Below, piece after piece: positions 1-64,000 of a stretch of 64,000 bases of DNA. The stretch comes from Actinomycetota bacterium (GTDB lineage Bacteria > Actinomycetota > CALGFH01 > JBBAAN01), in contig JBBAAN010000002.1 in NCBI GenBank assembly GCA_041658225.1, positions 2,124 through 66,123 of the forward strand, read 5' to 3'. Made by a program: the position numbers and the translations under genes. The notes under the pieces were generated by a model. The model saw only the letters and a list, made by a program, of their open reading frames with translations. It was not told where the DNA came from and did no database searches. Each line of letters opens with the position of its first letter. Position 1 is the first letter of the stretch.

Positions 1-513
1 TCGTCGTTGACGACGATCTCGTCGAAGTGCCCGGACTGGCGCATTTCACGGGCCGCCGCGGCCAGCCGGCGCTGCTTGCCTGCCTCGTCTTCCGTGCCGC
101 GCTTGCCCAGCCGGCGTGCCAGTTCCTCGGCTGAGGGGGGCATGACGAACACGAGCAGCGCCTCCGTGCAGGCCGCCTTCACCTGGCGCGCGCCCTGCAC
201 GTCGATTTCCAGCAGCACGTCCCGACCGCCCGCCAGCGCTTCCTCCACCGGGGCCCTGGGCGTTCCGTAATAGTGCCCGTAGACCTCGGCCCACTCAAGG
301 AGCCCGCCGCCCTCGCGCAGTTGCTCGAACTCCTCGCGGCGCACGAAGCGGTAGTGGCGTCCCTGCCCCTCCCCGCGGCGCGGCGGCCGGGTCGTGACGG
401 ACACCGACACCATCAGATCCGGACGAGCCGCAGCCACCGCCGCCACCACGCTCGACTTGCCCACGCCCGAAGGTCCGGACACCACCAGCAGCCGGCCGCG
501 GATTCCGGGCATA
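1..513 (-). CDS. gmk: Guanylate kinase, 3' end truncated by window edge. Manual translation from ATG at 513-511 gives MPGIRGRLLVVSGPSGVGKSS (P-loop).
   Basis: Manual reverse-strand translation; Walker A motif GPSGVGK; conserved position downstream of mihF in actinobacteria. Not in ORF track because no stop within window. Confidence 0.85.
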
Positions 514-549
514 CCTGAAGTTGGAGAGGTGGCCACCTGTGGAGTGATG

Positions 550-861
550 CTACTTGCCGAACTCGGCCAGCAGTTGCTCGCGCTGCTTGCTGCCCAGTCC
601 GCGCACCCGCCGGCTCGGTGAGATGTCCAACCGTTCCATGGTGCGCCGGCTGCGCACCTTGCCCATGCCCGGCAGAGACTCGATGACGGCGGAAACCTTC
701 ATCTTGCCGACCATGTCGTCATCTTCCTTGTCCAACAACGCCCGCAGCGGCAGTGCGCCGGTCTTCAGTTGCTCCTTCAAGTCGGCTCTAAGGCGCCGCA
801 ACTCTGCCGCCTTCGCCAGCGCCTGCTCTCGCTGCTGTTTGGTAAGGACGGGCAGCGCCAT
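550..861 (-). CDS. mihF: Actinobacterial integration host factor mIHF. The ORF extends to 882, but the likely start is the MALPVLTKQQREQ methionine.
   Basis: Protein MALPVLTKQQREQALAKAAELRRLRADLKEQLK resembles mycobacterial/streptomycete mIHF/sIHF N-terminus; conserved pyrF-mihF-gmk synteny. Confidence 0.8.
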   Translation of the reverse strand: MALPVLTKQQREQALAKAAELRRLRADLKEQLKTGALPLRALLDKEDDDMVGKMKVSAVIESLPGMGKVRSRRTMERLDISPSRRVRGLGSKQREQLLAEFGK

Positions 862-1048
862 CGACTCCCCCTCTCGGGCCATCCAGGCCAGGGCGCGCGC
901 ATTCTACTCCAGCCCCCCAACGGCCATCAACGGATGCGGCGTGCCCGAAGGCCAAGTGATGGGAACCCGACGCACCTCAACGCCACGCCCACAGCCATCC
1001 CCTCGGTCATCGGGGACGCGGGGACGTTCGAATGCGACCCCATGTGAT

Positions 1049-1651
1049 CTAGCCCGAGCCGGAAAGCCGCCGGCTACCCGGGGAGTGGACGGGTTCCCCC
1101 GACCGGCACAAGGCGCACTCGGAGGGGTCCCAACTCTTTGCCTGCACCACGGCCAAGCTCTGAAGCGAAAACGGAACCTCGGTCCCGGAAGTTCGATCGA
1201 CGAGGCTCGCCACCCCCACCACCTCGGCCCCCGCCGAGCGAACCAGATCCACCACCTCGGCCAACGAGCCTCCCGTGGTCACCACGTCCTCGACGACCAG
1301 GGCGCGCTCGGCCGGGTAGATCTCAAAGCCGCGGCGCAAGGTCATCCTGCCGCTCTCGCGCTCGCTGAAGACCATCCGGCAACCCATCTCAAGGGCCACC
1401 GCGAAGCCGAGCACGATCCCCCCGACCGCCGGTGAGACAACCACATCGATGGGAGATTCCTCGGCACCCTCCGAGCGGTAGCGGTTGGCGATCGCTTGAC
1501 CGAAAGACTCCGCCAGGTGCGGATACTGCAACACCCTGGCGCATTGCAGGTAGGTGTCCGAGTGGCGCCCCGAAGAGAGCTTGAAGTGGCCGTGCTGAAG
1601 GACCCCGTAGGTCCTGAGCACCTCCATCACCTCACCCTGATTCATCGTCAT
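1049..1651 (-). CDS. pyrE: Orotate phosphoribosyltransferase. Start taken at MTMNQGEVME rather than the upstream in-frame ORF extension.
   Basis: PRTase motif VVEDVVTTGGS; ORF-track protein 1049..1948. The upstream 100 aa is low-complexity, overlaps pyrF in another frame, and is likely spurious. Confidence 0.85.
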   Translation of the reverse strand: MTMNQGEVMEVLRTYGVLQHGHFKLSSGRHSDTYLQCARVLQYPHLAESFGQAIANRYRSEGAEESPIDVVVSPAVGGIVLGFAVALEMGCRMVFSERESGRMTLRRGFEIYPAERALVVEDVVTTGGSLAEVVDLVRSAGAEVVGVASLVDRTSGTEVPFSLQSLAVVQAKSWDPSECALCRSGEPVHSPGSRRLSGSG

Positions 1652-2388
1652 CCCCGTCCCTTCAAGCTCTCCTCGACGATTACCTCTGCGGCACGCACCG
1701 GGTCCTGAGCGCGGGTGATCGGCCGACCCACCACCAGCACGTCCGCCCCCGCGGCCAACGCCTCCGCGGGCCCGAGCGTCCGGCGTTGATCGCCCAGGTC
1801 CGTACCGGACGAACGGATTCCGGGCGTCACGATCAGCGCCTCCCCCCCGATCGCCGACCTCACTGCGGCCACCTCCAGAGGCGAGCACACGATCGCCCCG
1901 CATCCGGCCTCCACGGCCAGGCGCGCGCGAAGGAGCACCGTCTCCCACGCCCCGCCGGTCACACCCACCGACTCCAGATCCTCCTCGCCCAGACTCGTCA
2001 GCACCGTCACGCCTGCCAGGCGAGCCCGCGGCGCGACGTCCGACAGGGACTTTGCCCCGGCCTCGAGCATGGCCCTGCCCCCTCCGGCGTGCGCCGTGAC
2101 CAGCACGGGATCCAGACGCCCCAGCGCTCTCGCGGCTCCGGCCACCGTCGCCGGGATGTCGTGGAGCTTGACGTCCATGAAGACCTCATGGCCCTGCTCG
2201 CGCAGCCGGGTGACCACCCCGGTGCCTGCCGACCAAAGCAGCTCCAACCCCACCTTGACCAGCCCCACGCGCCCGGCCAGCATCGCGCCCCATGCCAGCG
2301 CCTGCTCGACATCGGAGGTGTCCAGCGCCACCGCCACGGGATTATCCGCCCGAGGCCGCCATTTCGCGCTGGGAATTGAACCGCTCAC
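1648..2388 (-). CDS. pyrF: Orotidine-5'-phosphate decarboxylase with a GTG start at 2388.
   Basis: Motifs VALD...DVKLHDIP...; GTG start overlaps pyrD stop (GTGA) with GGTGAG just upstream. Confidence 0.85.
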   Translation of the reverse strand: MSGSIPSAKWRPRADNPVAVALDTSDVEQALAWGAMLAGRVGLVKVGLELLWSAGTGVVTRLREQGHEVFMDVKLHDIPATVAGAARALGRLDPVLVTAHAGGGRAMLEAGAKSLSDVAPRARLAGVTVLTSLGEEDLESVGVTGGAWETVLLRARLAVEAGCGAIVCSPLEVAAVRSAIGGEALIVTPGIRSSGTDLGDQRRTLGPAEALAAGADVLVVGRPITRAQDPVRAAEVIVEESLKGRG

Positions 2389-3326
2389 ATTCTCACCTGT
2401 CCGCGCAGATCGCCGAGGCGTGCCACGCCCTGTTCCTCGCAGAGGCGCCCCAGTCCCTCGATCACCTCCGGCACGACCATCGGATTCATGAAGTTCGCCG
2501 TCCCGATCGCCACGGCCGTGGCGCCGGCGAGGATGAACTCCACCGCATCTTCCGCGCACGCGATGCCCCCGATCCCGATGATCGGCGCCTCGGGGAAGGC
2601 TTGGGCGACTTGATGCACACAGCGCACGGCAATCGGGCGGATGGCCGGCCCGGACAGCCCCCCCGTGCCGGCCGCCAGTCTCGCCCGGTGCGTTCGCACG
2701 TCGATCGCAAGACCCAGCAGAGTGTTGATGAGAGACAGTCCATCGGCGCCCGAGCGCAGAGCCGCCTCGGCCACCTCAACGATCGAGGTCACGTCGGCGG
2801 TGAGCTTGGCAAACACCGGCACCGTCACAACTCGCCGGACCGCCGCGACCACGGCCATCGTCGCCGAGGCGCTGCACGCAAACACCAACCCCCGGTTCTC
2901 GACGTTGGGACACGAGAGGTTCACCTCGATAGCCGAGACTGCCGGCTCACGGCGCAGCCTCTCAGCCACCGCAGCATACCCCGAGGGGTCCGAGCCCACG
3001 ATCGAGACGATCACCGGAACGCCCAGCCCCGCCAGCCACGGCAGGTCGCGCTCGCAAAAAACATCGACCCCGGGGTTCTCCAATCCGATCGCGTTCAGCA
3101 TCCCCGATGGGGTCTCGGCCACTCGTGGGGTCGGCCGGCCGGAACGCGCTTCCAGGCTGACCGACTTCACCACGACCGCGCCCATCGTGCTCAGGTCGTA
3201 GAACTGCGACATCTCCCGGCCGCAGCCGAAGCAGCCCGAAGCGGACATCACCGGGTTGGCCAGCCGGATGCCCGCCAGGTCCACGGAGAGATCCGCTCCG
3301 CTTGGAGCAGGCGCATCCCGCTTCAT
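2385..3326 (-). CDS. pyrD: Dihydroorotate dehydrogenase catalytic subunit, class 1B type.
   Basis: Protein [34 protein letters not shown]...; ATGA overlap with pyrK stop. Confidence 0.85.
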   Translation of the reverse strand: MKRDAPAPSGADLSVDLAGIRLANPVMSASGCFGCGREMSQFYDLSTMGAVVVKSVSLEARSGRPTPRVAETPSGMLNAIGLENPGVDVFCERDLPWLAGLGVPVIVSIVGSDPSGYAAVAERLRREPAVSAIEVNLSCPNVENRGLVFACSASATMAVVAAVRRVVTVPVFAKLTADVTSIVEVAEAALRSGADGLSLINTLLGLAIDVRTHRARLAAGTGGLSGPAIRPIAVRCVHQVAQAFPEAPIIGIGGIACAEDAVEFILAGATAVAIGTANFMNPMVVPEVIEGLGRLCEEQGVARLGDLRGQVRM

Positions 3327-4177
3327 CGCCCCGCCACCTCGTCCCAGCGGATCGTCTCCGCGGGGAAGACCGGGCCGTCCACACACGCGCGGGCGTGGCC
3401 ACGCCCGCCATCCTTGCCGGAATCCTTCACGGGTATCACGCAGCTTCCGCAGACCCCCACGCCGCAGGCCATCAGACTCTCCACCGCAACCTGGCAGCGC
3501 ACCCCGGCCCGGGCGCAGATGCGCGCCACCGCCGCCAGCATCCCCATCGGACCACACGCATAGACCACGTCGGTATGGCCACGACTCATCGCGTCTTCCA
3601 GGTACTCACACGCCAAACCTTTCTCTCCCTGCGAACCGTCCTCAGTGACGAAGGTGATGCTCGAGGCCATCCGTTTGGCGTCGATGCCCTTGAGGATGCG
3701 CCCGGCTCGAGCGGCTCCGACCAGAAAGTCCGTGCGGCAACCCCTCCCACGAAGCTCCTCAGCCAGGAACAGCAACGGAGCCACTCCGTATCCCCCGCCC
3801 ACCAGCAGACAGGAGACCGCCTCTTTGGGAAGAGGGAAACCGCGTCCGAGGGGTCCCACGATGTCGAGGGAATCGTGCGGGCGCACCTGGGCTAATGAGC
3901 GGGTGCCCTTGCCCACCACATCGAAGACGAACTCCAACGTCGCCGCCCAGCTACCGCGTTTGCCCACCTCGTGGATGGAGAACGGCCGGCGCAGGATGCA
4001 GTTCTTGTCGGCGCCGAGCGAAACGTGCAGGAACTGGCCGGGCCGAGCCCGATCGGCGATCTCCGGAGCGACCACCGTCAGGCTGTGGTACTCGCCCACC
4101 TTCTTGTAGGTGAGCACCTCACAAAGAGAGCGCACCGGTTTCGGCCTAGACCCGCTCGCAGACTGCGATGCGCTCAC
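3323..4177 (-). CDS. pyrK: Dihydroorotate dehydrogenase electron-transfer subunit with an FAD/NAD-binding domain and a C-terminal 2Fe-2S cysteine cluster.
   Basis: C-terminal CGVGVCGSC motif; ferredoxin-reductase-like N-terminus; adjacent to pyrD with 4-nt overlap. Confidence 0.8.
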
Positions 4178-7100
4178 CGCTCACCCCTATCCGATGCCTT
4201 CTCCGCAGCCAGGTACTCCTGCAAGGACCGAACCTTGATCTCCCCGCGCAGCAGGGCATCGATCCCCTGGATGGCCGCGGCCGCTCCCGCCAGCGTCGTT
4301 ATGCTCGGCGTCCCGGAAGTCACGGCCGCCGTGCGGATCTCATAGCCGTCAGATCGAGGACCCGAGCCCTGCGGTGTGTTGATGATGAGATCCACTTCCC
4401 CGGCACGCAACAGATCCACCACGCTGCCCGGACCTTCCGATACCTTCGGCAACGCGCGCGCCGGGATCCCGTTGCGTCTCAGGACCTCAGCCGTCCCGGC
4501 TGTTGCCAGCACCTCGAAGCCCATATCGTGCAACCGCCATGCGGGGAAGACGATGGCTCGCTTGTCCTGGTTTCGTACCGAGATGAACACTCTGCCCTTG
4601 GTGGGTAGTGCCCCGTAGGCCCCCTCTTGGGACTTGGCGTAGGCGATCCCGAAGCTCTCGTCCAGACCCATCACCTCGCCCGTCGAGCGCATCTCGGGCC
4701 CGAGAAGAGTGTCCACGCCCGGGAAGCGGGAGAAGGGCATGACGGCTTCCTTCACCGCCACATGCGTCTGCACCGGGCGCGCTGCCGCATCGTGTTCCGG
4801 CAGCATCCCGATTGCTCGCAGATCGGCCAGCTTCTCACCCACCATCACGCGAGCGGCCACCTTCGCCAGTGGAACCCCGGTGGCTTTGGAGACGAACGGC
4901 ACGGTGCGGGAGGCTCGGGGGTTGGCCTCCAGGACGAAGAGCTTGTCGTCCTTCAGTGCGAACTGGATGTTGATAAGACCGCGCACTTCGAGAGCTTCGG
5001 CCATCGCACCGACGGCGTGGCGAATACGCTCGATGTGATCCTGCCCCAACGTGATCGGCGGCAGGGCGCAGGCCGAGTCGCCGGAGTGGATCCCGGCCTC
5101 CTCGATGTGCTCCATGATCCCGCCGATGAACAGCTCCTCGCCGTCGTAGAGGGCGTCCACGTCGATCTCGATCGCGTCCTCCAGGAAACGGTCGATCAGG
5201 ATCGGCCTATTCGGGGACACCGCGGCGGCCGAGGCCAGGTAGCCGGTCAGACGGCTCTCGTCGTAGACGATCTCCATCGCCCGTCCGCCGAGCACGTAGG
5301 AGGGCCGAACCATGACCGGGTAGCCGATGCGTGAGGCAAGCGTGCGAGCCTTGTCCAGTGAGGATGCCGTGCCGTGCTGGGGTGCGTACAGCCCGAGCTC
5401 CCCGAGGATCTTGCCGAACCGGCCGCGGTCTTCGGCACGATCGATGGCGTCGGGACTGGTCCCGAGGATCCTCACACCGGCCTGCTCCAGTTGATGGGCG
5501 AGCTTGAGCGGCGTCTGTCCGCCGAGCTGCACGATCACGCCCACGGGGTTCTCGGCCTCGCAGACTGCCAGCACGTCCTCGAAAGTCAACGGCTCGAAGT
5601 ACAGCCGATCGGAGGTGTCGTAGTCGGTGGAGACGGTCTCGGGGTTGCAGTTGATCATCACCGTCTCGTATCCGGCTTCCCGCAAAGCGAAGGAAGCGTG
5701 CACACAGCAGTAGTCGAACTCGATGCCCTGACCGATCCGGTTCGGACCCGAGCCCAGGATCACCACTCGCGGCTTGTGTCCCACTCGGACCTCGGTCTCT
5801 TCCTCATAGGTCGAGTAGTAGTAAGGGGTGTATGCCTCGAACTCCGCCGCGCAGGTGTCGACCGTCTTGAACACCGGCGTCACGCCCGCCGCGCGCCTGG
5901 CCGCCAGGACACCCGCCTCATCGCTGTTCGTCAGGTGGGCGATCTGGTGATCCGAGAAGCCGTGCTGCTTGGCCCGCCTCAGTCCTTCGCCCGACAGCGC
6001 TTCCGGGCTCCCGGCGGCCTCGATCCTCGCCCGCTCCTCGCAGATCTCGCCGATCTGGTCGACGAACCAGGGGTCGATGCCGGTGATCTCCGCGATCTCA
6101 TCGTGCGCGATCCCCGCGCGCACGGCCAGCTCCAGGTCGAAGAGCCGGTTCTCCGATGGGCGGCCAATGCGTTCCTTGAGCTCCTCGATGGCAACCGGCG
6201 TCTCATCCCGATCGCCGTTCAGCCCGTAGCGGTCGGTCTCCAAGGAGCGCAGGCCCTTCTGCAGGGCCTCCTTGAAAGTGCGCCCGATGGCCATGACCTC
6301 GCCGACGCTCTTCATCGAAGTGCCCAGGACCGGGTTGGCCCCGGGGAACTTCTCGAACGCGAAGCGAGGGATCTTGACCACGATGTAGTCGATCGTGGGC
6401 TCGAAGCAGGCAAGCGTCTCACGGGTGATGTCGTTGGGGATCTCGTCGAGGGAGTAGCCGATCGCCAACTTGGCGGCGATCTTGGCGATCGGGAAGCCGG
6501 TGGCCTTGGAGGCCAGGGCCGAGGAGCGCGACACCCTCGGATTCATCTCGATCACAACCATGCGCCCCGTCTTCGGGTGCACGGCGAACTGGATGTTGGA
6601 CCCGCCGGTCTCCACCCCGATCGCGCGGATGACCTTGAGCGCCGCGTCGCGCATCACCTGGTACTCCCGGTCGGTCAAGGTGATTGCCGGAGCGACGGTG
6701 ATCGAGTCCCCGGTGTGAACCCCCATCGGGTCGACGTTCTCGATGGAGCAGACAACGACCGCATTGTCCTTGCGGTCACGCATGACCTCGAGCTCGTATT
6801 CCTTCCAGCCGGTCAGGCACTCCTCCAGCAGCACCTCGGAGATGGGTGACGCCTCGATCCCTCGCCGGCAGACCTTCACCAGATCCTCGGCACCCATTGC
6901 GATTCCCGACCCACCGCCGCCCAGGGTGAAGGAAGGGCGTACGACGATCGGAAAACCGATCTCCTCGCCGATCACCCGGGCTTCCTCGAGGGTGCGGGCG
7001 TATCCCGAGCGTGGAAGGTCCAGGCCCGCCGCCTGCATCGTCGCCTTGAACTCGCGCCGGTCCTCGCCGCGGCGGATCGCCTCGAGTGACGCCCCGATGA

Positions 7101-7443
7101 GCTCGCACCCGTAGCGATCCAGGATTCCGGTCTCCGCGAGCTTGACTGCCACGTTTAGGGCCGTCTGTCCGCCCAGGGTCGGCAGAAGCGCATCCGGGCG
7201 TTCCTTGGCCATGACCTTTTCGACGAACGCCGGTGTGATCGGCTCCAGGTAGGTGGCGTCGGCGAACTCCGGATCCGTCATGATCGTGGCGGGGTTGGAG
7301 TTCACCAGGATGACGCGGTAGCCCTCCTCACGCAGCACCCTGCATGCCTGGGTGCCCGAGTAGTCGAACTCACACGCCTGCCCGATGACGATCGGGCCCG
7401 ACCCGATGATCAGAACGCTCGAGATGTCTTCCCGACGGGGCAA
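4174..7443 (-). CDS. carB: Carbamoyl-phosphate synthase large subunit.
   Basis: 1089-aa protein with duplicated ATP-grasp halves. N-terminus [30 protein letters not shown] is diagnostic. Confidence 0.95.
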
Positions 7444-7515
7444 CCTACGCTCCTCCCGACTGTCTCCGCATCGCCCTACCCGCGCGTTTCCGGGTTGGCC
7501 GTGGCATAAATCGCT

Positions 7516-8664
7516 CTACGCTCCAGTGCTTACGCTCGTCTTGCCCGCAGTCATGAGGGCCGAGAACTCCTCAAAGAGATGACCGGCGTCGTGCGGCCCC
7601 GGGGCCGCCTCCGGGTGGTACTGGACTGAGAAGGCCGGGATGTCCAGGCAGCGCAGGCCCTCCACCGTGTCGTCGTTCAAGTTGACGTGGCTGACGACCA
7701 CCCGCCCGAACCGGGTCTTGAACACCCCCGGTTCCACCTCGGCTCCCAGCGATGCCGCCTCGACCGCGAAGCCGTGGTTGTGGCTCGTTACCTCAACCCG
7801 GTCGGCGGCAAGGTCCTTCACCGGCTGGTTCACCCCACGATGACCGAACTTGAGCTTGTAGGTCTTGGCGCCCAGCGCCAGACCGAGAAGTTGATGGCCG
7901 AGGCAGATCCCGAAGATCGGCACCCGTCCCAGGAGCTTGCCGACCGCCTCGATGGCATAGGTGACCGCCGCGGGATCGCCCGGGCCGTTGGATAGGAACA
8001 TCCCGTCGGGCGAGGTGGCCAGGATCTCTTCGGCCGGCGTGGCGGCCGGGTAGACGCTCGTGTCGCATCCGGCCACCGCCAGGAGTCTCGTGATGTTGGT
8101 CTTGATCCCGAAGTCGTACGCCGCGACCTTGAAGCGCGCCTTGCCTTCAGCGCTCACCCCGTAGGGCCTGGAGCACGTGACCTCCGAAGCGAGGTCCGCC
8201 CCCACCATCTCAGGGGACAGGCGCACCCGGGCCAGCAGCGAAGCGGGGCTGAGATCCTCGGAGGACACCACAGCACGCATCGCGCCTTCCATCCGCAACC
8301 TGCGCGTCAGTCGCCGCGTGTCGACTCCCTCGATACCGGGAACGCCGGCTTCGGCGAGGTAGTCGACCAGACTGCCGCTCGAGCGCCAGTTGCTGGGTCT
8401 TGACACCGCCTCCCGAACGACGAAGGCGGCCACCTGCACGCCGGTTGACTCCACGTCCTCGGCGTTCACGCCGTAGTTGCCGATGTGGGGCGCCGTCATG
8501 GCGACGACCTGGCGGCGGTAGGAGGGATCGGTGAGCACTTCCTGATAGCCGCACATGCCGGTGTTGAACACAGCCTCTCCGAAGGCCGTACCGCAGGCCC
8601 CGAACGAACGACCCTCGAAGACGCTGCCGTCCTCCAACACCAGCAATGCCGGGGTCGTCTTCAT
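7516..8664 (-). CDS. carA: Carbamoyl-phosphate synthase small (glutamine amidotransferase) subunit. Start at [18 protein letters not shown].
   Basis: GATase motifs GICLGHQ...HNHG; ORF extends upstream in frame, but conserved N-terminus begins at [13 protein letters not shown]. Confidence 0.9.
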
Positions 8665-9964
8665 CTCTGAGCCATCCCGTCGCGCACGGTGAACTGCCCG
8701 CGCAGCAGGGTGTGGCGGGTCTTGCCCACCAGACGCTCGCCCGCCCACGGGGTGTTGCGCGACCGGGAGGCCATGGCCACCGGATCCACCATCCATTCCC
8801 GCGCCGGGTCGAAGACGGTGAGATTGGCCGGCCGTCCCGCCTCGAGCGGGCCGCCGTGTCCGCTCAGGTGGCGCACCCGCGCCGGCCCCGCCGTAAGCCT
8901 CTCCACCAGTACCGCCAGCTCGACCACACCCGGCACGACCAACTCGGTGATCGCAACTCCAAGCGCCGTTTCGAGCCCGAGCATCCCGAAAGGCGCAGCC
9001 TCGAACTCCCGCTCCTTCTCCTCAGTGGAGTGAGGGGCGTGATCGGTGGCGATGGCATCGATCGTCCCATCGGCCAGTCCCGCCCGCAGGGCTTGAACGT
9101 CGGCCGCGGTGCGAAGTGGAGGGTTGACCTTGTATACGGGATCGTAGCCAACGACCAGGTCCTCGGTGAGCGAGAGGTGGTGCGGCGTTACCTCGGCCGT
9201 GATACGGGCGTTTCGCGCCTTGGCCCGTCTGACGATATCGACCGCGCCGGCGGTGGACAGGTGCAGGACGTGCAGCCGGGCGCCGGCCAACTCCGCCAGT
9301 AGCACGTCGCGCGCGATCATGGCTTCCTCGGCGACCGCCGGCCATCCGGCCAGCCCCAGCAGCGCGGACACCTCGCCCTCGTTCATCTGCCCCGTCCCCG
9401 CGAGCTGCGCGTCCTCGCAGTGTTCGGCGATGACCCCGTCGAAGATCCTCGAGTACTCCAGGGCCCGGCGCATCAGCAGCGCGTCCTGAACCCCATGGCC
9501 ATCGTCGGAGAAGAAGTTGACCGCCGCGACCGAGCGAGCCATCGTGCCCATCTCCGCCAGAGCCTCTCCCCTAAGCCCCACCGTGATGGCCCCCACCGGG
9601 TACACGTCGGCCAGTCCTACGTCCCGTCCCCGCTTGGCCAGGTACTCACACACCGCGGGGTCGTCCGCCACCGGATCGGTGTTGGGCATCGCGCAAACAG
9701 CGGTGTATCCACCCAGTGCCGCGGCTCGGCAGCCGGTCTCGATCGTCTCCTCATCCTCGCGCCCCGGCTCGCGCAGGTGAGCGTGGAGGTCGATGAAGCC
9801 GGGACAGACGACCAGCCCCGCGCAGTCGACCACCTGCGCCTTGGTCGCCTCCAGTCCCCGGCCCACCTCGAGGATCGCCTCGCCCTCGACCAGGACGTCG
9901 GCCACCCCGTCGCGGCCCGAGGCGGGGTCGATGACCCGCCCGCCGCGCAACAGCAGCCTGTTCT

Positions 9965-9968
<4 letters not shown>
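8661..9968 (-). CDS. pyrC: Dihydroorotase with a GTG start.
   Basis: Metal-binding motif [10 protein letters not shown] and later DHAPH; GTG start overlapping pyrB stop (GTGA). Confidence 0.85.
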
Positions 9969-14745
<4,777 letters not shown>

Positions 14746-14749
<4 letters not shown>

Positions 14750-15594
14750 CGCGCTCCTCCAGCGGTCCTGTCGTCTCCACGCCCTTCATGCCCCGGCGCA
14801 AGAGCGGATCTCGCGTGGCTGAGGAACACCGAGCGCAGGATGTCGGGGCGGTCGAGCAGGTCGGCCGTAGGACCGGAGAAGCGGACCCTGCCTCGCTCCA
14901 AGAAGTAGGCGCGGTCGCAGACCGACAGCGCCACGTTGACCGACTGCTCCACCAGAAGCAGGCTCACTCCCTGCTGCTGAAGCTCTCGCACGAACCCCGC
15001 CAGGCGCTCGACGACCACCGGCGCCAGACCCAGGGAAAGCTCGTCGACCATGAGTAGCACGGGCTTGGTCAATAACGCTCGCCCGATGGCCAGCATCTGC
15101 TGCTGCCCGCCCGACAGTGTCCCCGCCCGCTGGCTCTGCCGGTCCGCAAGCTCGGGGAAAGATGCGAAGACTCGATCGATCCCCTCCTCCACCTTCCTGC
15201 GGTTGTTGATGAAGTAGGCGCTCGTGCGCAAGTTCTCCAGCACCGACAGGGAGGGGAACACGCTGCGCCCGCCCGGAACGTGGGTGATCCCCAGGCGCAC
15301 CCGCCGCTCGGCCGGGATCTTCGTCACGTCGCGCCCTTGGAAGAAGACGGCGCCGTTGGAGGGAACGCTCAAGCCCGAGATGTTACGAAGCACCGTGGAC
15401 TTGCCGGCCCCGTTGGTGCCAAGCAGGGCGACCGCCTCGCCTTGGCGCACTTCCAGGTCCACCCCGAACAAGACCTGTACCGAGCCGTAGCTGAAGGTGA
15501 CGTTTCGGGCTTCCAGCACGGGCGTGCCTTGGTCCACCAACGCCCCTCCCGATTGCTCTGACTCCGGCAAAAGCACGCCCGATCCCCCCGCCAT
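14746..15594 (-). CDS. livF: Branched-chain amino acid ABC transporter ATP-binding protein, LivF-like.
   Basis: Walker A GTNGAGKST, signature LSGGQQQM, Walker B LLMVDE. Start inferred at MAGGSG.., while the ORF extends to 15633. Confidence 0.85.
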
Positions 15595-15690
15595 TCGACC
15601 ATGGCAACCACGCCTCTCACGGTCGTTCACCATGTCAGACGGCCTTGCCGAGCCGCAAGCACCCGCCTCTGGCGTGATTGGGACGGGACG

Positions 15691-15960
15691 CTACAGACCG
15701 GCGACCACACGCTCCAACTCGCTTCGGTCGATCACCCGGTAGACGAGGAACCCGTCTGGAGTGGGCCGGTAGATGATGCGGTGGGAACCAACCCTCAACC
15801 GGTGCCAGGGCTCCCGGCCATGGAGGGGGCGCAGGTCGAGATTGGATGCACCTGTGGCGAAACCCCGCAGCGCTTGGGCCATGGACTCCCGGCCGGCCGG
15901 CGGCATGGCCCGCAGGTCGCGCTGAGCGCGCTTCGACAGGTCGATGCGTCGGCGCATCAC
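15691..15960 (-). CDS. Type II toxin of the RelE/ParE superfamily.
   Basis: 89 aa; motif RVGSHRIIYRPTPDGFLVYRVIDRSE is typical of RelE/ParE toxins. Lies 9 nt downstream of a Phd-like antitoxin gene. Confidence 0.7.
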   Translation of the reverse strand: MMRRRIDLSKRAQRDLRAMPPAGRESMAQALRGFATGASNLDLRPLHGREPWHRLRVGSHRIIYRPTPDGFLVYRVIDRSELERVVAGL

Positions 15961-15969
15961 GCGCGCGAC

Positions 15970-16386
15970 TCAGTGAGCGCGGGCTCTCGTCGGGCCGGCC
16001 TTGGGCACTTTGCCTGGGGCGGCTTCCTTGCGCACGGAGATCTTCCCGGGTCGCGCAACCGCCGGCCGGCCCGTCTTGTCGGCAAGCCGCAAGGCCTTGT
16101 CCCCAGCGAGCCTCTTCGCGGCCGCAGGGCGATCCAGTCCGGCCAGGAAGTCCTCGAGGCCAGCCGTTTGCCCGCGCGCATACTCGGCCTCCGCGGCCTT
16201 CATTCCGCGGACAAACTCCGGAGCGTTGGCCAGCACCCAGTCCTCGAGGGCGTCGGGGTCGATGGCGACCACGGCGGCAACGGGTTTGCCGTAGCGGGCG
16301 ACGATAGCCGGGCGGCCGGTTCGCGCGACCCCCGCTACGACCGCGGACGCCCCCCTTGCCAGGTCCCGGATGCTTACTGTCGTCAT
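15970..16386 (-). CDS. Phd/YefM-family antitoxin with an unusually long basic K/R/A/P-rich C-terminal tail.
   Basis: N-terminus MTTVSIRDLARGASAVVAGVARTGRPAIVARYGKPVAAVVAIDP matches Phd/YefM fold signature. About 139 aa against the usual 80-90. Confidence 0.65.
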   Translation of the reverse strand: MTTVSIRDLARGASAVVAGVARTGRPAIVARYGKPVAAVVAIDPDALEDWVLANAPEFVRGMKAAEAEYARGQTAGLEDFLAGLDRPAAAKRLAGDKALRLADKTGRPAVARPGKISVRKEAAPGKVPKAGPTRARAH

Positions 16387-16607
16387 TGCGTCTCCTTTCG
16401 ATTGTGCCACACAAGTGTCACACAGATCGCGCGCGTGTCAAGCGTGCGCGTGGGTGTCGGTTCGGGGGACCGCGGGTGCCGCCTGAGCGCGGCTTATGCA
16501 CCCGCCGGGTCCGGACAGGACGTGCGGTGTTCGCGCGCGTTGCCCCGGTCCCGTCCGGAGTCTCCGCGTCCCTCCTACCAGCGCCCTCGTTCGCGGCCGC
16601 CCGGCTA

Positions 16608-16700
16608 CCGCCTTCGTCACCAGCGACCGGCGCGGAATGCCTCCACCTGGTGGTAGCACGTGCATTCCTTGCGCCACTCGACGACGGCGTAGCGATCGGC
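16608..16700. repeat. About 95-bp segment, roughly 95% identical to 18157-18250. It covers the 3' coding end plus stop of both substrate-binding protein paralogs.
   Basis: Direct comparison: cctccacctggtggtagcac(g/t)tgcattccttgcgccactcgacgacggcgtagcgatcggctccgtcatacttgcccttgcggta... present at both loci. Confidence 0.8.
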
Positions 16701-18110
16701 TCCGTCATACTTGCCCTTGCGGTAGGTGAGCGGATCCGAGATAGCAACCCGATCAGCGTAGGTGCCCAGCGAATCGATCTCCGCCAGAAAGCCTTTCCTC
16801 GTGAGGTTCGCACCTGCCTGTCTCGCGGCCTTGACCCAAAGGGCAAGGTGCTCGCAGGTGAACATGAGGTAGTCCCTGTCCGCGTTGTTCTGCAGCGGCT
16901 TGCCGCCGAACTTCGCATGCACATCCAGGCATTCCTTGCCGCTGGACCTCGTCGGCTTGCCCGCGGCCATCTCCCCAGTAAGGAGAACGGTGACGGCCTT
17001 GGTCCCGTCCCACTGGCTGGTCTCGTAGCCGGAACTCGTCGTATCGAGCGAGAGTTGGGCGAAGTCCGACGCGGTGTACTTCGGATGGAAGTCCTGCGCT
17101 TTCGCCTGGGTCAGGAAGAAGGTGTTGACGAAGTAGTTGCCCACCGGCCAAACGACGTCCACGTTCGCGCTCTTGAATCTCAGGACGGCGCTTGTGGACT
17201 CGACGGGGGCCCGAGTATTGTCCGAGGAGAACACGAACGTGCTGGCCACGTTGAGCCCTCGGGACTTCATGTAGGGAAGCAGCACGTCATTGACGACGGC
17301 CTGATCCTCCGGAACGTCCTGCCACCAAACACCGATCTTCTTCGAGCCGCTGGCCAGACCCGACGTCACGGCCCAGTCGACCCAGTTCTTGAGCATGCGA
17401 TCCTTGCTCATGACAGTGAGCCGGATCCAGCCCTTCTCCCGCCGGTAGAGGGTGTCGACCGAGGCCGGGTTCATCGTGACCGTCGGGATCTCCTTGCTTG
17501 CCAAGCAGACCTGGGCATCGCCGTAGTAGCCGAATGGCGTGACGGCCCCGAAGACCTTCAGGTCCTCCCCCAGCTTTACGCAAGCCGATTGCATGTCGTC
17601 CATGGACAGCGGGTTGTACGTGACAACCTGCGCCGACAGCTTCCGCCCGTTAATGCCGCCCGCAGCGTTGACCTCCTTGACGAACGGCTCGAGGAAGTCT
17701 CCCCCCGGGTAGGACGGGGTGGTCATGCCGAAGCTGGCCCCCTGCGCCATCGCCGACTCGTCGATGGCCAGCCAGCCGAGCAGCACGGACTCCTTCGTCA
17801 CCCCGCGGTCGGTCGCTCCAAGGCCGGCGGGAGCGCGAGGTCCCACCGTCCCTCCCTGCGAACTCTTGACTGGGGGACTCGCGCCCAGCGCAGCGATCGA
17901 GAAGCCGGCCGGCGTATCGCTCACGACAGTCTCATCCGCCGTCGCGCCGGCCGACACGGCGGACGAAGAGGGAGACACGCGGGCCGCCTTGCCGTCCCCG
18001 GAACCCCCACATCCGGTCGCCCCAAGCACAACGACGACACCGAGCCAGACAGCCGCGAGCGAGCGAAGTCTTGGTCCGGCTCCACGAGCCGCTTTCGGCA
18101 ACACCGCCCC
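16617..18110 (-). CDS. ABC transporter substrate-binding lipoprotein, Liv/amide-binding PBP type 1 family. Paralog 1; start approximate.
   Basis: Lipobox LGATGCGG after hydrophobic segment; S/A-rich linker then periplasmic binding fold. ORF track reports 16617..18257, but the upstream part overlaps the paralog's 3' end. Confidence 0.75.
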   Translation of the reverse strand, partial: GAVLPKAARGAGPRLRSLAAVWLGVVVVLGATGCGGSGDGKAARVSPSSSAVSAGATADETVVSDTPAGFSIAALGASPPVKSSQGGTVGPRAPAGLGATDRGVTKESVLLGWLAIDESAMAQGASFGMTTPSYPGGDFLEPFVKEVNAAGGINGRKLSAQVVTYNPLSMDDMQSACVKLGEDLKVFGAVTPFGYYGDAQVCLASKEIPTVTMNPASVDTLYRREKGWIRLTVMSKDRMLKNWVDWAVTSGLASGSKKIGVWWQDVPEDQAVVNDVLLPYMKSRGLNVASTFVFSSDNTRAPVESTSAVLRFKSANVDVVWPVGNYFVNTFFLTQAKAQDFHPKYTASDFAQLSLDTTSSGYETSQWDGTKAVTVLLTGEMAAGKPTRSSGKECLDVHAKFGGKPLQNNADRDYLMFTCEHLALWVKAARQAGANLTRKGFLAEIDSLGTYADRVAISDPLTYRKGKYDGADRYAVVEWRKECTCYHQVEAFRAGRW

Positions 18111-18156
18111 GGAACGCCTGCAGCGCCACGACCTCCCCACGCCGATCCCCCCTCCG

Positions 18157-18250
18157 GTCCGCCCTCTACCAGGTTCCCCGGCGAAACCCCTCCACCTGGT
18201 GGTAGCACTTGCATTCCTTGCGCCACTCGACGACGGCGTAGCGATCGGCT
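18157..18250. repeat. Second copy of the about 95-bp near-identical segment (see 16608-16700).
   Basis: Same as above. Confidence 0.8.
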
Positions 18251-19656
18251 CCGTCATACTTGCCCTTGCGGTAAGTGAGCAGATCCGTCAATGCGACGCG
18301 CTCGTCGTGGGTTCCTATGGAATCCAGCGCGGCGAGGAATCCCACCCTGGTCAGGTTCCGCCCCGCAAGCCTCGCCACCTTCGCCCACAGCCACACGTGC
18401 TCGCACACGAAGAGCGCGTAGTCCCGATCCGTGTTGTTCTGCAGGGTTTTTCCTCCATTGCGCTGGTAGGCATCCAGGCACTGCTTCTGCGCGGAGGCCA
18501 TCGGCTTGCCCGCGGCGATCTCCCCCGTGCGCAAGGAAGTCAAGGCTCTTGTTCGATCCCACTGGTTGGCGCTGTAGGCCCCGCTGGTGGCGTCGACCGC
18601 CACCTGCGCGAAGTCCGAGGCGGCGTACTTCGGCCGGAAGTTCTGGCTGTCTGCCTGGTTCAAGAAGAACGTGTTGTAGAAGTAGTTCGCCAGCGGGAGC
18701 ACCAGGTTCACGTTGGAACTCTTGAACCGAAGTACGGCCGAGTTGCTGTCCAGCGCTACTCGGGAGTAGTCGGAGGAGAAGATGAATGTTTGCGCCACGT
18801 TCAGCCCTCGCGACTTCAGGTACGGCAAGAAGACGTTCTTCGCCACACCCTGATCTTCGGGCAGGTCCGCCCAGAAGACCCCGATGCGGCTGGAAGGCGT
18901 GGCGATGCCGGATCCCAGCATCCAGTCGACCCAGTTCTTGACCGTCCGGTCCTTGTTCATAACGGTCTCGCGAATCCAACCCTTCTCGCGGCGAAACAAG
19001 AGATCCTCCGAAGAGGCATTGAAGCTCAGAGTGGGAACCTGCTTGTTCGCCAGGCACACCTCGGCGTCGCCATAGAAGCCGGCCAGGGCAACGGCTCCGA
19101 ACGCCTTGAGGTCCTCGGCCACCGCCACGCACGCGGCTTGCATGTTGTCCTCCTGCAGGGGCGTGTAGGTGACCACCTTCACATTCAGCTTGCGCCCGTT
19201 GATACCTCCGCCGGCGTTGATCTCCTTCACGTAGGGGGCAAGGTAGTCTTCCGTCGCGTAGGTGGGGACGGTCAGCCCCATCGCGGACCCTTCCGCCATC
19301 GTCGCCTGGTCCATGGCGAGCCATGCAAGCAGCACGGAGTCCTTGGTGACACCCCGGTCGCTTGCGGTGAGCGCCGACGTCGTCCTGGCTCCTGACGCGA
19401 CTGGGCTCGGCGCTCCCGACCGAGACGTGCCCGTCCCCGCTGTCGGAGTCGCAGCACCAGTCGTCGTTGTCTCCGCGCCGGTTGTGGCAGTCTCCTCCAG
19501 CGCAACAGTCTCCGAGTTCGGGCCCGCTCCCACGCCGGCCCGCGGCCGGTCGGGTCCCCCACAGCCGGCCATCACCAAAGCCAAGAGGGTCAGACCGGCC
19601 GTCACCCTGAAGCCGACCGCTATCCCGCCCGCCGGAACCACACGCCTCGGACGCAC
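18166..19656 (-). CDS. ABC transporter substrate-binding lipoprotein, paralog 2; start approximate.
   Basis: Lipobox LVMAGCGG, T/A-rich linker, and about 60% identity to paralog 1 across the binding domain. Confidence 0.75.
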   Translation of the reverse strand: MRPRRVVPAGGIAVGFRVTAGLTLLALVMAGCGGPDRPRAGVGAGPNSETVALEETATTGAETTTTGAATPTAGTGTSRSGAPSPVASGARTTSALTASDRGVTKDSVLLAWLAMDQATMAEGSAMGLTVPTYATEDYLAPYVKEINAGGGINGRKLNVKVVTYTPLQEDNMQAACVAVAEDLKAFGAVALAGFYGDAEVCLANKQVPTLSFNASSEDLLFRREKGWIRETVMNKDRTVKNWVDWMLGSGIATPSSRIGVFWADLPEDQGVAKNVFLPYLKSRGLNVAQTFIFSSDYSRVALDSNSAVLRFKSSNVNLVLPLANYFYNTFFLNQADSQNFRPKYAASDFAQVAVDATSGAYSANQWDRTRALTSLRTGEIAAGKPMASAQKQCLDAYQRNGGKTLQNNTDRDYALFVCEHVWLWAKVARLAGRNLTRVGFLAALDSIGTHDERVALTDLLTYRKGKYDGADRYAVVEWRKECKCYHQVEGFRRGTW

Positions 19657-19947
19657 TGGCGGTTCCCCCCTTCGATCGACATCCGGCGCTACACGTCCAC
19701 CGGGACCACAGACATCGGGCGCGTCGCAGGTCCCGTCGTCCGACCCGCCGCGGGTCCCAATCTGTTCCTTTCGCCGGGCCTGATTCGCGGATGCGAGCAA
19801 AAGTGCATCGCTGATCCAGGCCTTGCCCCCACCACAAGTGCTCTGGGCGCCATTCTGATGGCCTGTTCAGAGCCGGGTCAAGGCGCCGTCTCCCGGCGAC
19901 CCGGCCCGGCCCTCAACCCCTCCGTTCACGGCCAATAACGGCGGTCT

Positions 19948-21348
19948 CTACTCGCGCACCCTTGCGGCCTCGGCATAACGGCCGCGGATCGACTCACGAT
20001 CCACTCCGAGATCGGGCTCGACCGTCTCCCCCCCACCGAAGCCCCAGGCCTCCGCCACCTCCGCCGGCTGCTTGCCGTGAAGGACCGCCGCCGCCTGGAC
20101 GCAGGCCCCCGCCGCCACGTGCTCCCGCTCTTCCGGCACCGTCACGATCCGGCCCGCCAGATCCGCAACCACGCGCCGGTAGGCGATCGAGCGGGAGCCT
20201 CCTCCCACAAGGAACAGCCGGCCCCTGCTCGTCTCGACTCCGGCAGCGCCCATCGCGTCCAGTCCATCCAGCAGTCCGCAAACCACACCCTCGAAAGCGG
20301 CTCTTGCCACCTGAGCGGGCGTGACGTCCGAGCGAAAGCCCACCATGGCGCCCGTCGCGTCCGGACGGTTTGGCGTGCGCTCCCCATCCAGGTAGGGAAC
20401 CACCACGACTCCCCCGGCTCCGGGAGACGCGGAAATCGCAAGCTCCTCGAACCCCCTCTGCCCCACCGAAAGCACGCGGGCAAACGCGTCGGTGACCTTG
20501 GTGGCATTGAGCGTACACACCAGTGGCAGGTAGTTGCCCGTGGCGTCGGCGAAACCTGCCACGGCTCCCGTGGCGTCGCTGGTGGGCGAGGCGCACACCG
20601 AGAACACCGTGCCCGAGGTCCCCAGGGAAATCGCCACGTCGCCGGGACGCAGTCCCACGCTCAGTGCGGCCGCCATGTTGTCCCCGGTGCCCGACCCCAC
20701 GACCGCGCCACGCCACGCACCGGCGGACTCCAAGGGGCCCAACACTTTGGGCAGCACGCTCTCATCCAGCCCACACGCCATCTTCAGTAGATCGGGGCGC
20801 CAACGCTCTTCGCGAGGAGACCAGTATCCGGTGCCCGAAGCCTCGCCTCGGTCGGTGGTGAACTCACCCGTCAGGCGATAGGTGAGCCAATCGTGAGGAA
20901 GCAGCACCTTCGCCACACGCGCCAGCGCATCCGGTTCGTGTTGGGCCAACCAGGCCAGCTTGGTAATCGTCAAGGACGCGACCAGCACGCTGCCGCACGC
21001 CTCCGCCCACCATGCCGCGCCTCGCCGGGCAACCAGCTCCGCCGCCTCCGGCGCCGACTCAGTGTCGTTCCATAGTTTCGCGGGACGGATCACCCTGCCC
21101 GACGAGTCAAGGCAGACCATGCCGTGTTGCTGCCCGCCGACGGCAGCCGCCGCCACATTCGGACCGCCGGCCTGCGCCATCGCTTCTTCGAACGCCGACC
21201 ACCAGGCGGCAGGATCCTGCTCGCTGCGCGGCGGCCTGGTCGGCGGATGCGCCGCCTTGCCCGTGGCAACCAATTCGCCGGCGTCGGCGTCGCGAATCTC
21301 GACCTTGGTCGACTGCGTCGAGGAGTCGACCCCCATCACCAGTGGCAT
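19948..21348 (-). CDS. xylB: FGGY-family carbohydrate kinase, xylulokinase-like.
   Basis: Motifs MGVDSSTQSTK, LGTSGT, GGGSRS; start inferred at MPLVMGVDSS. Confidence 0.75.
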   Translation of the reverse strand: MPLVMGVDSSTQSTKVEIRDADAGELVATGKAAHPPTRPPRSEQDPAAWWSAFEEAMAQAGGPNVAAAAVGGQQHGMVCLDSSGRVIRPAKLWNDTESAPEAAELVARRGAAWWAEACGSVLVASLTITKLAWLAQHEPDALARVAKVLLPHDWLTYRLTGEFTTDRGEASGTGYWSPREERWRPDLLKMACGLDESVLPKVLGPLESAGAWRGAVVGSGTGDNMAAALSVGLRPGDVAISLGTSGTVFSVCASPTSDATGAVAGFADATGNYLPLVCTLNATKVTDAFARVLSVGQRGFEELAISASPGAGGVVVVPYLDGERTPNRPDATGAMVGFRSDVTPAQVARAAFEGVVCGLLDGLDAMGAAGVETSRGRLFLVGGGSRSIAYRRVVADLAGRIVTVPEEREHVAAGACVQAAAVLHGKQPAEVAEAWGFGGGETVEPDLGVDRESIRGRYAEAARVRE

Positions 21349-21526
21349 GGCCCACCCCACCCGGAGAGCGGTTCTACGAGGGAACAATACTCGGACCTCA
21401 GAGTGTGGACCCCCCTCACGGAAGCCTCCTCACATCTCCGGCCTCGACCACGAATGCTCGCCGACCGGAGCGGCTCCGGGGATCTGCTCGCGCACGATCT
21501 CCCCCCTCAGGGTCTCGGTCATACCG

Positions 21527-24500
21527 CTACCTTCCGGCAATGTCGACTGCCCGCACGCCCTCCCACGTCTGCCACGTCTGCCAGAGCTCGGCGTACTTCC
21601 CGCCGCGCGCCACCAACTCGTCGTGGGCTCCCAGTTCCACGATGCGCCCGTGTTCCACGACGGCGATGCGATCGGCCCGACGTGCGGTCGCCAGCCGGTG
21701 GGCAACCACCATCACCGTCCTGCCGTGCGAGAGAACGCCCATCCCTCGCTGCACCCGCGCCTCGGTGGCCGCATCGAGGCTGGAGGTCGCCTCATCCAGC
21801 ACCAGGATCCTCGGGTCGGCCAGCCACGCCCGCGCCAACGCAATGAGCTGGCGCTCCCCGGCGGAGAGCGAGCCCCCCCGCTCCGTGATCGGAGCAAGGT
21901 AGCCTTCCGGTCGCATAGCGACGAACTCGTGAGCGCCCACCGCGCGCGCCGCCTCCTCCACCTCCGCGTCGCTCGCCCCCGGGCGGGCGAAGGCGATGTT
22001 GTCGCGAATAGTTCCGGTGAACAGGAACGGCTCCTGCGGAACCACACCCAGGAAACGCCGATAGGAGCGCACAGAGACCTCACGCAGGTCCATCCCGTCC
22101 ACCAGCACCCTGCCCTCGGTCGGGTCGTAGAAGCGAGTGACCAGCTTGATAACGGTGGACTTGCCCGCCCCCGTCTCCCCTACCAGCGCCAGGGTCTCAC
22201 CGGGTGCCACCCGAACACTCACCCCGTCCAGGGCCCAAGCAGCGTCCTCGGAGTAGCGGAAGCGAACGTTCTCCAGAACCACCTCGCCCTTGACCTCCGC
22301 CAGCTCGAGCGTGCCGAGGCGCTCCGCCGTGGACGGCTGCGTCTCCATCAGCCCCGAGATCTTGACCACCGCCGCGCGCGCCTGCTGATAGGAGTCGAAG
22401 ATCTGGGATAGCTGCTGAATGGGCCCGAAGAACTGGTTCAAGTACAGCAGGAACGCGATCAGCACACCGGCCGTGAGCTGTCCTCGACTCACCAGGTGCG
22501 CACCGTAGGCCAGGATCGCCACCATGCTCAGCGACCCGACCAGTTCCACGGCCGGGAAGTAGATCGCCGCCAGGCGCTGACCCTCCAACCGGGCGTCCAG
22601 GTGCTCGCGCGCCACAAGGCGGAAGTCGCTCATGTTGCGACCCTCCCGAGTGAACGCCTGCGCCACGCGCACTCCCGAGACGCTTTCCTGGAAGCTGGCC
22701 ATCACCGCGGCGATCCGGTCGCGAACGCGAAGGTAAGCGCGGTCGCTCTCCCGGCGGAACCACCAGGTCAGTCCCGCAAGCGGCAACGGAACCACCACCA
22801 TCAGCACCGCCAGCTTGGGATTCATCGTGAACAACGCCGCGGTCACGCCGAGCAAAGTCAGCACGCTGACCGCCAGGCTTGGCAGGCTCTCCCCCAGGAA
22901 CTGTGACATCGCCTCGACGTCGCTCGTCATACGAGTCATCACTCGACCGGCCATCTCCCGGTCGTAGAAGTCCATCCCCAACCTCATCAGTTGGGCGAAC
23001 ACCTTGACGCGCAAGGAATAGAGCATCCGTTCGGACTGCCGGCCCATCCAGCGCTGCTGTCCGCGCGAGACGACGAAGGCCACCGCAATCACTCCAAGGA
23101 ATGCCAGGCTCGCCGAGCGCAGTGCTGAGTAGCTGTGACCCAAGACGCCGCGATCCACACCCGTGCGAACCAAAGCCGGGCCGGCAAGCTGCGTCAGAGT
23201 GTCGAGCCCGACCAGTACCGCCCCCACCACCAGCGCCCACCAGTAGGACCGCAGGAAGCGCCCCAGGCGGAACCCGGCCTCCGGCCGGGCCGCTTCCTCC
23301 AGATCCACATTGGGCTGCGCATTAGCCGCGGGGAGCTTGGCGAGCTGAGCCATCAGTTTCTCGTCGGGAACGATGTCGGCAAAGAACCCGCCGTGCCCGC
23401 CTTGTCCACCCGAGCGCATGGCGGCGCGCGGAGCCGGACGTACCGGTGTCCCGACCATCGCCCCAGCCTGCTCGGAAACGCTCGCCGAGCGACGCAACGC
23501 CGAGCCCCTCGCCCCCTCACCCTCGCCGTTTCCGGAAGGCCATCCGCTCGCCCCGGCTTCGGATCCAGCGGCGCCGACGACCTCACCGCCCTCTTCACCC
23601 TCGGCGGAGTCGGAAACCCCCGTGAGCAATCGCCGGTACAGCTCGCAGTTCGCCATCAGGTGTTCGTGGCTCCCATCGGCAGCCACCCCGCCCGCGTCCA
23701 CGACCACGATGCGGTCGGCCAGCGCCAGCGTCGATCGACGGTGCGCGATGATCAGCGCCGTGCGCCCCTTCATCAGCCGGCGCAACGTCGCGTGGATCCC
23801 CGCCTCTACGTGCGCGTCCACCGCCGAGGTGGCGTCGTCGAGCACCAGGATCTTCGGGTCCTGGATCAGCGCTCGAGCCAACGCGATTCGCTGGCGCTCC
23901 CCCCCGGAAAGAGTCAGTCCCCGCTCGCCCACATCCGTCTCGTAGCCGTCGGGAAGGACCTCGATGAACGCCTCGGCCTCAGCGGCGCGCGCCGCCGCAC
24001 GGACCTGTTCAAGCGAGGCGTCGGGACAGCCGTAGGCGATGTTGGCGCGGATCGACCCGGAAAACAGGAAGGCCTCCTCGAACACAACGCCGATGCCTCC
24101 GCGCAAGTCGGCAACCCGCACCTCGCGCACATCGTGGCCGTCCACGAGCACCCGGCCGCCCTGCGCGTCGTAGAAGCGAGGAAGCAGCAGCGCAACGGTG
24201 GACTTGCCCGATCCACTCCCACCGACCAGCGCCACGCTCTCTCCGGCTCTGACCTTCATGCTGAAGCCGTTCAGAACCGGCTGAGAGCGCAAGTACCCAA
24301 AAGTGACATCGTCGAAGTCGATGTCCCCCTTGATGTCCGGCAACGCCTTCGCCTCCGGGGCATCCACCACCTTGGGAGCGGAGTCCAGCAACTCCAGGAT
24401 CCGCTCTGCCCCGGCCCGAGCCATCTGGGCCCCCGCGATGACCATCACCATCATCCGCGCCGGGATGACGATCTGGAGCAGGTAGGTGTTGAAGGCCAGG

Positions 24501-25369
24501 AAGGTCCCGAGGCTCAAGCTCCCCGAGAGCACCATGCGCCCTCCGACCGCGAGCAGGCCGACCATGCCCAACATCGGAAGCACCTGAATAAATGGCACAT
24601 AGCGGGCCCTCAGGTTGACGTTGCGTACTCGAGAGCGGAACAGACCCGCCGCCGCATCCTCCAGCCAGTGAAGTTGGCCGTCCTCGGCCGCGAAAGCCTT
24701 CACCACGCGGATGCCCGAGACCGACTCCTCCACCACCCCCGCAACCTCGCCGGCCCTCTGCTGGGCGTCCCAGGTTGCCGGGAACACGCGCGTGCGAATG
24801 CGTAGCGTCGCGACCACAACCGCCGGGACCACGGCCAGGCAAACCGCTGCCAGCACGGGGCTGAGCACGAACATCAGAACCGCCGAGATGACCAGCATCA
24901 CCAGGTTGCCCGTCATGTACGGAGCGAACCCCAGGAACATCTGGATCAGCCGGACGTCACTGTTGGCGCGCGAGACGACCTGCCCGGTCTCGAGGCGGTC
25001 CTGGGTCCCAAAGTCCAGTCTCTGCAGGTGGTCGTAGATGGCGTTTCGCAGGTCGTACTCGATGTCGAAGCTGATCATGCCCGCATACCATCGCCGGGCC
25101 GCGCTGCCGATCACCTGGATCAAACCCAGGCCCAGCAAGGCCGCCAGCCAGGGCCCGATGGGACTGACATGCTTCAGCACCGACTTGTCCACGGTCGCCC
25201 GGAGGATGAGAGGCATCACCGAAGAGGCGCCGAGGCCGATCAGCGCTCCGGCCACCGTCGCCGCGAGTGGAAAGCGCCGCTTGGACACCAGCGGCCAGAG
25301 CCGGCGAATCCAGCCCCCCGCCTCGGGAGGAGCTATGCCGGCAGAACGGCGCACGTGCCCACCCTTCAA
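21527..25369 (-). CDS. Fused four-domain ABC exporter (TMD-NBD-TMD-NBD) of 1280 aa. Two half-transporters in one polypeptide.
   Basis: Two Walker A sites (GGSGSGKST, GETGAGKST), two LSGGERQR/LSAGERQ signatures, and six-helix TMD before each NBD. Confidence 0.85.
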   Translation of the reverse strand: MKGGHVRRSAGIAPPEAGGWIRRLWPLVSKRRFPLAATVAGALIGLGASSVMPLILRATVDKSVLKHVSPIGPWLAALLGLGLIQVIGSAARRWYAGMISFDIEYDLRNAIYDHLQRLDFGTQDRLETGQVVSRANSDVRLIQMFLGFAPYMTGNLVMLVISAVLMFVLSPVLAAVCLAVVPAVVVATLRIRTRVFPATWDAQQRAGEVAGVVEESVSGIRVVKAFAAEDGQLHWLEDAAAGLFRSRVRNVNLRARYVPFIQVLPMLGMVGLLAVGGRMVLSGSLSLGTFLAFNTYLLQIVIPARMMVMVIAGAQMARAGAERILELLDSAPKVVDAPEAKALPDIKGDIDFDDVTFGYLRSQPVLNGFSMKVRAGESVALVGGSGSGKSTVALLLPRFYDAQGGRVLVDGHDVREVRVADLRGGIGVVFEEAFLFSGSIRANIAYGCPDASLEQVRAAARAAEAEAFIEVLPDGYETDVGERGLTLSGGERQRIALARALIQDPKILVLDDATSAVDAHVEAGIHATLRRLMKGRTALIIAHRRSTLALADRIVVVDAGGVAADGSHEHLMANCELYRRLLTGVSDSAEGEEGGEVVGAAGSEAGASGWPSGNGEGEGARGSALRRSASVSEQAGAMVGTPVRPAPRAAMRSGGQGGHGGFFADIVPDEKLMAQLAKLPAANAQPNVDLEEAARPEAGFRLGRFLRSYWWALVVGAVLVGLDTLTQLAGPALVRTGVDRGVLGHSYSALRSASLAFLGVIAVAFVVSRGQQRWMGRQSERMLYSLRVKVFAQLMRLGMDFYDREMAGRVMTRMTSDVEAMSQFLGESLPSLAVSVLTLLGVTAALFTMNPKLAVLMVVVPLPLAGLTWWFRRESDRAYLRVRDRIAAVMASFQESVSGVRVAQAFTREGRNMSDFRLVAREHLDARLEGQRLAAIYFPAVELVGSLSMVAILAYGAHLVSRGQLTAGVLIAFLLYLNQFFGPIQQLSQIFDSYQQARAAVVKISGLMETQPSTAERLGTLELAEVKGEVVLENVRFRYSEDAAWALDGVSVRVAPGETLALVGETGAGKSTVIKLVTRFYDPTEGRVLVDGMDLREVSVRSYRRFLGVVPQEPFLFTGTIRDNIAFARPGASDAEVEEAARAVGAHEFVAMRPEGYLAPITERGGSLSAGERQLIALARAWLADPRILVLDEATSSLDAATEARVQRGMGVLSHGRTVMVVAHRLATARRADRIAVVEHGRIVELGAHDELVARGGKYAELWQTWQTWEGVRAVDIAGR

Positions 25370-25887
25370 AGCTCCGGGCTCTCCGCTCTCCCGGGCATCT
25401 GTTCCCCGGCACCGCCCGGCGTCTGTTCCCCGGCACCGCCCGGTGTGGGATCACCGCCGCCTCGCACCTCTTCGGCCAGACGCCCGAGCAGCCCGTTCAC
25501 GAATCGTCCGGAGTCCTCAGTGGAGAGCAACTTGGCCAACTCCACAGCCTCGTTGATGACCACGGCCACCGGCACCGAGGGGCGGTGGAACAGCTCGAAC
25601 GCGCCGATGCGCAAGAGGTTGCGGTCGATGATCGGCATGCGCTCGATGGTCCAGTTGTGAGCAAGCCGCCTGATCGCCGCGTCCAGGGCATCGCGCTCGC
25701 GAGCCACCCCCAGCACCAGGTCTTCGGTGAACTCATCGGCCGGTGACCACGCGGTCACGGCGCCCCCACCCGCGAGCACGTCCTCGGGCTTGCGGCCCAG
25801 GACGTCGGCCTCATAGAGGATCTCGAGGGCGAGCCGCCGGGCTTGCGAGCGGCGAGGAGGTGCGCTGCCGGACTCGCCTCTTGTCAT
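25366..25887 (-). CDS. nusB: Transcription antitermination factor NusB with a short C-terminal G/P-rich repeat tail.
   Basis: Motif ARRLALEILYEADV...; conserved efp-nusB synteny; tail contains TPGGAGEQ x2. Confidence 0.85.
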   Translation of the reverse strand: MTRGESGSAPPRRSQARRLALEILYEADVLGRKPEDVLAGGGAVTAWSPADEFTEDLVLGVARERDALDAAIRRLAHNWTIERMPIIDRNLLRIGAFELFHRPSVPVAVVINEAVELAKLLSTEDSGRFVNGLLGRLAEEVRGGGDPTPGGAGEQTPGGAGEQMPGRAESPEL

Positions 25888-26447
25888 CACTGGACTCGGG
25901 TGAGGTACTCCCCGGAGCGGGTGTCGACCTTGATCCGATCGCCCGTCTCGACGAACAGGGGCACCTGAACCACGGCTCCGGTCTCCAGCGTCGCCGCCTT
26001 GGTGGCCCCGGAAACTCGGTCGCCCTTCACGCCCGGCTCGGTCTGCGTGATCTCGAGTTCCACGGCCGCCGGCAGTTCCGCCGTTATCGGGGTGCCCTCG
26101 TGCGAGACGACGATGGCCATAGTGCCCGACTTGAGCCACTTCGAGGCGCCGCCCATCACCGAACCCGGCACCGTCACCTGGTCGTAGGTCTGGGTGTCCA
26201 TGAAGACGAAGTCGCCGTGCTCCCCGTAGAGGTACTGCATCTCGCGCTTCTCCATCATGGCCACCTTGACGGGCTCATCGCCACGGAAGGTCCGATCCAG
26301 GACGGCGCCGGTGCGCACGTTCTTCAGTTTGGTGCGCACGAACGCCCCACCCTTGCCGGGCTTGACGTGCTGGAACTCGACGACGTTGAACAGAGTCCCG
26401 TCGATGTCCAGCGTCATTCCGTTCTTGAGGTCGTTGGTCGTAGCCAC
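25887..26447 (-). CDS. efp: Elongation factor P.
   Basis: KPGKGGAFVRTKLKN motif; 186 aa. Confidence 0.9.
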   Translation of the reverse strand: MATTNDLKNGMTLDIDGTLFNVVEFQHVKPGKGGAFVRTKLKNVRTGAVLDRTFRGDEPVKVAMMEKREMQYLYGEHGDFVFMDTQTYDQVTVPGSVMGGASKWLKSGTMAIVVSHEGTPITAELPAAVELEITQTEPGVKGDRVSGATKAATLETGAVVQVPLFVETGDRIKVDTRSGEYLTRVQ

Positions 26448-26479
26448 TGGAACTCTCCTTGTCCCGGCGCGGGGCGGCG

Positions 26480-27529
26480 CTACAGGATGATCAACTCCTT
26501 GGGAGCGACGGTCAGCACCTCGGGTCCCTTCGCGCCGACCACCACCAGATCCTCGATCCGCACTCCGCCGAAGTCCTTGATGTAGGCCCCCGGCTCGACG
26601 GTGACGACCATGCGAGAAGTGAGTTTATCATCCGAGCCGGCCTTGAGCCTCGGCGCCTCATGGATCTCCATGCCCACCCCATGACCCGTCGAGTGCTCGA
26701 AGGCCGCGCCCAAGCCGGCAGCCTCCATCACCGAGCGAGCCGCCCGATCGACATCTCCGCAACTCGCCCCGTGCTTGACGGCCGCCAGACCCGCCGCCTG
26801 TGAGGCCTTGACGGCGTCGTAGACCTCCCGGTGGCGGCCGGAGACCCTCCCGATCACCACCGTGCGGGTCTCATCCGAGCAGTAGCCGTCCGCGACGCAG
26901 CCGAAATCGATGACGATGAACTCCCCTATCTTCAGCTCTGCGTTGCCGGGCTGGTGATGCGCCAGCGCCGCGTTCTTCCCGGACGCCACGATCGTGGGAA
27001 AAGACGCGGAGTCGGCGCCGGCCTGGAGCATGGCCGCATCGAGGATCGTGGCCACCTCGCGCTCACGCATTCCGGGCTTCATCCGGCTGAGCACGTACAG
27101 GAACGCACCCTCCGCCAGAGCCGCCGCGCGCCGGACGGCCGCGAGCTCCGACTCCTCCTTGACCTGGCGGATCTCCTCGACGAGCCGGCCGGATGGAACC
27201 AACTCCACACCGGTCCACGTCCGGCGCATCTCCTCGGACTCTTCCCAGGTCAGCGCATGCGCCTCGACCGCGAGCCGGCCCCGCGCCATCTCGCGAACCA
27301 GCCCCGCCAGAGCTTCCACCGGCGGGTCGGGAGTGACTACGAGCTCAACGTCCGGCGCCTGCTCCACGGCCTGGAAGCGGTAGCGGCCGTCGGTGACCAG
27401 GACCGCTCGATCCGCCGTCACCAGCAGCCGCCCGGCCGACCCGGTGAACCCTGTGAGATAGCGCACGTTGGGCAGGTAGCTGATCAGGGCCGCGCCTGCT
27501 TCCGGCACCGCCTTTGTCAGTCGCAACAT
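26480..27529 (-). CDS. M24-family Xaa-Pro aminopeptidase, PepP/PepQ-like.
   Basis: Pita-bread fold motifs HGVGMEIHE and CSDETRT; start inferred at MLRLTKAV. Confidence 0.8.
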   Translation of the reverse strand: MLRLTKAVPEAGAALISYLPNVRYLTGFTGSAGRLLVTADRAVLVTDGRYRFQAVEQAPDVELVVTPDPPVEALAGLVREMARGRLAVEAHALTWEESEEMRRTWTGVELVPSGRLVEEIRQVKEESELAAVRRAAALAEGAFLYVLSRMKPGMREREVATILDAAMLQAGADSASFPTIVASGKNAALAHHQPGNAELKIGEFIVIDFGCVADGYCSDETRTVVIGRVSGRHREVYDAVKASQAAGLAAVKHGASCGDVDRAARSVMEAAGLGAAFEHSTGHGVGMEIHEAPRLKAGSDDKLTSRMVVTVEPGAYIKDFGGVRIEDLVVVGAKGPEVLTVAPKELIIL

Positions 27530-27648
27530 GAACCGCTCGCGGCGCGCGGCCGGCCCCTCGCTCGTCTTCGATGCACGACGCCTCGGAGCCGCCTTGGCCC
27601 GCACAACGCCCGTGCTGCGGGCCGGCCGCGGGGCCGCCACACTCCCAC

Positions 27649-28086
27649 TCATCGCTTCTCCGTGGCGATCAGGGCGAGCGCGGCCCTCAGCCCCAATTCG
27701 TAGGAGACCGCGCCGAACCCGGCGATCGCGCCTCGAGCCGCCGGTGAGATCACCGAGTGGCGGCGAAACTCCTCGCGGGCGTGGATGTTGGACAGATGGA
27801 CCTCGACCACCGGCAACCCGATGGCCTCAACCGCGTCGCGCAGGGCGTAGCTGTAGTGGGTGTAGGCGCCCGGGTTCAAAACAACGGCGTCGGCCTCACC
27901 CCGGCAGGCGTGCAGACGGTCGATGATCTCCCCCTCGCCGTTGGCCTGGAAGAAATTCACCTCCGCGCCCAATTCGTCGGCCAGCCGCTCGATGCCCCGC
28001 TCGATTTCGGCCAGCGTAGTGGTGCCGTATTGGACCGGGTCGCGGCTGCCCAGAAGGTTCAGGTTAGGGCCGTTCACGACCAGCAC
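27649..28086 (-). CDS. aroQ: Type II 3-dehydroquinate dehydratase; start approximate.
   Basis: Motifs VLVVNGPNLNLLG and LNPGAYTHYSYALRDA. Confidence 0.85.
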   Translation of the reverse strand: MLVVNGPNLNLLGSRDPVQYGTTTLAEIERGIERLADELGAEVNFFQANGEGEIIDRLHACRGEADAVVLNPGAYTHYSYALRDAVEAIGLPVVEVHLSNIHAREEFRRHSVISPAARGAIAGFGAVSYELGLRAALALIATEKR

Positions 28087-28194
28087 TCGAGGCCTCAAAG
28101 CGCACCTCCCCTTTCGTTCCCACCCATGCCAGAATTCGGCCGGTGCCGCGAGCGCCGCGAGCACGTAGCCCCAAGTGGCCGAGGACGCATGTCC

Positions 28195-29325
28195 CTACTC
28201 GGCCAGTGCCGCCAGCGCCGCACGCACGGTGGGCCCATCCTCGACCAAGCACACCACCGGGGAGCCGACGTCTTCGAGCAACACCAGGCGCACTCCCGCG
28301 CGGTACTTCTTGTCCACCTGCCAGGCCGCGAGCACGGCGTCGGCGTCCAGTCTCAGCCCGCCGGTCGGAAGCCCGAGCGCCTCCAGCACCTGCTTGTGCC
28401 GTTCGCAAAGCCCCGGCCGCGCCAGACCCAGTTCCTCGGAGAGCCGGGCCGCGAAGACCATTCCCAGGCTCACGGCCTCCCCGTGGCGCAGATCTCGGAA
28501 GCCGGACATCCGCTCCAGCGCGTGGGCCAGGGTGTGCCCGTAGTTGAGCAGCATGCGGACTCCGGCCTCGCGCTCATCGGCCTCGACGATTCGCGCCTTC
28601 ACCGCTACCGACCGCTCGATCAGCTCACCCATGCAACCCCGCAATGCCGCCGCCGGGTCGGCCCTCCCGCCGCCGGCCGCCAGCAGGTCCAGGATGCGTC
28701 CATCCCGGATGAAGCCGTGCTTGGCCACCTCGGCCAGGCCCGAGACGAACTCCCCCCGCGGCAGGCTCTCCAGGGTGTCCAGATCGGCCAGCACTCCCAC
28801 GGGTTGGTGGAAGGCGCCCACCAGGTTCTTGCCCTCGGGCAGATTCACGCCCGTCTTGCCACCCACGGCCGCATCGGTCATGGCCAGCAACGTCGTGGGC
28901 GCCTGGAGAAAGTCCACCCCGCGCAGGTAGGTCGCGGCGACAAACCCCGTGAGGTCGCCCACCACCCCACCTCCGAAGGCCACCAGCAGATCCGCGCGAT
29001 GAAGTGGCAGCCGGGCAAGCAAGGAGTAGAGCTCGCCGGCCTTCGCCGGCGACTTGGATCCCTCCCCCGGCTCGACGGTCAGCACCTCGACCTTGAGTCC
29101 CAATCCCCCCAACGATTCCAGCAGCGGCTCAGCCTGCGCGCGCAGGCAATCGTGAGTCACCACCACGGCGATCTCGCGACCTTCCACCCCCGCCACCAGT
29201 TCGGGGGCCCGGCGAAGGGCCCCCGACCCGATCAACACCCGATAGCTCGAGTGCGGAAGGCGAACCTCGACGCTGCGAATATCACTCAACGGCGGCGAAT
29301 CTCCTGGACTCTCGCGGTGAACCAC
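28195..29325 (-). CDS. aroB: 3-dehydroquinate synthase.
   Basis: Motifs GGGVVGDLTGFVAATYLRGV and NYGHTLAHALE. Confidence 0.9.
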   Translation of the reverse strand: MVHRESPGDSPPLSDIRSVEVRLPHSSYRVLIGSGALRRAPELVAGVEGREIAVVVTHDCLRAQAEPLLESLGGLGLKVEVLTVEPGEGSKSPAKAGELYSLLARLPLHRADLLVAFGGGVVGDLTGFVAATYLRGVDFLQAPTTLLAMTDAAVGGKTGVNLPEGKNLVGAFHQPVGVLADLDTLESLPRGEFVSGLAEVAKHGFIRDGRILDLLAAGGGRADPAAALRGCMGELIERSVAVKARIVEADEREAGVRMLLNYGHTLAHALERMSGFRDLRHGEAVSLGMVFAARLSEELGLARPGLCERHKQVLEALGLPTGGLRLDADAVLAAWQVDKKYRAGVRLVLLEDVGSPVVCLVEDGPTVRAALAALAE

Positions 29326-29831
29326 CGAACGATCTCCTCGGCAACGCGCCGCACGTCCGTGGAATCGGTGTCGATCACGAAGTCGGCAACCGCCTCATAG
29401 ATGGGCGTGCGCACGGCCACGAGATCCCTCAGGCGAGCGGCACGGTCCCCGTGCGCCAGCAACGGCCGATCCTCACCGGTCTCCACCCGCCGCATCAGCG
29501 TTTCCGGGGTGGCGCGCAGGTATACCAACAGACCCGACATCTTGAGCAAGGTGCGGTTCTCCACGGCCAGCACCGCGCCGCCGCCCAGAGCGATCACCTG
29601 CCCCTGCCGCTCGGCGACTTCCTCCACGGCCTCGGCCTCACGAGCCCGAAAGCCGGGCTCACCCTCCTTGGCGAAGATCTCCGAAACCCCCATCCCCGCC
29701 CCTGCCACGATGAGTTCGTCGGTGTCCACGAACGGGCGCGAGAGCAGGCCGGCCGTCGCCCTGCCCACTTCGGTCTTGCCCGATCCCATGAACCCGGTGA
29801 GAACCAAGTTCGACCCCAGAGTGCGCTTCAT
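29286..29831 (-). CDS. aroK: Shikimate kinase.
   Basis: P-loop GFMGSGKTEVG; start at MKRTLGSNLVLTG. Confidence 0.85.
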   Translation of the reverse strand: MKRTLGSNLVLTGFMGSGKTEVGRATAGLLSRPFVDTDELIVAGAGMGVSEIFAKEGEPGFRAREAEAVEEVAERQGQVIALGGGAVLAVENRTLLKMSGLLVYLRATPETLMRRVETGEDRPLLAHGDRAARLRDLVAVRTPIYEAVADFVIDTDSTDVRRVAEEIVRWFTARVQEIRRR

Positions 29832-29832
29832 C

Positions 29833-31005
29833 TCATCGCTCCCCGATGGAGGCGAGGTAGGCCTCCAGGTTCCTGCGGACCTCCTCGAGGCTGTCACCGC
29901 CTGTCTTTTCCAGCACGGCATCGGCAACCACCAGCGCCACCACAGCTTCCCCGACCACCCCCGCCGCCGGCACCGCACACACGTCCGACCGCTGGTGGTG
30001 AGCCTCGGCCGCCAGGCCGGTGCGCATGTCCACCGTTGTCAGCGGACGGCCGAGCGTCGGAATCGGCTTCATCGCCGCCCGAAGCCTCAGGGTCTGACCG
30101 TTGCTCATGCCGCCCTCGATTCCCCCGGCGCGCGCGCTCTTGCGCTCGTAGCCGCCGCCACGACGCACGATCTCATCGTGGGCGCGCGAGCCGGGAAGGG
30201 CCGCGATGCGAAAGCCCTCGCCGATCTCGACGCCCTTGATCGCCGGGATGCCCATCAACGCGCCGGCCAGCCGCGCGTCCAAGCGCCGGTCCCACTGCGC
30301 GTAGGAGCCCAGGCCGACCGGGGCCGAGAACACCAAGATCTCAAACACCCCTCCGAGTGTGTCGCCCTTGGCCCGCGCCTGGTCGATGGCGGCCATCATG
30401 CGCCGCGAAGCCGCCGCGTCGGCGCACCGCACGGGCGAAGCGTCCACCTCTCCGATTCCGCCGGGTCCCGGATGCGCGGCGGAGCTTCGCACCGAGCCGA
30501 TCGAGATCACGTGGCTTGCGACCTCGATGCCCAGGACCCCCAGGAACTGCTTGGCCACCGAGCCGACGCCGACTCGCGCCGCGGTCTCTCGGGCGCTGGC
30601 CCGTTCCAGGACGTTGCGCGCGTCCTCGAAGCCGTACTTCAGCATTCCGACGAGATCGGCATGGCCGGGCCGCGGTCGCGTCAGGGGCTTCGCGCGCTCC
30701 AGCCGGGCCAGGCTTCGCGAACTCACTTCCTCGGCCGCCATGGCAACCGACCATTTGGCCCACTCGGAGTTGGCCACCTTCAAGGCGATCGGGCTTCCGA
30801 GGCTGCGCCCATGACGCACGCCCGAAAGGATCTCGATGCGGTCGGCCTCGATCGACATCCTCTCGCCGCGTCCGTGCCCGCCTCTACGGCGCGCCAGCTC
30901 GGAAGCGATGGCCTTGCCGGATACCGGGACACCCGCCGGCAGGCCCTCGAGAATGGCTACCAGGGCCGGACCGTGCGATTCTCCCGCGGTGAGGTATCGG
31001 AGCAC
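29833..31005 (-). CDS. aroC: Chorismate synthase; GTG start inferred at [12 protein letters not shown].
   Basis: N-terminal [21 protein letters not shown] signature. Confidence 0.9.
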
Positions 31006-31110
31006 TCGCGCCTCGCGGATGTCGGTGGAATGGTGGCCGGAGGACACGCCCTGCGCGCTGCCGAAGGCATCGCCGGGGCGCATCACCGGCCCGGAGGCCT
31101 ATTCTTCTCC

Positions 31111-31138
31111 ACGAAAAAGGCCCGTGCAACCGGGCCTT
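31111..31138 (-). terminator. Putative intrinsic terminator between the pilMNO-associated operon and aroC.
   Basis: Minus-strand RNA AAGGCCCG-GUUGCA-CGGGCCUU followed by UUUCGU (8-bp stem, U5 run); 140 nt after the stop of the 31279-32091 gene. Confidence 0.45.
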
Positions 31139-31278
31139 CGTCGTCCGGCCACTCCGCCCCACTCGCCGCCCGGCCGGCAAGGCAACCCCTGGAAGACTTT
31201 GCGGCGCTTGGGTTCGCGCCCTCGCTTCCCCTTGCCGGCCCAAGCGAGATCGGCCTCGAAACGGCCGGATCAGCGCCG

Positions 31279-32091
31279 CTACTTGATGACTTCCTCGCCC
31301 TCGCACAACCGGAACCGGCTGTCGCCGTAGAGGAATGTGCCACATCGGTCGGACAACGACACGACCTTGAAGCTTTCCGCGAAGGTGTCGCCCGCCTTCA
31401 CTTTGTAGACGGTGCTTCCCACCTTCACCGACGCGTAGGTCGTCCCGCCCTGCGTGAACACATCCATCAGAGTCACCCGCTGTCCTACCTGGGAGCTCGC
31501 TTCGCTCGTTCGCCCCGGGGCGGGAGTTGAGGAAGTCGTGGTGGAAGTGGTCGCTCCCGGAGCGGGAGAGGACGCCGCGACCAGCAGCGGCCGGAAGGGG
31601 TCCCGACCCTCGAAGACCTCGAAGGTCTCCGGCACGCCGGTCTGTACGGCGCTGGGGCTGGCACTCGGCTTCGGCGACGCCACGACCCGGGCCCGGGTCG
31701 TGGCGGTCACGGCCGGCGCCGGCTTGGCCTCCTCGACCGGCTTGCTCCGCAAGACGAAGGACCACAACCCGGCCGCAGCAACCACAGCGCCCGCGAGGAC
31801 CAACGCGAGCAACAACGCTGTTCGGCCACGCGTCTCCTTGCCGCCACCCTCTCCCTCGAACGGACCACCCAGCGGAGGTTCCCCTGGCCCCCCGGGTTGT
31901 CCCGGAGTCGCGGGCATGACCGAAGGCTGCCCGGGAAAGCCCGAAGGCCCGTGCGGCGCGCCGGGAGCAGGTGGGGACCCGTAGCCGTACGGAGGAGCCG
32001 GGTACGTCGGCTGGCCGGGAGCACCGGGCGCGGCGCCCCCTGGGGAGCCTTGCTGCCCGTATGGCGGCACGAACGGCGGCTGCACCATCAC
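31279..32091 (-). CDS. Hypothetical bitopic membrane protein, last gene of the pilMNO cluster and a candidate PilP-like component. It has a Pro-rich N-terminus, one TM helix, an S/T/P linker and a small C-terminal beta domain.
   Basis: Position after pilO, where pilP normally sits. Sequence shows PPYG-type Pro-rich repeats, TM ALLLALVLAGAVVAAAGLW and C-terminal domain VTLMDVFTQGGTTYASVKVGSTVYKVKAGDTF. No confident family match from sequence alone. Confidence 0.45.
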   Translation of the reverse strand: MMVQPPFVPPYGQQGSPGGAAPGAPGQPTYPAPPYGYGSPPAPGAPHGPSGFPGQPSVMPATPGQPGGPGEPPLGGPFEGEGGGKETRGRTALLLALVLAGAVVAAAGLWSFVLRSKPVEEAKPAPAVTATTRARVVASPKPSASPSAVQTGVPETFEVFEGRDPFRPLLVAASSPAPGATTSTTTSSTPAPGRTSEASSQVGQRVTLMDVFTQGGTTYASVKVGSTVYKVKAGDTFAESFKVVSLSDRCGTFLYGDSRFRLCEGEEVIK

Positions 32092-32094
32092 TGC

Positions 32095-32751
32095 CTACCT
32101 TGCGCTCGGAGTTGGGGTCGGACTTGCGGTCGCGGTGGGAAGGACAACCCCGCCCGCCGGCGCGGGCTGGAAGCCCGGACCGTACCCGGTGGTGTAGATC
32201 TTCATGGACAGAGCGCTGGTCATCCGTGACATCCCGCCCGCCCCGGGAGCGCCCGGCGTGAGGCTGACCGAGATCACCTGGGTCGCGCGCTGCAGGCTCT
32301 CCAGACGGCTCAGGAAGTCCGACATCTGGAAGTAGCCTCCCTCGACGGCCAGAGCCACCTGGATCACATTCACTCCCCCAACACCCACTGCCTTCCCGCC
32401 GGCACTCTGCGCGGTCAGCGGAGAGGGCGCCCCTGGAGAGATCGAGTTCACGTCGACCCCGGACCTGGCGGAGATCTCGACGATCCGCCGGATAAAGCCA
32501 GGCAAATCTGGGGTGTCGGGAATCTTCTCGGAGAACTGCGCGATCTCGGCCTGGATTTCGGGTGCCCGGCGCTTGAGTTCCTCCAAACGCGCGATCTGAG
32601 CGCGCAGCCGGCTCTCCTCGCTCTGAGCTTCCTGCCTGGCCTGGTTCGCCTGGTCGATCTTGCCCGAGGTTGGCTTCCAGGAGGCCAGGTAGAACACGGC
32701 CACCAGCACCACGGCAAGCACGGCCGCCCCCGCCACGTAGGCGCGCTTCAT
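32095..32751 (-). CDS. pilO: Type IV pilus assembly protein PilO-like: bitopic, with a coiled coil.
   Basis: Single N-terminal TM, coiled-coil ARQEAQSEESRLRAQIARLEELKRR; position after pilN. Confidence 0.6.
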   Translation of the reverse strand: MKRAYVAGAAVLAVVLVAVFYLASWKPTSGKIDQANQARQEAQSEESRLRAQIARLEELKRRAPEIQAEIAQFSEKIPDTPDLPGFIRRIVEISARSGVDVNSISPGAPSPLTAQSAGGKAVGVGGVNVIQVALAVEGGYFQMSDFLSRLESLQRATQVISVSLTPGAPGAGGMSRMTSALSMKIYTTGYGPGFQPAPAGGVVLPTATASPTPTPSAR

Positions 32752-33398
32752 TTGGCGCCTCCTGAGGCAGTCGGCACCGCGTAGCGGCGGGTGAAGGCGG
32801 CCGGAGTCAGGTCAATGGTAGAGGAGAAGTTGGCCACCTTGCGTCCGGCCAGGTCGGCCTTGGTGGTGTTGGACAGGTAGGGGTTGGCGAACTGCTTTCC
32901 CTCCCCCATACGCACCAGCCACCCGGCCACCCCAAGATAGTCGAAGCTCACCCCGGAAAAGCTGAGAGTACCGATCGAGACGGCCTGTCCGGCCGGCAGT
33001 ACGGCAGTGGCCGAAACGGCGCCTGAGAAGCTGGTCAACCAGGTGTCCCCGGGGATGAGCATGCTGACATCTCGCAGGATAGTCGACCAGCGAACCTCGG
33101 CCTGGAGCGCTTGGGCCAGCATCGTCTTCTTCTGAGTCAACAACTGGTCGAGGCGCCCATACTCCTGGAGGCTGACTACCTTCGTCTGAAGCTCGCGGTT
33201 CGTGGCCTGCTGCTGCGCCAGGGCATCCTCGGCCGAGGAAAGCTGACCACGGTGGAACAGCGCCAGCGCCACCAGCACGACGATGAACCCCGCCAATCCC
33301 ACCACCAGGCCCGCCAGCATCCGCCGGGTGCGGCGCTTCTCCGCAATCTCGGGAGGCAGCAGGTTCACGCGGACCATGCCCCCGCCCAACTCGGTCAT
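32748..33398 (-). CDS. pilN: Type IV pilus assembly protein PilN.
   Basis: N-terminal VRVNLLPPEI (PilN INLLP motif) followed by TM and coiled coil; translationally coupled to pilM and pilO. Confidence 0.7.
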   Translation of the reverse strand: MTELGGGMVRVNLLPPEIAEKRRTRRMLAGLVVGLAGFIVVLVALALFHRGQLSSAEDALAQQQATNRELQTKVVSLQEYGRLDQLLTQKKTMLAQALQAEVRWSTILRDVSMLIPGDTWLTSFSGAVSATAVLPAGQAVSIGTLSFSGVSFDYLGVAGWLVRMGEGKQFANPYLSNTTKADLAGRKVANFSSTIDLTPAAFTRRYAVPTASGGAK

Positions 33399-34438
33399 CT
33401 CGACGCTCCCAAGGCCAGGCCGATCGGAACCGTCATCACCGGCTCAGCCCAGGGCAACTGCTCGGCCGGCATGTTGAGCTTCCCGACCTTGAGCGCCGCA
33501 AGCGGGTGCGCCGGCTCGACCGACAAACGCAACGCCGCCGAGAGTCGCTCGCGCAGCCCCGCGAGGTTCGCCCCTCCGCCGGAGACCACCGCGCGGCTCA
33601 GGGGAAGCGAGTCGACCTGGGCGCGGTAGTAGTCCAGGGATCCCCGGATCTCATCCACGAACGCCCCGACGGCACGGTCCACCACCGCCGCCGGACTGCC
33701 CGGCTCGACAGGCCCCAGGCCCATGCGCGCCTTGAGTCCCTCGGCGTCCTCCCAGCCCAGGTTCGTCTCCCGAACCAGCGCCTCAGTGATGTCGTCGCCG
33801 CCCATGATCAGGATGCGCACGAAGCGCGGAACTCCGGCCGCGTGAACGAGGATGTTGGTGACGCTCCCCCCAATGTCGATCAGGGCCTCGGCGCCGCCCA
33901 ATCCCAGCCCGCTTCCCCCGGTCACCGAGCGCAGCACCGCGAACGGGGTCAGGTCGACCATGATCGGCTTCAGCCCCGCTCCCGAGATCGTGTCTACCAA
34001 GCCACCTACCATGTCCTTTGACGCGGCCACGAGCAGGATGCGCAGCATGGCCTGGCCGGACTCCGAGGTGAAGCGGTCGATCGCCTGGTAGTCGAGAATC
34101 GCCTGCTCGACCGGGATCGGGATGTACTCCTGGACCTGCAGGGCCAGCGAGGCGCGGAACTCCTTGTCCTCCAGTTCCGGCAGGTCCACCTGGCGAACCA
34201 TCACGCGCTGGCTGGCCACGCCCAAGACAACCTGCTTGCCTCGAAAGCCGGACCGCTTCCAAAGCCTCCCCAGCGCCGCGCGCACGGCCCCGGCGTCCTG
34301 GATCTCTCCGTCCTTGACCGCCCCGCGCGCAAGGGGAACCTGCCCGAACGCCTCGAGGGTCGCGCCGCCGCGAACAAACGAGACCTGAGCGCCGCGCACG
34401 GCGCTGGTCCCCACGTCGAGCCCAATGATCCGGCTCAT
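33395..34438 (-). CDS. pilM: Type IV pilus assembly protein PilM, an actin-like ATPase fold.
   Basis: N-terminus MSRIIGLDVGTSAVRGAQV and overall FtsA/PilM-like architecture. Confidence 0.85.
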   Translation of the reverse strand: MSRIIGLDVGTSAVRGAQVSFVRGGATLEAFGQVPLARGAVKDGEIQDAGAVRAALGRLWKRSGFRGKQVVLGVASQRVMVRQVDLPELEDKEFRASLALQVQEYIPIPVEQAILDYQAIDRFTSESGQAMLRILLVAASKDMVGGLVDTISGAGLKPIMVDLTPFAVLRSVTGGSGLGLGGAEALIDIGGSVTNILVHAAGVPRFVRILIMGGDDITEALVRETNLGWEDAEGLKARMGLGPVEPGSPAAVVDRAVGAFVDEIRGSLDYYRAQVDSLPLSRAVVSGGGANLAGLRERLSAALRLSVEPAHPLAALKVGKLNMPAEQLPWAEPVMTVPIGLALGASR

Positions 34439-34439
34439 G

Positions 34440-34685
34440 CTAGCCCCGCCCTTGTCCCTGGACGCGCACGAAACGGTCCGACAGATAGCGATCCACGTCC
34501 GCGGAACGAATGCGGTAGTTCTTACCGACCCGGATTGCTCCGAGGTGACCCGCCTTGATAAGCCGGTAGACCGTCATGTTGGAAACCCGCATGACGCCGG
34601 CCACCTCGTCGACCGTGAGAAGCCGGTCGTCCAGGTAGGTCGCTCTCTTGGTGCCCAAAGACGGCCCCCTTGTGTGGCAGCCCAA
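34440..34685 (-). CDS. Small excisionase/MerR-like helix-turn-helix DNA-binding protein; start codon uncertain (TTG).
   Basis: Motif LLTVDEVAGVMRVSNMTVYRLIKAGHLGAIRVGKNYRIRSADVDRYL typical of the excisionase-family HTH domain. Sits between pilD and pilM behind a consensus-like promoter. Confidence 0.55.
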   Translation of the reverse strand: MGCHTRGPSLGTKRATYLDDRLLTVDEVAGVMRVSNMTVYRLIKAGHLGAIRVGKNYRIRSADVDRYLSDRFVRVQGQGRG

Positions 34686-34693
34686 GCCATCCG

Positions 34694-34722
34694 ACGCTAC
34701 CAGCGGTAGGCTACTCTGTCAA
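34694..34722 (-). promoter_or_regulatory. Sigma-A-type promoter for the HTH-pilM-pilN-pilO transcription unit: TTGACA, 17-bp spacer, TAGCGT.
   Basis: Minus-strand -35 TTGACA (34722-34717) and -10 TAGCGT (34699-34694) sit in the only AT-richer stretch (34690-34800) of an otherwise 70% GC region. Predicted TSS is within a few nt of the HTH ORF start. Confidence 0.45.
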
Positions 34723-34886
34723 CAGCAATAACAACGTCACTCATCGGCAACAGAGATTGACGGCTTGAGAACTACACGCCTGTAATTATCCGCAGCAACA
34801 TGCGTCCAGGAACCGGACGCACAGCAGCCGTCTGTCCCCCGCTTCTCCACGCGAACGAGCCGTCGGGAGCCTCACCCCTCCCGAGA

Positions 34887-35726
34887 CTACCGCCCGAGCA
34901 AGTGGGAGTAGGCCTCCGCCAAAGGACTTCCGGCGAAGAGCCCCACCAGTCCCCCGAGCGCTAGGAACGGACCGAACGGGATCATGTCCTTGCGGCTGCG
35001 CTTGCCCGACCCGATCAGCACCAGGCCGCTCACCCCTCCGAGAAGGAAGCCGGCAAAGAGTCCCACCACCAGGCTGCGCCAACCGAGGAAACCGAGGTAG
35101 AGCCCCAAGACGGCGGCGAGTTTGACGTCACCCATGCCCATCCCGCCCGGCCGGATGACCGCCAGCAACAGGAAGCCTCCCCCGGCGACCAGACCCGCAA
35201 GCACCGCTCCACCGTAGGCGCCCCAACCCGCCTCTCCAGCCAGCACGGGAATGACAAGCAGCACCAACCCCGCAATCGCCGTCGGGTAGGTCAACCGATT
35301 CGGGAGGATTCGGTGTCCGGCGTCGATCAAGGCCAGGGCCAGCAGCGCCCATGCGAACCAGAGATAGGCCGGTAGCGCCCAGGAAGCGCCGACCTTGGCT
35401 GCCACACCGGCGAACAGAACCCCGGTAGCCAACTCGATCAGCGGGTAGCGGATCGAGATCGGCGCGCGGCAGTCGCGGCAGCGCCCGCGAAGCAGCAGGT
35501 AGCTCAGGACGGGGATGTTGTCCCGCGCGCGGATCGGCGCGCCGCAGCAAGGGCAATGGGATCCGGGCCTGGTCAGGGATTCCTTGCGTGGCAAGCGATA
35601 CACGGCCACGTTCATGAAAGAGCCGAAGATCAGACCGTAGAGCCCCGATACGACTACGAGGAAGACCTCCAAGAAGACCCCCGAGCACACCAGCCGCCGA
35701 AGGGAGACGGCCCGCTCAAGCCGCAC
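34887..35726 (-). CDS. pilD: Prepilin peptidase (A24 family).
   Basis: Zinc-binding CPCCGAP...CRDCRAP cysteines, catalytic D-containing polytopic membrane domain. Confidence 0.85.
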   Translation of the reverse strand: MRLERAVSLRRLVCSGVFLEVFLVVVSGLYGLIFGSFMNVAVYRLPRKESLTRPGSHCPCCGAPIRARDNIPVLSYLLLRGRCRDCRAPISIRYPLIELATGVLFAGVAAKVGASWALPAYLWFAWALLALALIDAGHRILPNRLTYPTAIAGLVLLVIPVLAGEAGWGAYGGAVLAGLVAGGGFLLLAVIRPGGMGMGDVKLAAVLGLYLGFLGWRSLVVGLFAGFLLGGVSGLVLIGSGKRSRKDMIPFGPFLALGGLVGLFAGSPLAEAYSHLLGR

Positions 35727-35779
35727 GGCTCACCAGGGCGGCGCGCGTTCTCTAACCGAGCTACCCGAGCCGGACTATA

Positions 35780-37000
35780 TCAGCCGGTCTTCTTGACGTT
35801 GTCGATCTCGGCCTCCGCGGTGTTGCCGGCCAGGTCATAGGCCACGACCTTGTAGTCGTAGTAGACGTTCTTCACGGCCGTCAGGTCCACGAAGGTTGTC
35901 GCCGTCGCGGGCATGGGCGATCCGATCGACAGCCCCCAAGAGCTCGTCCCATGGGCCCGGCGGAATACCGTGTAGCCGCCGAGGTAGGCGTCGGTCGAGG
36001 CGCTCCAGGTCAGGGTGCCCGTCGAGTGAGACCACCCCAGGTTGCCGGGCACGGTGGGGGCCTGGCGGTCCAGGATGATCGTCGCGAAAGCCACACCGCT
36101 GACGTTACCCGCGCCGTCGCGGGCTCGAACCCAAATACTGTTCGGCCCGTCGGGACCCAGGAGAGAGACCATCTGGGCCTCGGTGTACGTCTGCCACGGA
36201 CCCCAGTTGATCCCGTCGTGGGAGAACTGGATCTCCGCGAAGGCGCACAGGTCCACCACGAGCACATGAGCGGTGAGGTCAACAGTGGTCGTGTAGCCAA
36301 CGGAGATCGCGAAGTGGATCGACACCAGCGGAGGGGTGACGTCTCCCATACACTGCGACACGCTCGGTGTGGGGGTTGGCGTCGGTGTGGGGGTTGGCGT
36401 CGGTGACGTGGGCGAGGACGTCGGGGTGGGCGAGCCGTGGACGTTCACCACGCCCGGGGTGAAGACCGAGCTGAGCTTGGACATCCGTTCGGTGCCCTCG
36501 ATACCAGGCCGCACGACTACCGCAACCACCGTCACCCGCTTGGCCGCCATCGCATCCGCGTCGCCCCCGGGCGTCCCGGGCGACGAGCTGGCCCAGGTCA
36601 CGTACTGGTAGATGTCGATGGTCGAGTTGGCCGACACGACCGTGACCTTGTGTTCGATCTGCCCGTCCACAATCAGCGGTTCGGCTCCGCCTCCGGCGTC
36701 GTAGGAGGGAACCGGCGCGTCCGAGACGTCGTAGTCGGGGGACTTCGGGTCGGTACTGTGTGTGGGCAGCGACGTCAGGCCGATGGCCGAGTAGGGCAGG
36801 TTGCGGGTGAACTCGAGATGGCTCTGAGCCGTGGCCGAAGCGGCCGTGCGTTGCCGGGACATGCCGAGCAGCCGCAGCCCCAGCCCCAGGGAGCCCGCGA
36901 CCGCAAGCACGCCGACCGCCAGGATGAACCCGGCGATCGTCACCTCGAGGATCGTCAGGCCCTCATCCCCGCGCGCCAAGCGCTTGAAGCGAATCAGCAT
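35780..37000 (-). CDS. Prepilin-type protein with a class III signal peptide, a PT-repeat linker and a C-terminal fibronectin type III-like domain. Copy 1.
   Basis: Leader MLIRFKRLARGDEG|LTILEV (Glu at +5); TPTPTPTPTPTP linker; FN3-like WSASTDAYLGGYTVFRR...YDYKVVAYDLAGN. Confidence 0.65.
   Translation of the reverse strand: MLIRFKRLARGDEGLTILEVTIAGFILAVGVLAVAGSLGLGLRLLGMSRQRTAASATAQSHLEFTRNLPYSAIGLTSLPTHSTDPKSPDYDVSDAPVPSYDAGGGAEPLIVDGQIEHKVTVVSANSTIDIYQYVTWASSSPGTPGGDADAMAAKRVTVVAVVVRPGIEGTERMSKLSSVFTPGVVNVHGSPTPTSSPTSPTPTPTPTPTPTPSVSQCMGDVTPPLVSIHFAISVGYTTTVDLTAHVLVVDLCAFAEIQFSHDGINWGPWQTYTEAQMVSLLGPDGPNSIWVRARDGAGNVSGVAFATIILDRQAPTVPGNLGWSHSTGTLTWSASTDAYLGGYTVFRRAHGTSSWGLSIGSPMPATATTFVDLTAVKNVYYDYKVVAYDLAGNTAEAEIDNVKKTG
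36365..36430. repeat. Short tandem repeat (18-bp unit cggtgtgggggttggcgt x2 plus degenerate copies) encoding the PT-repeat linker of the FN3 pilin-like protein.
   Basis: Direct reading of sequence; translates on minus strand to TPTPTPTPTPTP. Confidence 0.7.
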
Positions 37001-37050
37001 CTCGCGTCACCCCCGTTCATCACCATTCAGTCTCGACAGGTGCTCTCCCC

Positions 37051-38529
37051 TTAGGGCTTGAGCTCCTCCCACGAGTACCTCACCAGGCTCGTATCCCCGA
37101 AGCCGACGATTCTCTCCACCCGGGAGTCGTAGATGACCTGGAAGCCGTTCTTGACGTCCATGTTGCCCGCGTACAGGGCCCCATTCCCATGGTTGTCGCT
37201 GTTCTTGAATGCCATCTTGCCGGTCGTGTAGAAGATGGTCGCCACGTCCGAAGTGACCTGGACCTTGTTCTTCCCCCAGATCGAGCAGTCGCCACCCTGG
37301 TCGCTGCAACTCATCTCCTGCCCGGGCGGCGCGTACAGGCTCACAATCACCAGAAGCGGCCTGATGACGCCGGGCTGTGTAGAGGCCACAGTGAGGTTGT
37401 CGCCGTCAAAAGCGATGGGCGCGTTGGTCACGACCATCGTGTCCCCGGCGATCGTCCAGTTGCCCGGAAGCGTCAGAACGGTGCTCTGCGAAGCGTTTGA
37501 CTGCCAGACGGCGTAGTTGCCCGAGAACGCTGTGGCCGGGGCCTTGGGCAACCCGTAGTCGTCGGCCTGGCCGGCATTGAAGCGAGCCACCGCGTCGGCG
37601 CTGCCACCGGTGTACGGCGGCGCGGGCGGGGACCCGTAGGTGTGCACCCCCATGCCCGGCTGGTACAGCACGCTCGGGTCAAATTCCGGCAATGTCAGAC
37701 GCTCAGGCTGGGTCGGGCACGGGTCGTGCTTGTTCTTGATCAGTAGCCCGCCCACGAGGGAGCTGATGTTGCCCGCGGCCGAGGCGTTCCCGGTGATCGA
37801 ACCCCCAATGATGTCCGAGAACCCCGACGCAGGCGGACAGACCGCGTTGCCCGCCGTCGCGTTCCCTCCTACGACCGCGCCGTTGGAGAGAAGGATGTTG
37901 CCCCCGCCGGAGGCGTCCCCGCCGGCCCACGCGTCGCGCGAGATCCCGACGTTGTTGCCCGCGGAGAGGTTCCCCTTGTAGACCACAACGGACCCGACCA
38001 TCGAGCAGTTGTTCGCCAGCGTCATGTCATTGACCGAGTAGACATCCCCGGTCACCCCGCAGTTCGTGCTGCCGCCTATGTCGAGGGTGGTGCTGGAGAA
38101 CATCGCATACTTGAAGGATGAGGGCGGAGCCAGGATCTCCTTGATCTCCCGGCTCACCAAGCCGTAGGCGGTCTTGCTCCTGCCGCTTGCCACGATCGTC
38201 TTCCACCCGAGGTGGGGAGAGTCGTGAGTGATGGCCACGTCGTAGGTACCGCCCGGAACCGCGATCCCTGTGGCCCCGTCCCAGGACGGGTTCTGGTTGA
38301 GCTGGTAGACCGCCTCGTTGAGCCCGGCCTCCGACACCGCCAGGGCCTGGTTCCAGTGCACCTGCCTGACTGTGGAGGTGTGCGAGTGGGTGCCGGTCGC
38401 CAGGATCGTGGCCACGAGCATGGTCAGCACGAACAGAACGAGCATGGCCGTGATCACGGCCATTCCCCGCTCATCCTCATGTGCCCGCCGTGCCGGCGCG
38501 AGAAGCCTGAATCTGGCCATATGCCTCAC
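37051..38529 (-). CDS. PilX_N-domain pilus-associated protein with a beta-helix-like G/N-rich repeat region. Copy 1.
   Basis: N-terminus ERGMAVITAMLVLFVLTMLVATILA matches PilX N-terminal domain architecture. The central region has GGNATAGNAV-type repeats. Confidence 0.55.
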   Translation of the reverse strand: MRHMARFRLLAPARRAHEDERGMAVITAMLVLFVLTMLVATILATGTHSHTSTVRQVHWNQALAVSEAGLNEAVYQLNQNPSWDGATGIAVPGGTYDVAITHDSPHLGWKTIVASGRSKTAYGLVSREIKEILAPPSSFKYAMFSSTTLDIGGSTNCGVTGDVYSVNDMTLANNCSMVGSVVVYKGNLSAGNNVGISRDAWAGGDASGGGNILLSNGAVVGGNATAGNAVCPPASGFSDIIGGSITGNASAAGNISSLVGGLLIKNKHDPCPTQPERLTLPEFDPSVLYQPGMGVHTYGSPPAPPYTGGSADAVARFNAGQADDYGLPKAPATAFSGNYAVWQSNASQSTVLTLPGNWTIAGDTMVVTNAPIAFDGDNLTVASTQPGVIRPLLVIVSLYAPPGQEMSCSDQGGDCSIWGKNKVQVTSDVATIFYTTGKMAFKNSDNHGNGALYAGNMDVKNGFQVIYDSRVERIVGFGDTSLVRYSWEELKP

Positions 38530-39086
38530 CCCGAGTTCCTAAGCTGAATGGCCGAAGACAGCACGATGTCGGTCGCCGGATTGGTGAGTCCCAGCGGAAA
38601 CGTGATCGCGATCTGAGTGAGCGGCGACGTGCCCGGGGCCGTGGCCTGCGGCGTCTGGGCACCCGCGTAGTAGTAGCTGAAGATGTCGGGGCTCTTGAGC
38701 TTCGACACGATCTGGCGGCTCCCGCCGCCCGCGGTCCGGTAGAGCAGAGAGCCCGACACCGAGTAGACGACGCGCGTCACCTGGCCGTTCCTATACGTGT
38801 CGATGTCCAAGGACGATGCGGTCGACGGATGCACCTTGGCCGTCTGGCGGATCTCCTTGGTCATGGAGTCCATCGCCAGCCGCACCTGGTCGATGGCCTC
38901 GCCTCGCTGCTGCGAGAACGAGGAGGAGCGCATCACGCTCTCGAGCACGCCCAAAGTGGCGCCAATAATCACGGCCATAAGCGCGACCGTGATCATCAAC
39001 TCCACGACCGTGAAGCCACCCTCCGCTTCGCGCCGTCCAGCCAAGCTTCTGATTGCGGATCGTCTCCCGGGAGCAACTATCGACAT
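38526..39086 (-). CDS. Minor pilin / pseudopilin with a prepilin-type N-terminal cleavage-methylation domain. Copy 1.
   Basis: Leader ...RREAEGG|FTVVELMITVALMAVIIG; PilW/PilV-like size (186 aa); 4-nt overlap with downstream PilX-like gene. Confidence 0.7.
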   Translation of the reverse strand: MSIVAPGRRSAIRSLAGRREAEGGFTVVELMITVALMAVIIGATLGVLESVMRSSSFSQQRGEAIDQVRLAMDSMTKEIRQTAKVHPSTASSLDIDTYRNGQVTRVVYSVSGSLLYRTAGGGSRQIVSKLKSPDIFSYYYAGAQTPQATAPGTSPLTQIAITFPLGLTNPATDIVLSSAIQLRNSG

Positions 39087-39308
39087 CGAACACCACCCCC
39101 ATCTCTCAGGCCAAGTGTCGACAAGCCGAATCCCCGGGTGAATAGACCACCCGGGGGGTTCTGCTGCCCAGTGAATGGCCCGAATGGGGGTGGTTATCGG
39201 GCTGACGGCCCGGCGAGCAGGCGCTGCTCGCCCCCATCCTCGAACGCAAGAAACACTGCGGCTAACGGAGGGTGGCTGACCGATTCCTCGAGCGAGCCGA
39301 GTCGACGG

Positions 39309-40850
39309 TCAGGGCTTCAGTTCCTCCCAGGAGTACCTGACCAGGCTCACGTCTCCGAACCCGACCACGCGCTCGACGCGCGAGTCGTAGGTAACTTCGA
39401 AACCGTTCTTGACGTCCATGTTGCCGCCGTAGAGGGCGCCGTTGCCGCGGTTGGCGCTGTTCTTGAACGCCATCATCCCGGTCGTGTAGAAGAGGGTGGC
39501 CACGTCCGAGCTGATCTGGACCTTGTTCTTTCCCCAGATCGAGCAGTCGCCACCTTGGTCGCTGCAACTCATCTCCTGCCCGGGCGGCGCGTACAGGCTC
39601 ACGATCACCAGGAGTGGTTTGATCACTCCCGGTTGGGTCGACGTAATTGTGATGTTGTTGCCGTCGAAGTTGTTGCCGTCGAAGACGATCGGCGCGTTGG
39701 TCACGATCATGGTGTTCCCGGCCAGTGTCAGTTCCCCCGGCAACACCACCGGGGTGGATTGCGAGGTGTTGGACTGCCAGATCGCGTAGTTGCCGGAGAA
39801 CCCCGTCACATCGGCCTTGGTCAAGCCGTTGTCGCTGACGCTCTTGTCGACGTTGAAGCGGGCGGCCGCGTCGGGGGTGCCCCCCGTGTAGGGAGCGGGA
39901 GGCAGGGATCCGTAGGTGTGAGTATTCATGCCCGACTGGTACATCACACTGGGGCTGAAAACCGGCAGGCTCACCTTCGGCGGCTGCGAGGCGCAGGGGT
40001 CGTGCTTGTTCTGGACGTTCTTGGCCCCTTCGACCTTCACCGTGATCGAGCCTGAGGCGCGGGCGTCACCCTTCACCGTAGCCCCGCTGTTGCCGATGTC
40101 CGACCAGCCCCCGGCGGAGGTGCAGTCCGCCTCCCCGGCGGTTGCGTTACCCCCCACGACCACGTTGCCGGCCAGTACCTGGTCCCCGCCGCCCGAGGCG
40201 TCCCCGCCCGTCCAACTGTCTCGGGAGATCGTGACATTGTTACCTGCCGTGAGGTTGCCCCGGTAGACCATCACCGAGCCCTCGACCTTACAGCTGTTGG
40301 CAAGTGTCATGTTGTCCACCGAGTAGATGTCTCCGGTGACCACGCAGTTCGTGCTGCCGCCAACATCCAGAGTCGTATTGGAGAAGATCGCGTACTTGAA
40401 AGACGGAGGCGGCGCCAGCACCTCCCGGATCTTCCGGCCGACCATCCCGTAGGCCGTCTTGCTTCTGCCGCTGGCGACTAGGGTCTTCCAGCCAAGGTGT
40501 GGAGTGTCGTGGGTGACCGCCACACAGTAGGAACCGCCCGGCACAGCGATCCACTTGTTGGGATCTGAGTCACAAGGCTTGTTCGCCGGGGTCGTTCCGG
40601 GCCACGTCGGGTCCTGGTTGAGTTGGAACACGGCCTCGTTGAGGCCGGCTTCCGCGACCGCTAGAGCCTGGTTCCAGTGCACCTGCCGCACCGTGCTGGT
40701 GTGTAGGTGAGTGCCCGTGGCCAGGATCGTTGCCACCAGCAGGCTCAGGACGAACAGCACGATCACGGCCGTTATCACGGCTATGCCCCGCTCGTCCTCG
40801 TGCGCCCGCCGCACTCGCGCAGACAACCTGGTTGGAGCCATGGGACTCAC
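39309..40850 (-). CDS. PilX_N-domain pilus-associated protein, copy 2.
   Basis: N-terminus ERGIAVITAVIVLFVLSLLVATILA; about 65% identity with copy 1 at termini and a divergent central region. Confidence 0.55.
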   Translation of the reverse strand: MSPMAPTRLSARVRRAHEDERGIAVITAVIVLFVLSLLVATILATGTHLHTSTVRQVHWNQALAVAEAGLNEAVFQLNQDPTWPGTTPANKPCDSDPNKWIAVPGGSYCVAVTHDTPHLGWKTLVASGRSKTAYGMVGRKIREVLAPPPSFKYAIFSNTTLDVGGSTNCVVTGDIYSVDNMTLANSCKVEGSVMVYRGNLTAGNNVTISRDSWTGGDASGGGDQVLAGNVVVGGNATAGEADCTSAGGWSDIGNSGATVKGDARASGSITVKVEGAKNVQNKHDPCASQPPKVSLPVFSPSVMYQSGMNTHTYGSLPPAPYTGGTPDAAARFNVDKSVSDNGLTKADVTGFSGNYAIWQSNTSQSTPVVLPGELTLAGNTMIVTNAPIVFDGNNFDGNNITITSTQPGVIKPLLVIVSLYAPPGQEMSCSDQGGDCSIWGKNKVQISSDVATLFYTTGMMAFKNSANRGNGALYGGNMDVKNGFEVTYDSRVERVVGFGDVSLVRYSWEELKP

Positions 40851-41329
40851 CCCTGATTCCGAAGCTGGATGGCCGATGAGAGCACGATGTCGGTGGCCGG
40901 GTGCGTAAGCCCGAGAGGGAAGGTGATCATGATCTGCGTCAGCGGCGCGGTGCCGGGGGCCGTCGTCGCCGGGGTCTGAGAGCCGGCGTAGTAGTAGTTG
41001 AAGACATTGGGTGTCTTCAGGCGAGCGACCACCTGGCTGCTTCCGCTCCCCTGCGTCCGGTAGAGGATGTAGGGGGGAATGCTGCCTGACACCGAGTAGA
41101 CGACTTTCGTTGGCACACCGCCCACGTACGTATCGATGTCCAGGTTCGAAGCGGTGGACGGACGCACCATGGTGGTCTGGCGGATCTCCTTGGTCATGGA
41201 ATCCAGGGCAAGCCGCACCTGGTCCATGGCCTCCCCGCGCTGCTGAGAGAACGACGCGGAACTCATCACGTTCTCGAGCACGCTCAGGGTCGCGCCCACG
41301 ATAATCGCGAACAACGCGACGGTGATCAT
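40847..41329 (-). CDS. Minor pilin paralog, copy 2. The annotated ATG lies after the predicted cleavage site, so the class III leader has no canonical start codon upstream.
   Basis: In-frame upstream sequence encodes ...TRLREAEGG|FTVLELMIT, but an in-frame TGA lies 23 codons upstream of the ATG. No ATG/GTG/TTG occurs between them, and the FN3-2 stop (TAG) lies inside this stretch in another frame. Confidence 0.5.
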   Translation of the reverse strand: MITVALFAIIVGATLSVLENVMSSASFSQQRGEAMDQVRLALDSMTKEIRQTTMVRPSTASNLDIDTYVGGVPTKVVYSVSGSIPPYILYRTQGSGSSQVVARLKTPNVFNYYYAGSQTPATTAPGTAPLTQIMITFPLGLTHPATDIVLSSAIQLRNQG

Positions 41330-41369
41330 GAGCTCGAGAACGGTGAAACCGCCCTCGGCCTCGCGGAGT

Positions 41370-42599
41370 CTAGTCTTGGCCCTTTTGATTGAGTATCACC
41401 GCCGTCGTGGTATTCCCGGCCTTGTCGTAGGCCTCGACCATGAAGTCGTAGTAGCCACTCCCCGCCCCAGCGTCGTAGTAGCTGGTAGCCGTCGAAGGGT
41501 TCGAGCCGATCGGGCTGCCCCAATCAGTGATTCCGGACGCCCGGCGGTAAACCCGATACCCGCTCAGGTAGGTGTCCGACGAGGCGCTCCACGCGAGGGT
41601 CTTGCTCTGCTTGTTCCAGTTCAGACTACCCGGCGCGGTTGGCGCCTGCCGGTCCAGCACAATGCTGGCCTGGACGATCCCGCTCTCCCGCCAAGCCCCG
41701 TCTCGGTAGCGCGCATACACGGTCTTTTGTCCGTCCGAGCCCGAGAGTGTGTAGATCACCGACGGCGAGTAGGCCTGCCATGCCTTCCAGTCCGTCCCGT
41801 TGTCGGAGAACTGGACCTCGATGACCGGACAGGCATCGGTAGCACCGAGATGGAGAGTGACATCCGCGGACTTGGCAAAGCCGGTGGTGATGGCGAACGC
41901 AATCGAGGTGTTGGTGGGTGCGGCCGGCGGGTTCTCATCCAAACATACCGTCGGACTCCCCGAAGGAGTGGGCGAAGGACTAGCTGTGGCCGTCGGAGTC
42001 AAAGTCGGGACCTGTGTGGGAGCGAAGCTGGCGGGCGGGAACGACACCACCCCGGGAGTAAAGATCGAACTGAGCTTCGCATAGTCGGAGGTACCGCCCA
42101 CCTGCGGGCGTGCCCACCTTGCCACCACTGTCACGCGCTTGGCCGCCTCCGCCGTTCCGCTACCCCCCGGAGTCCCCTTCGAGGAACTCACCCACGTCAC
42201 GTACTGGTAGATCTCCATGGTGGAGTTAGCCTGCGCAACTGTCGTGGTGTGGTCGATCTGGCCTCCCACAATAAGCGGTTCGGCCCCGCCTCCCGCGTTG
42301 TAGGAGGCGACCGGCGTATCGGATACGTAGTAGTCGGGGGACTTCGGATCGGTGCTGTGGGTCGGCATGGACGTCAGGCCAATGGCCGAATAGGGCAAGT
42401 TCCGCGCGTACTCCAGGTACTTCTGGGCCATTCCACTTGCGCCGGTGCGCTGGCGTGCGTCGCCGAGCAGGCGGAGGCCAAGTCCGAGCGATCCGGCCAC
42501 GGCCAAGATGCCGACCGCCAGGATGAAGCCGGCAATGGCCACCTCGAGGATCGTCAGACCCTCGTCGCGCCGCAATGCACGGCCAAGCCGGCTCAGCAT
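41370..42599 (-). CDS. Prepilin-type FN3-domain protein, copy 2; start at MLSRLGRALRRDEG|LTILEV.
   Basis: Same architecture as 35780-37000: leader, S/T/P-rich linker and C-terminal FN3-like domain. Confidence 0.65.
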   Translation of the reverse strand: MLSRLGRALRRDEGLTILEVAIAGFILAVGILAVAGSLGLGLRLLGDARQRTGASGMAQKYLEYARNLPYSAIGLTSMPTHSTDPKSPDYYVSDTPVASYNAGGGAEPLIVGGQIDHTTTVAQANSTMEIYQYVTWVSSSKGTPGGSGTAEAAKRVTVVARWARPQVGGTSDYAKLSSIFTPGVVSFPPASFAPTQVPTLTPTATASPSPTPSGSPTVCLDENPPAAPTNTSIAFAITTGFAKSADVTLHLGATDACPVIEVQFSDNGTDWKAWQAYSPSVIYTLSGSDGQKTVYARYRDGAWRESGIVQASIVLDRQAPTAPGSLNWNKQSKTLAWSASSDTYLSGYRVYRRASGITDWGSPIGSNPSTATSYYDAGAGSGYYDFMVEAYDKAGNTTTAVILNQKGQD

Positions 42600-42652
42600 G
42601 CCGCAACCACCCCTAGTCGTCCCTAATCCCCCCAGACGTGCCCAGAGTATCG

Positions 42653-43708
42653 TCAAGAAGACCCTATCAGTTTAGGCCCCACCGGCCGGGCCGCACGGGT
42701 CCCCAGCAGCAGCCAGCGAAGTAGACGGAGGGCGGGTGCCCGGCGACGCACCAACCGGCGCTTGCGCCAAAGGCGAGGGAACAGCTTCATAGCGTCCGGG
42801 ATTGCCCTGAGCGTGGCGCGCTCGCGCAACGCGCAATAGGCAACGAGGGCCAACTCGCGAGCCAGGATGGCCGGGAGACTCGGCAGGAATGTCGCGAGGG
42901 TCTCGTTCTTGACGCCCACCAGGTAGCGGTTCCTGACGCCGATGCGCCGCACCCACTCTTGCGAGTGCTCCCTCGACTCCGGTCGGAACCTGCGGTTGTG
43001 GCGGCCGACCGCACCGGCGACGTACATTGCCCGCCACCCCGCGGACTTGGCCCGCCACGCCAGATCCACGTCTTCCCGGTAGCAGAACAGGTCCTCGTCC
43101 AAGACCTCGCCCGAACAAGCCACGTCCTCGAGCATCCTCCGTCGGTACAACCCGGCGGCGGCCGAGACCCCGAAAACCCACTCGTCGCGCGCGTACTGCC
43201 CGCGGTCCTCCTGCCCCGCGCCCCGGTCCAGCGCACGCCGATCGGCTCGCACGAAGAGTCCCGTGGAGTCAAAGATCGGCGTGGCCTCCAAAGCGCCCGC
43301 CCGAAGCAGCTTTCCCGTCAGCGAGCCCACCCGCCGCGCGGCGAGGCCCGCCCGCAGCAGTCTCTCCACGTAGTCCGGCTCGAGAACCACGTCGGGATTG
43401 ACCAGGAGAACCCACGGCGCCGTGCCCAGTGCCAGGCCCTGGTTCACCGCCGCCGCGAACCCCAGGTTGCCGGCATTGCGCAGCAGAGTTGCCTGCGGCC
43501 AGAGTCGCGAGATTATCTCCGCCGAGCCATCAACCGATCCGTTGTCGACACAAACAAGCGACACGGGAACGGTCTGAGCTCGAAGGCAGGCAAGGCACTC
43601 CGCAAGACTGGCCGCGCTGTTGAAGCTCACCACCAACGCATCCACGCTCGGCCATCCGCCAGTTCGGCTCTCACCTCCCGCCTGCCCGACCGACGGTGCT
43701 CGCATCAT
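42653..43708 (-). CDS. Family 2 glycosyltransferase.
   Basis: GT2 signature VVSFNSAASLAECLACL...VDNGSVDGS...LVNPD (DxD-type) in first 120 aa. Confidence 0.8.
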   Translation of the reverse strand: MMRAPSVGQAGGESRTGGWPSVDALVVSFNSAASLAECLACLRAQTVPVSLVCVDNGSVDGSAEIISRLWPQATLLRNAGNLGFAAAVNQGLALGTAPWVLLVNPDVVLEPDYVERLLRAGLAARRVGSLTGKLLRAGALEATPIFDSTGLFVRADRRALDRGAGQEDRGQYARDEWVFGVSAAAGLYRRRMLEDVACSGEVLDEDLFCYREDVDLAWRAKSAGWRAMYVAGAVGRHNRRFRPESREHSQEWVRRIGVRNRYLVGVKNETLATFLPSLPAILARELALVAYCALRERATLRAIPDAMKLFPRLWRKRRLVRRRAPALRLLRWLLLGTRAARPVGPKLIGSS

Positions 43709-46449
43709 TCCTCCGACGCCGCATAGGCCCGATCGGCAGCCCGAGAGGCCCCGGATGATTGCCCGTACCTGCCACCCTCCTGAGCCCCCGCCCCCTCTGA
43801 TATCCCCCAGCTATACAGCAACGCGTCCGCCTTTCTCAAGCGCCCGGCCGCCCACAAAGCCAGAGGGAAGAAGACCCCGAACAACCCGCCTCCGACCAGC
43901 GCCGCCAGTCCCGCTCCGATGCGGCCGGCCGGCGCCACAACGCCCGCCGCAAATCCCGCGGCCGCCCCTGCCAGCCCCCCCGCAAGCCCAGACGCCCAGA
44001 TCCTGGACATCTCAATACCCCTCGGGTACCCGAACGCCCGTCGGAACAACCCCAGGAACAGCGCTGCCCCAGCCACCAAGGCGACCGTCGGTCCCCAAGC
44101 CGCGCCGGCAATCCCGAACCGGCCAACCAGGAACACCGACAGTGGGACATTCACCGCGGCGATCAGCACCCCCACACGCGCCAGGAGACCGGGCTGGTTG
44201 AGACCCTGCGAAAACACCGCGAAAGTCCCGGTGGCTGCGTTGAGCGCAGCCCCCAAAGCCAGAATGCGAACGAGCGAGGCGGCCTGCGCCCCGTGCGCAC
44301 CAAGGGCCCCGCCCACCCATGCTCTGATTGCCTCGGGTGCCAGGATCGCGAGCAGGGCGAACGCCCCAGCGGCGACCCCAACCAAGAGCCGGGTCGCCCG
44401 GTCGAATAGACGACGCAGCGCCTCTTCCTCCCCCCTGCCGCGAAGGTCTGCCGCCGCGGGCATGACCCCCGCGATCAACAGCAACGTCAGATCCCTTAGC
44501 GCCTTCACGACTCGGGCTGCCACCTCATACCCAGCCAGAACGCCCAACCCCAGGAAGCGCGCGACGATGATGCGGTCGGCATAGGTCATCGCGAGCTCCG
44601 CCAGCACGCTCAGTTGCAGCTTGCCCCCGAAGCCGACCAGAGCCCCCAACTCCCCCGAAGACACTGAGCGCGCGCGGATCCTGACATCGGGGAACACACG
44701 CCGCAGCGCCAACCCGTTCAGACACGGGTTGATCAGGGCCCCCAGTACCGCGATAGCCGCAAGGGCGTAGAGGCCACCGCCGAGATGCAAAGCCATCAGG
44801 GTAGCCACAGTCTGAGGCACCATCAGCCGGATGCTGATCCGAGAGGTAACGTCCAGACGCTGCCGACCCACGAGTCCGGCCGCGTATACCCCTCCCACAC
44901 CGTTCAAGAAGAAGCTCGCCACGCCGGAGAGCAGCGCTGCCGCGGCCTCACCCTGCAGGTGGGCCGGCACCCGGAAAACGGACATGAACGCGGCGCGCCC
45001 CGCCCAACAAGCGGGGACAACCAACAGCAACAGCAGCACATAGATCGCCAGGCCCGTACTCAGGGTCCGGCTCATGGCGTGCCGATCCCCACGCGCATGG
45101 CCATCTGCCACCCTCTTCGCGAACGCGTTGGAAGCCCCGAGATCCAGCAACCCCAGATGCTGGGCCAGGATCCCCGTGAGCGACCAGACCGCGAACCGTG
45201 AAGTTCCCAGCCGGGAAAGGGCGTAGGGAACCACGATCAGCGCGGCGACCATTCCCGCCACTCGGGCTAGAGCATTCTCAAGAGTGTTGCGCGGGAGCCG
45301 CGCCAGCGAATCCAGCGAGCCGGGCCTGGCCGTCGCGTGGCACATTTCTTCGAACTGCGCCGTTGCCGCCTGCCAACCGTAGTGCTCCGAGACCCGCCCG
45401 GCGGCCAGGTTACCCAGCCGCTCTCGCCGCTGCGGATCCGCGAGCAATCCAGAGAGGGTGCCGGCCAATCCTGAAGCCCCATCCGCCAGCCGGAAAATGA
45501 CCGCCGTCCCTCCAACGACCTCCAAGTTCGGGACGTGATCACTGGCCAGCACGGCCCGGTGAGCGGCCATCGCCTCCAAGAGCACTGGATGGGTTCCCCC
45601 GACTTCGGTGGGGACCACAAACACCGCGGCGTGGCTGGCCAGTTCCCGGAATCCCTTGCCGAACAGATAGCCCGCGAAGACCACCTCCGGGCCGGCGAGC
45701 TCACGCAAACGAGACTGGTACTCCCGGGCATAGGGGGCGTCACCAACTATGACCAGCCGCATCCCGGCGTCCCGCTCCACCTGCCGCCAGGCCTCGAGTA
45801 GCAGGTGCGCGTTGTTCTCCGGTACCAGCCGCCCTACGAATAGCACGTACTTGCCGGCTTCCAGGCCCAATCTGGCGAGCGTCTCCGTGCCCGGTTCAGC
45901 GATCGGGTCCACCCCGTAGCGCACGACCGCGGGACGCTTGCCGAAGCGGCGGCTCATCTCCTCGGCCACCGCGACGGAATCGGTGACGCACAGGTTGGGG
46001 GCAAACACCGAGATTCGCTCCGCGAAGCGCAGATACCGCCGCGCTAGCCGCCCCCACTTCTCCCGCCTGGAATCCGCCCCATCCACATTGAGGATCGTCC
46101 GCAATCCCAGAAGCCTCGCCAACAGGACGATCGGCGCATTGCCGGCGGTGGCGTACACGGCCACATCGGGCCGGGGCCTCAGGCGGAAAGCTGCATGCAG
46201 GGTGGAGAGCAGGGTGTGCAGGAATGTCTCGAGATGCTTGCTGTGCAATACCGGCAACCGGACCAGACGGACTCCTCGGTACTGTGAAGGCCCTTTCCCT
46301 CCCCGACAGTAGACCGTGACCTCGTGGCCCTCCGCCGCCAGGCGGGTCGCGAACCCCTCGACGGCCGTCTCGACGCCCGAGTAGGAGGCAGGGATACCGC
46401 GGCTTCCCAGGAACGCGACCCGCAGCCGCAGGTCGGTTTGCCCATCCAT
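43705..46449 (-). CDS. Fusion protein: an N-terminal GT4-family glycosyltransferase joined to a C-terminal Wzx-like (MOP superfamily) polytopic flippase domain.
   Basis: N-terminal half has GT4 features (VAFLGSRGIPASYSGVETAVEGFA, C-terminal EX7E-like region VFVVPTEVGGTHPVLLEAMA). C-terminal half has about 12 hydrophobic helices with Wzx-like N-region LSRLGTSRFAVWSLTGILAQHLGLLDLG. Confidence 0.7.
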   Translation of the reverse strand: MDGQTDLRLRVAFLGSRGIPASYSGVETAVEGFATRLAAEGHEVTVYCRGGKGPSQYRGVRLVRLPVLHSKHLETFLHTLLSTLHAAFRLRPRPDVAVYATAGNAPIVLLARLLGLRTILNVDGADSRREKWGRLARRYLRFAERISVFAPNLCVTDSVAVAEEMSRRFGKRPAVVRYGVDPIAEPGTETLARLGLEAGKYVLFVGRLVPENNAHLLLEAWRQVERDAGMRLVIVGDAPYAREYQSRLRELAGPEVVFAGYLFGKGFRELASHAAVFVVPTEVGGTHPVLLEAMAAHRAVLASDHVPNLEVVGGTAVIFRLADGASGLAGTLSGLLADPQRRERLGNLAAGRVSEHYGWQAATAQFEEMCHATARPGSLDSLARLPRNTLENALARVAGMVAALIVVPYALSRLGTSRFAVWSLTGILAQHLGLLDLGASNAFAKRVADGHARGDRHAMSRTLSTGLAIYVLLLLLVVPACWAGRAAFMSVFRVPAHLQGEAAAALLSGVASFFLNGVGGVYAAGLVGRQRLDVTSRISIRLMVPQTVATLMALHLGGGLYALAAIAVLGALINPCLNGLALRRVFPDVRIRARSVSSGELGALVGFGGKLQLSVLAELAMTYADRIIVARFLGLGVLAGYEVAARVVKALRDLTLLLIAGVMPAAADLRGRGEEEALRRLFDRATRLLVGVAAGAFALLAILAPEAIRAWVGGALGAHGAQAASLVRILALGAALNAATGTFAVFSQGLNQPGLLARVGVLIAAVNVPLSVFLVGRFGIAGAAWGPTVALVAGAALFLGLFRRAFGYPRGIEMSRIWASGLAGGLAGAAAGFAAGVVAPAGRIGAGLAALVGGGLFGVFFPLALWAAGRLRKADALLYSWGISEGAGAQEGGRYGQSSGASRAADRAYAASEE

Positions 46450-46451
46450 CG

Positions 46452-47924
46452 CTACACCGCGCCGCGCCGGCTGAGAACGGCGGGAAGTGTGCGGGCCAAG
46501 ATCGCGAGATCGAGCAGCGGTGACCAGTTCTCGACGTAGAGCACGTCCAGGCGCATCGACTCTCCGAAGGACAGGTCGCTGCGCCCGCTCACTTGCCATA
46601 GCCCGGTCATCCCGGGCACCGCTCGCAGACGACGCAGCTCCAACTCGTCATAGTGAGCCACTTCGGACAGTGGCATGGGCCGAGGGCCTACCAGGCTCAT
46701 GTCTCCCTTCAGAACATTGAGCAGTTGGGGTAGTTCATCGAGGCTGGACCGCCGCAGAAACTCGCCGACCCTGGTGACCCGAGGGTCCGAAGCCACTTTG
46801 AACCTCGGCCCATCCGCCCCGTTCAGCTCCGCAAGACCCGCCTCCATCTCCTCGGCGCCGAGCACCATCGTCCGGAATTTCCAAACGCGGAAGCCTTTCC
46901 CGAACCGGCCGACTCGCCAGTGGCGAAAGAGCACCGGGCGGCCCCCATCGGCGAGCACGGCCACCGCAATCGCCAGGAACACCGGCGCTAGCACCACTAA
47001 CCCTACAGTGGCCAGAATCAGGTCGAGTGCCCGCTTCGCGAGAGCCTTGGGCCCCGACAACCGCACCTCCCCCACGTCCAGCAAGGGCATGTCGCCGATC
47101 GACGCCACGACGAGCCTCGAGGTCAGGACATCGGCCAGGGCGGGCGCAACCAACACGCGAACACCGGTGCCCTCCAGCGTTCGAAGCACGCCCGCCACGG
47201 TCTCGCTGGAAGCCGCGCCGGAGGACACGACAACGGCGTCGGGCCGCAACCGCTCCGCCTTTACAGCCAGATCCCCCACCGGCCCCAGCACTGCTCCCTG
47301 CCCCCAGATCACGCACCCGACGGGGGTTTGGTCGTCCATGAACCCGACAACCTGGTACCCCCCGGCCTCCCGCCGCTCCAGGCGTTCCGCAAGGACCCGA
47401 GCACCCGAGTCCGCTCCGACGATCAGGACCCGGCCGGACACAATCCCTTCGACCCTCAACCGGGCCAGCCAGCGCCCGACCACCACGCGCCATCCAGTCA
47501 GCAGGAGAAAGGTCGCGATCCCGCCCAACACGGGCCAGGTTCGTGCCGGCTGCATCTTGAGGAAGAACGCCAATCCGGTGGTACCCACCATCGCGACCAG
47601 CACCGCGTGGAACACATCTCGCACTGCCAGCAAGCGAAGGAGCAGGCGCCTGGGCTCGTAGAGCCGGTAGGCGGCCAGCGCGAGCAGGCTCAATCCCACC
47701 CCCGCCCCCAGCAGCACAACGTAGTTGGCGTCCTCCGGCCGGTAGCCGACCAAGTTGGGCAGCGGCAGCAGCCCGGTGCGGAATCTGAGCAAGTAGGCGA
47801 AGCCCAGGCCGGTCAGAACGCACAGAGCATCTCCCGCGAGCACGAAGATCCAGACGCAGCGCATCAGCCCGCGTTCAGGTATCGGCTCTCCGCCGCGACG
47901 AAGCCTTCGCAGCAATGCGGTCAC
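46452..47924 (-). CDS. Undecaprenyl-phosphate sugar phosphotransferase, the WbaP/CpsE-like initiating enzyme of glycan assembly.
   Basis: N-terminal TM bundle and C-terminal bacterial sugar transferase domain with DELPQLLNVLKGDMSLVGPRP motif. Confidence 0.85.
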   Translation of the reverse strand: MTALLRRLRRGGEPIPERGLMRCVWIFVLAGDALCVLTGLGFAYLLRFRTGLLPLPNLVGYRPEDANYVVLLGAGVGLSLLALAAYRLYEPRRLLLRLLAVRDVFHAVLVAMVGTTGLAFFLKMQPARTWPVLGGIATFLLLTGWRVVVGRWLARLRVEGIVSGRVLIVGADSGARVLAERLERREAGGYQVVGFMDDQTPVGCVIWGQGAVLGPVGDLAVKAERLRPDAVVVSSGAASSETVAGVLRTLEGTGVRVLVAPALADVLTSRLVVASIGDMPLLDVGEVRLSGPKALAKRALDLILATVGLVVLAPVFLAIAVAVLADGGRPVLFRHWRVGRFGKGFRVWKFRTMVLGAEEMEAGLAELNGADGPRFKVASDPRVTRVGEFLRRSSLDELPQLLNVLKGDMSLVGPRPMPLSEVAHYDELELRRLRAVPGMTGLWQVSGRSDLSFGESMRLDVLYVENWSPLLDLAILARTLPAVLSRRGAV

Positions 47925-47935
47925 TGTAGTCCCCT

Positions 47936-47953
47936 GGGGTTGGAGTCAACCCC
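47936..47953. promoter_or_regulatory. Perfect 7-bp inverted repeat GGGGTTG-gagt-CAACCCC in the divergent intergenic region, 12 bp upstream of the sugar-transferase start codon.
   Basis: Seen directly; could be an operator or a 5'-UTR hairpin; function unknown. Confidence 0.3.
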
Positions 47954-48116
47954 GTATCGGCACGAACTGAGAGCCAATTGAGCACCCGGGTTCCAGCCCG
48001 CCCTGCCCAGCACCACGTTCGTGCTATGTTTCGCTCGGGCCGGCTGCACCGCCAGACGCGCGTGGTCCAGCTGGCAACGGCCCGAATCCAAGATACCCTT
48101 GCCGCCGAGGCGCTGA

Positions 48117-49979
48117 GTGTCGATTCCGCTGAGAATCCGCCGCATCCGCCTTCTCATCGAGGCCAGCAGCCGGGTCTGGACCGACGAGGGACCCGGCAGC
48201 TTCGCCGCGAAAACGGCCAGGCGCATGGCGCGCTCCCTCCTGGCGGGTGAGCCCCTGGCCAGGCCCCCCGAGCTTGTCGTGGCCGCTTCCGAGTACCGGA
48301 ACTGGCTGGAGACGGCAGTCCGCGCCAGAAACTCGAGGCAGGCTGGGAACCCGCCGCAGCAGCCTGCATACCAACCGCTGGTAAGCGTCCTCACCCCTGT
48401 CTACGACGTGGACGAAGCATGGCTGCGAAGAGCCATCGAGTCCGTCATCATGCAGAGCTACCCGAACTGGGAACTCTGCTTGGTCGACGACGCCTCCAGG
48501 AAACCCCACGTGCGCCGCGTGCTCTCCGAGTACGCCGCTGCCAACGAGCGGATCAAGGTCCGATTCCTGAGATCCAACTCGGGCATCTCTGAAGCCTCCA
48601 ACCGAGCCCTCGAGCTTGCCGAAGGGGAGTTCGTGGCCTTGCTCGACCACGACGACGAGCTCACTCCCGACGCGCTGCTCGAAGTGACGCGGCGTCTGGA
48701 GCGGGATCCCAGCCTTGATCTTGTTTACACGGACGAGGACAAGTACGCGAGGGGCGGTGCTCTCCCCGTCGAGCCATTCTTCAAGCCGGACTGGTCTCCC
48801 GACCTACTCCGGTCGATGAACTACATCACTCACCTGAGCGTCTTCCGCCGGAGCCTGGTCGAGGACATGGGCGGCTTCAGGGCTGGACTGGAGGGGAGCC
48901 AGGACTACGATCTACTCTTGCGCTTCACCGAACGGACGAACCGCATAGCGCATGTGCCCAAGGTCTGCTACCACTGGCGCAAGATAGCCGGATCGGCAGC
49001 CGTGTCCTCCGACAGCAAGCCCTACGCCTACCGGGCAGCGGAGCGGGCGCTCAGCGACGCACTTCGCCGCCAGGGCCGCGAGGGCAAGACCCGCATGATC
49101 GCCCCCGGCCGCTACCGGGTGCAGTATGCCATCGCGGGGACTCCTCCGGTGTCCTTCGTGGTCGCGGCCCGTGGCGGCAACCGTGCAATGGCCAAGTCTC
49201 TCGCAGCAATGGCCTCCAAGACCGCATATCGCAACATCGAGCTGATCGTTGTGGGGGCCCCGGACTGGCAAGAAATCGCGAGGAGGCTTCCCGAGTCGGG
49301 CCTGGCCATTCGACACGCTCCCGGACGTCCGGGGGCGGGATGGGCGACCACCTGCAACTTGGCGGCGTCGAGCGCACGCGGCCAGTACCTGCTCTTCCTG
49401 GATGGCCTCACGCGACCTCTGAACCCCCAGTGGTTGGAGGCCCTACTCGAGCATGCCCAGCGTGAGGAGGTCGGCGCTGTGGGTTCCACTCTCGTGCGCC
49501 GTAATGGCTACATCTCTCAGGCTGGCGTCGTGCTGTGTGCCGGTGGCGCCGCCCGCTACGCCTATCGCGATCTCGACGCCGGCTCACCCGGCTATGTCGG
49601 TCTCGCGCACGCCGTGCGCGACTGCAGTGCCGTGACGGGAGCGAGCATGATGATCCGGGCCGACCTCTTTCTGGACGTCGGAGGATTCGACGAGCACCTT
49701 GTGCCGCCATGGGCGGAGGTCGACCTGTGTTTGCGCCTCAGACACCACGGCTACCAAGTCGTCTGCACACCCTTCTCGCGGCTCCTGCAGCATCGGGGTG
49801 CCACTCGGCGAGCCCTACCATCCAATCGCTCCGCCGCGCTTGTCGTCAAACGGTGGGGCGAAGTAATCGCCGACGGCGATCCTTACTTCAGTCCCAATCT
49901 GGTGCCCGAGTTCGATATCGTTCGCCTTCGGGTTCCATCGAGCGACATGGCCGGACGAAAGGGGAGCGACTTTGCCTGA
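48117..49979 (+). CDS. Dual-domain glycosyltransferase with two tandem GT2 modules; divergent from the minus-strand glycan genes.
   Basis: Two regions with GT2 signatures, VSVLTPVYDV...LVDDAS...LDHDD and VSFVVAARGGN...LFLDGL. Confidence 0.75.
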   Translation: MSIPLRIRRIRLLIEASSRVWTDEGPGSFAAKTARRMARSLLAGEPLARPPELVVAASEYRNWLETAVRARNSRQAGNPPQQPAYQPLVSVLTPVYDVDEAWLRRAIESVIMQSYPNWELCLVDDASRKPHVRRVLSEYAAANERIKVRFLRSNSGISEASNRALELAEGEFVALLDHDDELTPDALLEVTRRLERDPSLDLVYTDEDKYARGGALPVEPFFKPDWSPDLLRSMNYITHLSVFRRSLVEDMGGFRAGLEGSQDYDLLLRFTERTNRIAHVPKVCYHWRKIAGSAAVSSDSKPYAYRAAERALSDALRRQGREGKTRMIAPGRYRVQYAIAGTPPVSFVVAARGGNRAMAKSLAAMASKTAYRNIELIVVGAPDWQEIARRLPESGLAIRHAPGRPGAGWATTCNLAASSARGQYLLFLDGLTRPLNPQWLEALLEHAQREEVGAVGSTLVRRNGYISQAGVVLCAGGAARYAYRDLDAGSPGYVGLAHAVRDCSAVTGASMMIRADLFLDVGGFDEHLVPPWAEVDLCLRLRHHGYQVVCTPFSRLLQHRGATRRALPSNRSAALVVKRWGEVIADGDPYFSPNLVPEFDIVRLRVPSSDMAGRKGSDFA

Positions 49980-50712
49980 GGTCTATGATGCCTTCTACTA
50001 CGCTACGTCCTGCGGCCGCCCCTACCGGCGAGACGAGGAGTGGCTAGCGTTCTTCGGCCGTATGGCGGATCGAATCATTCAGGACTTGAACCCCCGCACC
50101 GTGATGGATGCCGGCTGTGCTCACGGTTTCCTGGTCGAGGCCCTGCGGGACCGGGGGGTGGAGGCTTACGGCGTCGATGCGTCCGCTTACGCGATAGGGC
50201 AGGTCCGGCCGGACGTATCCCAGTACTGCACGATCGGTTCGCTTCTGGGACCTTTCCCGCAGACCTACGACTTGATCGTGTGCATCGAGGTAGTCGAGCA
50301 CCTTGCCGCAGCTCAGGCACACGACGCGATCGGCAATCTGTGCCGGCATGCCGACGACATTCTCTTCTCCTCCACCCCGGACGACTACACCGAGCCCACC
50401 CATCTCAACGTTCGTCCCGTCGAGCACTGGGCGGAGCACTTCGCACGCAACGGGTTCTTTCGGGACCTCGACTTCGACACGGAGTTCATAGCTCCGCAAG
50501 CAATGCGCTTCCGGAGATCGTCCGACCCGGCCCATCGCATGGTTGCGAACTACGAGAGGAAGCTTTGGTCGCAGACCAGGGAGACCGCCGCGCTACGCAG
50601 GCAGGTCATCGAGATGAAGAACCAGCTGTCTGCCGCCTGGCACCCTCAGCCCGACATGCCGTTGGGATGGATGCGCCGTGTGCGAACGCGCCACAAGGGT
50701 GGGACCACCTAG
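49972..50712 (+). CDS. Class I SAM-dependent methyltransferase; TTG start at 49972 or a downstream start.
   Basis: Rossmann-like motif VMDAGCAHGFLVEALRDRGVEAYGVDAS...LIVCIEVVEHL. Confidence 0.6.
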   Translation: MPEVYDAFYYATSCGRPYRRDEEWLAFFGRMADRIIQDLNPRTVMDAGCAHGFLVEALRDRGVEAYGVDASAYAIGQVRPDVSQYCTIGSLLGPFPQTYDLIVCIEVVEHLAAAQAHDAIGNLCRHADDILFSSTPDDYTEPTHLNVRPVEHWAEHFARNGFFRDLDFDTEFIAPQAMRFRRSSDPAHRMVANYERKLWSQTRETAALRRQVIEMKNQLSAAWHPQPDMPLGWMRRVRTRHKGGTT

Positions 50713-50853
50713 GAACCCCCCAACCTCCTGGCGTCCGGCGACCGCCCCACGGGGCCGAACCACACCCGGTTTCCCTACACACCCGACAAGACGCCCGACA
50801 ATCGCGTAGAGGGGAACCGTCCATGGGAAACCAGGAGCTTGGCAGCGGCACTA

Positions 50854-51369
50854 CTAGGATCGAGACCAGGAGTCGCCCCAAGCCGGGTCGGACGGATCCG
50901 GCACGGCGCACGAAGCGCCCGCGGGCACGGTGCGGTCATAGTAGGTGCCAGTCAAGCTGCCCGCCATGGTGTCCTTAATGTAGAAGCAGCGCCCCATCGA
51001 GGTTCTGCCCACCAGCACCACAGTCTGAGCCGTGCTTGGGATGTTGAACACCTTCAGGTAGATGGCCCGCGCTGATGAGCTGCCATCCAGAGCAGTTGTC
51101 GTCCAGGCCAGAGACGGCTCCACCTTCGACATCTCCGCCGAGTCCTCAGTGTATGCGGACCACTCGCCGTAGTAGATCCGACTCGCCGTGAACGCATTGC
51201 GCACGTTGGCTTGGGTAGCACGGTCGGCTGCCTGCCGGCGAGCCCCCAGGTAGGTCGGGATGGCGATCGCGATAAGGATGGCGATGATGAGTACGACCAC
51301 CATCAGTTCGATGAGGGTGAAGCCCTCGTGCCGCTTGGTGTGAGAGCCGAGGTTTCGCATGAACCCCAT
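50854..51369 (-). CDS. pilA: Type IVa major pilin, copy 1.
   Basis: Class III signal peptide ...TKRHEG|FTLIELMVVVLIIAILIAIAIPTYLGARRQ. Confidence 0.8.
   Translation of the reverse strand: MGFMRNLGSHTKRHEGFTLIELMVVVLIIAILIAIAIPTYLGARRQAADRATQANVRNAFTASRIYYGEWSAYTEDSAEMSKVEPSLAWTTTALDGSSSARAIYLKVFNIPSTAQTVVLVGRTSMGRCFYIKDTMAGSLTGTYYDRTVPAGASCAVPDPSDPAWGDSWSRS
51242..51321. repeat. 80-bp segment (1 mismatch) shared by pilA copy 1 and pilA copy 2 (52062-52141), covering the conserved alpha-1 N-terminal helix.
   Basis: Sequence ggtcgggatggcgatcgcgataaggatggcgatgatgagtacgaccaccatcagttcgatgagggtgaa is identical at both loci. Flanking 3' coding parts are unrelated at nucleotide level. Confidence 0.85.
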
Positions 51370-51664
51370 TATCGGACCATTAGCCGATCTACGTTAGGCC
51401 CGCGCCCAGACACCCTGCCGGCGCTCACAAGCAGCGGTCGAACAGCAGGCGCCCTGCGCCCTCACCGCCACCGCCCCTTTGGGGGGTTGGCACCCCCCGG
51501 TCCCCAGCCTCTCTTGCCGGCGCCTCACTTGCCCACACCCATCGAGCACAGGGCGGGGTTGACCCGCCCTATCTCACCCCACCGGACATGCGGGCCCGCA
51601 TCCGGATATCTCGGCGCCCAGACGACTCTCACCTCCTCGCGACTGTTCATGCCAGGCGCACCAC

Positions 51665-51696
51665 CAAGAAAACGGCGGGCCCTTACGGGCCCGCCG
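51665..51696 (-). terminator. Intrinsic terminator downstream of pilA copy 2.
   Basis: Minus-strand RNA CGGCGGGCCC-GUAA-GGGCCCGCCG (10-bp GC stem) followed by UUUUCUU; 20 nt after pilA2 stop. Confidence 0.7.
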
Positions 51697-51714
51697 TTCA
51701 GAGCGAAACCGGTA

Positions 51715-52182
51715 CTACCACTTGTCGGCGCCAGTGCCGGCACAGCTGGGAACCTTGAAGTACAGGGTACCCGCGCCAGTGCCGATAGACGTGTCCTTGA
51801 TCGAGAAGTTCGTGCCCGACATGCTGTGCGCGGTGAGACACACAACAGCGCTGTCGCCGAGGACCACGTCCGACACCTCCATCAAAACCTCACGCCGAGC
51901 GTCTGGAGTCCCGCTGTTCAGCCACGTCAGGGAAGGCTCAATGCCCTGCATCGACGCGGTGTCCTCCGTGAACACCTCGTTGTCCGTGTAGTACACCTTC
52001 TCCGCCGTCAGGCCGTTGCGGAGATCGGACTGAGCTGCACGGTCCTGCGCGCGCTTTCGGGCCCCCAGGAAGGTCGGGATGGCGATCGCGATAAGGATGG
52101 CGATGATGAGTACGACCACCATCAGTTCGATGAGGGTGAATCCCTCTTCCTTCTTGGTCATGCTTTCACGAAGTTTGATCAT
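51715..52182 (-). CDS. pilA: Type IVa major pilin, copy 2, with a strong RBS.
   Basis: Leader ...MTKKEEG|FTLIELMVVVLIIAILIAIAIPTFLGARKR; AAGGAGG 12 nt upstream of ATG; intrinsic terminator 20 nt after stop. Confidence 0.8.
   Translation of the reverse strand: MIKLRESMTKKEEGFTLIELMVVVLIIAILIAIAIPTFLGARKRAQDRAAQSDLRNGLTAEKVYYTDNEVFTEDTASMQGIEPSLTWLNSGTPDARREVLMEVSDVVLGDSAVVCLTAHSMSGTNFSIKDTSIGTGAGTLYFKVPSCAGTGADKW
52062..52141. repeat. Second copy of the 80-bp pilA N-terminal identical segment.
   Basis: See 51242-51321. Confidence 0.85.
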
Positions 52183-52387
52183 AATGTTTGTTCACCTCCT
52201 TTCCCGATCAGAGTCAACACGTACACCTGCGACACGTTTCTTGCGGGAGCCGGACCGAGTGGCCCGACAACCCGCCAGACGCGCCATCGCCCAGTTTCCT
52301 CCTTCGGGCAGCGCAGGTACATGACTTCCTGAATCCGACTATCGGTCCCAGAGCGCAATACCTTTAGCCCAATTTCACCCGAAGTGA

Positions 52388-53629
52388 CTAGGCATCTCGG
52401 GCCGTTTCCCACGCCGGGTCTGTCGGTCTGGCGCTCGCCCACAGTGCCCCCGCCGGCGATCCCAGCAGCACCGCCAGCAGCGCGGGCAGTGCCGGGTAGT
52501 GCCAGTCGAAGTCGAAGCCGGCGTGCGCGAGCAGCACTCCGGCGCCCACCACAAGCCCCGACTCCATTCCCGGGAACCCCTTCCGTACCAGGCGCCACGC
52601 AACGAGCGCGCCGGCAGCCAGCACTCCCACAGCAGCCAAAGCCAGAGGGGTCCCCCCTTCGGCCGCGGCCTGCAGATACTCGTTGTGGGCATACCGGCTC
52701 TTGATCGGCCCGTGCTGGTAGGGCGCGGCTGCCTTGCCGTAGAGGCCCAGTCCGACTCCCAAGACGGGGTGATCGGCGAACACCTCTCCTGCCGCGCGCC
52801 ACCAGTCCAACCGGCCGAAAGCACTGGAGCCGGCGTCGTTGCCGCGCACCGCCAGACCCTGCGGACGGTCGGAGGGCGTCGACTTCTTGGCCAGTGCGAG
52901 CGCCCCCAGTCCGAGCAGGCCCACCAGCGCGACGACCAGCAGTTTGCGCGCCCACCCGCGCCCGATGGCCACCGCGGCAGCCACTCCGCCAACCACCGCC
53001 AGAGCCAGGCTGGCCCTCGACCCGGACAGGTAGGTCGCCGCGAGTAGTGCGCCCGCGGTCACACCGGCAAGCACCCGGCCGCGACCCGGCTGGGAAACCG
53101 CCCATGCTGTCCAGAGCACCACGCCCACCGCAACGAAGATCCCAAACTGGTTGCGCCAGTAGAAGTGACCGGTCATGAACCCGCCTCCGCCGCCACCTCC
53201 CCCACCCCACCAGGTGTACCAGGCCCAAGCGGCCTCCCAGACGATCGCGAGGCCCGCGACCGCGGCTAACAGCCGCGCCCTGCCTCGCCCAGCCTCCACG
53301 AGCGCGGCGACCCCCAGACCGGGAAGCGCCGCGAACACCCTCCACGAAAGCAGGGCCTCCTCTCCCCTTCCCGGGATGAGCGCAAGGCTGGCAGCCAGCG
53401 CTGCCGCCCCCCAGAGCAGCACCGCGAACCGGCCTGCCCGCGAGCGCCACGCTGGGATCAGCGACACGAGGCCAGCCAGAGCAGCCAGGATTGCCGCACA
53501 GGTCAGTGTCCAGCCGCCGCGCCCACCCCAATCGGAAGGCAGCACGAAGAGCGCGTAGGCGAAAGCCACCCACCGAAGACCCGTAGCCACGGGCTGGGCC
53601 GCCGAGAGCCCGGAAGCGCTTGGGGTCAC
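52388..53629 (-). CDS. Wzy_C / O-antigen ligase family polytopic membrane protein. Candidate pilin O-oligosaccharyltransferase (TfpO/PglL-like).
   Basis: About 12 TM helices; periplasmic-loop motif RYAHNEYLQAAAEGG matches the HNxYLxxxxExG signature of the O-antigen ligase family. The gene is translationally coupled (ATGA) to pilC and precedes pilA. Confidence 0.65.
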   Translation of the reverse strand: MTPSASGLSAAQPVATGLRWVAFAYALFVLPSDWGGRGGWTLTCAAILAALAGLVSLIPAWRSRAGRFAVLLWGAAALAASLALIPGRGEEALLSWRVFAALPGLGVAALVEAGRGRARLLAAVAGLAIVWEAAWAWYTWWGGGGGGGGGFMTGHFYWRNQFGIFVAVGVVLWTAWAVSQPGRGRVLAGVTAGALLAATYLSGSRASLALAVVGGVAAAVAIGRGWARKLLVVALVGLLGLGALALAKKSTPSDRPQGLAVRGNDAGSSAFGRLDWWRAAGEVFADHPVLGVGLGLYGKAAAPYQHGPIKSRYAHNEYLQAAAEGGTPLALAAVGVLAAGALVAWRLVRKGFPGMESGLVVGAGVLLAHAGFDFDWHYPALPALLAVLLGSPAGALWASARPTDPAWETARDA

Positions 53630-54843
53630 TGAATCAGCTTGATGATGTTGAACATCGGCAGGTACAGGGAAACGACCATCCCTCCCACCGCGCCGCCCAT
53701 GACCGCGATGAGCAACGGCTCGATCAACGACGTGAGGCTATCAACGGCCGCCGAGACCTCAGCGTCGTAGAAGTCGGCGATCTTGGACAGCATCGTGTCC
53801 AGGGCCCCCGTCTCCTCTCCCACCGCCATCATCTGCACGACCATCGGCGGGAACACCGGGTGCGCCTCGAGCGGCTTGGACAGACTCTCGCCGTGGCGCA
53901 CCGCCTCCTGGACGTCCTTGACCGCCTTGGCCACCACACCGTTGCCCACCGTATCGGCCACGATGTCCAGGCCCTGCAGGATCGGGACGCCGGACTTCAG
54001 CAGCGTGGAGAGGGTGCGCGAGAACCGCGACAGCGCGGTCTTCTGGAACAGCGAGCCGAAGACCGGCATCTTGAGCTTCATGACGTCCAGGGCGTACCGG
54101 CCTTTGGGTGTAGCCTTCCACCGGCGAAGCGCGAAACCGGTCCCGATGGCACCGCCGAGGACCAGCCACCAGAACTTCTTGAAGATGTCGCTCATCCCGA
54201 CGAGCACCCGCGTGGGCAGCGGCAACGTGCCGCCCAGGGTCGAGTAGAGGCTCTGGAACATCGGCACGACGAAGAGCAGCATCGCCGACAGGATCATGAT
54301 CACCATGCCGAACACGGCGACCGGGTAGGTCATCGCCGACTTGATCTTGCCCCGAAGTTCCACTTCCTTCTCGATGGTGTCGGCCAGACGCACCAAGACC
54401 TGGTCGAGGAAACCGCCGATTTCCCCCGCCTTGACCATCGCCACGTAGAGGTTGCTGAAGGCCTTGGGGTGCTTGCGCATCGCCTCCGAGAGGCTGGTTC
54501 CCTTCTCCACGTCGGTGCGCACCAGGCGCACGATCTCCGCCAGTTTGGGGTTCTCGGTCTGGTCCCCCAGGATCGAAAGGGCCCTCAGCAACGACAGGCC
54601 CGAGTTGATCATCGTGGCGAACTGACGCGAGAAGACCGCCACGTCCTTGAGCTTAATCCGGTTGCGGCCCGGAAGGTGCAGTTCCCTCTTGGCCGCGCCG
54701 GCCTTGACCGCCTCGATCGTCAGCGGCGCATATCCCAGCTCGCGAAGACGCAGGGCAACCGCGGACTGGGAGTCCGCCTCTACCGTGCCCGAGACCAGCT
54801 TGCCCTGCCGGTCACGCACCTTGTAGGCGAATGTCTCCGCCAT
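53626..54843 (-). CDS. pilC: Type IV pilus platform protein PilC (GspF family).
   Basis: Duplicated GspF domains; 405 aa; synteny pilB-pilT-pilC. Confidence 0.9.
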   Translation of the reverse strand: MAETFAYKVRDRQGKLVSGTVEADSQSAVALRLRELGYAPLTIEAVKAGAAKRELHLPGRNRIKLKDVAVFSRQFATMINSGLSLLRALSILGDQTENPKLAEIVRLVRTDVEKGTSLSEAMRKHPKAFSNLYVAMVKAGEIGGFLDQVLVRLADTIEKEVELRGKIKSAMTYPVAVFGMVIMILSAMLLFVVPMFQSLYSTLGGTLPLPTRVLVGMSDIFKKFWWLVLGGAIGTGFALRRWKATPKGRYALDVMKLKMPVFGSLFQKTALSRFSRTLSTLLKSGVPILQGLDIVADTVGNGVVAKAVKDVQEAVRHGESLSKPLEAHPVFPPMVVQMMAVGEETGALDTMLSKIADFYDAEVSAAVDSLTSLIEPLLIAVMGGAVGGMVVSLYLPMFNIIKLIQ

Positions 54844-54846
54844 GAC

Positions 54847-56481
54847 CTAGCCTCCCCTTCGCCCTGGGGCGGTCGCCCCACCGAGGAGCCGGCTCAGATC
54901 CTCCATGTGGTGACAGCGCTCGAAAGCTATCTCTCGGGTGACCTTGCCCGCGCGAACCAGCGTCGCCAGGTGCTGGTCCATGGTCTGCATCCCGTACTGG
55001 GCCCCCGCCTGGATGGAGGAGTAGATCTGGTGGGTCTTGCCCTCGCGGATCAGGTTGCGCACTGCCGGGGTGGCCACCAGCACCTCGACCGCCACCACGC
55101 GTGAGAGGACGTCGGTGGCCGGCAGCAACTGCTGGGAAACGATGCCCTGCAGCGAGGCCGCCAACTGCACCCGCACCTGCTGCTGTTGATGCGGCGGGAA
55201 GACGTCGATGACTCGGTCGATAGACTGCGGGGCGTCCTGGGTGTGCAGGGTCGCGAACACCAGGTGGCCGGTCTCGGCGGCGGTCAGGGCCACGGAGATC
55301 GTCTCCAGGTCGCGCATTTCCCCGACCAGGATCACGTCGGGGTCCTGGCGCAGCACGTGCTTCAGGGCGTTGGCAAAGGTCTTGGTATCGGCCCCGAGTT
55401 CCCGCTGGTTCACCATCGCCCTGTCGTGCGCGTGCATGAACTCGATGGGGTCCTCGATCGTCATGATGTGCACCGCACGCTCGTGGTTGACCACGTCGAT
55501 CACCGAGGCAAGCGTGGTGGACTTGCCCGAGCCGGTCGGCCCGGTGACGAGCACGAAGCCGCGCTGCATGTGCGCGAAGCTTCGAAGGATCGGCGGCAAC
55601 CCGAGCGCCTCGGGAGACTTGATCTCCATGGGGATCGCCCGGAACGCCGCCCCGATGGAATCGCGCTGGAAGTAGACGTTGACTCGGAAGCGCGACACGC
55701 CCGGCAGGCTGTAGGCGCAGTCAAGCTCCAACTCGTTCTCAAGGACCTCTCGCTGCTTCTGGGAGAGGATCGAGTAGACCACCTTGCGCAGCTCTCCCGG
55801 GTCCAGCGGTGGATGGGGATCCAGCCGGATGAGGTCTCCGTGCACTCGCACCACCGGGGGCGATCCGGCGGTGAAGTGCAGGTCCGACGCGCCCATCTCG
55901 ACCATCTCCTCGAGCAACTCGGCAAGATAGGTCGCCCGTGCGGTCTCATGGTCACTGCGCTTCATCCAGGCCGAGCGAGTCTGGCCGGGAACGGCCTCGG
56001 GCCGAGCCGGGGGACTCGGGGGAGAGGCCATCTCCACCGCGGCGGCGGACTCCACGGGGCCAAACGGCACGTCGATACGCGCGGGCATCACTATCTCCTC
56101 CACTACCTCCGGCGCCGCATCGGATACCACGAACACCTCGGACACTCCTGAGTCCGGCTCGTCCAGCGAGATCATGCTCACGGGATCCGGTTCACCGGAC
56201 ACCTCACCGGGCTCCGCGTCCTCAGCCTGCGCTTGCACCCCAACCTCGACTTCGGGCAACAGCACGCTCTCCTCCCCTTCCGCGACCTCAGCCGCCGGCT
56301 CCTCGCCCGCTTCGGGCTCAGCCGGAGCCTGCGGTTCAGGGAGCGCTTCAGGCTCGGCCGGAGCTTCAGGCTCAACCGGAGCCTGCGGTTCGTCGGCAAC
56401 AGGCTCAGGCGGCGCAGCCTCGGGCGCCGGGCCCTCCGGCCGGAACACCTCGCCCACGATCCACGGTTCCCGCTTCTTCAC
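54847..56481 (-). CDS. pilT: Twitching-motility retraction ATPase PilT with an N-terminal acidic Pro/Glu/Ala-rich extension of about 170 aa. Start assigned to GTG at 56481 after a GGAGG site; an alternative internal start is ATG 55965.
   Basis: C-terminal 372 aa are a canonical PilT: Walker A GPTGSGKST, Asp box, AIRNLIRE motif. The upstream in-frame region has no stop and the best SD (GGGAGGtggacGTG) precedes codon V52. Confidence 0.75.
   Translation of the reverse strand: MKKREPWIVGEVFRPEGPAPEAAPPEPVADEPQAPVEPEAPAEPEALPEPQAPAEPEAGEEPAAEVAEGEESVLLPEVEVGVQAQAEDAEPGEVSGEPDPVSMISLDEPDSGVSEVFVVSDAAPEVVEEIVMPARIDVPFGPVESAAAVEMASPPSPPARPEAVPGQTRSAWMKRSDHETARATYLAELLEEMVEMGASDLHFTAGSPPVVRVHGDLIRLDPHPPLDPGELRKVVYSILSQKQREVLENELELDCAYSLPGVSRFRVNVYFQRDSIGAAFRAIPMEIKSPEALGLPPILRSFAHMQRGFVLVTGPTGSGKSTTLASVIDVVNHERAVHIMTIEDPIEFMHAHDRAMVNQRELGADTKTFANALKHVLRQDPDVILVGEMRDLETISVALTAAETGHLVFATLHTQDAPQSIDRVIDVFPPHQQQQVRVQLAASLQGIVSQQLLPATDVLSRVVAVEVLVATPAVRNLIREGKTHQIYSSIQAGAQYGMQTMDQHLATLVRAGKVTREIAFERCHHMEDLSRLLGGATAPGRRGG
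56311..56400. repeat. Degenerate direct repeats (23-bp core ggctca[g/a]ccggagcctgcggttc at 56315 and 56369, partial copy at 56351) within the PilT N-terminal extension coding region.
   Basis: Seen directly; encodes EPQAPAEPEA-type repeats. Confidence 0.6.
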
Positions 56482-56569
56482 GTCCACCTCCCCACGCACC
56501 CGACAATACTCCGCCGAGGACGTCAAAGTGCCTATTCGGACCCCGGCCTCAAGGCCTTGAGCCTTCTCA

Positions 56570-58255
56570 CTAGATGACGACGCGCAAGATCTCCTCCAGG
56601 GAGGTCGACCCCCGGGCCACCTTGCCGAGCCCATCCTCCCTCAGCGTCGTCATTCCCTGCTCACGAGCCATCCTGGCAATCTCATCCGCTGAGCGTCGTT
56701 CCACGGTCAGTCGCTCGATGCCCTCACTCATGCGCATGATCTCGTGCAGACCCATCCGCCCGCGGTAGCCCGTGCGTCCACAGTATGCGCAGCCACCTGC
56801 CCGGTACAGCGTCGGCACCGGCTCGTCCTGCTTCCAGGGAAACCGCGCCTCGATGAGGCTGTCGGGGGTCGGCTCGTACACCTCCTTGCACTTCTCACAC
56901 AGGCGCCGGGCCAGCCGTTGGGCCAGCACACAGTCCAGCGCGGAGGTGACCAGGAACGGCTCGATGCCCATCTCGATGAGGCGCGTAATCGCCGAGGGAG
57001 CGTCGTTGGTGTGCAACGTCGACAGCACCAGGTGCCCGGTCAGGGATGCCTCGATGGCGATCATCGCCGTTTCCTGGTCTCGGATCTCGCCGATCAGCAC
57101 CACGTCCGGGTCCGATCGCAGGATCGAGCGCAGGGCCGAGGCAAACGTCAGGCCCGCCTTCGTGTTGGTCTGCACCTGGTTGATCCCCGGCAGCCGGTAC
57201 TCGATGGGATCCTCCACCGAGATGATGTTGCGGTCCGGGGAGTTGAGGATGTTCAGGGTCGCATACAGCGTGGTCGACTTGCCCGAGCCGGTGGGCCCGG
57301 TGACCAGGATCATTCCGTAGGGCTTCTTGAAGGAAACCTCGTAGCGGGCGAAGGCCTCCATCGAGAAACCGAGATCCTGGAGTTTGAGCAGCACCGAGGA
57401 CTTGTCCAGGATTCGCAGCACGACCTTCTCGCCGAACGCCGTGGGCAGGGTGGCCACGCGGAGGTCGATGCCCTTGCCGCCCACCACCAGGCTGATGCGC
57501 CCGTCTTGCGGGATGCGCCGCTCGGCGATGTTGATATCGGCCATGATCTTCAGCCGAGAGATCATGCCGGCCTGGATGCGCTTGGAGGGGCGCATCACCT
57601 CATGGAGAACGCCGTCGATGCGGTAGCGCACGCGCAGGTCGTGCTCTTGAGGCTCGATGTGGATGTCCGAGGCGCGCTCGGTCACGGCCTGGGAGATCAG
57701 CAGGTTGACCAGCCTGACGATCGGGGCTTCCTCGACGACCTCCCGCAACTTGACGATGCTATCGAGATCCTCGGATTCGTCGGTCGCCTTGGCGGCCGCG
57801 ATGTCCCCCGCCGAGGTGTCCATCCGCTTGAAGCGCTCGATGGCCTCGAGCACGTCCGATCGGGTGGCAACCACGACTTTGAGGTCCATCCCCGTGACCG
57901 TGCGGATGTCGTCCAGCGCAACCACGTTGGTCGGGTCACTCATCGCCACGACCAACCGCCCGTCGTCGGTGGCGATGGGAAGAGCCAGGTAGCGGCGAGC
58001 CAGCGCTTCACTGACGAGGGAGGCGGCGTTGGCGTCGATCTGGAACTCGCCAAGTTCGACGAACGACAGGCCCGTCTGTTTGGCCAGGGCGGCCACCAGG
58101 TCGGACTCGCTGACGTAGTTCAGATCGATCAGGACGCGACCCAGCGACTTGCCCAGCCGCTCCTGCTCCGCAAACGCATGCTCGAGCTTGTCCTCGCTGA
58201 GACAGCCCTCCTCGAGGAGGACGTCCGCCAGGCGCTGAGTCTTCCTGCTCGTCAT
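56570..58255 (-). CDS. pilB: Type IV pilus assembly ATPase PilB (GspE family).
   Basis: N1/N2 domains, Walker A GPTGSGKST, tetracysteine CEKCK...CAYCGRTG motif; 561 aa. Confidence 0.9.
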   Translation of the reverse strand: MTSRKTQRLADVLLEEGCLSEDKLEHAFAEQERLGKSLGRVLIDLNYVSESDLVAALAKQTGLSFVELGEFQIDANAASLVSEALARRYLALPIATDDGRLVVAMSDPTNVVALDDIRTVTGMDLKVVVATRSDVLEAIERFKRMDTSAGDIAAAKATDESEDLDSIVKLREVVEEAPIVRLVNLLISQAVTERASDIHIEPQEHDLRVRYRIDGVLHEVMRPSKRIQAGMISRLKIMADINIAERRIPQDGRISLVVGGKGIDLRVATLPTAFGEKVVLRILDKSSVLLKLQDLGFSMEAFARYEVSFKKPYGMILVTGPTGSGKSTTLYATLNILNSPDRNIISVEDPIEYRLPGINQVQTNTKAGLTFASALRSILRSDPDVVLIGEIRDQETAMIAIEASLTGHLVLSTLHTNDAPSAITRLIEMGIEPFLVTSALDCVLAQRLARRLCEKCKEVYEPTPDSLIEARFPWKQDEPVPTLYRAGGCAYCGRTGYRGRMGLHEIMRMSEGIERLTVERRSADEIARMAREQGMTTLREDGLGKVARGSTSLEEILRVVI

Positions 58256-58392
58256 GCCTTCCTCATGTTCCCAGATCCGTCGGGCTGGTGCCGCCTATCT
58301 CACTCACCGGCCGCTCCGAAGCCCGTCTGCACCCCCAAATGCCGCGCGTACGCCAACCCCCGACCGCCGGCGATCGGCGGCCGCTTCGTCGT

Positions 58393-59283
58393 CTATGGGA
58401 TTCGGCCCTCACGCTCATGAGCTTGAGCCGCGAGCGCTCGCAGGGCGGCTGCGCTCATCACCTCGAGAGACGGGGTCGAGCCGGTCCACAGCTCCAACGA
58501 CAGGCCAGCCTGTGCCAGCAGCAACCCCAAGCCGTTGTGGGTGACGGCCCCATGTGAGCGCGCCTCAGCAAGAAACGGCGTCTGGGCGGGTGAGTAGATG
58601 AGGTCGACGGCCATCTGCCCGGAGCCCAGCCGGCAGGCGTCCTCCGGCAACCGCTCGCCGCGCATCCCCAAGGGGGTCGCGTTCACGACGAGATCCGATC
58701 CCGAGACCTCCGACAGGTCGGCGTTCCAGCGAAGGAAGCCGGCCTCTGTAGCGCCGCATTCCCGGGCCAGGCCCACAACCGGCTCGGCCCTATCCGGCGA
58801 CCGGGCAACCACCAGCACCCGGCCCGCGCCCATGCGGCCCAGAGCCAGGGCGCATGCGCGGGCAGCGCCGCCCGAGCCCAGGATCGCCACCGTGCGCCCG
58901 GCCGCGTCGAACCCCGCCCCTTCCAGGAACCGCCTGAAGCCCGGAGCGTCGGTGTTGTGGCCCACGAAGCGGCCCCGGCCATCGGGCACGAGGGTGTTGA
59001 CCGCGCCGAGCATCTCGGCTTCCGGCGCCAGGGCGCCGCAGTGCGCCGGCGCCAGTTCCTTCAATGGCATGGTCAGGTTGGCCCCACCCGAGCCCAGCGC
59101 CTCGAGTCCGCGCATCGCCTGGCCCAGGTCTGCCGGCCGGACCGGGAACGCCACGTACACCCAGTCAAGCCCGAGCGCTTCCAGCGCCGCGTTGTGGATC
59201 GCCGGAGAAAGACTGTGCTCCACGGGCCAACCCAGCACCGCAACCACGCGCGTGCGCGCCGAGAGCCGCTCCGTGCCACTCAT
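58393..59283 (-). CDS. aroE: Shikimate dehydrogenase.
   Basis: Motifs VLGWPVEHSLSPAIHNAA and ILGSGGAARA; start at MSGTERLSARTRVVAVLG. Confidence 0.85.
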   Translation of the reverse strand: MSGTERLSARTRVVAVLGWPVEHSLSPAIHNAALEALGLDWVYVAFPVRPADLGQAMRGLEALGSGGANLTMPLKELAPAHCGALAPEAEMLGAVNTLVPDGRGRFVGHNTDAPGFRRFLEGAGFDAAGRTVAILGSGGAARACALALGRMGAGRVLVVARSPDRAEPVVGLARECGATEAGFLRWNADLSEVSGSDLVVNATPLGMRGERLPEDACRLGSGQMAVDLIYSPAQTPFLAEARSHGAVTHNGLGLLLAQAGLSLELWTGSTPSLEVMSAAALRALAAQAHEREGRIP

Positions 59284-59427
59284 CTTCGACTCCGTTCCCA
59301 GTACTCCCTCACCCGGCGACTCACGCCCCGAGTTCTTCGCCCGCCAAAGGCTCACCGGGGACTCTACCTGCTGTGGCCCGCCCCCGGGCGGCAATGCGAG
59401 CCCCCGAGGTCCCCCAGAGCGAGACGC

Positions 59428-60441
59428 TCACCACGAACTGCGCTCATAGCGTGCCTTCAACCGCAGGAACTCCTGATAGGAGTTGGTGAACGCGTGGCGC
59501 CCGGTTGAATCGGAGACCACATAGTAGAGCCAGTCCCCGGCCTCGGGAGCGAGCGAAGCGGAGAGGGAAGCCAGACCCGGCGATGCGATCGGGGTGGGAG
59601 GAAGCCCGGTGTGCAGGTAGGTGTTGTAGGGAGAAGCTATCTCCAAGTCCGAGTTCAGGAGCCGAGGCTTGGGGCTGGGCAGCAGGTACTGGATCGTGGC
59701 GTCGATCTGAAGGGGCATGCCCTTGCTCAGCCGGTTGTAGATCACCCGGGCGATCTTCCCCCGGTCCTCGGGGACCCTCGCCTCCCGCTCCACCAGGCTG
59801 GCCACCACAACGGCCTGGTAGCGGCTCACCTCCAACTGCTCGGCCGCCGCCCAGTCCAGGCCCTGGGTCTCGGCCTCGAACTGCCGGCTCATCGCCAGGA
59901 CCAGATCATGGGCGCTCTCATCGACCAGAACCCGGTAGGTCTTCGGAAAGAGCAACCCCTCCAGCGTCTTGACCCCGGCCGGCACAATGGCCGGCGCCTC
60001 GGCGGACAGCACCTCGGCAGTCGCCCGGCGGAAATCCGCCTCGGAGATGTGGGTACGTTTGCCCACGCGAGCCGCGATCTGGGCCAGGGTGAAGCCCTCC
60101 GGGATCGTGACCTCCTCGAAGAGCAGGACCGGTCCATTCCGAACGGTCTTCAGCGCCGCCAACACTCCCATGCCGGTGCGCATCTCGTACTCCCCCGCCT
60201 GGAGCGAACCGGCCAGACTGTGCAGCCGGGCGTACATCTGGAAAGCCAGGCTGCTGCGCACCACCCCCTGCCGGGCCAGCAGGTCGGCCACATCCCGGGC
60301 CGTTGCGCCTCTGGGGACCACGACGGTCACCGCATGTGAGGGGCCCTCGCCGCTGAGGGCCCAGGCCGCGCATCCGCCCGCGCCGCCAAGGCCCAGCGCC
60401 GCCACCAGACCCAGCGCCGCGAGCCTGCGCCGTAGGCTCAT
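59428..60441 (-). CDS. mltG: Endolytic murein transglycosylase MltG (YceG-like).
   Basis: N-terminal TM then YceG domain with GLPPTPIASPG motif. Confidence 0.85.
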   Translation of the reverse strand: MSLRRRLAALGLVAALGLGGAGGCAAWALSGEGPSHAVTVVVPRGATARDVADLLARQGVVRSSLAFQMYARLHSLAGSLQAGEYEMRTGMGVLAALKTVRNGPVLLFEEVTIPEGFTLAQIAARVGKRTHISEADFRRATAEVLSAEAPAIVPAGVKTLEGLLFPKTYRVLVDESAHDLVLAMSRQFEAETQGLDWAAAEQLEVSRYQAVVVASLVEREARVPEDRGKIARVIYNRLSKGMPLQIDATIQYLLPSPKPRLLNSDLEIASPYNTYLHTGLPPTPIASPGLASLSASLAPEAGDWLYYVVSDSTGRHAFTNSYQEFLRLKARYERSSW

Positions 60442-60854
60442 CTTCGCCTCGCGTCCAGATAGGACTGAAGTATCAGCGCCGCGGCCATCTGGTCCACCAC
60501 GCGCTTGCGCCGGGCGCGCCGCACACCGCCCGAAACCAGCACCCGCTGGGCCGCGGCCGTGGTCAGCCGCTCATCCCAGGTGTGGATGGGAATAGCCAGC
60601 TCACCCTCGATGGCCCCGAGCCATTCCCTGACCGCGCGCGCCGCCGGGCCCTCGGCCCCGGCAAGAGTGAAGGGAAGTCCCACCACGACCTCCTCCACCT
60701 CCTGCTCGGCGACGATGAGGCGCAATGCGGCCCCCTCGGTAGACACGTCGCTTCGCTCGATCATCCCGAACGGCTGACCGATGATTCCCAGCGGGTCGGA
60801 CAGCGCCACGCCGATCCGGCGGGAACCCAAGTCCAGAGCCATTATCCGGCCCAT
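60438..60854 (-). CDS. ruvX: Putative pre-16S rRNA nuclease / Holliday junction resolvase-like RuvX (YqgF).
   Basis: N-terminus MALDLGSRRIGVALSD; 138 aa; conserved alaS-ruvX-mltG-aroE synteny. Confidence 0.85.
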   Translation of the reverse strand: MGRIMALDLGSRRIGVALSDPLGIIGQPFGMIERSDVSTEGAALRLIVAEQEVEEVVVGLPFTLAGAEGPAARAVREWLGAIEGELAIPIHTWDERLTTAAAQRVLVSGGVRRARRKRVVDQMAAALILQSYLDARRR

Positions 60855-60919
60855 CGAGCGTCCTATGTCGCGAGCACCCGTTCCGGTGCGCCGAGCATGG
60901 CTTGCGGGGCCGCGATCAC

Positions 60920-63583
60920 CTACCGACCGCCCTGCGTCGCGGCGGCCAGTTCCGATCGCGCCTGGATCGAGGCCAGCCCAAGCGCATCGGCCAGTCCCTC
61001 AGCCCGCGATCCACCGGCCATGGCCAATTCGTCCTTGCCACCGGCGCCCCCGCCGACGACCTTGGCGGCCTCGGTGAGAATCCGTCGAGCCGAAGCGCCG
61101 CGCTCCCGCTGCGCCCGGCCCACCACCGCAACGAGGTTGGCGCGCGAGCCGTCGGCCGAACCGAGCACCACCACGCCCCCGCCCAGCCCATCCAGCGTCG
61201 CGCGAACCTCCAGAGCAAGCTTGCGAAGCTCGTCCATGCCCAGCCCCGTCGCCTCGGCAACCACCACGCGCCCTCCGGCCTCCTCGGAGCCCGAGGCGGC
61301 AAGCTCCTTGGCGCGAACGGCAAGCTGGGCGGTGCGGAGCCTACCCAGTTCCTGCTCGGCGGCCTTCAGCGCCGCCAGGCTGCGCGAGAGCCGCTCGACT
61401 GCCTGGTCGGGGGGGGCCTTGAGCAGCGCCGTCATCTCGTGGAGGACGGCCTGCTCATGGTTGAGGTAGGACAAGGCATCCAGCCCGGTCAGGGCCTCGA
61501 TGCGCCGAAGGTTCGAGCCGATCGAGGACTCGCCCAGAACCTTCACCACCCCGATCTGCGCGATATGGGAGACGTGCGTTCCGCCGCAGAGCTCCACCGA
61601 GAAGTCCCCGACCTCCACCACCCGCACGATCTCTCCGTACTTCTCACCGAACAGCGCCATGGCCCCGATGGAGGCGGCGTAGGAGCGGGAAGTCTCATAG
61701 GCGTGCACGGACGGGTCCTCGGAAACCCGCTCGTTCACCGCCGCCTCGATCTGGGCCAGTTGATCCTTGGAGACCGCTCCGATGTGGGAGAAGTCAAAGC
61801 GCAGCCTGCCCGGCTCGACCAGGGACCCGGCCTGGACGGCGTGCTCACCCAGGTGGTGGCGAAGCGACCAGTGCAGCACGTGAGTGGCGGTGTGGCTTCG
61901 CGCGATCGCCGCCCGGCGCCGCGCGTTTACGACGCAGGTGACATCCTCCCCAAAGCGCACCTCCCCGCCGAGGATCCGCGCCCGGTGGACGCTCAGACCC
62001 TCGATGCCGTGCTGAACATCTACTACATCGAGGCGCGCGCCGGAAGCGGTCTCGATGATCCCGGTGTCTCCCACCTGACCGCCCGACTCGGCGTAGAAGG
62101 GCGTGCGGTCCAGCGCGATCTCGACCTCAGCGCCTTCCCCGGCGGCCGAGACCGGCTCCCCCGCAACGACCAGGGCCAGGATGCGACCCTCGGCCTCGGT
62201 GACCTGGTAGCCGAGGAAGTCCGTGGGACCGTGGGTCGCAACCACCTCGCGGAAGGCCTCGACGGCTCCCGCCGTCTCCCTGGTCTCGCGACCGGCCTCC
62301 TTGGCGCGGGTGCGCTGCTCCTGCATCAGCACCGCGAACGCGTCGCGATCCACCTCGAAGCCCTGCTCCGCGGCGGCCTCGACCGTGAGATCCAGTGGGA
62401 AACCGTAGGTGTCGTGCAGGCGGAAGGCGTCCTCGCCGGAGAGCACCCGGCTTCCGGCCTGCTTCGTGCGCTCGATGGCGCCCTCCAGCAACACCGTGCC
62501 CTGGCGCAGAGTGTGAGAGAACTGCTCCTCCTCGTTGCCGGCCACGGCCTCGATCAGCTTGCGTCCCTTGACCAGCTCGGGCCAGGCCTCACCCAGGGTG
62601 TCCACCACGGTGCCCACCACCTGGGGCAGCACGGCATGCTCCACGCCGAGCAGACGCAGGTGGCGAACGGCGCGCCGCAACAGGCGCCGCAGCACGTAAC
62701 CCCGTTCTTCGTTTGAGGGGAAGACCCCATCGGCGATGAGGAAGCTCGCCGAGCGCGCGTGGTCGGTGACGATGCGAAGCGAGACGTCGGTCCTGGGGTC
62801 CTCGCCGTATCCGCGGCCGGTCACCTGGGATACGCATGACACGATCGGCGCCATGACGTCGGTCTCGTAGACGGTGGGCACGTCCTGGAGCACGACCGCC
62901 ATTCGCTCCATACCCATCCCGGTGTCGATGTTCTTGCGCGGAAGCTCGCCCAGGATGTTGCCGGCATCGTCGCGAAGGCTCTGCATGAACACGAGGTTCC
63001 AGACCTCGAGGTAGCGGTCCTCGCTTCCCACGGCCGGGCCCCCGCCCGCCCCATAGGCCTCGCCCCGGTCGAAGTAGAGTTCAGAGCAGGGCCCGCACGG
63101 ACCGGCCACGCCCATGGACCAGAAGTTGTCCTCAGCGCCGCGGCGTTGCACGCGATCGGGCGCAACGCCCACCTGCCGCGTCCAGATCTCGAAAGCCTCG
63201 TCGTCGTCGTCGAAGACGGTCACCCAGAGCTTGTCCACGGGCAGGCCATAGTGCTTGGTCAGAAGCTCCCACGCCCACGGGCAGACCTCGGGCTTGAAGT
63301 AGTCACCGAAGCTGAAGTTGCCCAGCATCTCGAAGAAGGTCAGGTGCCGGGCGGTGAAGCCGACCTTCTCGATGTCGGTGGTGCGCGCGCATTTCTGCAC
63401 GGTGGTCGCGCGCGGGATCTCGGCAACGGCCTCGCCGAGGAAGTAGGGCTTGAACTGAACCATGCCGGCGGTGGTCAGCAGCAGGGTCGGATCGTTGGGG
63501 ATGAGACTGGACGAAGGCCAGCGCTTGTGCCCGCGGGCCTCGAAGAAGTCGGTGAACGTGGAGCGGATTTCCGCGCTTTGCAT
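60920..63583 (-). CDS. alaS: Alanine--tRNA ligase; start at MQSAEIRSTFTDFF.
   Basis: Class II aaRS motifs, editing-domain HxxxH, C-terminal DHHA1-like region; about 887 aa. Confidence 0.95.
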   Translation of the reverse strand: MQSAEIRSTFTDFFEARGHKRWPSSSLIPNDPTLLLTTAGMVQFKPYFLGEAVAEIPRATTVQKCARTTDIEKVGFTARHLTFFEMLGNFSFGDYFKPEVCPWAWELLTKHYGLPVDKLWVTVFDDDDEAFEIWTRQVGVAPDRVQRRGAEDNFWSMGVAGPCGPCSELYFDRGEAYGAGGGPAVGSEDRYLEVWNLVFMQSLRDDAGNILGELPRKNIDTGMGMERMAVVLQDVPTVYETDVMAPIVSCVSQVTGRGYGEDPRTDVSLRIVTDHARSASFLIADGVFPSNEERGYVLRRLLRRAVRHLRLLGVEHAVLPQVVGTVVDTLGEAWPELVKGRKLIEAVAGNEEEQFSHTLRQGTVLLEGAIERTKQAGSRVLSGEDAFRLHDTYGFPLDLTVEAAAEQGFEVDRDAFAVLMQEQRTRAKEAGRETRETAGAVEAFREVVATHGPTDFLGYQVTEAEGRILALVVAGEPVSAAGEGAEVEIALDRTPFYAESGGQVGDTGIIETASGARLDVVDVQHGIEGLSVHRARILGGEVRFGEDVTCVVNARRRAAIARSHTATHVLHWSLRHHLGEHAVQAGSLVEPGRLRFDFSHIGAVSKDQLAQIEAAVNERVSEDPSVHAYETSRSYAASIGAMALFGEKYGEIVRVVEVGDFSVELCGGTHVSHIAQIGVVKVLGESSIGSNLRRIEALTGLDALSYLNHEQAVLHEMTALLKAPPDQAVERLSRSLAALKAAEQELGRLRTAQLAVRAKELAASGSEEAGGRVVVAEATGLGMDELRKLALEVRATLDGLGGGVVVLGSADGSRANLVAVVGRAQRERGASARRILTEAAKVVGGGAGGKDELAMAGGSRAEGLADALGLASIQARSELAAATQGGR

Positions 63584-63597
63584 GATCCCTGGGTTCC

Positions 63598-63858
63598 CTA
63601 GTGTCGGGGAATCTCGTCGGCGTCGGGCAGGAACTGCGCGTTCAGCTCTTCCTCGCGCTCGCGCATCGCCTCCCGGTACTCGGTCAGACCCTCTTTGACC
63701 CGATCGCCCAAAGCGGCGGCCGCTCCGGAGAGCCGCCCGGCCACGGACGTGGGCGCCAGCTTCTCCTTCGTGCGCCCCGCCCAGCGAACCAGTGCGACCC
63801 CGGCCGCGAGACCGCATCCCAAACCCAGGAAGGTATAGAAGAGTCGCTTCACCGCCAC
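63598..63858 (-). CDS. Small hypothetical protein with an N-terminal membrane anchor, upstream of alaS.
   Basis: 86-aa ORF, GTG start, hydrophobic N-terminus LFYTFLGLGCGLAAGVALV; no family assignable from sequence. Confidence 0.35.
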   Translation of the reverse strand: MAVKRLFYTFLGLGCGLAAGVALVRWAGRTKEKLAPTSVAGRLSGAAAALGDRVKEGLTEYREAMREREEELNAQFLPDADEIPRH

Positions 63859-63889
63859 CCCTGCCCGATCGACGGCCGGCCGGCCGTCC

Positions 63890-64000
63890 TCACTTGCCCT
63901 GCTTGCCCTTGCGACCGGCCCTGCCGGCCACTTTCTTCGCCCCGCGCCTCAACCCGTAGCCGAAGGCCGCCATCTTGACCAGCGGGCCGGCCACGGTCGC
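63890..64000 (-). CDS. 3' end of an unidentified gene, 5' part outside window, with a Lys/Ala/Gly-rich C-terminal tail.
   Basis: Reverse translation ...ATVAGPLVKMAAFGYGLRRGAKKVAGRAGRKGKQGK then TGA at 63890-63892. Confidence 0.25.
   Translation of the reverse strand, partial: ATVAGPLVKMAAFGYGLRRGAKKVAGRAGRKGKQGK

Follow-up and report, generated by a model that had tools for sequence, protein, structure and literature searches.

Why should an O-antigen-ligase-family membrane enzyme be encoded within a type IVa pilus operon of an uncultured actinobacterium, and to what might it transfer glycan? What is known of Wzy_C enzymes that glycosylate pilins comes mainly from Proteobacteria, where the modification affects how pili function and how susceptible cells are to phages; enzymes of this type are used for conjugate vaccines. 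Glycosylation is not mentioned in two reviews of monoderm and Gram-positive pili that were searched, and according to a 2019 review the actinobacterial pili studied so far are of the Tad type. Here, we analysed a 64-kb stretch of actinobacterial DNA (the window), in which a sequence-only reading had proposed a candidate pilin O-oligosaccharyltransferase inside a pilB-pilT-pilC-pilA operon. The operon and its immediate surroundings contain the following features:

56570-58255, minus strand: pilB, assembly ATPase (T2SSE, 476 bits, plus MshEN)
54847-56634, minus strand: pilT-like retraction ATPase with a P/E/A-rich N-terminal extension, true start uncertain (T2SSE, 158 bits)
53626-54843, minus strand: pilC, platform protein, whose stop overlaps the Wzy_C start (T2SSF, 242 bits)
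52388-53629, minus strand: Wzy_C/O-antigen-ligase-family membrane enzyme, candidate pilin O-oligosaccharyltransferase (413 aa, 12 TM helices)
53180-53206, minus strand: run of exactly nine Gly, aa 142-150 of the enzyme, in outer loop 5 between TM5 and TM6
52652-52687, minus strand: HNEYLQAAAEGG motif (aa 315-326), whose His315, the candidate catalytic residue, lies where the large outer loop ends (regular expression and translation)
51715-52182, minus strand: pilA1, pilin of 155 aa of the same type as PilA in relatives, C-terminus ...DKW (N_methyl motif)
51665-51699, minus strand: intrinsic terminator after pilA1 (13-bp GC stem followed by UUUUCUU)
50854-51369, minus strand: pilA2, an extra 171-aa pilin and candidate acceptor (N_methyl)

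The gene order pilB-pilT-pilC-Wzy_C-pilA1 agrees with that proposed, pilA1 starting 205 bp downstream of the Wzy_C gene with a Shine-Dalgarno sequence of its own. Translational coupling to pilC also held up, except that the overlap is not the ATGA reported earlier: the Wzy_C ORF is read from a GTG start codon, and the two genes share GTGA (CAG TGA / GTG ACC). An identical Wzy_C protein with the same pilC junction is present in a separate assembly (Logan SRR8449812), and base composition gave no clear foreign sign for the Wzy_C gene or for the glycan genes described below (GC 0.63-0.72 throughout). The retraction ATPase is 62-70% identical to the PilT of relatives from about residue 207-237 onward, and PilA1 is 51-56% identical to PilA of L018-L020. 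The terminator behind pilA1, missed by a consensus terminator scan, was found by folding the region (66-nt segment, MFE -38.4 kcal/mol, z=-4.68). A 70-nt identity links pilA2 with the pilA1 5' region, and PilA2 is extended at its C-terminus by seven residues, the last of them Ser (…AWGDSWSRS).

The family assignment was borne out by the Pfam profile: PF04932 (Wzy_C) matches aa 194-332 with E=2e-18 and 67.1 bits, against a curated cutoff of 31.7 bits, and is the sole recognisable domain of the 413-aa protein. An identical entry at NCBI is annotated as 'O-antigen ligase family protein [Actinomycetota bacterium]'. A direct sequence search of the PDB with the window protein returned no match, whereas the family profile reached both PglL and WaaL among solved structures, the best sequence-profile match being the PglL-type chain 9rmk. 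In the AlphaFold2 model (pLDDT 81, pTM 0.84), the enzyme is a polytopic protein of 12 helices folded like WaaL, a large extracytoplasmic loop preceding the last helices, and the closest solved fold is that of WaaL; identity to WaaL of Cupriavidus metallidurans (PDB 7TPG/7TPJ) is 16-18%. Orientation was taken from the positive-inside rule applied to the model helices, with 16 Lys/Arg in the short inside loops and cytoplasmic C-terminal tail against 4 in the short outside loops. On that basis, loop 248-321 (with R273 and H315), R205, the Gly9 loop, and H369/D373 are all predicted to lie outside the cytoplasm, in agreement with the topology of the earlier reading.

The HNxYLxxxxExG motif described earlier was recovered as HNEYLQAAAEGG, and the residues around it follow the pattern of the family. 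R205 and R273 do not vary across 38 sequences, and H315 hardly does; R273 and H315 align to R298 and H349 of chain 9rmk and to R265 and H313 of WaaL 7tpg. The corresponding conserved Arg, Arg, and His of Escherichia coli WaaL are R215, R288, and H338. However, the HN motif and the Arg and His are essential in inverting Wzy polymerases with Wzy_C as well (PMC4815439), so neither the motif nor these residues, which we had considered as grounds for excluding a polymerase, show transfer to protein, and sequence cannot separate a pilin transferase from a polymerase.

Domain architecture bears on the possibility that the enzyme is a general PglL-like O-oligosaccharyltransferase, with a broad range of membrane and exported proteins as substrates, modified in Ser/Ala/Pro regions of low complexity, and with pilins as only one substrate class. 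The window enzyme shares the Wzy_C core of PglL (Neisseria) and PglS (Acinetobacter baylyi), chain 9rmk scores best with the family profile, and residues conserved specifically in PglL have equivalents here: R205, N160, R273, P288, G291, G293, H315, H369, and D373 correspond to PglL R224, N180, R298, P313, G316, G318, H349, H400, and E404. Homologues of pglL also often adjoin pilin genes (21 of 31; PMC3643930). A PT-rich low-complexity linker in a minor pilin of the locus would be a suitable substrate, and the lack of a terminal Ser/Thr on the pilins of other linked loci suggests internal sites. Against this, the PglL and PglS classes are defined by PglL_A and Wzy_C_2 flanking Wzy_C (PMC12645811), and neither domain gave a match in the window protein even at E<=10, which sets it apart from the PglL/PglS type. 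At 413 aa it is also about 150-200 aa shorter than these enzymes (PglL/PglS 520-600 aa, PglL 550-600 aa; PMC9829042), it ends 13 residues after TM12 without a C-terminal outer domain, and it belongs to a different phylum. Furthermore, tight and recurrent membership in pilB/pilC operons points to a dedicated role, genetic linkage to substrates being uncommon for general oligosaccharyltransferases (PMC12645811). We consider a general enzyme very improbable.

Downstream of the two pilins, the window contains a full set of genes, not noticed in the earlier reading, for a lipid-linked glycan pathway (phosphoglycosyltransferase, GT4-Wzx flippase fusion, GT2, double GT2, and methyltransferase), followed by minor pilins:

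49972-50712, plus strand: SAM-dependent methyltransferase, glycan modification (Methyltransf_23/11/12/25)
48117-49979, plus strand: double-GT2 glycosyltransferase (Glycos_transf_2 in two stretches, 122.8 bits)
46452-47924, minus strand: initiating polyprenyl-phosphate phosphoglycosyltransferase (Bac_transf, 213 bits; TIGR03025, 392 bits, above its cutoff)
43705-46599, minus strand: fusion of a rhamnosyltransferase-like GT4 of the DUF1972 type with a flippase of the Wzx/MOP family (Glyco_trans_1_4, DUF1972, Polysacc_synt, MatE)
42653-43708, minus strand: GT2 glycosyltransferase, with a 4-nt overlap with the preceding gene and the minor pilins after it (Glycos_transf_2, 70 bits)
38526-42656, minus strand: minor-pilin set, comprising a PilV-like protein with a PT-rich linker, a GspJ-like, a PilX/GspK-like, and a further N_methyl pilin (weak N-terminal NCBIfam and Pfam matches, prepilin motif)

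The fusion protein, with Cps2T-like and WZX_like matches, likely starts at about 46449. From the phosphoglycosyltransferase through the minor pilins, which lie directly downstream of the minus-strand glycan genes on the same strand, the genes are tightly spaced or overlapping. The flippase, initiating transferase, and glycosyltransferases fall within 9 kb, and two pilins lie between them and the Wzy_C gene. By predicted function, the locus holds every other part that a pilin oligosaccharyltransferase system needs, namely a phosphoglycosyltransferase, glycosyltransferases, a methyltransferase, Wzx, and two pilins. No LPS genes were found within the 64-kb window, and a Pfam scan of its ORFs detected neither a Wzz/Wzc co-polymerase nor an LCP ligase or exporter.

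The same inventory can be read differently. Phosphoglycosyltransferase, Wzx, Wzy_C, and glycosyltransferases make up a canonical Wzx/Wzy gene set, and the enzyme might be an inverting polymerase of a surface or slime polysaccharide made together with type IV pili for motility or adhesion, the pilin itself staying unmodified. Like Wzy-beta of Pseudomonas aeruginosa, it combines Wzy_C with the Arg/His residues essential in such beta-linkage polymerases (PMC4815439). In cyanobacteria, hps clusters combine a Wzx/Wzy pathway with minor pilins (PMC12288463), much as the glycan genes here run into minor pilins, and, according to a Myxococcus study (PMC7484181), mutants lacking a Wzx/Wzy EPS component are reduced in pilus-dependent motility. 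A homologue in another locus (L014) lies beside a chain-length-regulator/tyrosine-kinase gene; we have downgraded this neighbour as strong support for a polymerase, since that gene is convergent and the contig starts at the Wzy_C gene. In contrast to Wzx/Wzy systems, the window has no co-polymerase or export protein, although these could lie elsewhere in the genome, and its Wzy_C gene is operonic with pilB/pilC and coupled to pilC, two pilins away from the glycan genes. In L021 and L025, moreover, a related Wzy_C gene occupies the pilB operon without any Wzx, phosphoglycosyltransferase, or glycosyltransferase nearby, a setting not typical of polymerases. Among the pilus-linked relatives, the long ones also show weak, sub-threshold TPR-like matches in their C-terminal part, which we take to suggest a protein partner. 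Taken together, we regard a polymerase as less likely than a pilin transferase, but as the strongest of the rival readings.

The pairing of Wzy_C with pilus genes extends well beyond this locus, contrary to the expectation that it would be unusual in an actinobacterial type IV pilus locus: it recurs in many actinobacterial loci in sequence data, yet we came across no paper that describes it. Genes of a related Wzy_C family stand immediately upstream of pilB-pilT-pilC-pilA in seven loci (L010, L016, L021, L022, L023, L024, and L025), in L025 with a 4-nt overlap with pilB, and in one further sequence (P0002) a homologue directly follows a pilin. L022 carries the same glycan gene set as the window, arranged as PGT-Wzx-MTase-GT4-GT2-GT2-GT4 in front of Wzy_C; its phosphoglycosyltransferase is 64% identical to the C-terminal part of that of the window and its GT2 35% identical, and the GT4 adjoining Wzy_C in L022 and L023 is 39% identical to the GT4 part of the fusion. 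L012, in which unrelated genes occupy the 7 kb separating Wzy_C from pilT-pilC, was left out of the linked count. Pilus-linked proteins were among the top full-length matches of an exhaustive search; genome and metagenome scans with narrower alignments gave only 5 and 3 loci, and an alignment of six sequences diverged too far to serve in such a scan of genomes. The nearest relatives of the window enzyme are only 35-41% identical, and some of them (P0005, P0006, L013) lie outside pilus loci. In relatives whose PilC is 68-70% identical, pilC is followed directly by pilA, with neither Wzy_C nor glycan genes, so that the enzyme, the extra pilin, and the glycan genes appear together as a derived state.

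This recurrence also weighs on a further possibility, that the enzyme ligates glycan to a non-protein envelope acceptor (a glycolipid or wall polymer) and that its place in the pilus locus reflects co-regulation or chance insertion. The structural likeness to WaaL, which ligates glycan to a glycolipid, and the position of the window protein as a long-branch orphan would be compatible with such a role. However, WaaL uses lipid A-core as its acceptor, a molecule that Actinomycetota are not known to make, and actinobacterial wall-polymer ligases belong to the LCP family rather than to Wzy_C. The context, unlike that of WaaL, consists of pilus genes and not LPS genes, and linkage to pili in at least nine loci and three gene arrangements is far beyond chance. 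Such a ligase appears very improbable.

Separately, in a quick neighbour-joining tree, too weak to be relied on, the window protein formed a long branch that joined the pilus-linked group close to its base.

The closest known parallels are the pilin-specific O-oligosaccharyltransferases TfpO (PilO) of Pseudomonas aeruginosa 1244 and Acinetobacter and TfpM of Moraxellaceae, with which the window enzyme was compared by description only. These enzymes are 420-470 aa long, have no recognisable domain other than Wzy_C, and modify the pilin at a Ser/Thr of its C-terminus, and known pilin oligosaccharyltransferases are encoded next to their pilins (PMC9829042; PMC12645811). The window enzyme is likewise compact (413 aa), has only Wzy_C, and adjoins two pilins, and its candidate H315 lies in a large outer loop, as does the essential His of TfpO/TfpM. 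Differences are found in gene arrangement and host: tfpO lies downstream of pilA (pilA-tfpO), whereas the window gene is upstream of pilA and coupled to pilC, and the actinobacterial host has no O-antigen to borrow, with a dedicated glycan pathway in the pilus locus instead. With regard to the acceptor rule, PilA2 ends in ...WSRS and PilA1 in ...DKW. A terminal Ser/Thr was also considered as a mark of all linked loci and rejected, since the pilins of L022 and L023 end in P, Y, or C; a TfpO-style rule is thus not general.

Considering these observations, the earlier proposal of a candidate pilin O-oligosaccharyltransferase is the best-supported reading: somewhat more likely than not, the enzyme belongs to a new class of such transferases, with a compact WaaL fold and dedicated to the pilus. 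At the inner membrane face, the locus phosphoglycosyltransferase would use polyprenyl phosphate to initiate a short glycan, to be extended by GT4, GT2, and the double GT2 and modified by the methyltransferase, and the Wzx domain fused to GT4 would flip it to the outer face. There, R205 and R273 may bind the polyprenyl-diphosphate donor, and H315, with H369 and D373 nearby, may drive en bloc transfer to a Ser/Thr of the membrane-anchored pilin before PilB and PilC assemble it into the fibre. The first candidate acceptor would be the lineage-specific PilA2 with its added tail ending in Ser, and the second the PilV-like minor pilin, in its PT-rich linker. The analysis shows the family, fold, topology, conserved residues, gene content, operon structure, and recurrent pilus linkage; donor, acceptor, and transfer to protein are inferred.

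More tentatively, and with slightly less than even confidence, we propose that this undescribed actinobacterial Wzy_C lineage, located in type IVa pilus operons by pilB or pilC, represents a fifth class of pilin O-oligosaccharyltransferases, belonging to a single-membrane envelope and accompanied here by a complete pilus-dedicated set of glycan genes for a private glycan. If so, the operon-embedded enzyme and its own pathway would make actinobacterial type IVa pili glycoproteins, and a compact, very divergent enzyme class would be added to the glyco-engineering toolbox; the enzyme, acceptor pilins, and donor pathway form a testable gene set of about 12 kb. If the polymerase reading were true instead, the locus would correspond, in a monoderm, to the slime system linked to pili in cyanobacteria, and this too would be new.

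The run of nine consecutive glycines, noted earlier as lying in a loop, was found exactly so. It is encoded by mixed codons (GGT GGG GGA GGT GGC GGC GGA GGC GGG) and is thus not a homopolymer tract, and its loop has low pLDDT at residues 146-148 of the model. Relatives carry WWGGG(S/T) or WWGGGG at the same place, and the run is therefore an expansion of a variable loop.

The presence of a Wzy_C gene in the pilus operon was confirmed, with one small correction. On the minus strand the genes run pilB, pilT-like, pilC, Wzy_C and pilA1, as the sequence-only reading had placed them, and the four-base coupling to pilC is real, although the shared bases are GTGA (pilC stop and Wzy_C start, CAG TGA / GTG ACC) and not ATGA as had been given.

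Features of the pilus locus in the window
54847-56634, minus strand: pilT-like ORF with a ~230-aa Pro/Glu/Ala-rich N-terminal extension
52388-53629, minus strand: Wzy_C ORF, 413 aa, GTG start
51715-52182, minus strand: pilA1
51665-51699, minus strand: terminator directly after pilA1, 13-bp GC stem and U-run
50854-51369, minus strand: pilA2
43705-46599, minus strand: DUF1972-type GT4 fused to a Wzx/MOP flippase, one 964-aa ORF
41370-42656, minus strand: PilV-like minor pilin with a Pro/Thr/Ser-rich linker, PTLTPTATASPSPTPSGSPT
Glycan island, minus strand: polyprenyl-phosphate phosphoglycosyltransferase (TIGR03025, 392 bits, above cutoff)
Glycan island, minus strand: GT2 glycosyltransferase
Glycan island, opposite (plus) strand: two-GT2-domain protein and SAM methyltransferase

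The Wzy_C stop lies 205 bp from the start of pilA1, which has its own ribosome-binding site. An independent assembly from another sequencing run (SRR8449812) contains the identical protein and the same pilC junction, and the identical protein is named 'O-antigen ligase family protein [Actinomycetota bacterium]' at NCBI. The family proposed earlier agrees with Pfam (PF04932, E=2e-18; score 67.1 bits, curated cutoff 31.7), and both the motif (HNEYLQAAAEGG, aa 315-326) and the nine-glycine run (exactly aa 142-150) were found in the protein. The pilT-like ORF and the end of pilB have 65 nt in common; PilT proteins of relatives have 379-648 aa.

A confident AlphaFold2 model based on 38 homologues (pLDDT 81, pTM 0.84) has twelve membrane helices, and the family profile matches two solved structures, 9rmk (51 bits) and WaaL 7tpg (44.8 bits). 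Chain A of 9rmk is a 610-aa 'Oligosaccharyltransferase' with His at 349 and 400, the positions of the conserved PglL H349 and H400. It was not among the hits from either fold library, so the comparison with a protein O-OTase is made at the sequence level. Across the 38 sequences R205, R273, G291, G293, G326 and D373 are invariant and N160, P288, H315, H369 and P379 nearly so. In HMMER alignments, the PglL equivalents are R224 (R205), R298 (R273), G316 (G291), G318 (G293), E404 (D373), N180 (N160), P313 (P288), H349 (H315) and H400 (H369); mutation of PglL E404 much reduces activity (PMC12800693). R205, R273 and H315 also correspond to WaaL R215, R288 and H338 (PMC3643930). Lys/Arg residues number 16 in the short inside loops plus the C-terminal tail and 4 in the short outside loops, so that by the positive-inside rule both termini are cytoplasmic, and the large loop 248-321, R205, H369/D373 and the nine-glycine loop are predicted to lie outside the cytoplasm, in keeping with the earlier expectation for the motif. 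The glycine run falls in a low-confidence loop of the model and is an expansion of a variable loop, since relatives have WWGGG(S/T) or WWGGGG at this position; its codons are mixed, with no slippage-prone tract.

The pilus cluster lies between ~31.3 kb, at the ORF that follows pilO, and 58.3 kb, at pilB, and the shikimate operon genes aroE and aroC flank the whole type IVa cluster (29833-59394). The same insertion site is used by other actinobacterial contigs (L018, L020, L023 and L025). A complete lipid-linked glycan pathway sits inside the cluster, between the major and minor pilins. On a single strand, the genes for the phosphoglycosyltransferase, GT4-Wzx and GT2 and those for the PilV-like, GspJ-like and PilX-like minor pilins succeed one another, overlapping or very closely spaced. 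The PilV-like linker PTLTPTATASPSPTPSGSPT is a possible glycan acceptor; a fibronectin-III-like region, recognized by eye, follows it.

The sequence-only reading had considered such a gene unusual for Actinobacteria, but in sequence data it recurs next to type IV pilus genes, and other Actinomycetota commonly show this linkage. The gene for P0002 (Mycobacteriales MAG), the best homologue from a word search, comes directly after a pilin gene and minor-pilin-like genes, and pilT is close by. In a Sporichthyaceae MAG (L010) and in L016, Wzy_C lies immediately upstream of pilB-pilT-pilC-pilA, an arrangement shared by all five long contigs examined from a search with the L010 protein (L021, L022, L023, L024 and L025); in L025 it overlaps pilB by 4 nt. 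A DUF1972/GT4 gene precedes Wzy_C in L023 and L024, and in L022 it is preceded by phosphoglycosyltransferase, Wzx, methyltransferase, GT4, GT2, GT2 and GT4 genes, the same inventory as the window island (identities of 64% for the phosphoglycosyltransferase, 39% for GT4 and 35% for GT2). Unlike the fused ORF of the window, GT4 and the Wzx-like flippase are separate genes in L022. Robl_LC7 (MglB-like) and PatA_N genes stand ahead of Wzy_C-pilB in L023 (2599-5008), L024 (2140-3521) and L025 (6868-9724), joined by a small GTPase gene in L023 and L025; the window lacks these genes, and aroE there directly borders pilB. The top full-length matches of an exhaustive search include members of this pilus-linked family (P0185, P0161, P0189, P0203, P0186 and P0198), and homologues outside pilus loci also occur (P0005, P0006 and L013). 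In L014, whose contig begins at Wzy_C so that the upstream side lies beyond it, the gene adjoins a convergent tyrosine-kinase/co-polymerase gene.

The analysis shows the enzyme's family, fold, topology and residues, together with the gene content and linkage of its locus. The simplest interpretation is a pilus-dedicated system for en bloc O-glycosylation, which we regard as moderately probable, the function being read from genomic context. Locus-encoded transferases would build a glycan on polyprenyl phosphate, which would be methylated and flipped by the Wzx domain, and the Wzy_C enzyme would then move it to pilin Ser/Thr in the membrane, ahead of PilB/PilC assembly; donor, acceptor and the transfer itself are putative. 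This is favoured because the gene is translationally coupled to pilC (to pilB in other lineages) and adjoins pilins, and because the C-terminal portion of long pilus-linked relatives gives weak TPR-like matches below threshold, which hint at a protein partner. The main alternative, an inverting Wzy-type polymerase of a Wzx/Wzy pathway, is rather unlikely but has arguments of its own. The Wzy_C domain is also present in Wzy polymerases forming beta linkages, and its Arg and His are essential there (PMC4815439), so conserved residues cannot separate a protein transferase from a polymerase; phosphoglycosyltransferase, Wzx, Wzy_C protein and glycosyltransferases form an ordinary Wzx/Wzy set, and filamentous cyanobacteria conserve a Wzx/Wzy pathway and minor pilins cluster for hormogonium polysaccharide (PMC12288463). 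However, no chain-length regulator (co-polymerase), tyrosine kinase, LCP ligase or polysaccharide exporter was found among the 64-kb window ORFs scanned against Pfam, the gene is grouped with pilus motor genes instead of glycan genes, and in L021 and L025 the related gene occurs in pilus operons with no glycan genes nearby, which again favours pilus O-glycosylation. A ligase to a non-protein acceptor is very improbable.

A general PglL-like transferase is very improbable in spite of the PglL-equivalent residues: the extra domains that define PglL/PglS, PglL_A and Wzy_C_2, are absent from the protein even at E<=10, and it is therefore not of that type. Compared by description, its compact size and its single domain, Wzy_C, bring it closest to the TfpO/TfpM type, although gene order differs. 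TfpO and TfpM act on Ser/Thr at the pilin C-terminus (PMC9829042, PMC12645811); PilA2 has a seven-residue extension beyond the conserved final Trp and ends in Ser. The literature searched yielded no account of glycosylated pilin, or of a gene of the O-antigen ligase family, at type IVa pilus loci of actinobacteria, and the reviews of monoderm and Gram-positive pili examined do not mention glycosylation. The protein belongs to the Wzy_C superfamily; the linkage to actinobacterial type IVa pilus genes is recurrent yet apparently undescribed.

PilA1 resembles PilA of relatives, and PilA2 is an extra copy. A 66-nt segment at the pilA1 terminator, which a consensus terminator scan missed, folds at -38.4 kcal/mol (z=-4.68); given this strong hairpin, pilA2 is probably transcribed separately. 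The two genes share 70 identical nt coding for the N-terminal helix (~52071-52140 and 51252-51321, minus strand) at a whole-protein identity of only about 46%, which suggests gene conversion or recent duplication. A HMMER search run exhaustively over 1.84 billion representatives retrieved only the Wzy_C protein itself at E<=1e-30, the best other matches being 35-41% identical, whereas PilC has thousands of relatives, the nearest ~70% identical. On three long contigs with such PilC relatives (L018, L019 and L020), pilA directly follows pilC and the pilus clusters contain no Wzy_C or glycan gene, which makes the enzyme, second pilin and glycan island a derived package in this genome. Elsewhere the window carries genes for pyrimidine and shikimate enzymes and for ABC transporters, including one for a fused full-length ABC exporter, a 1280-aa ORF (21527-25369, minus strand) with two transmembrane and two ATPase modules.
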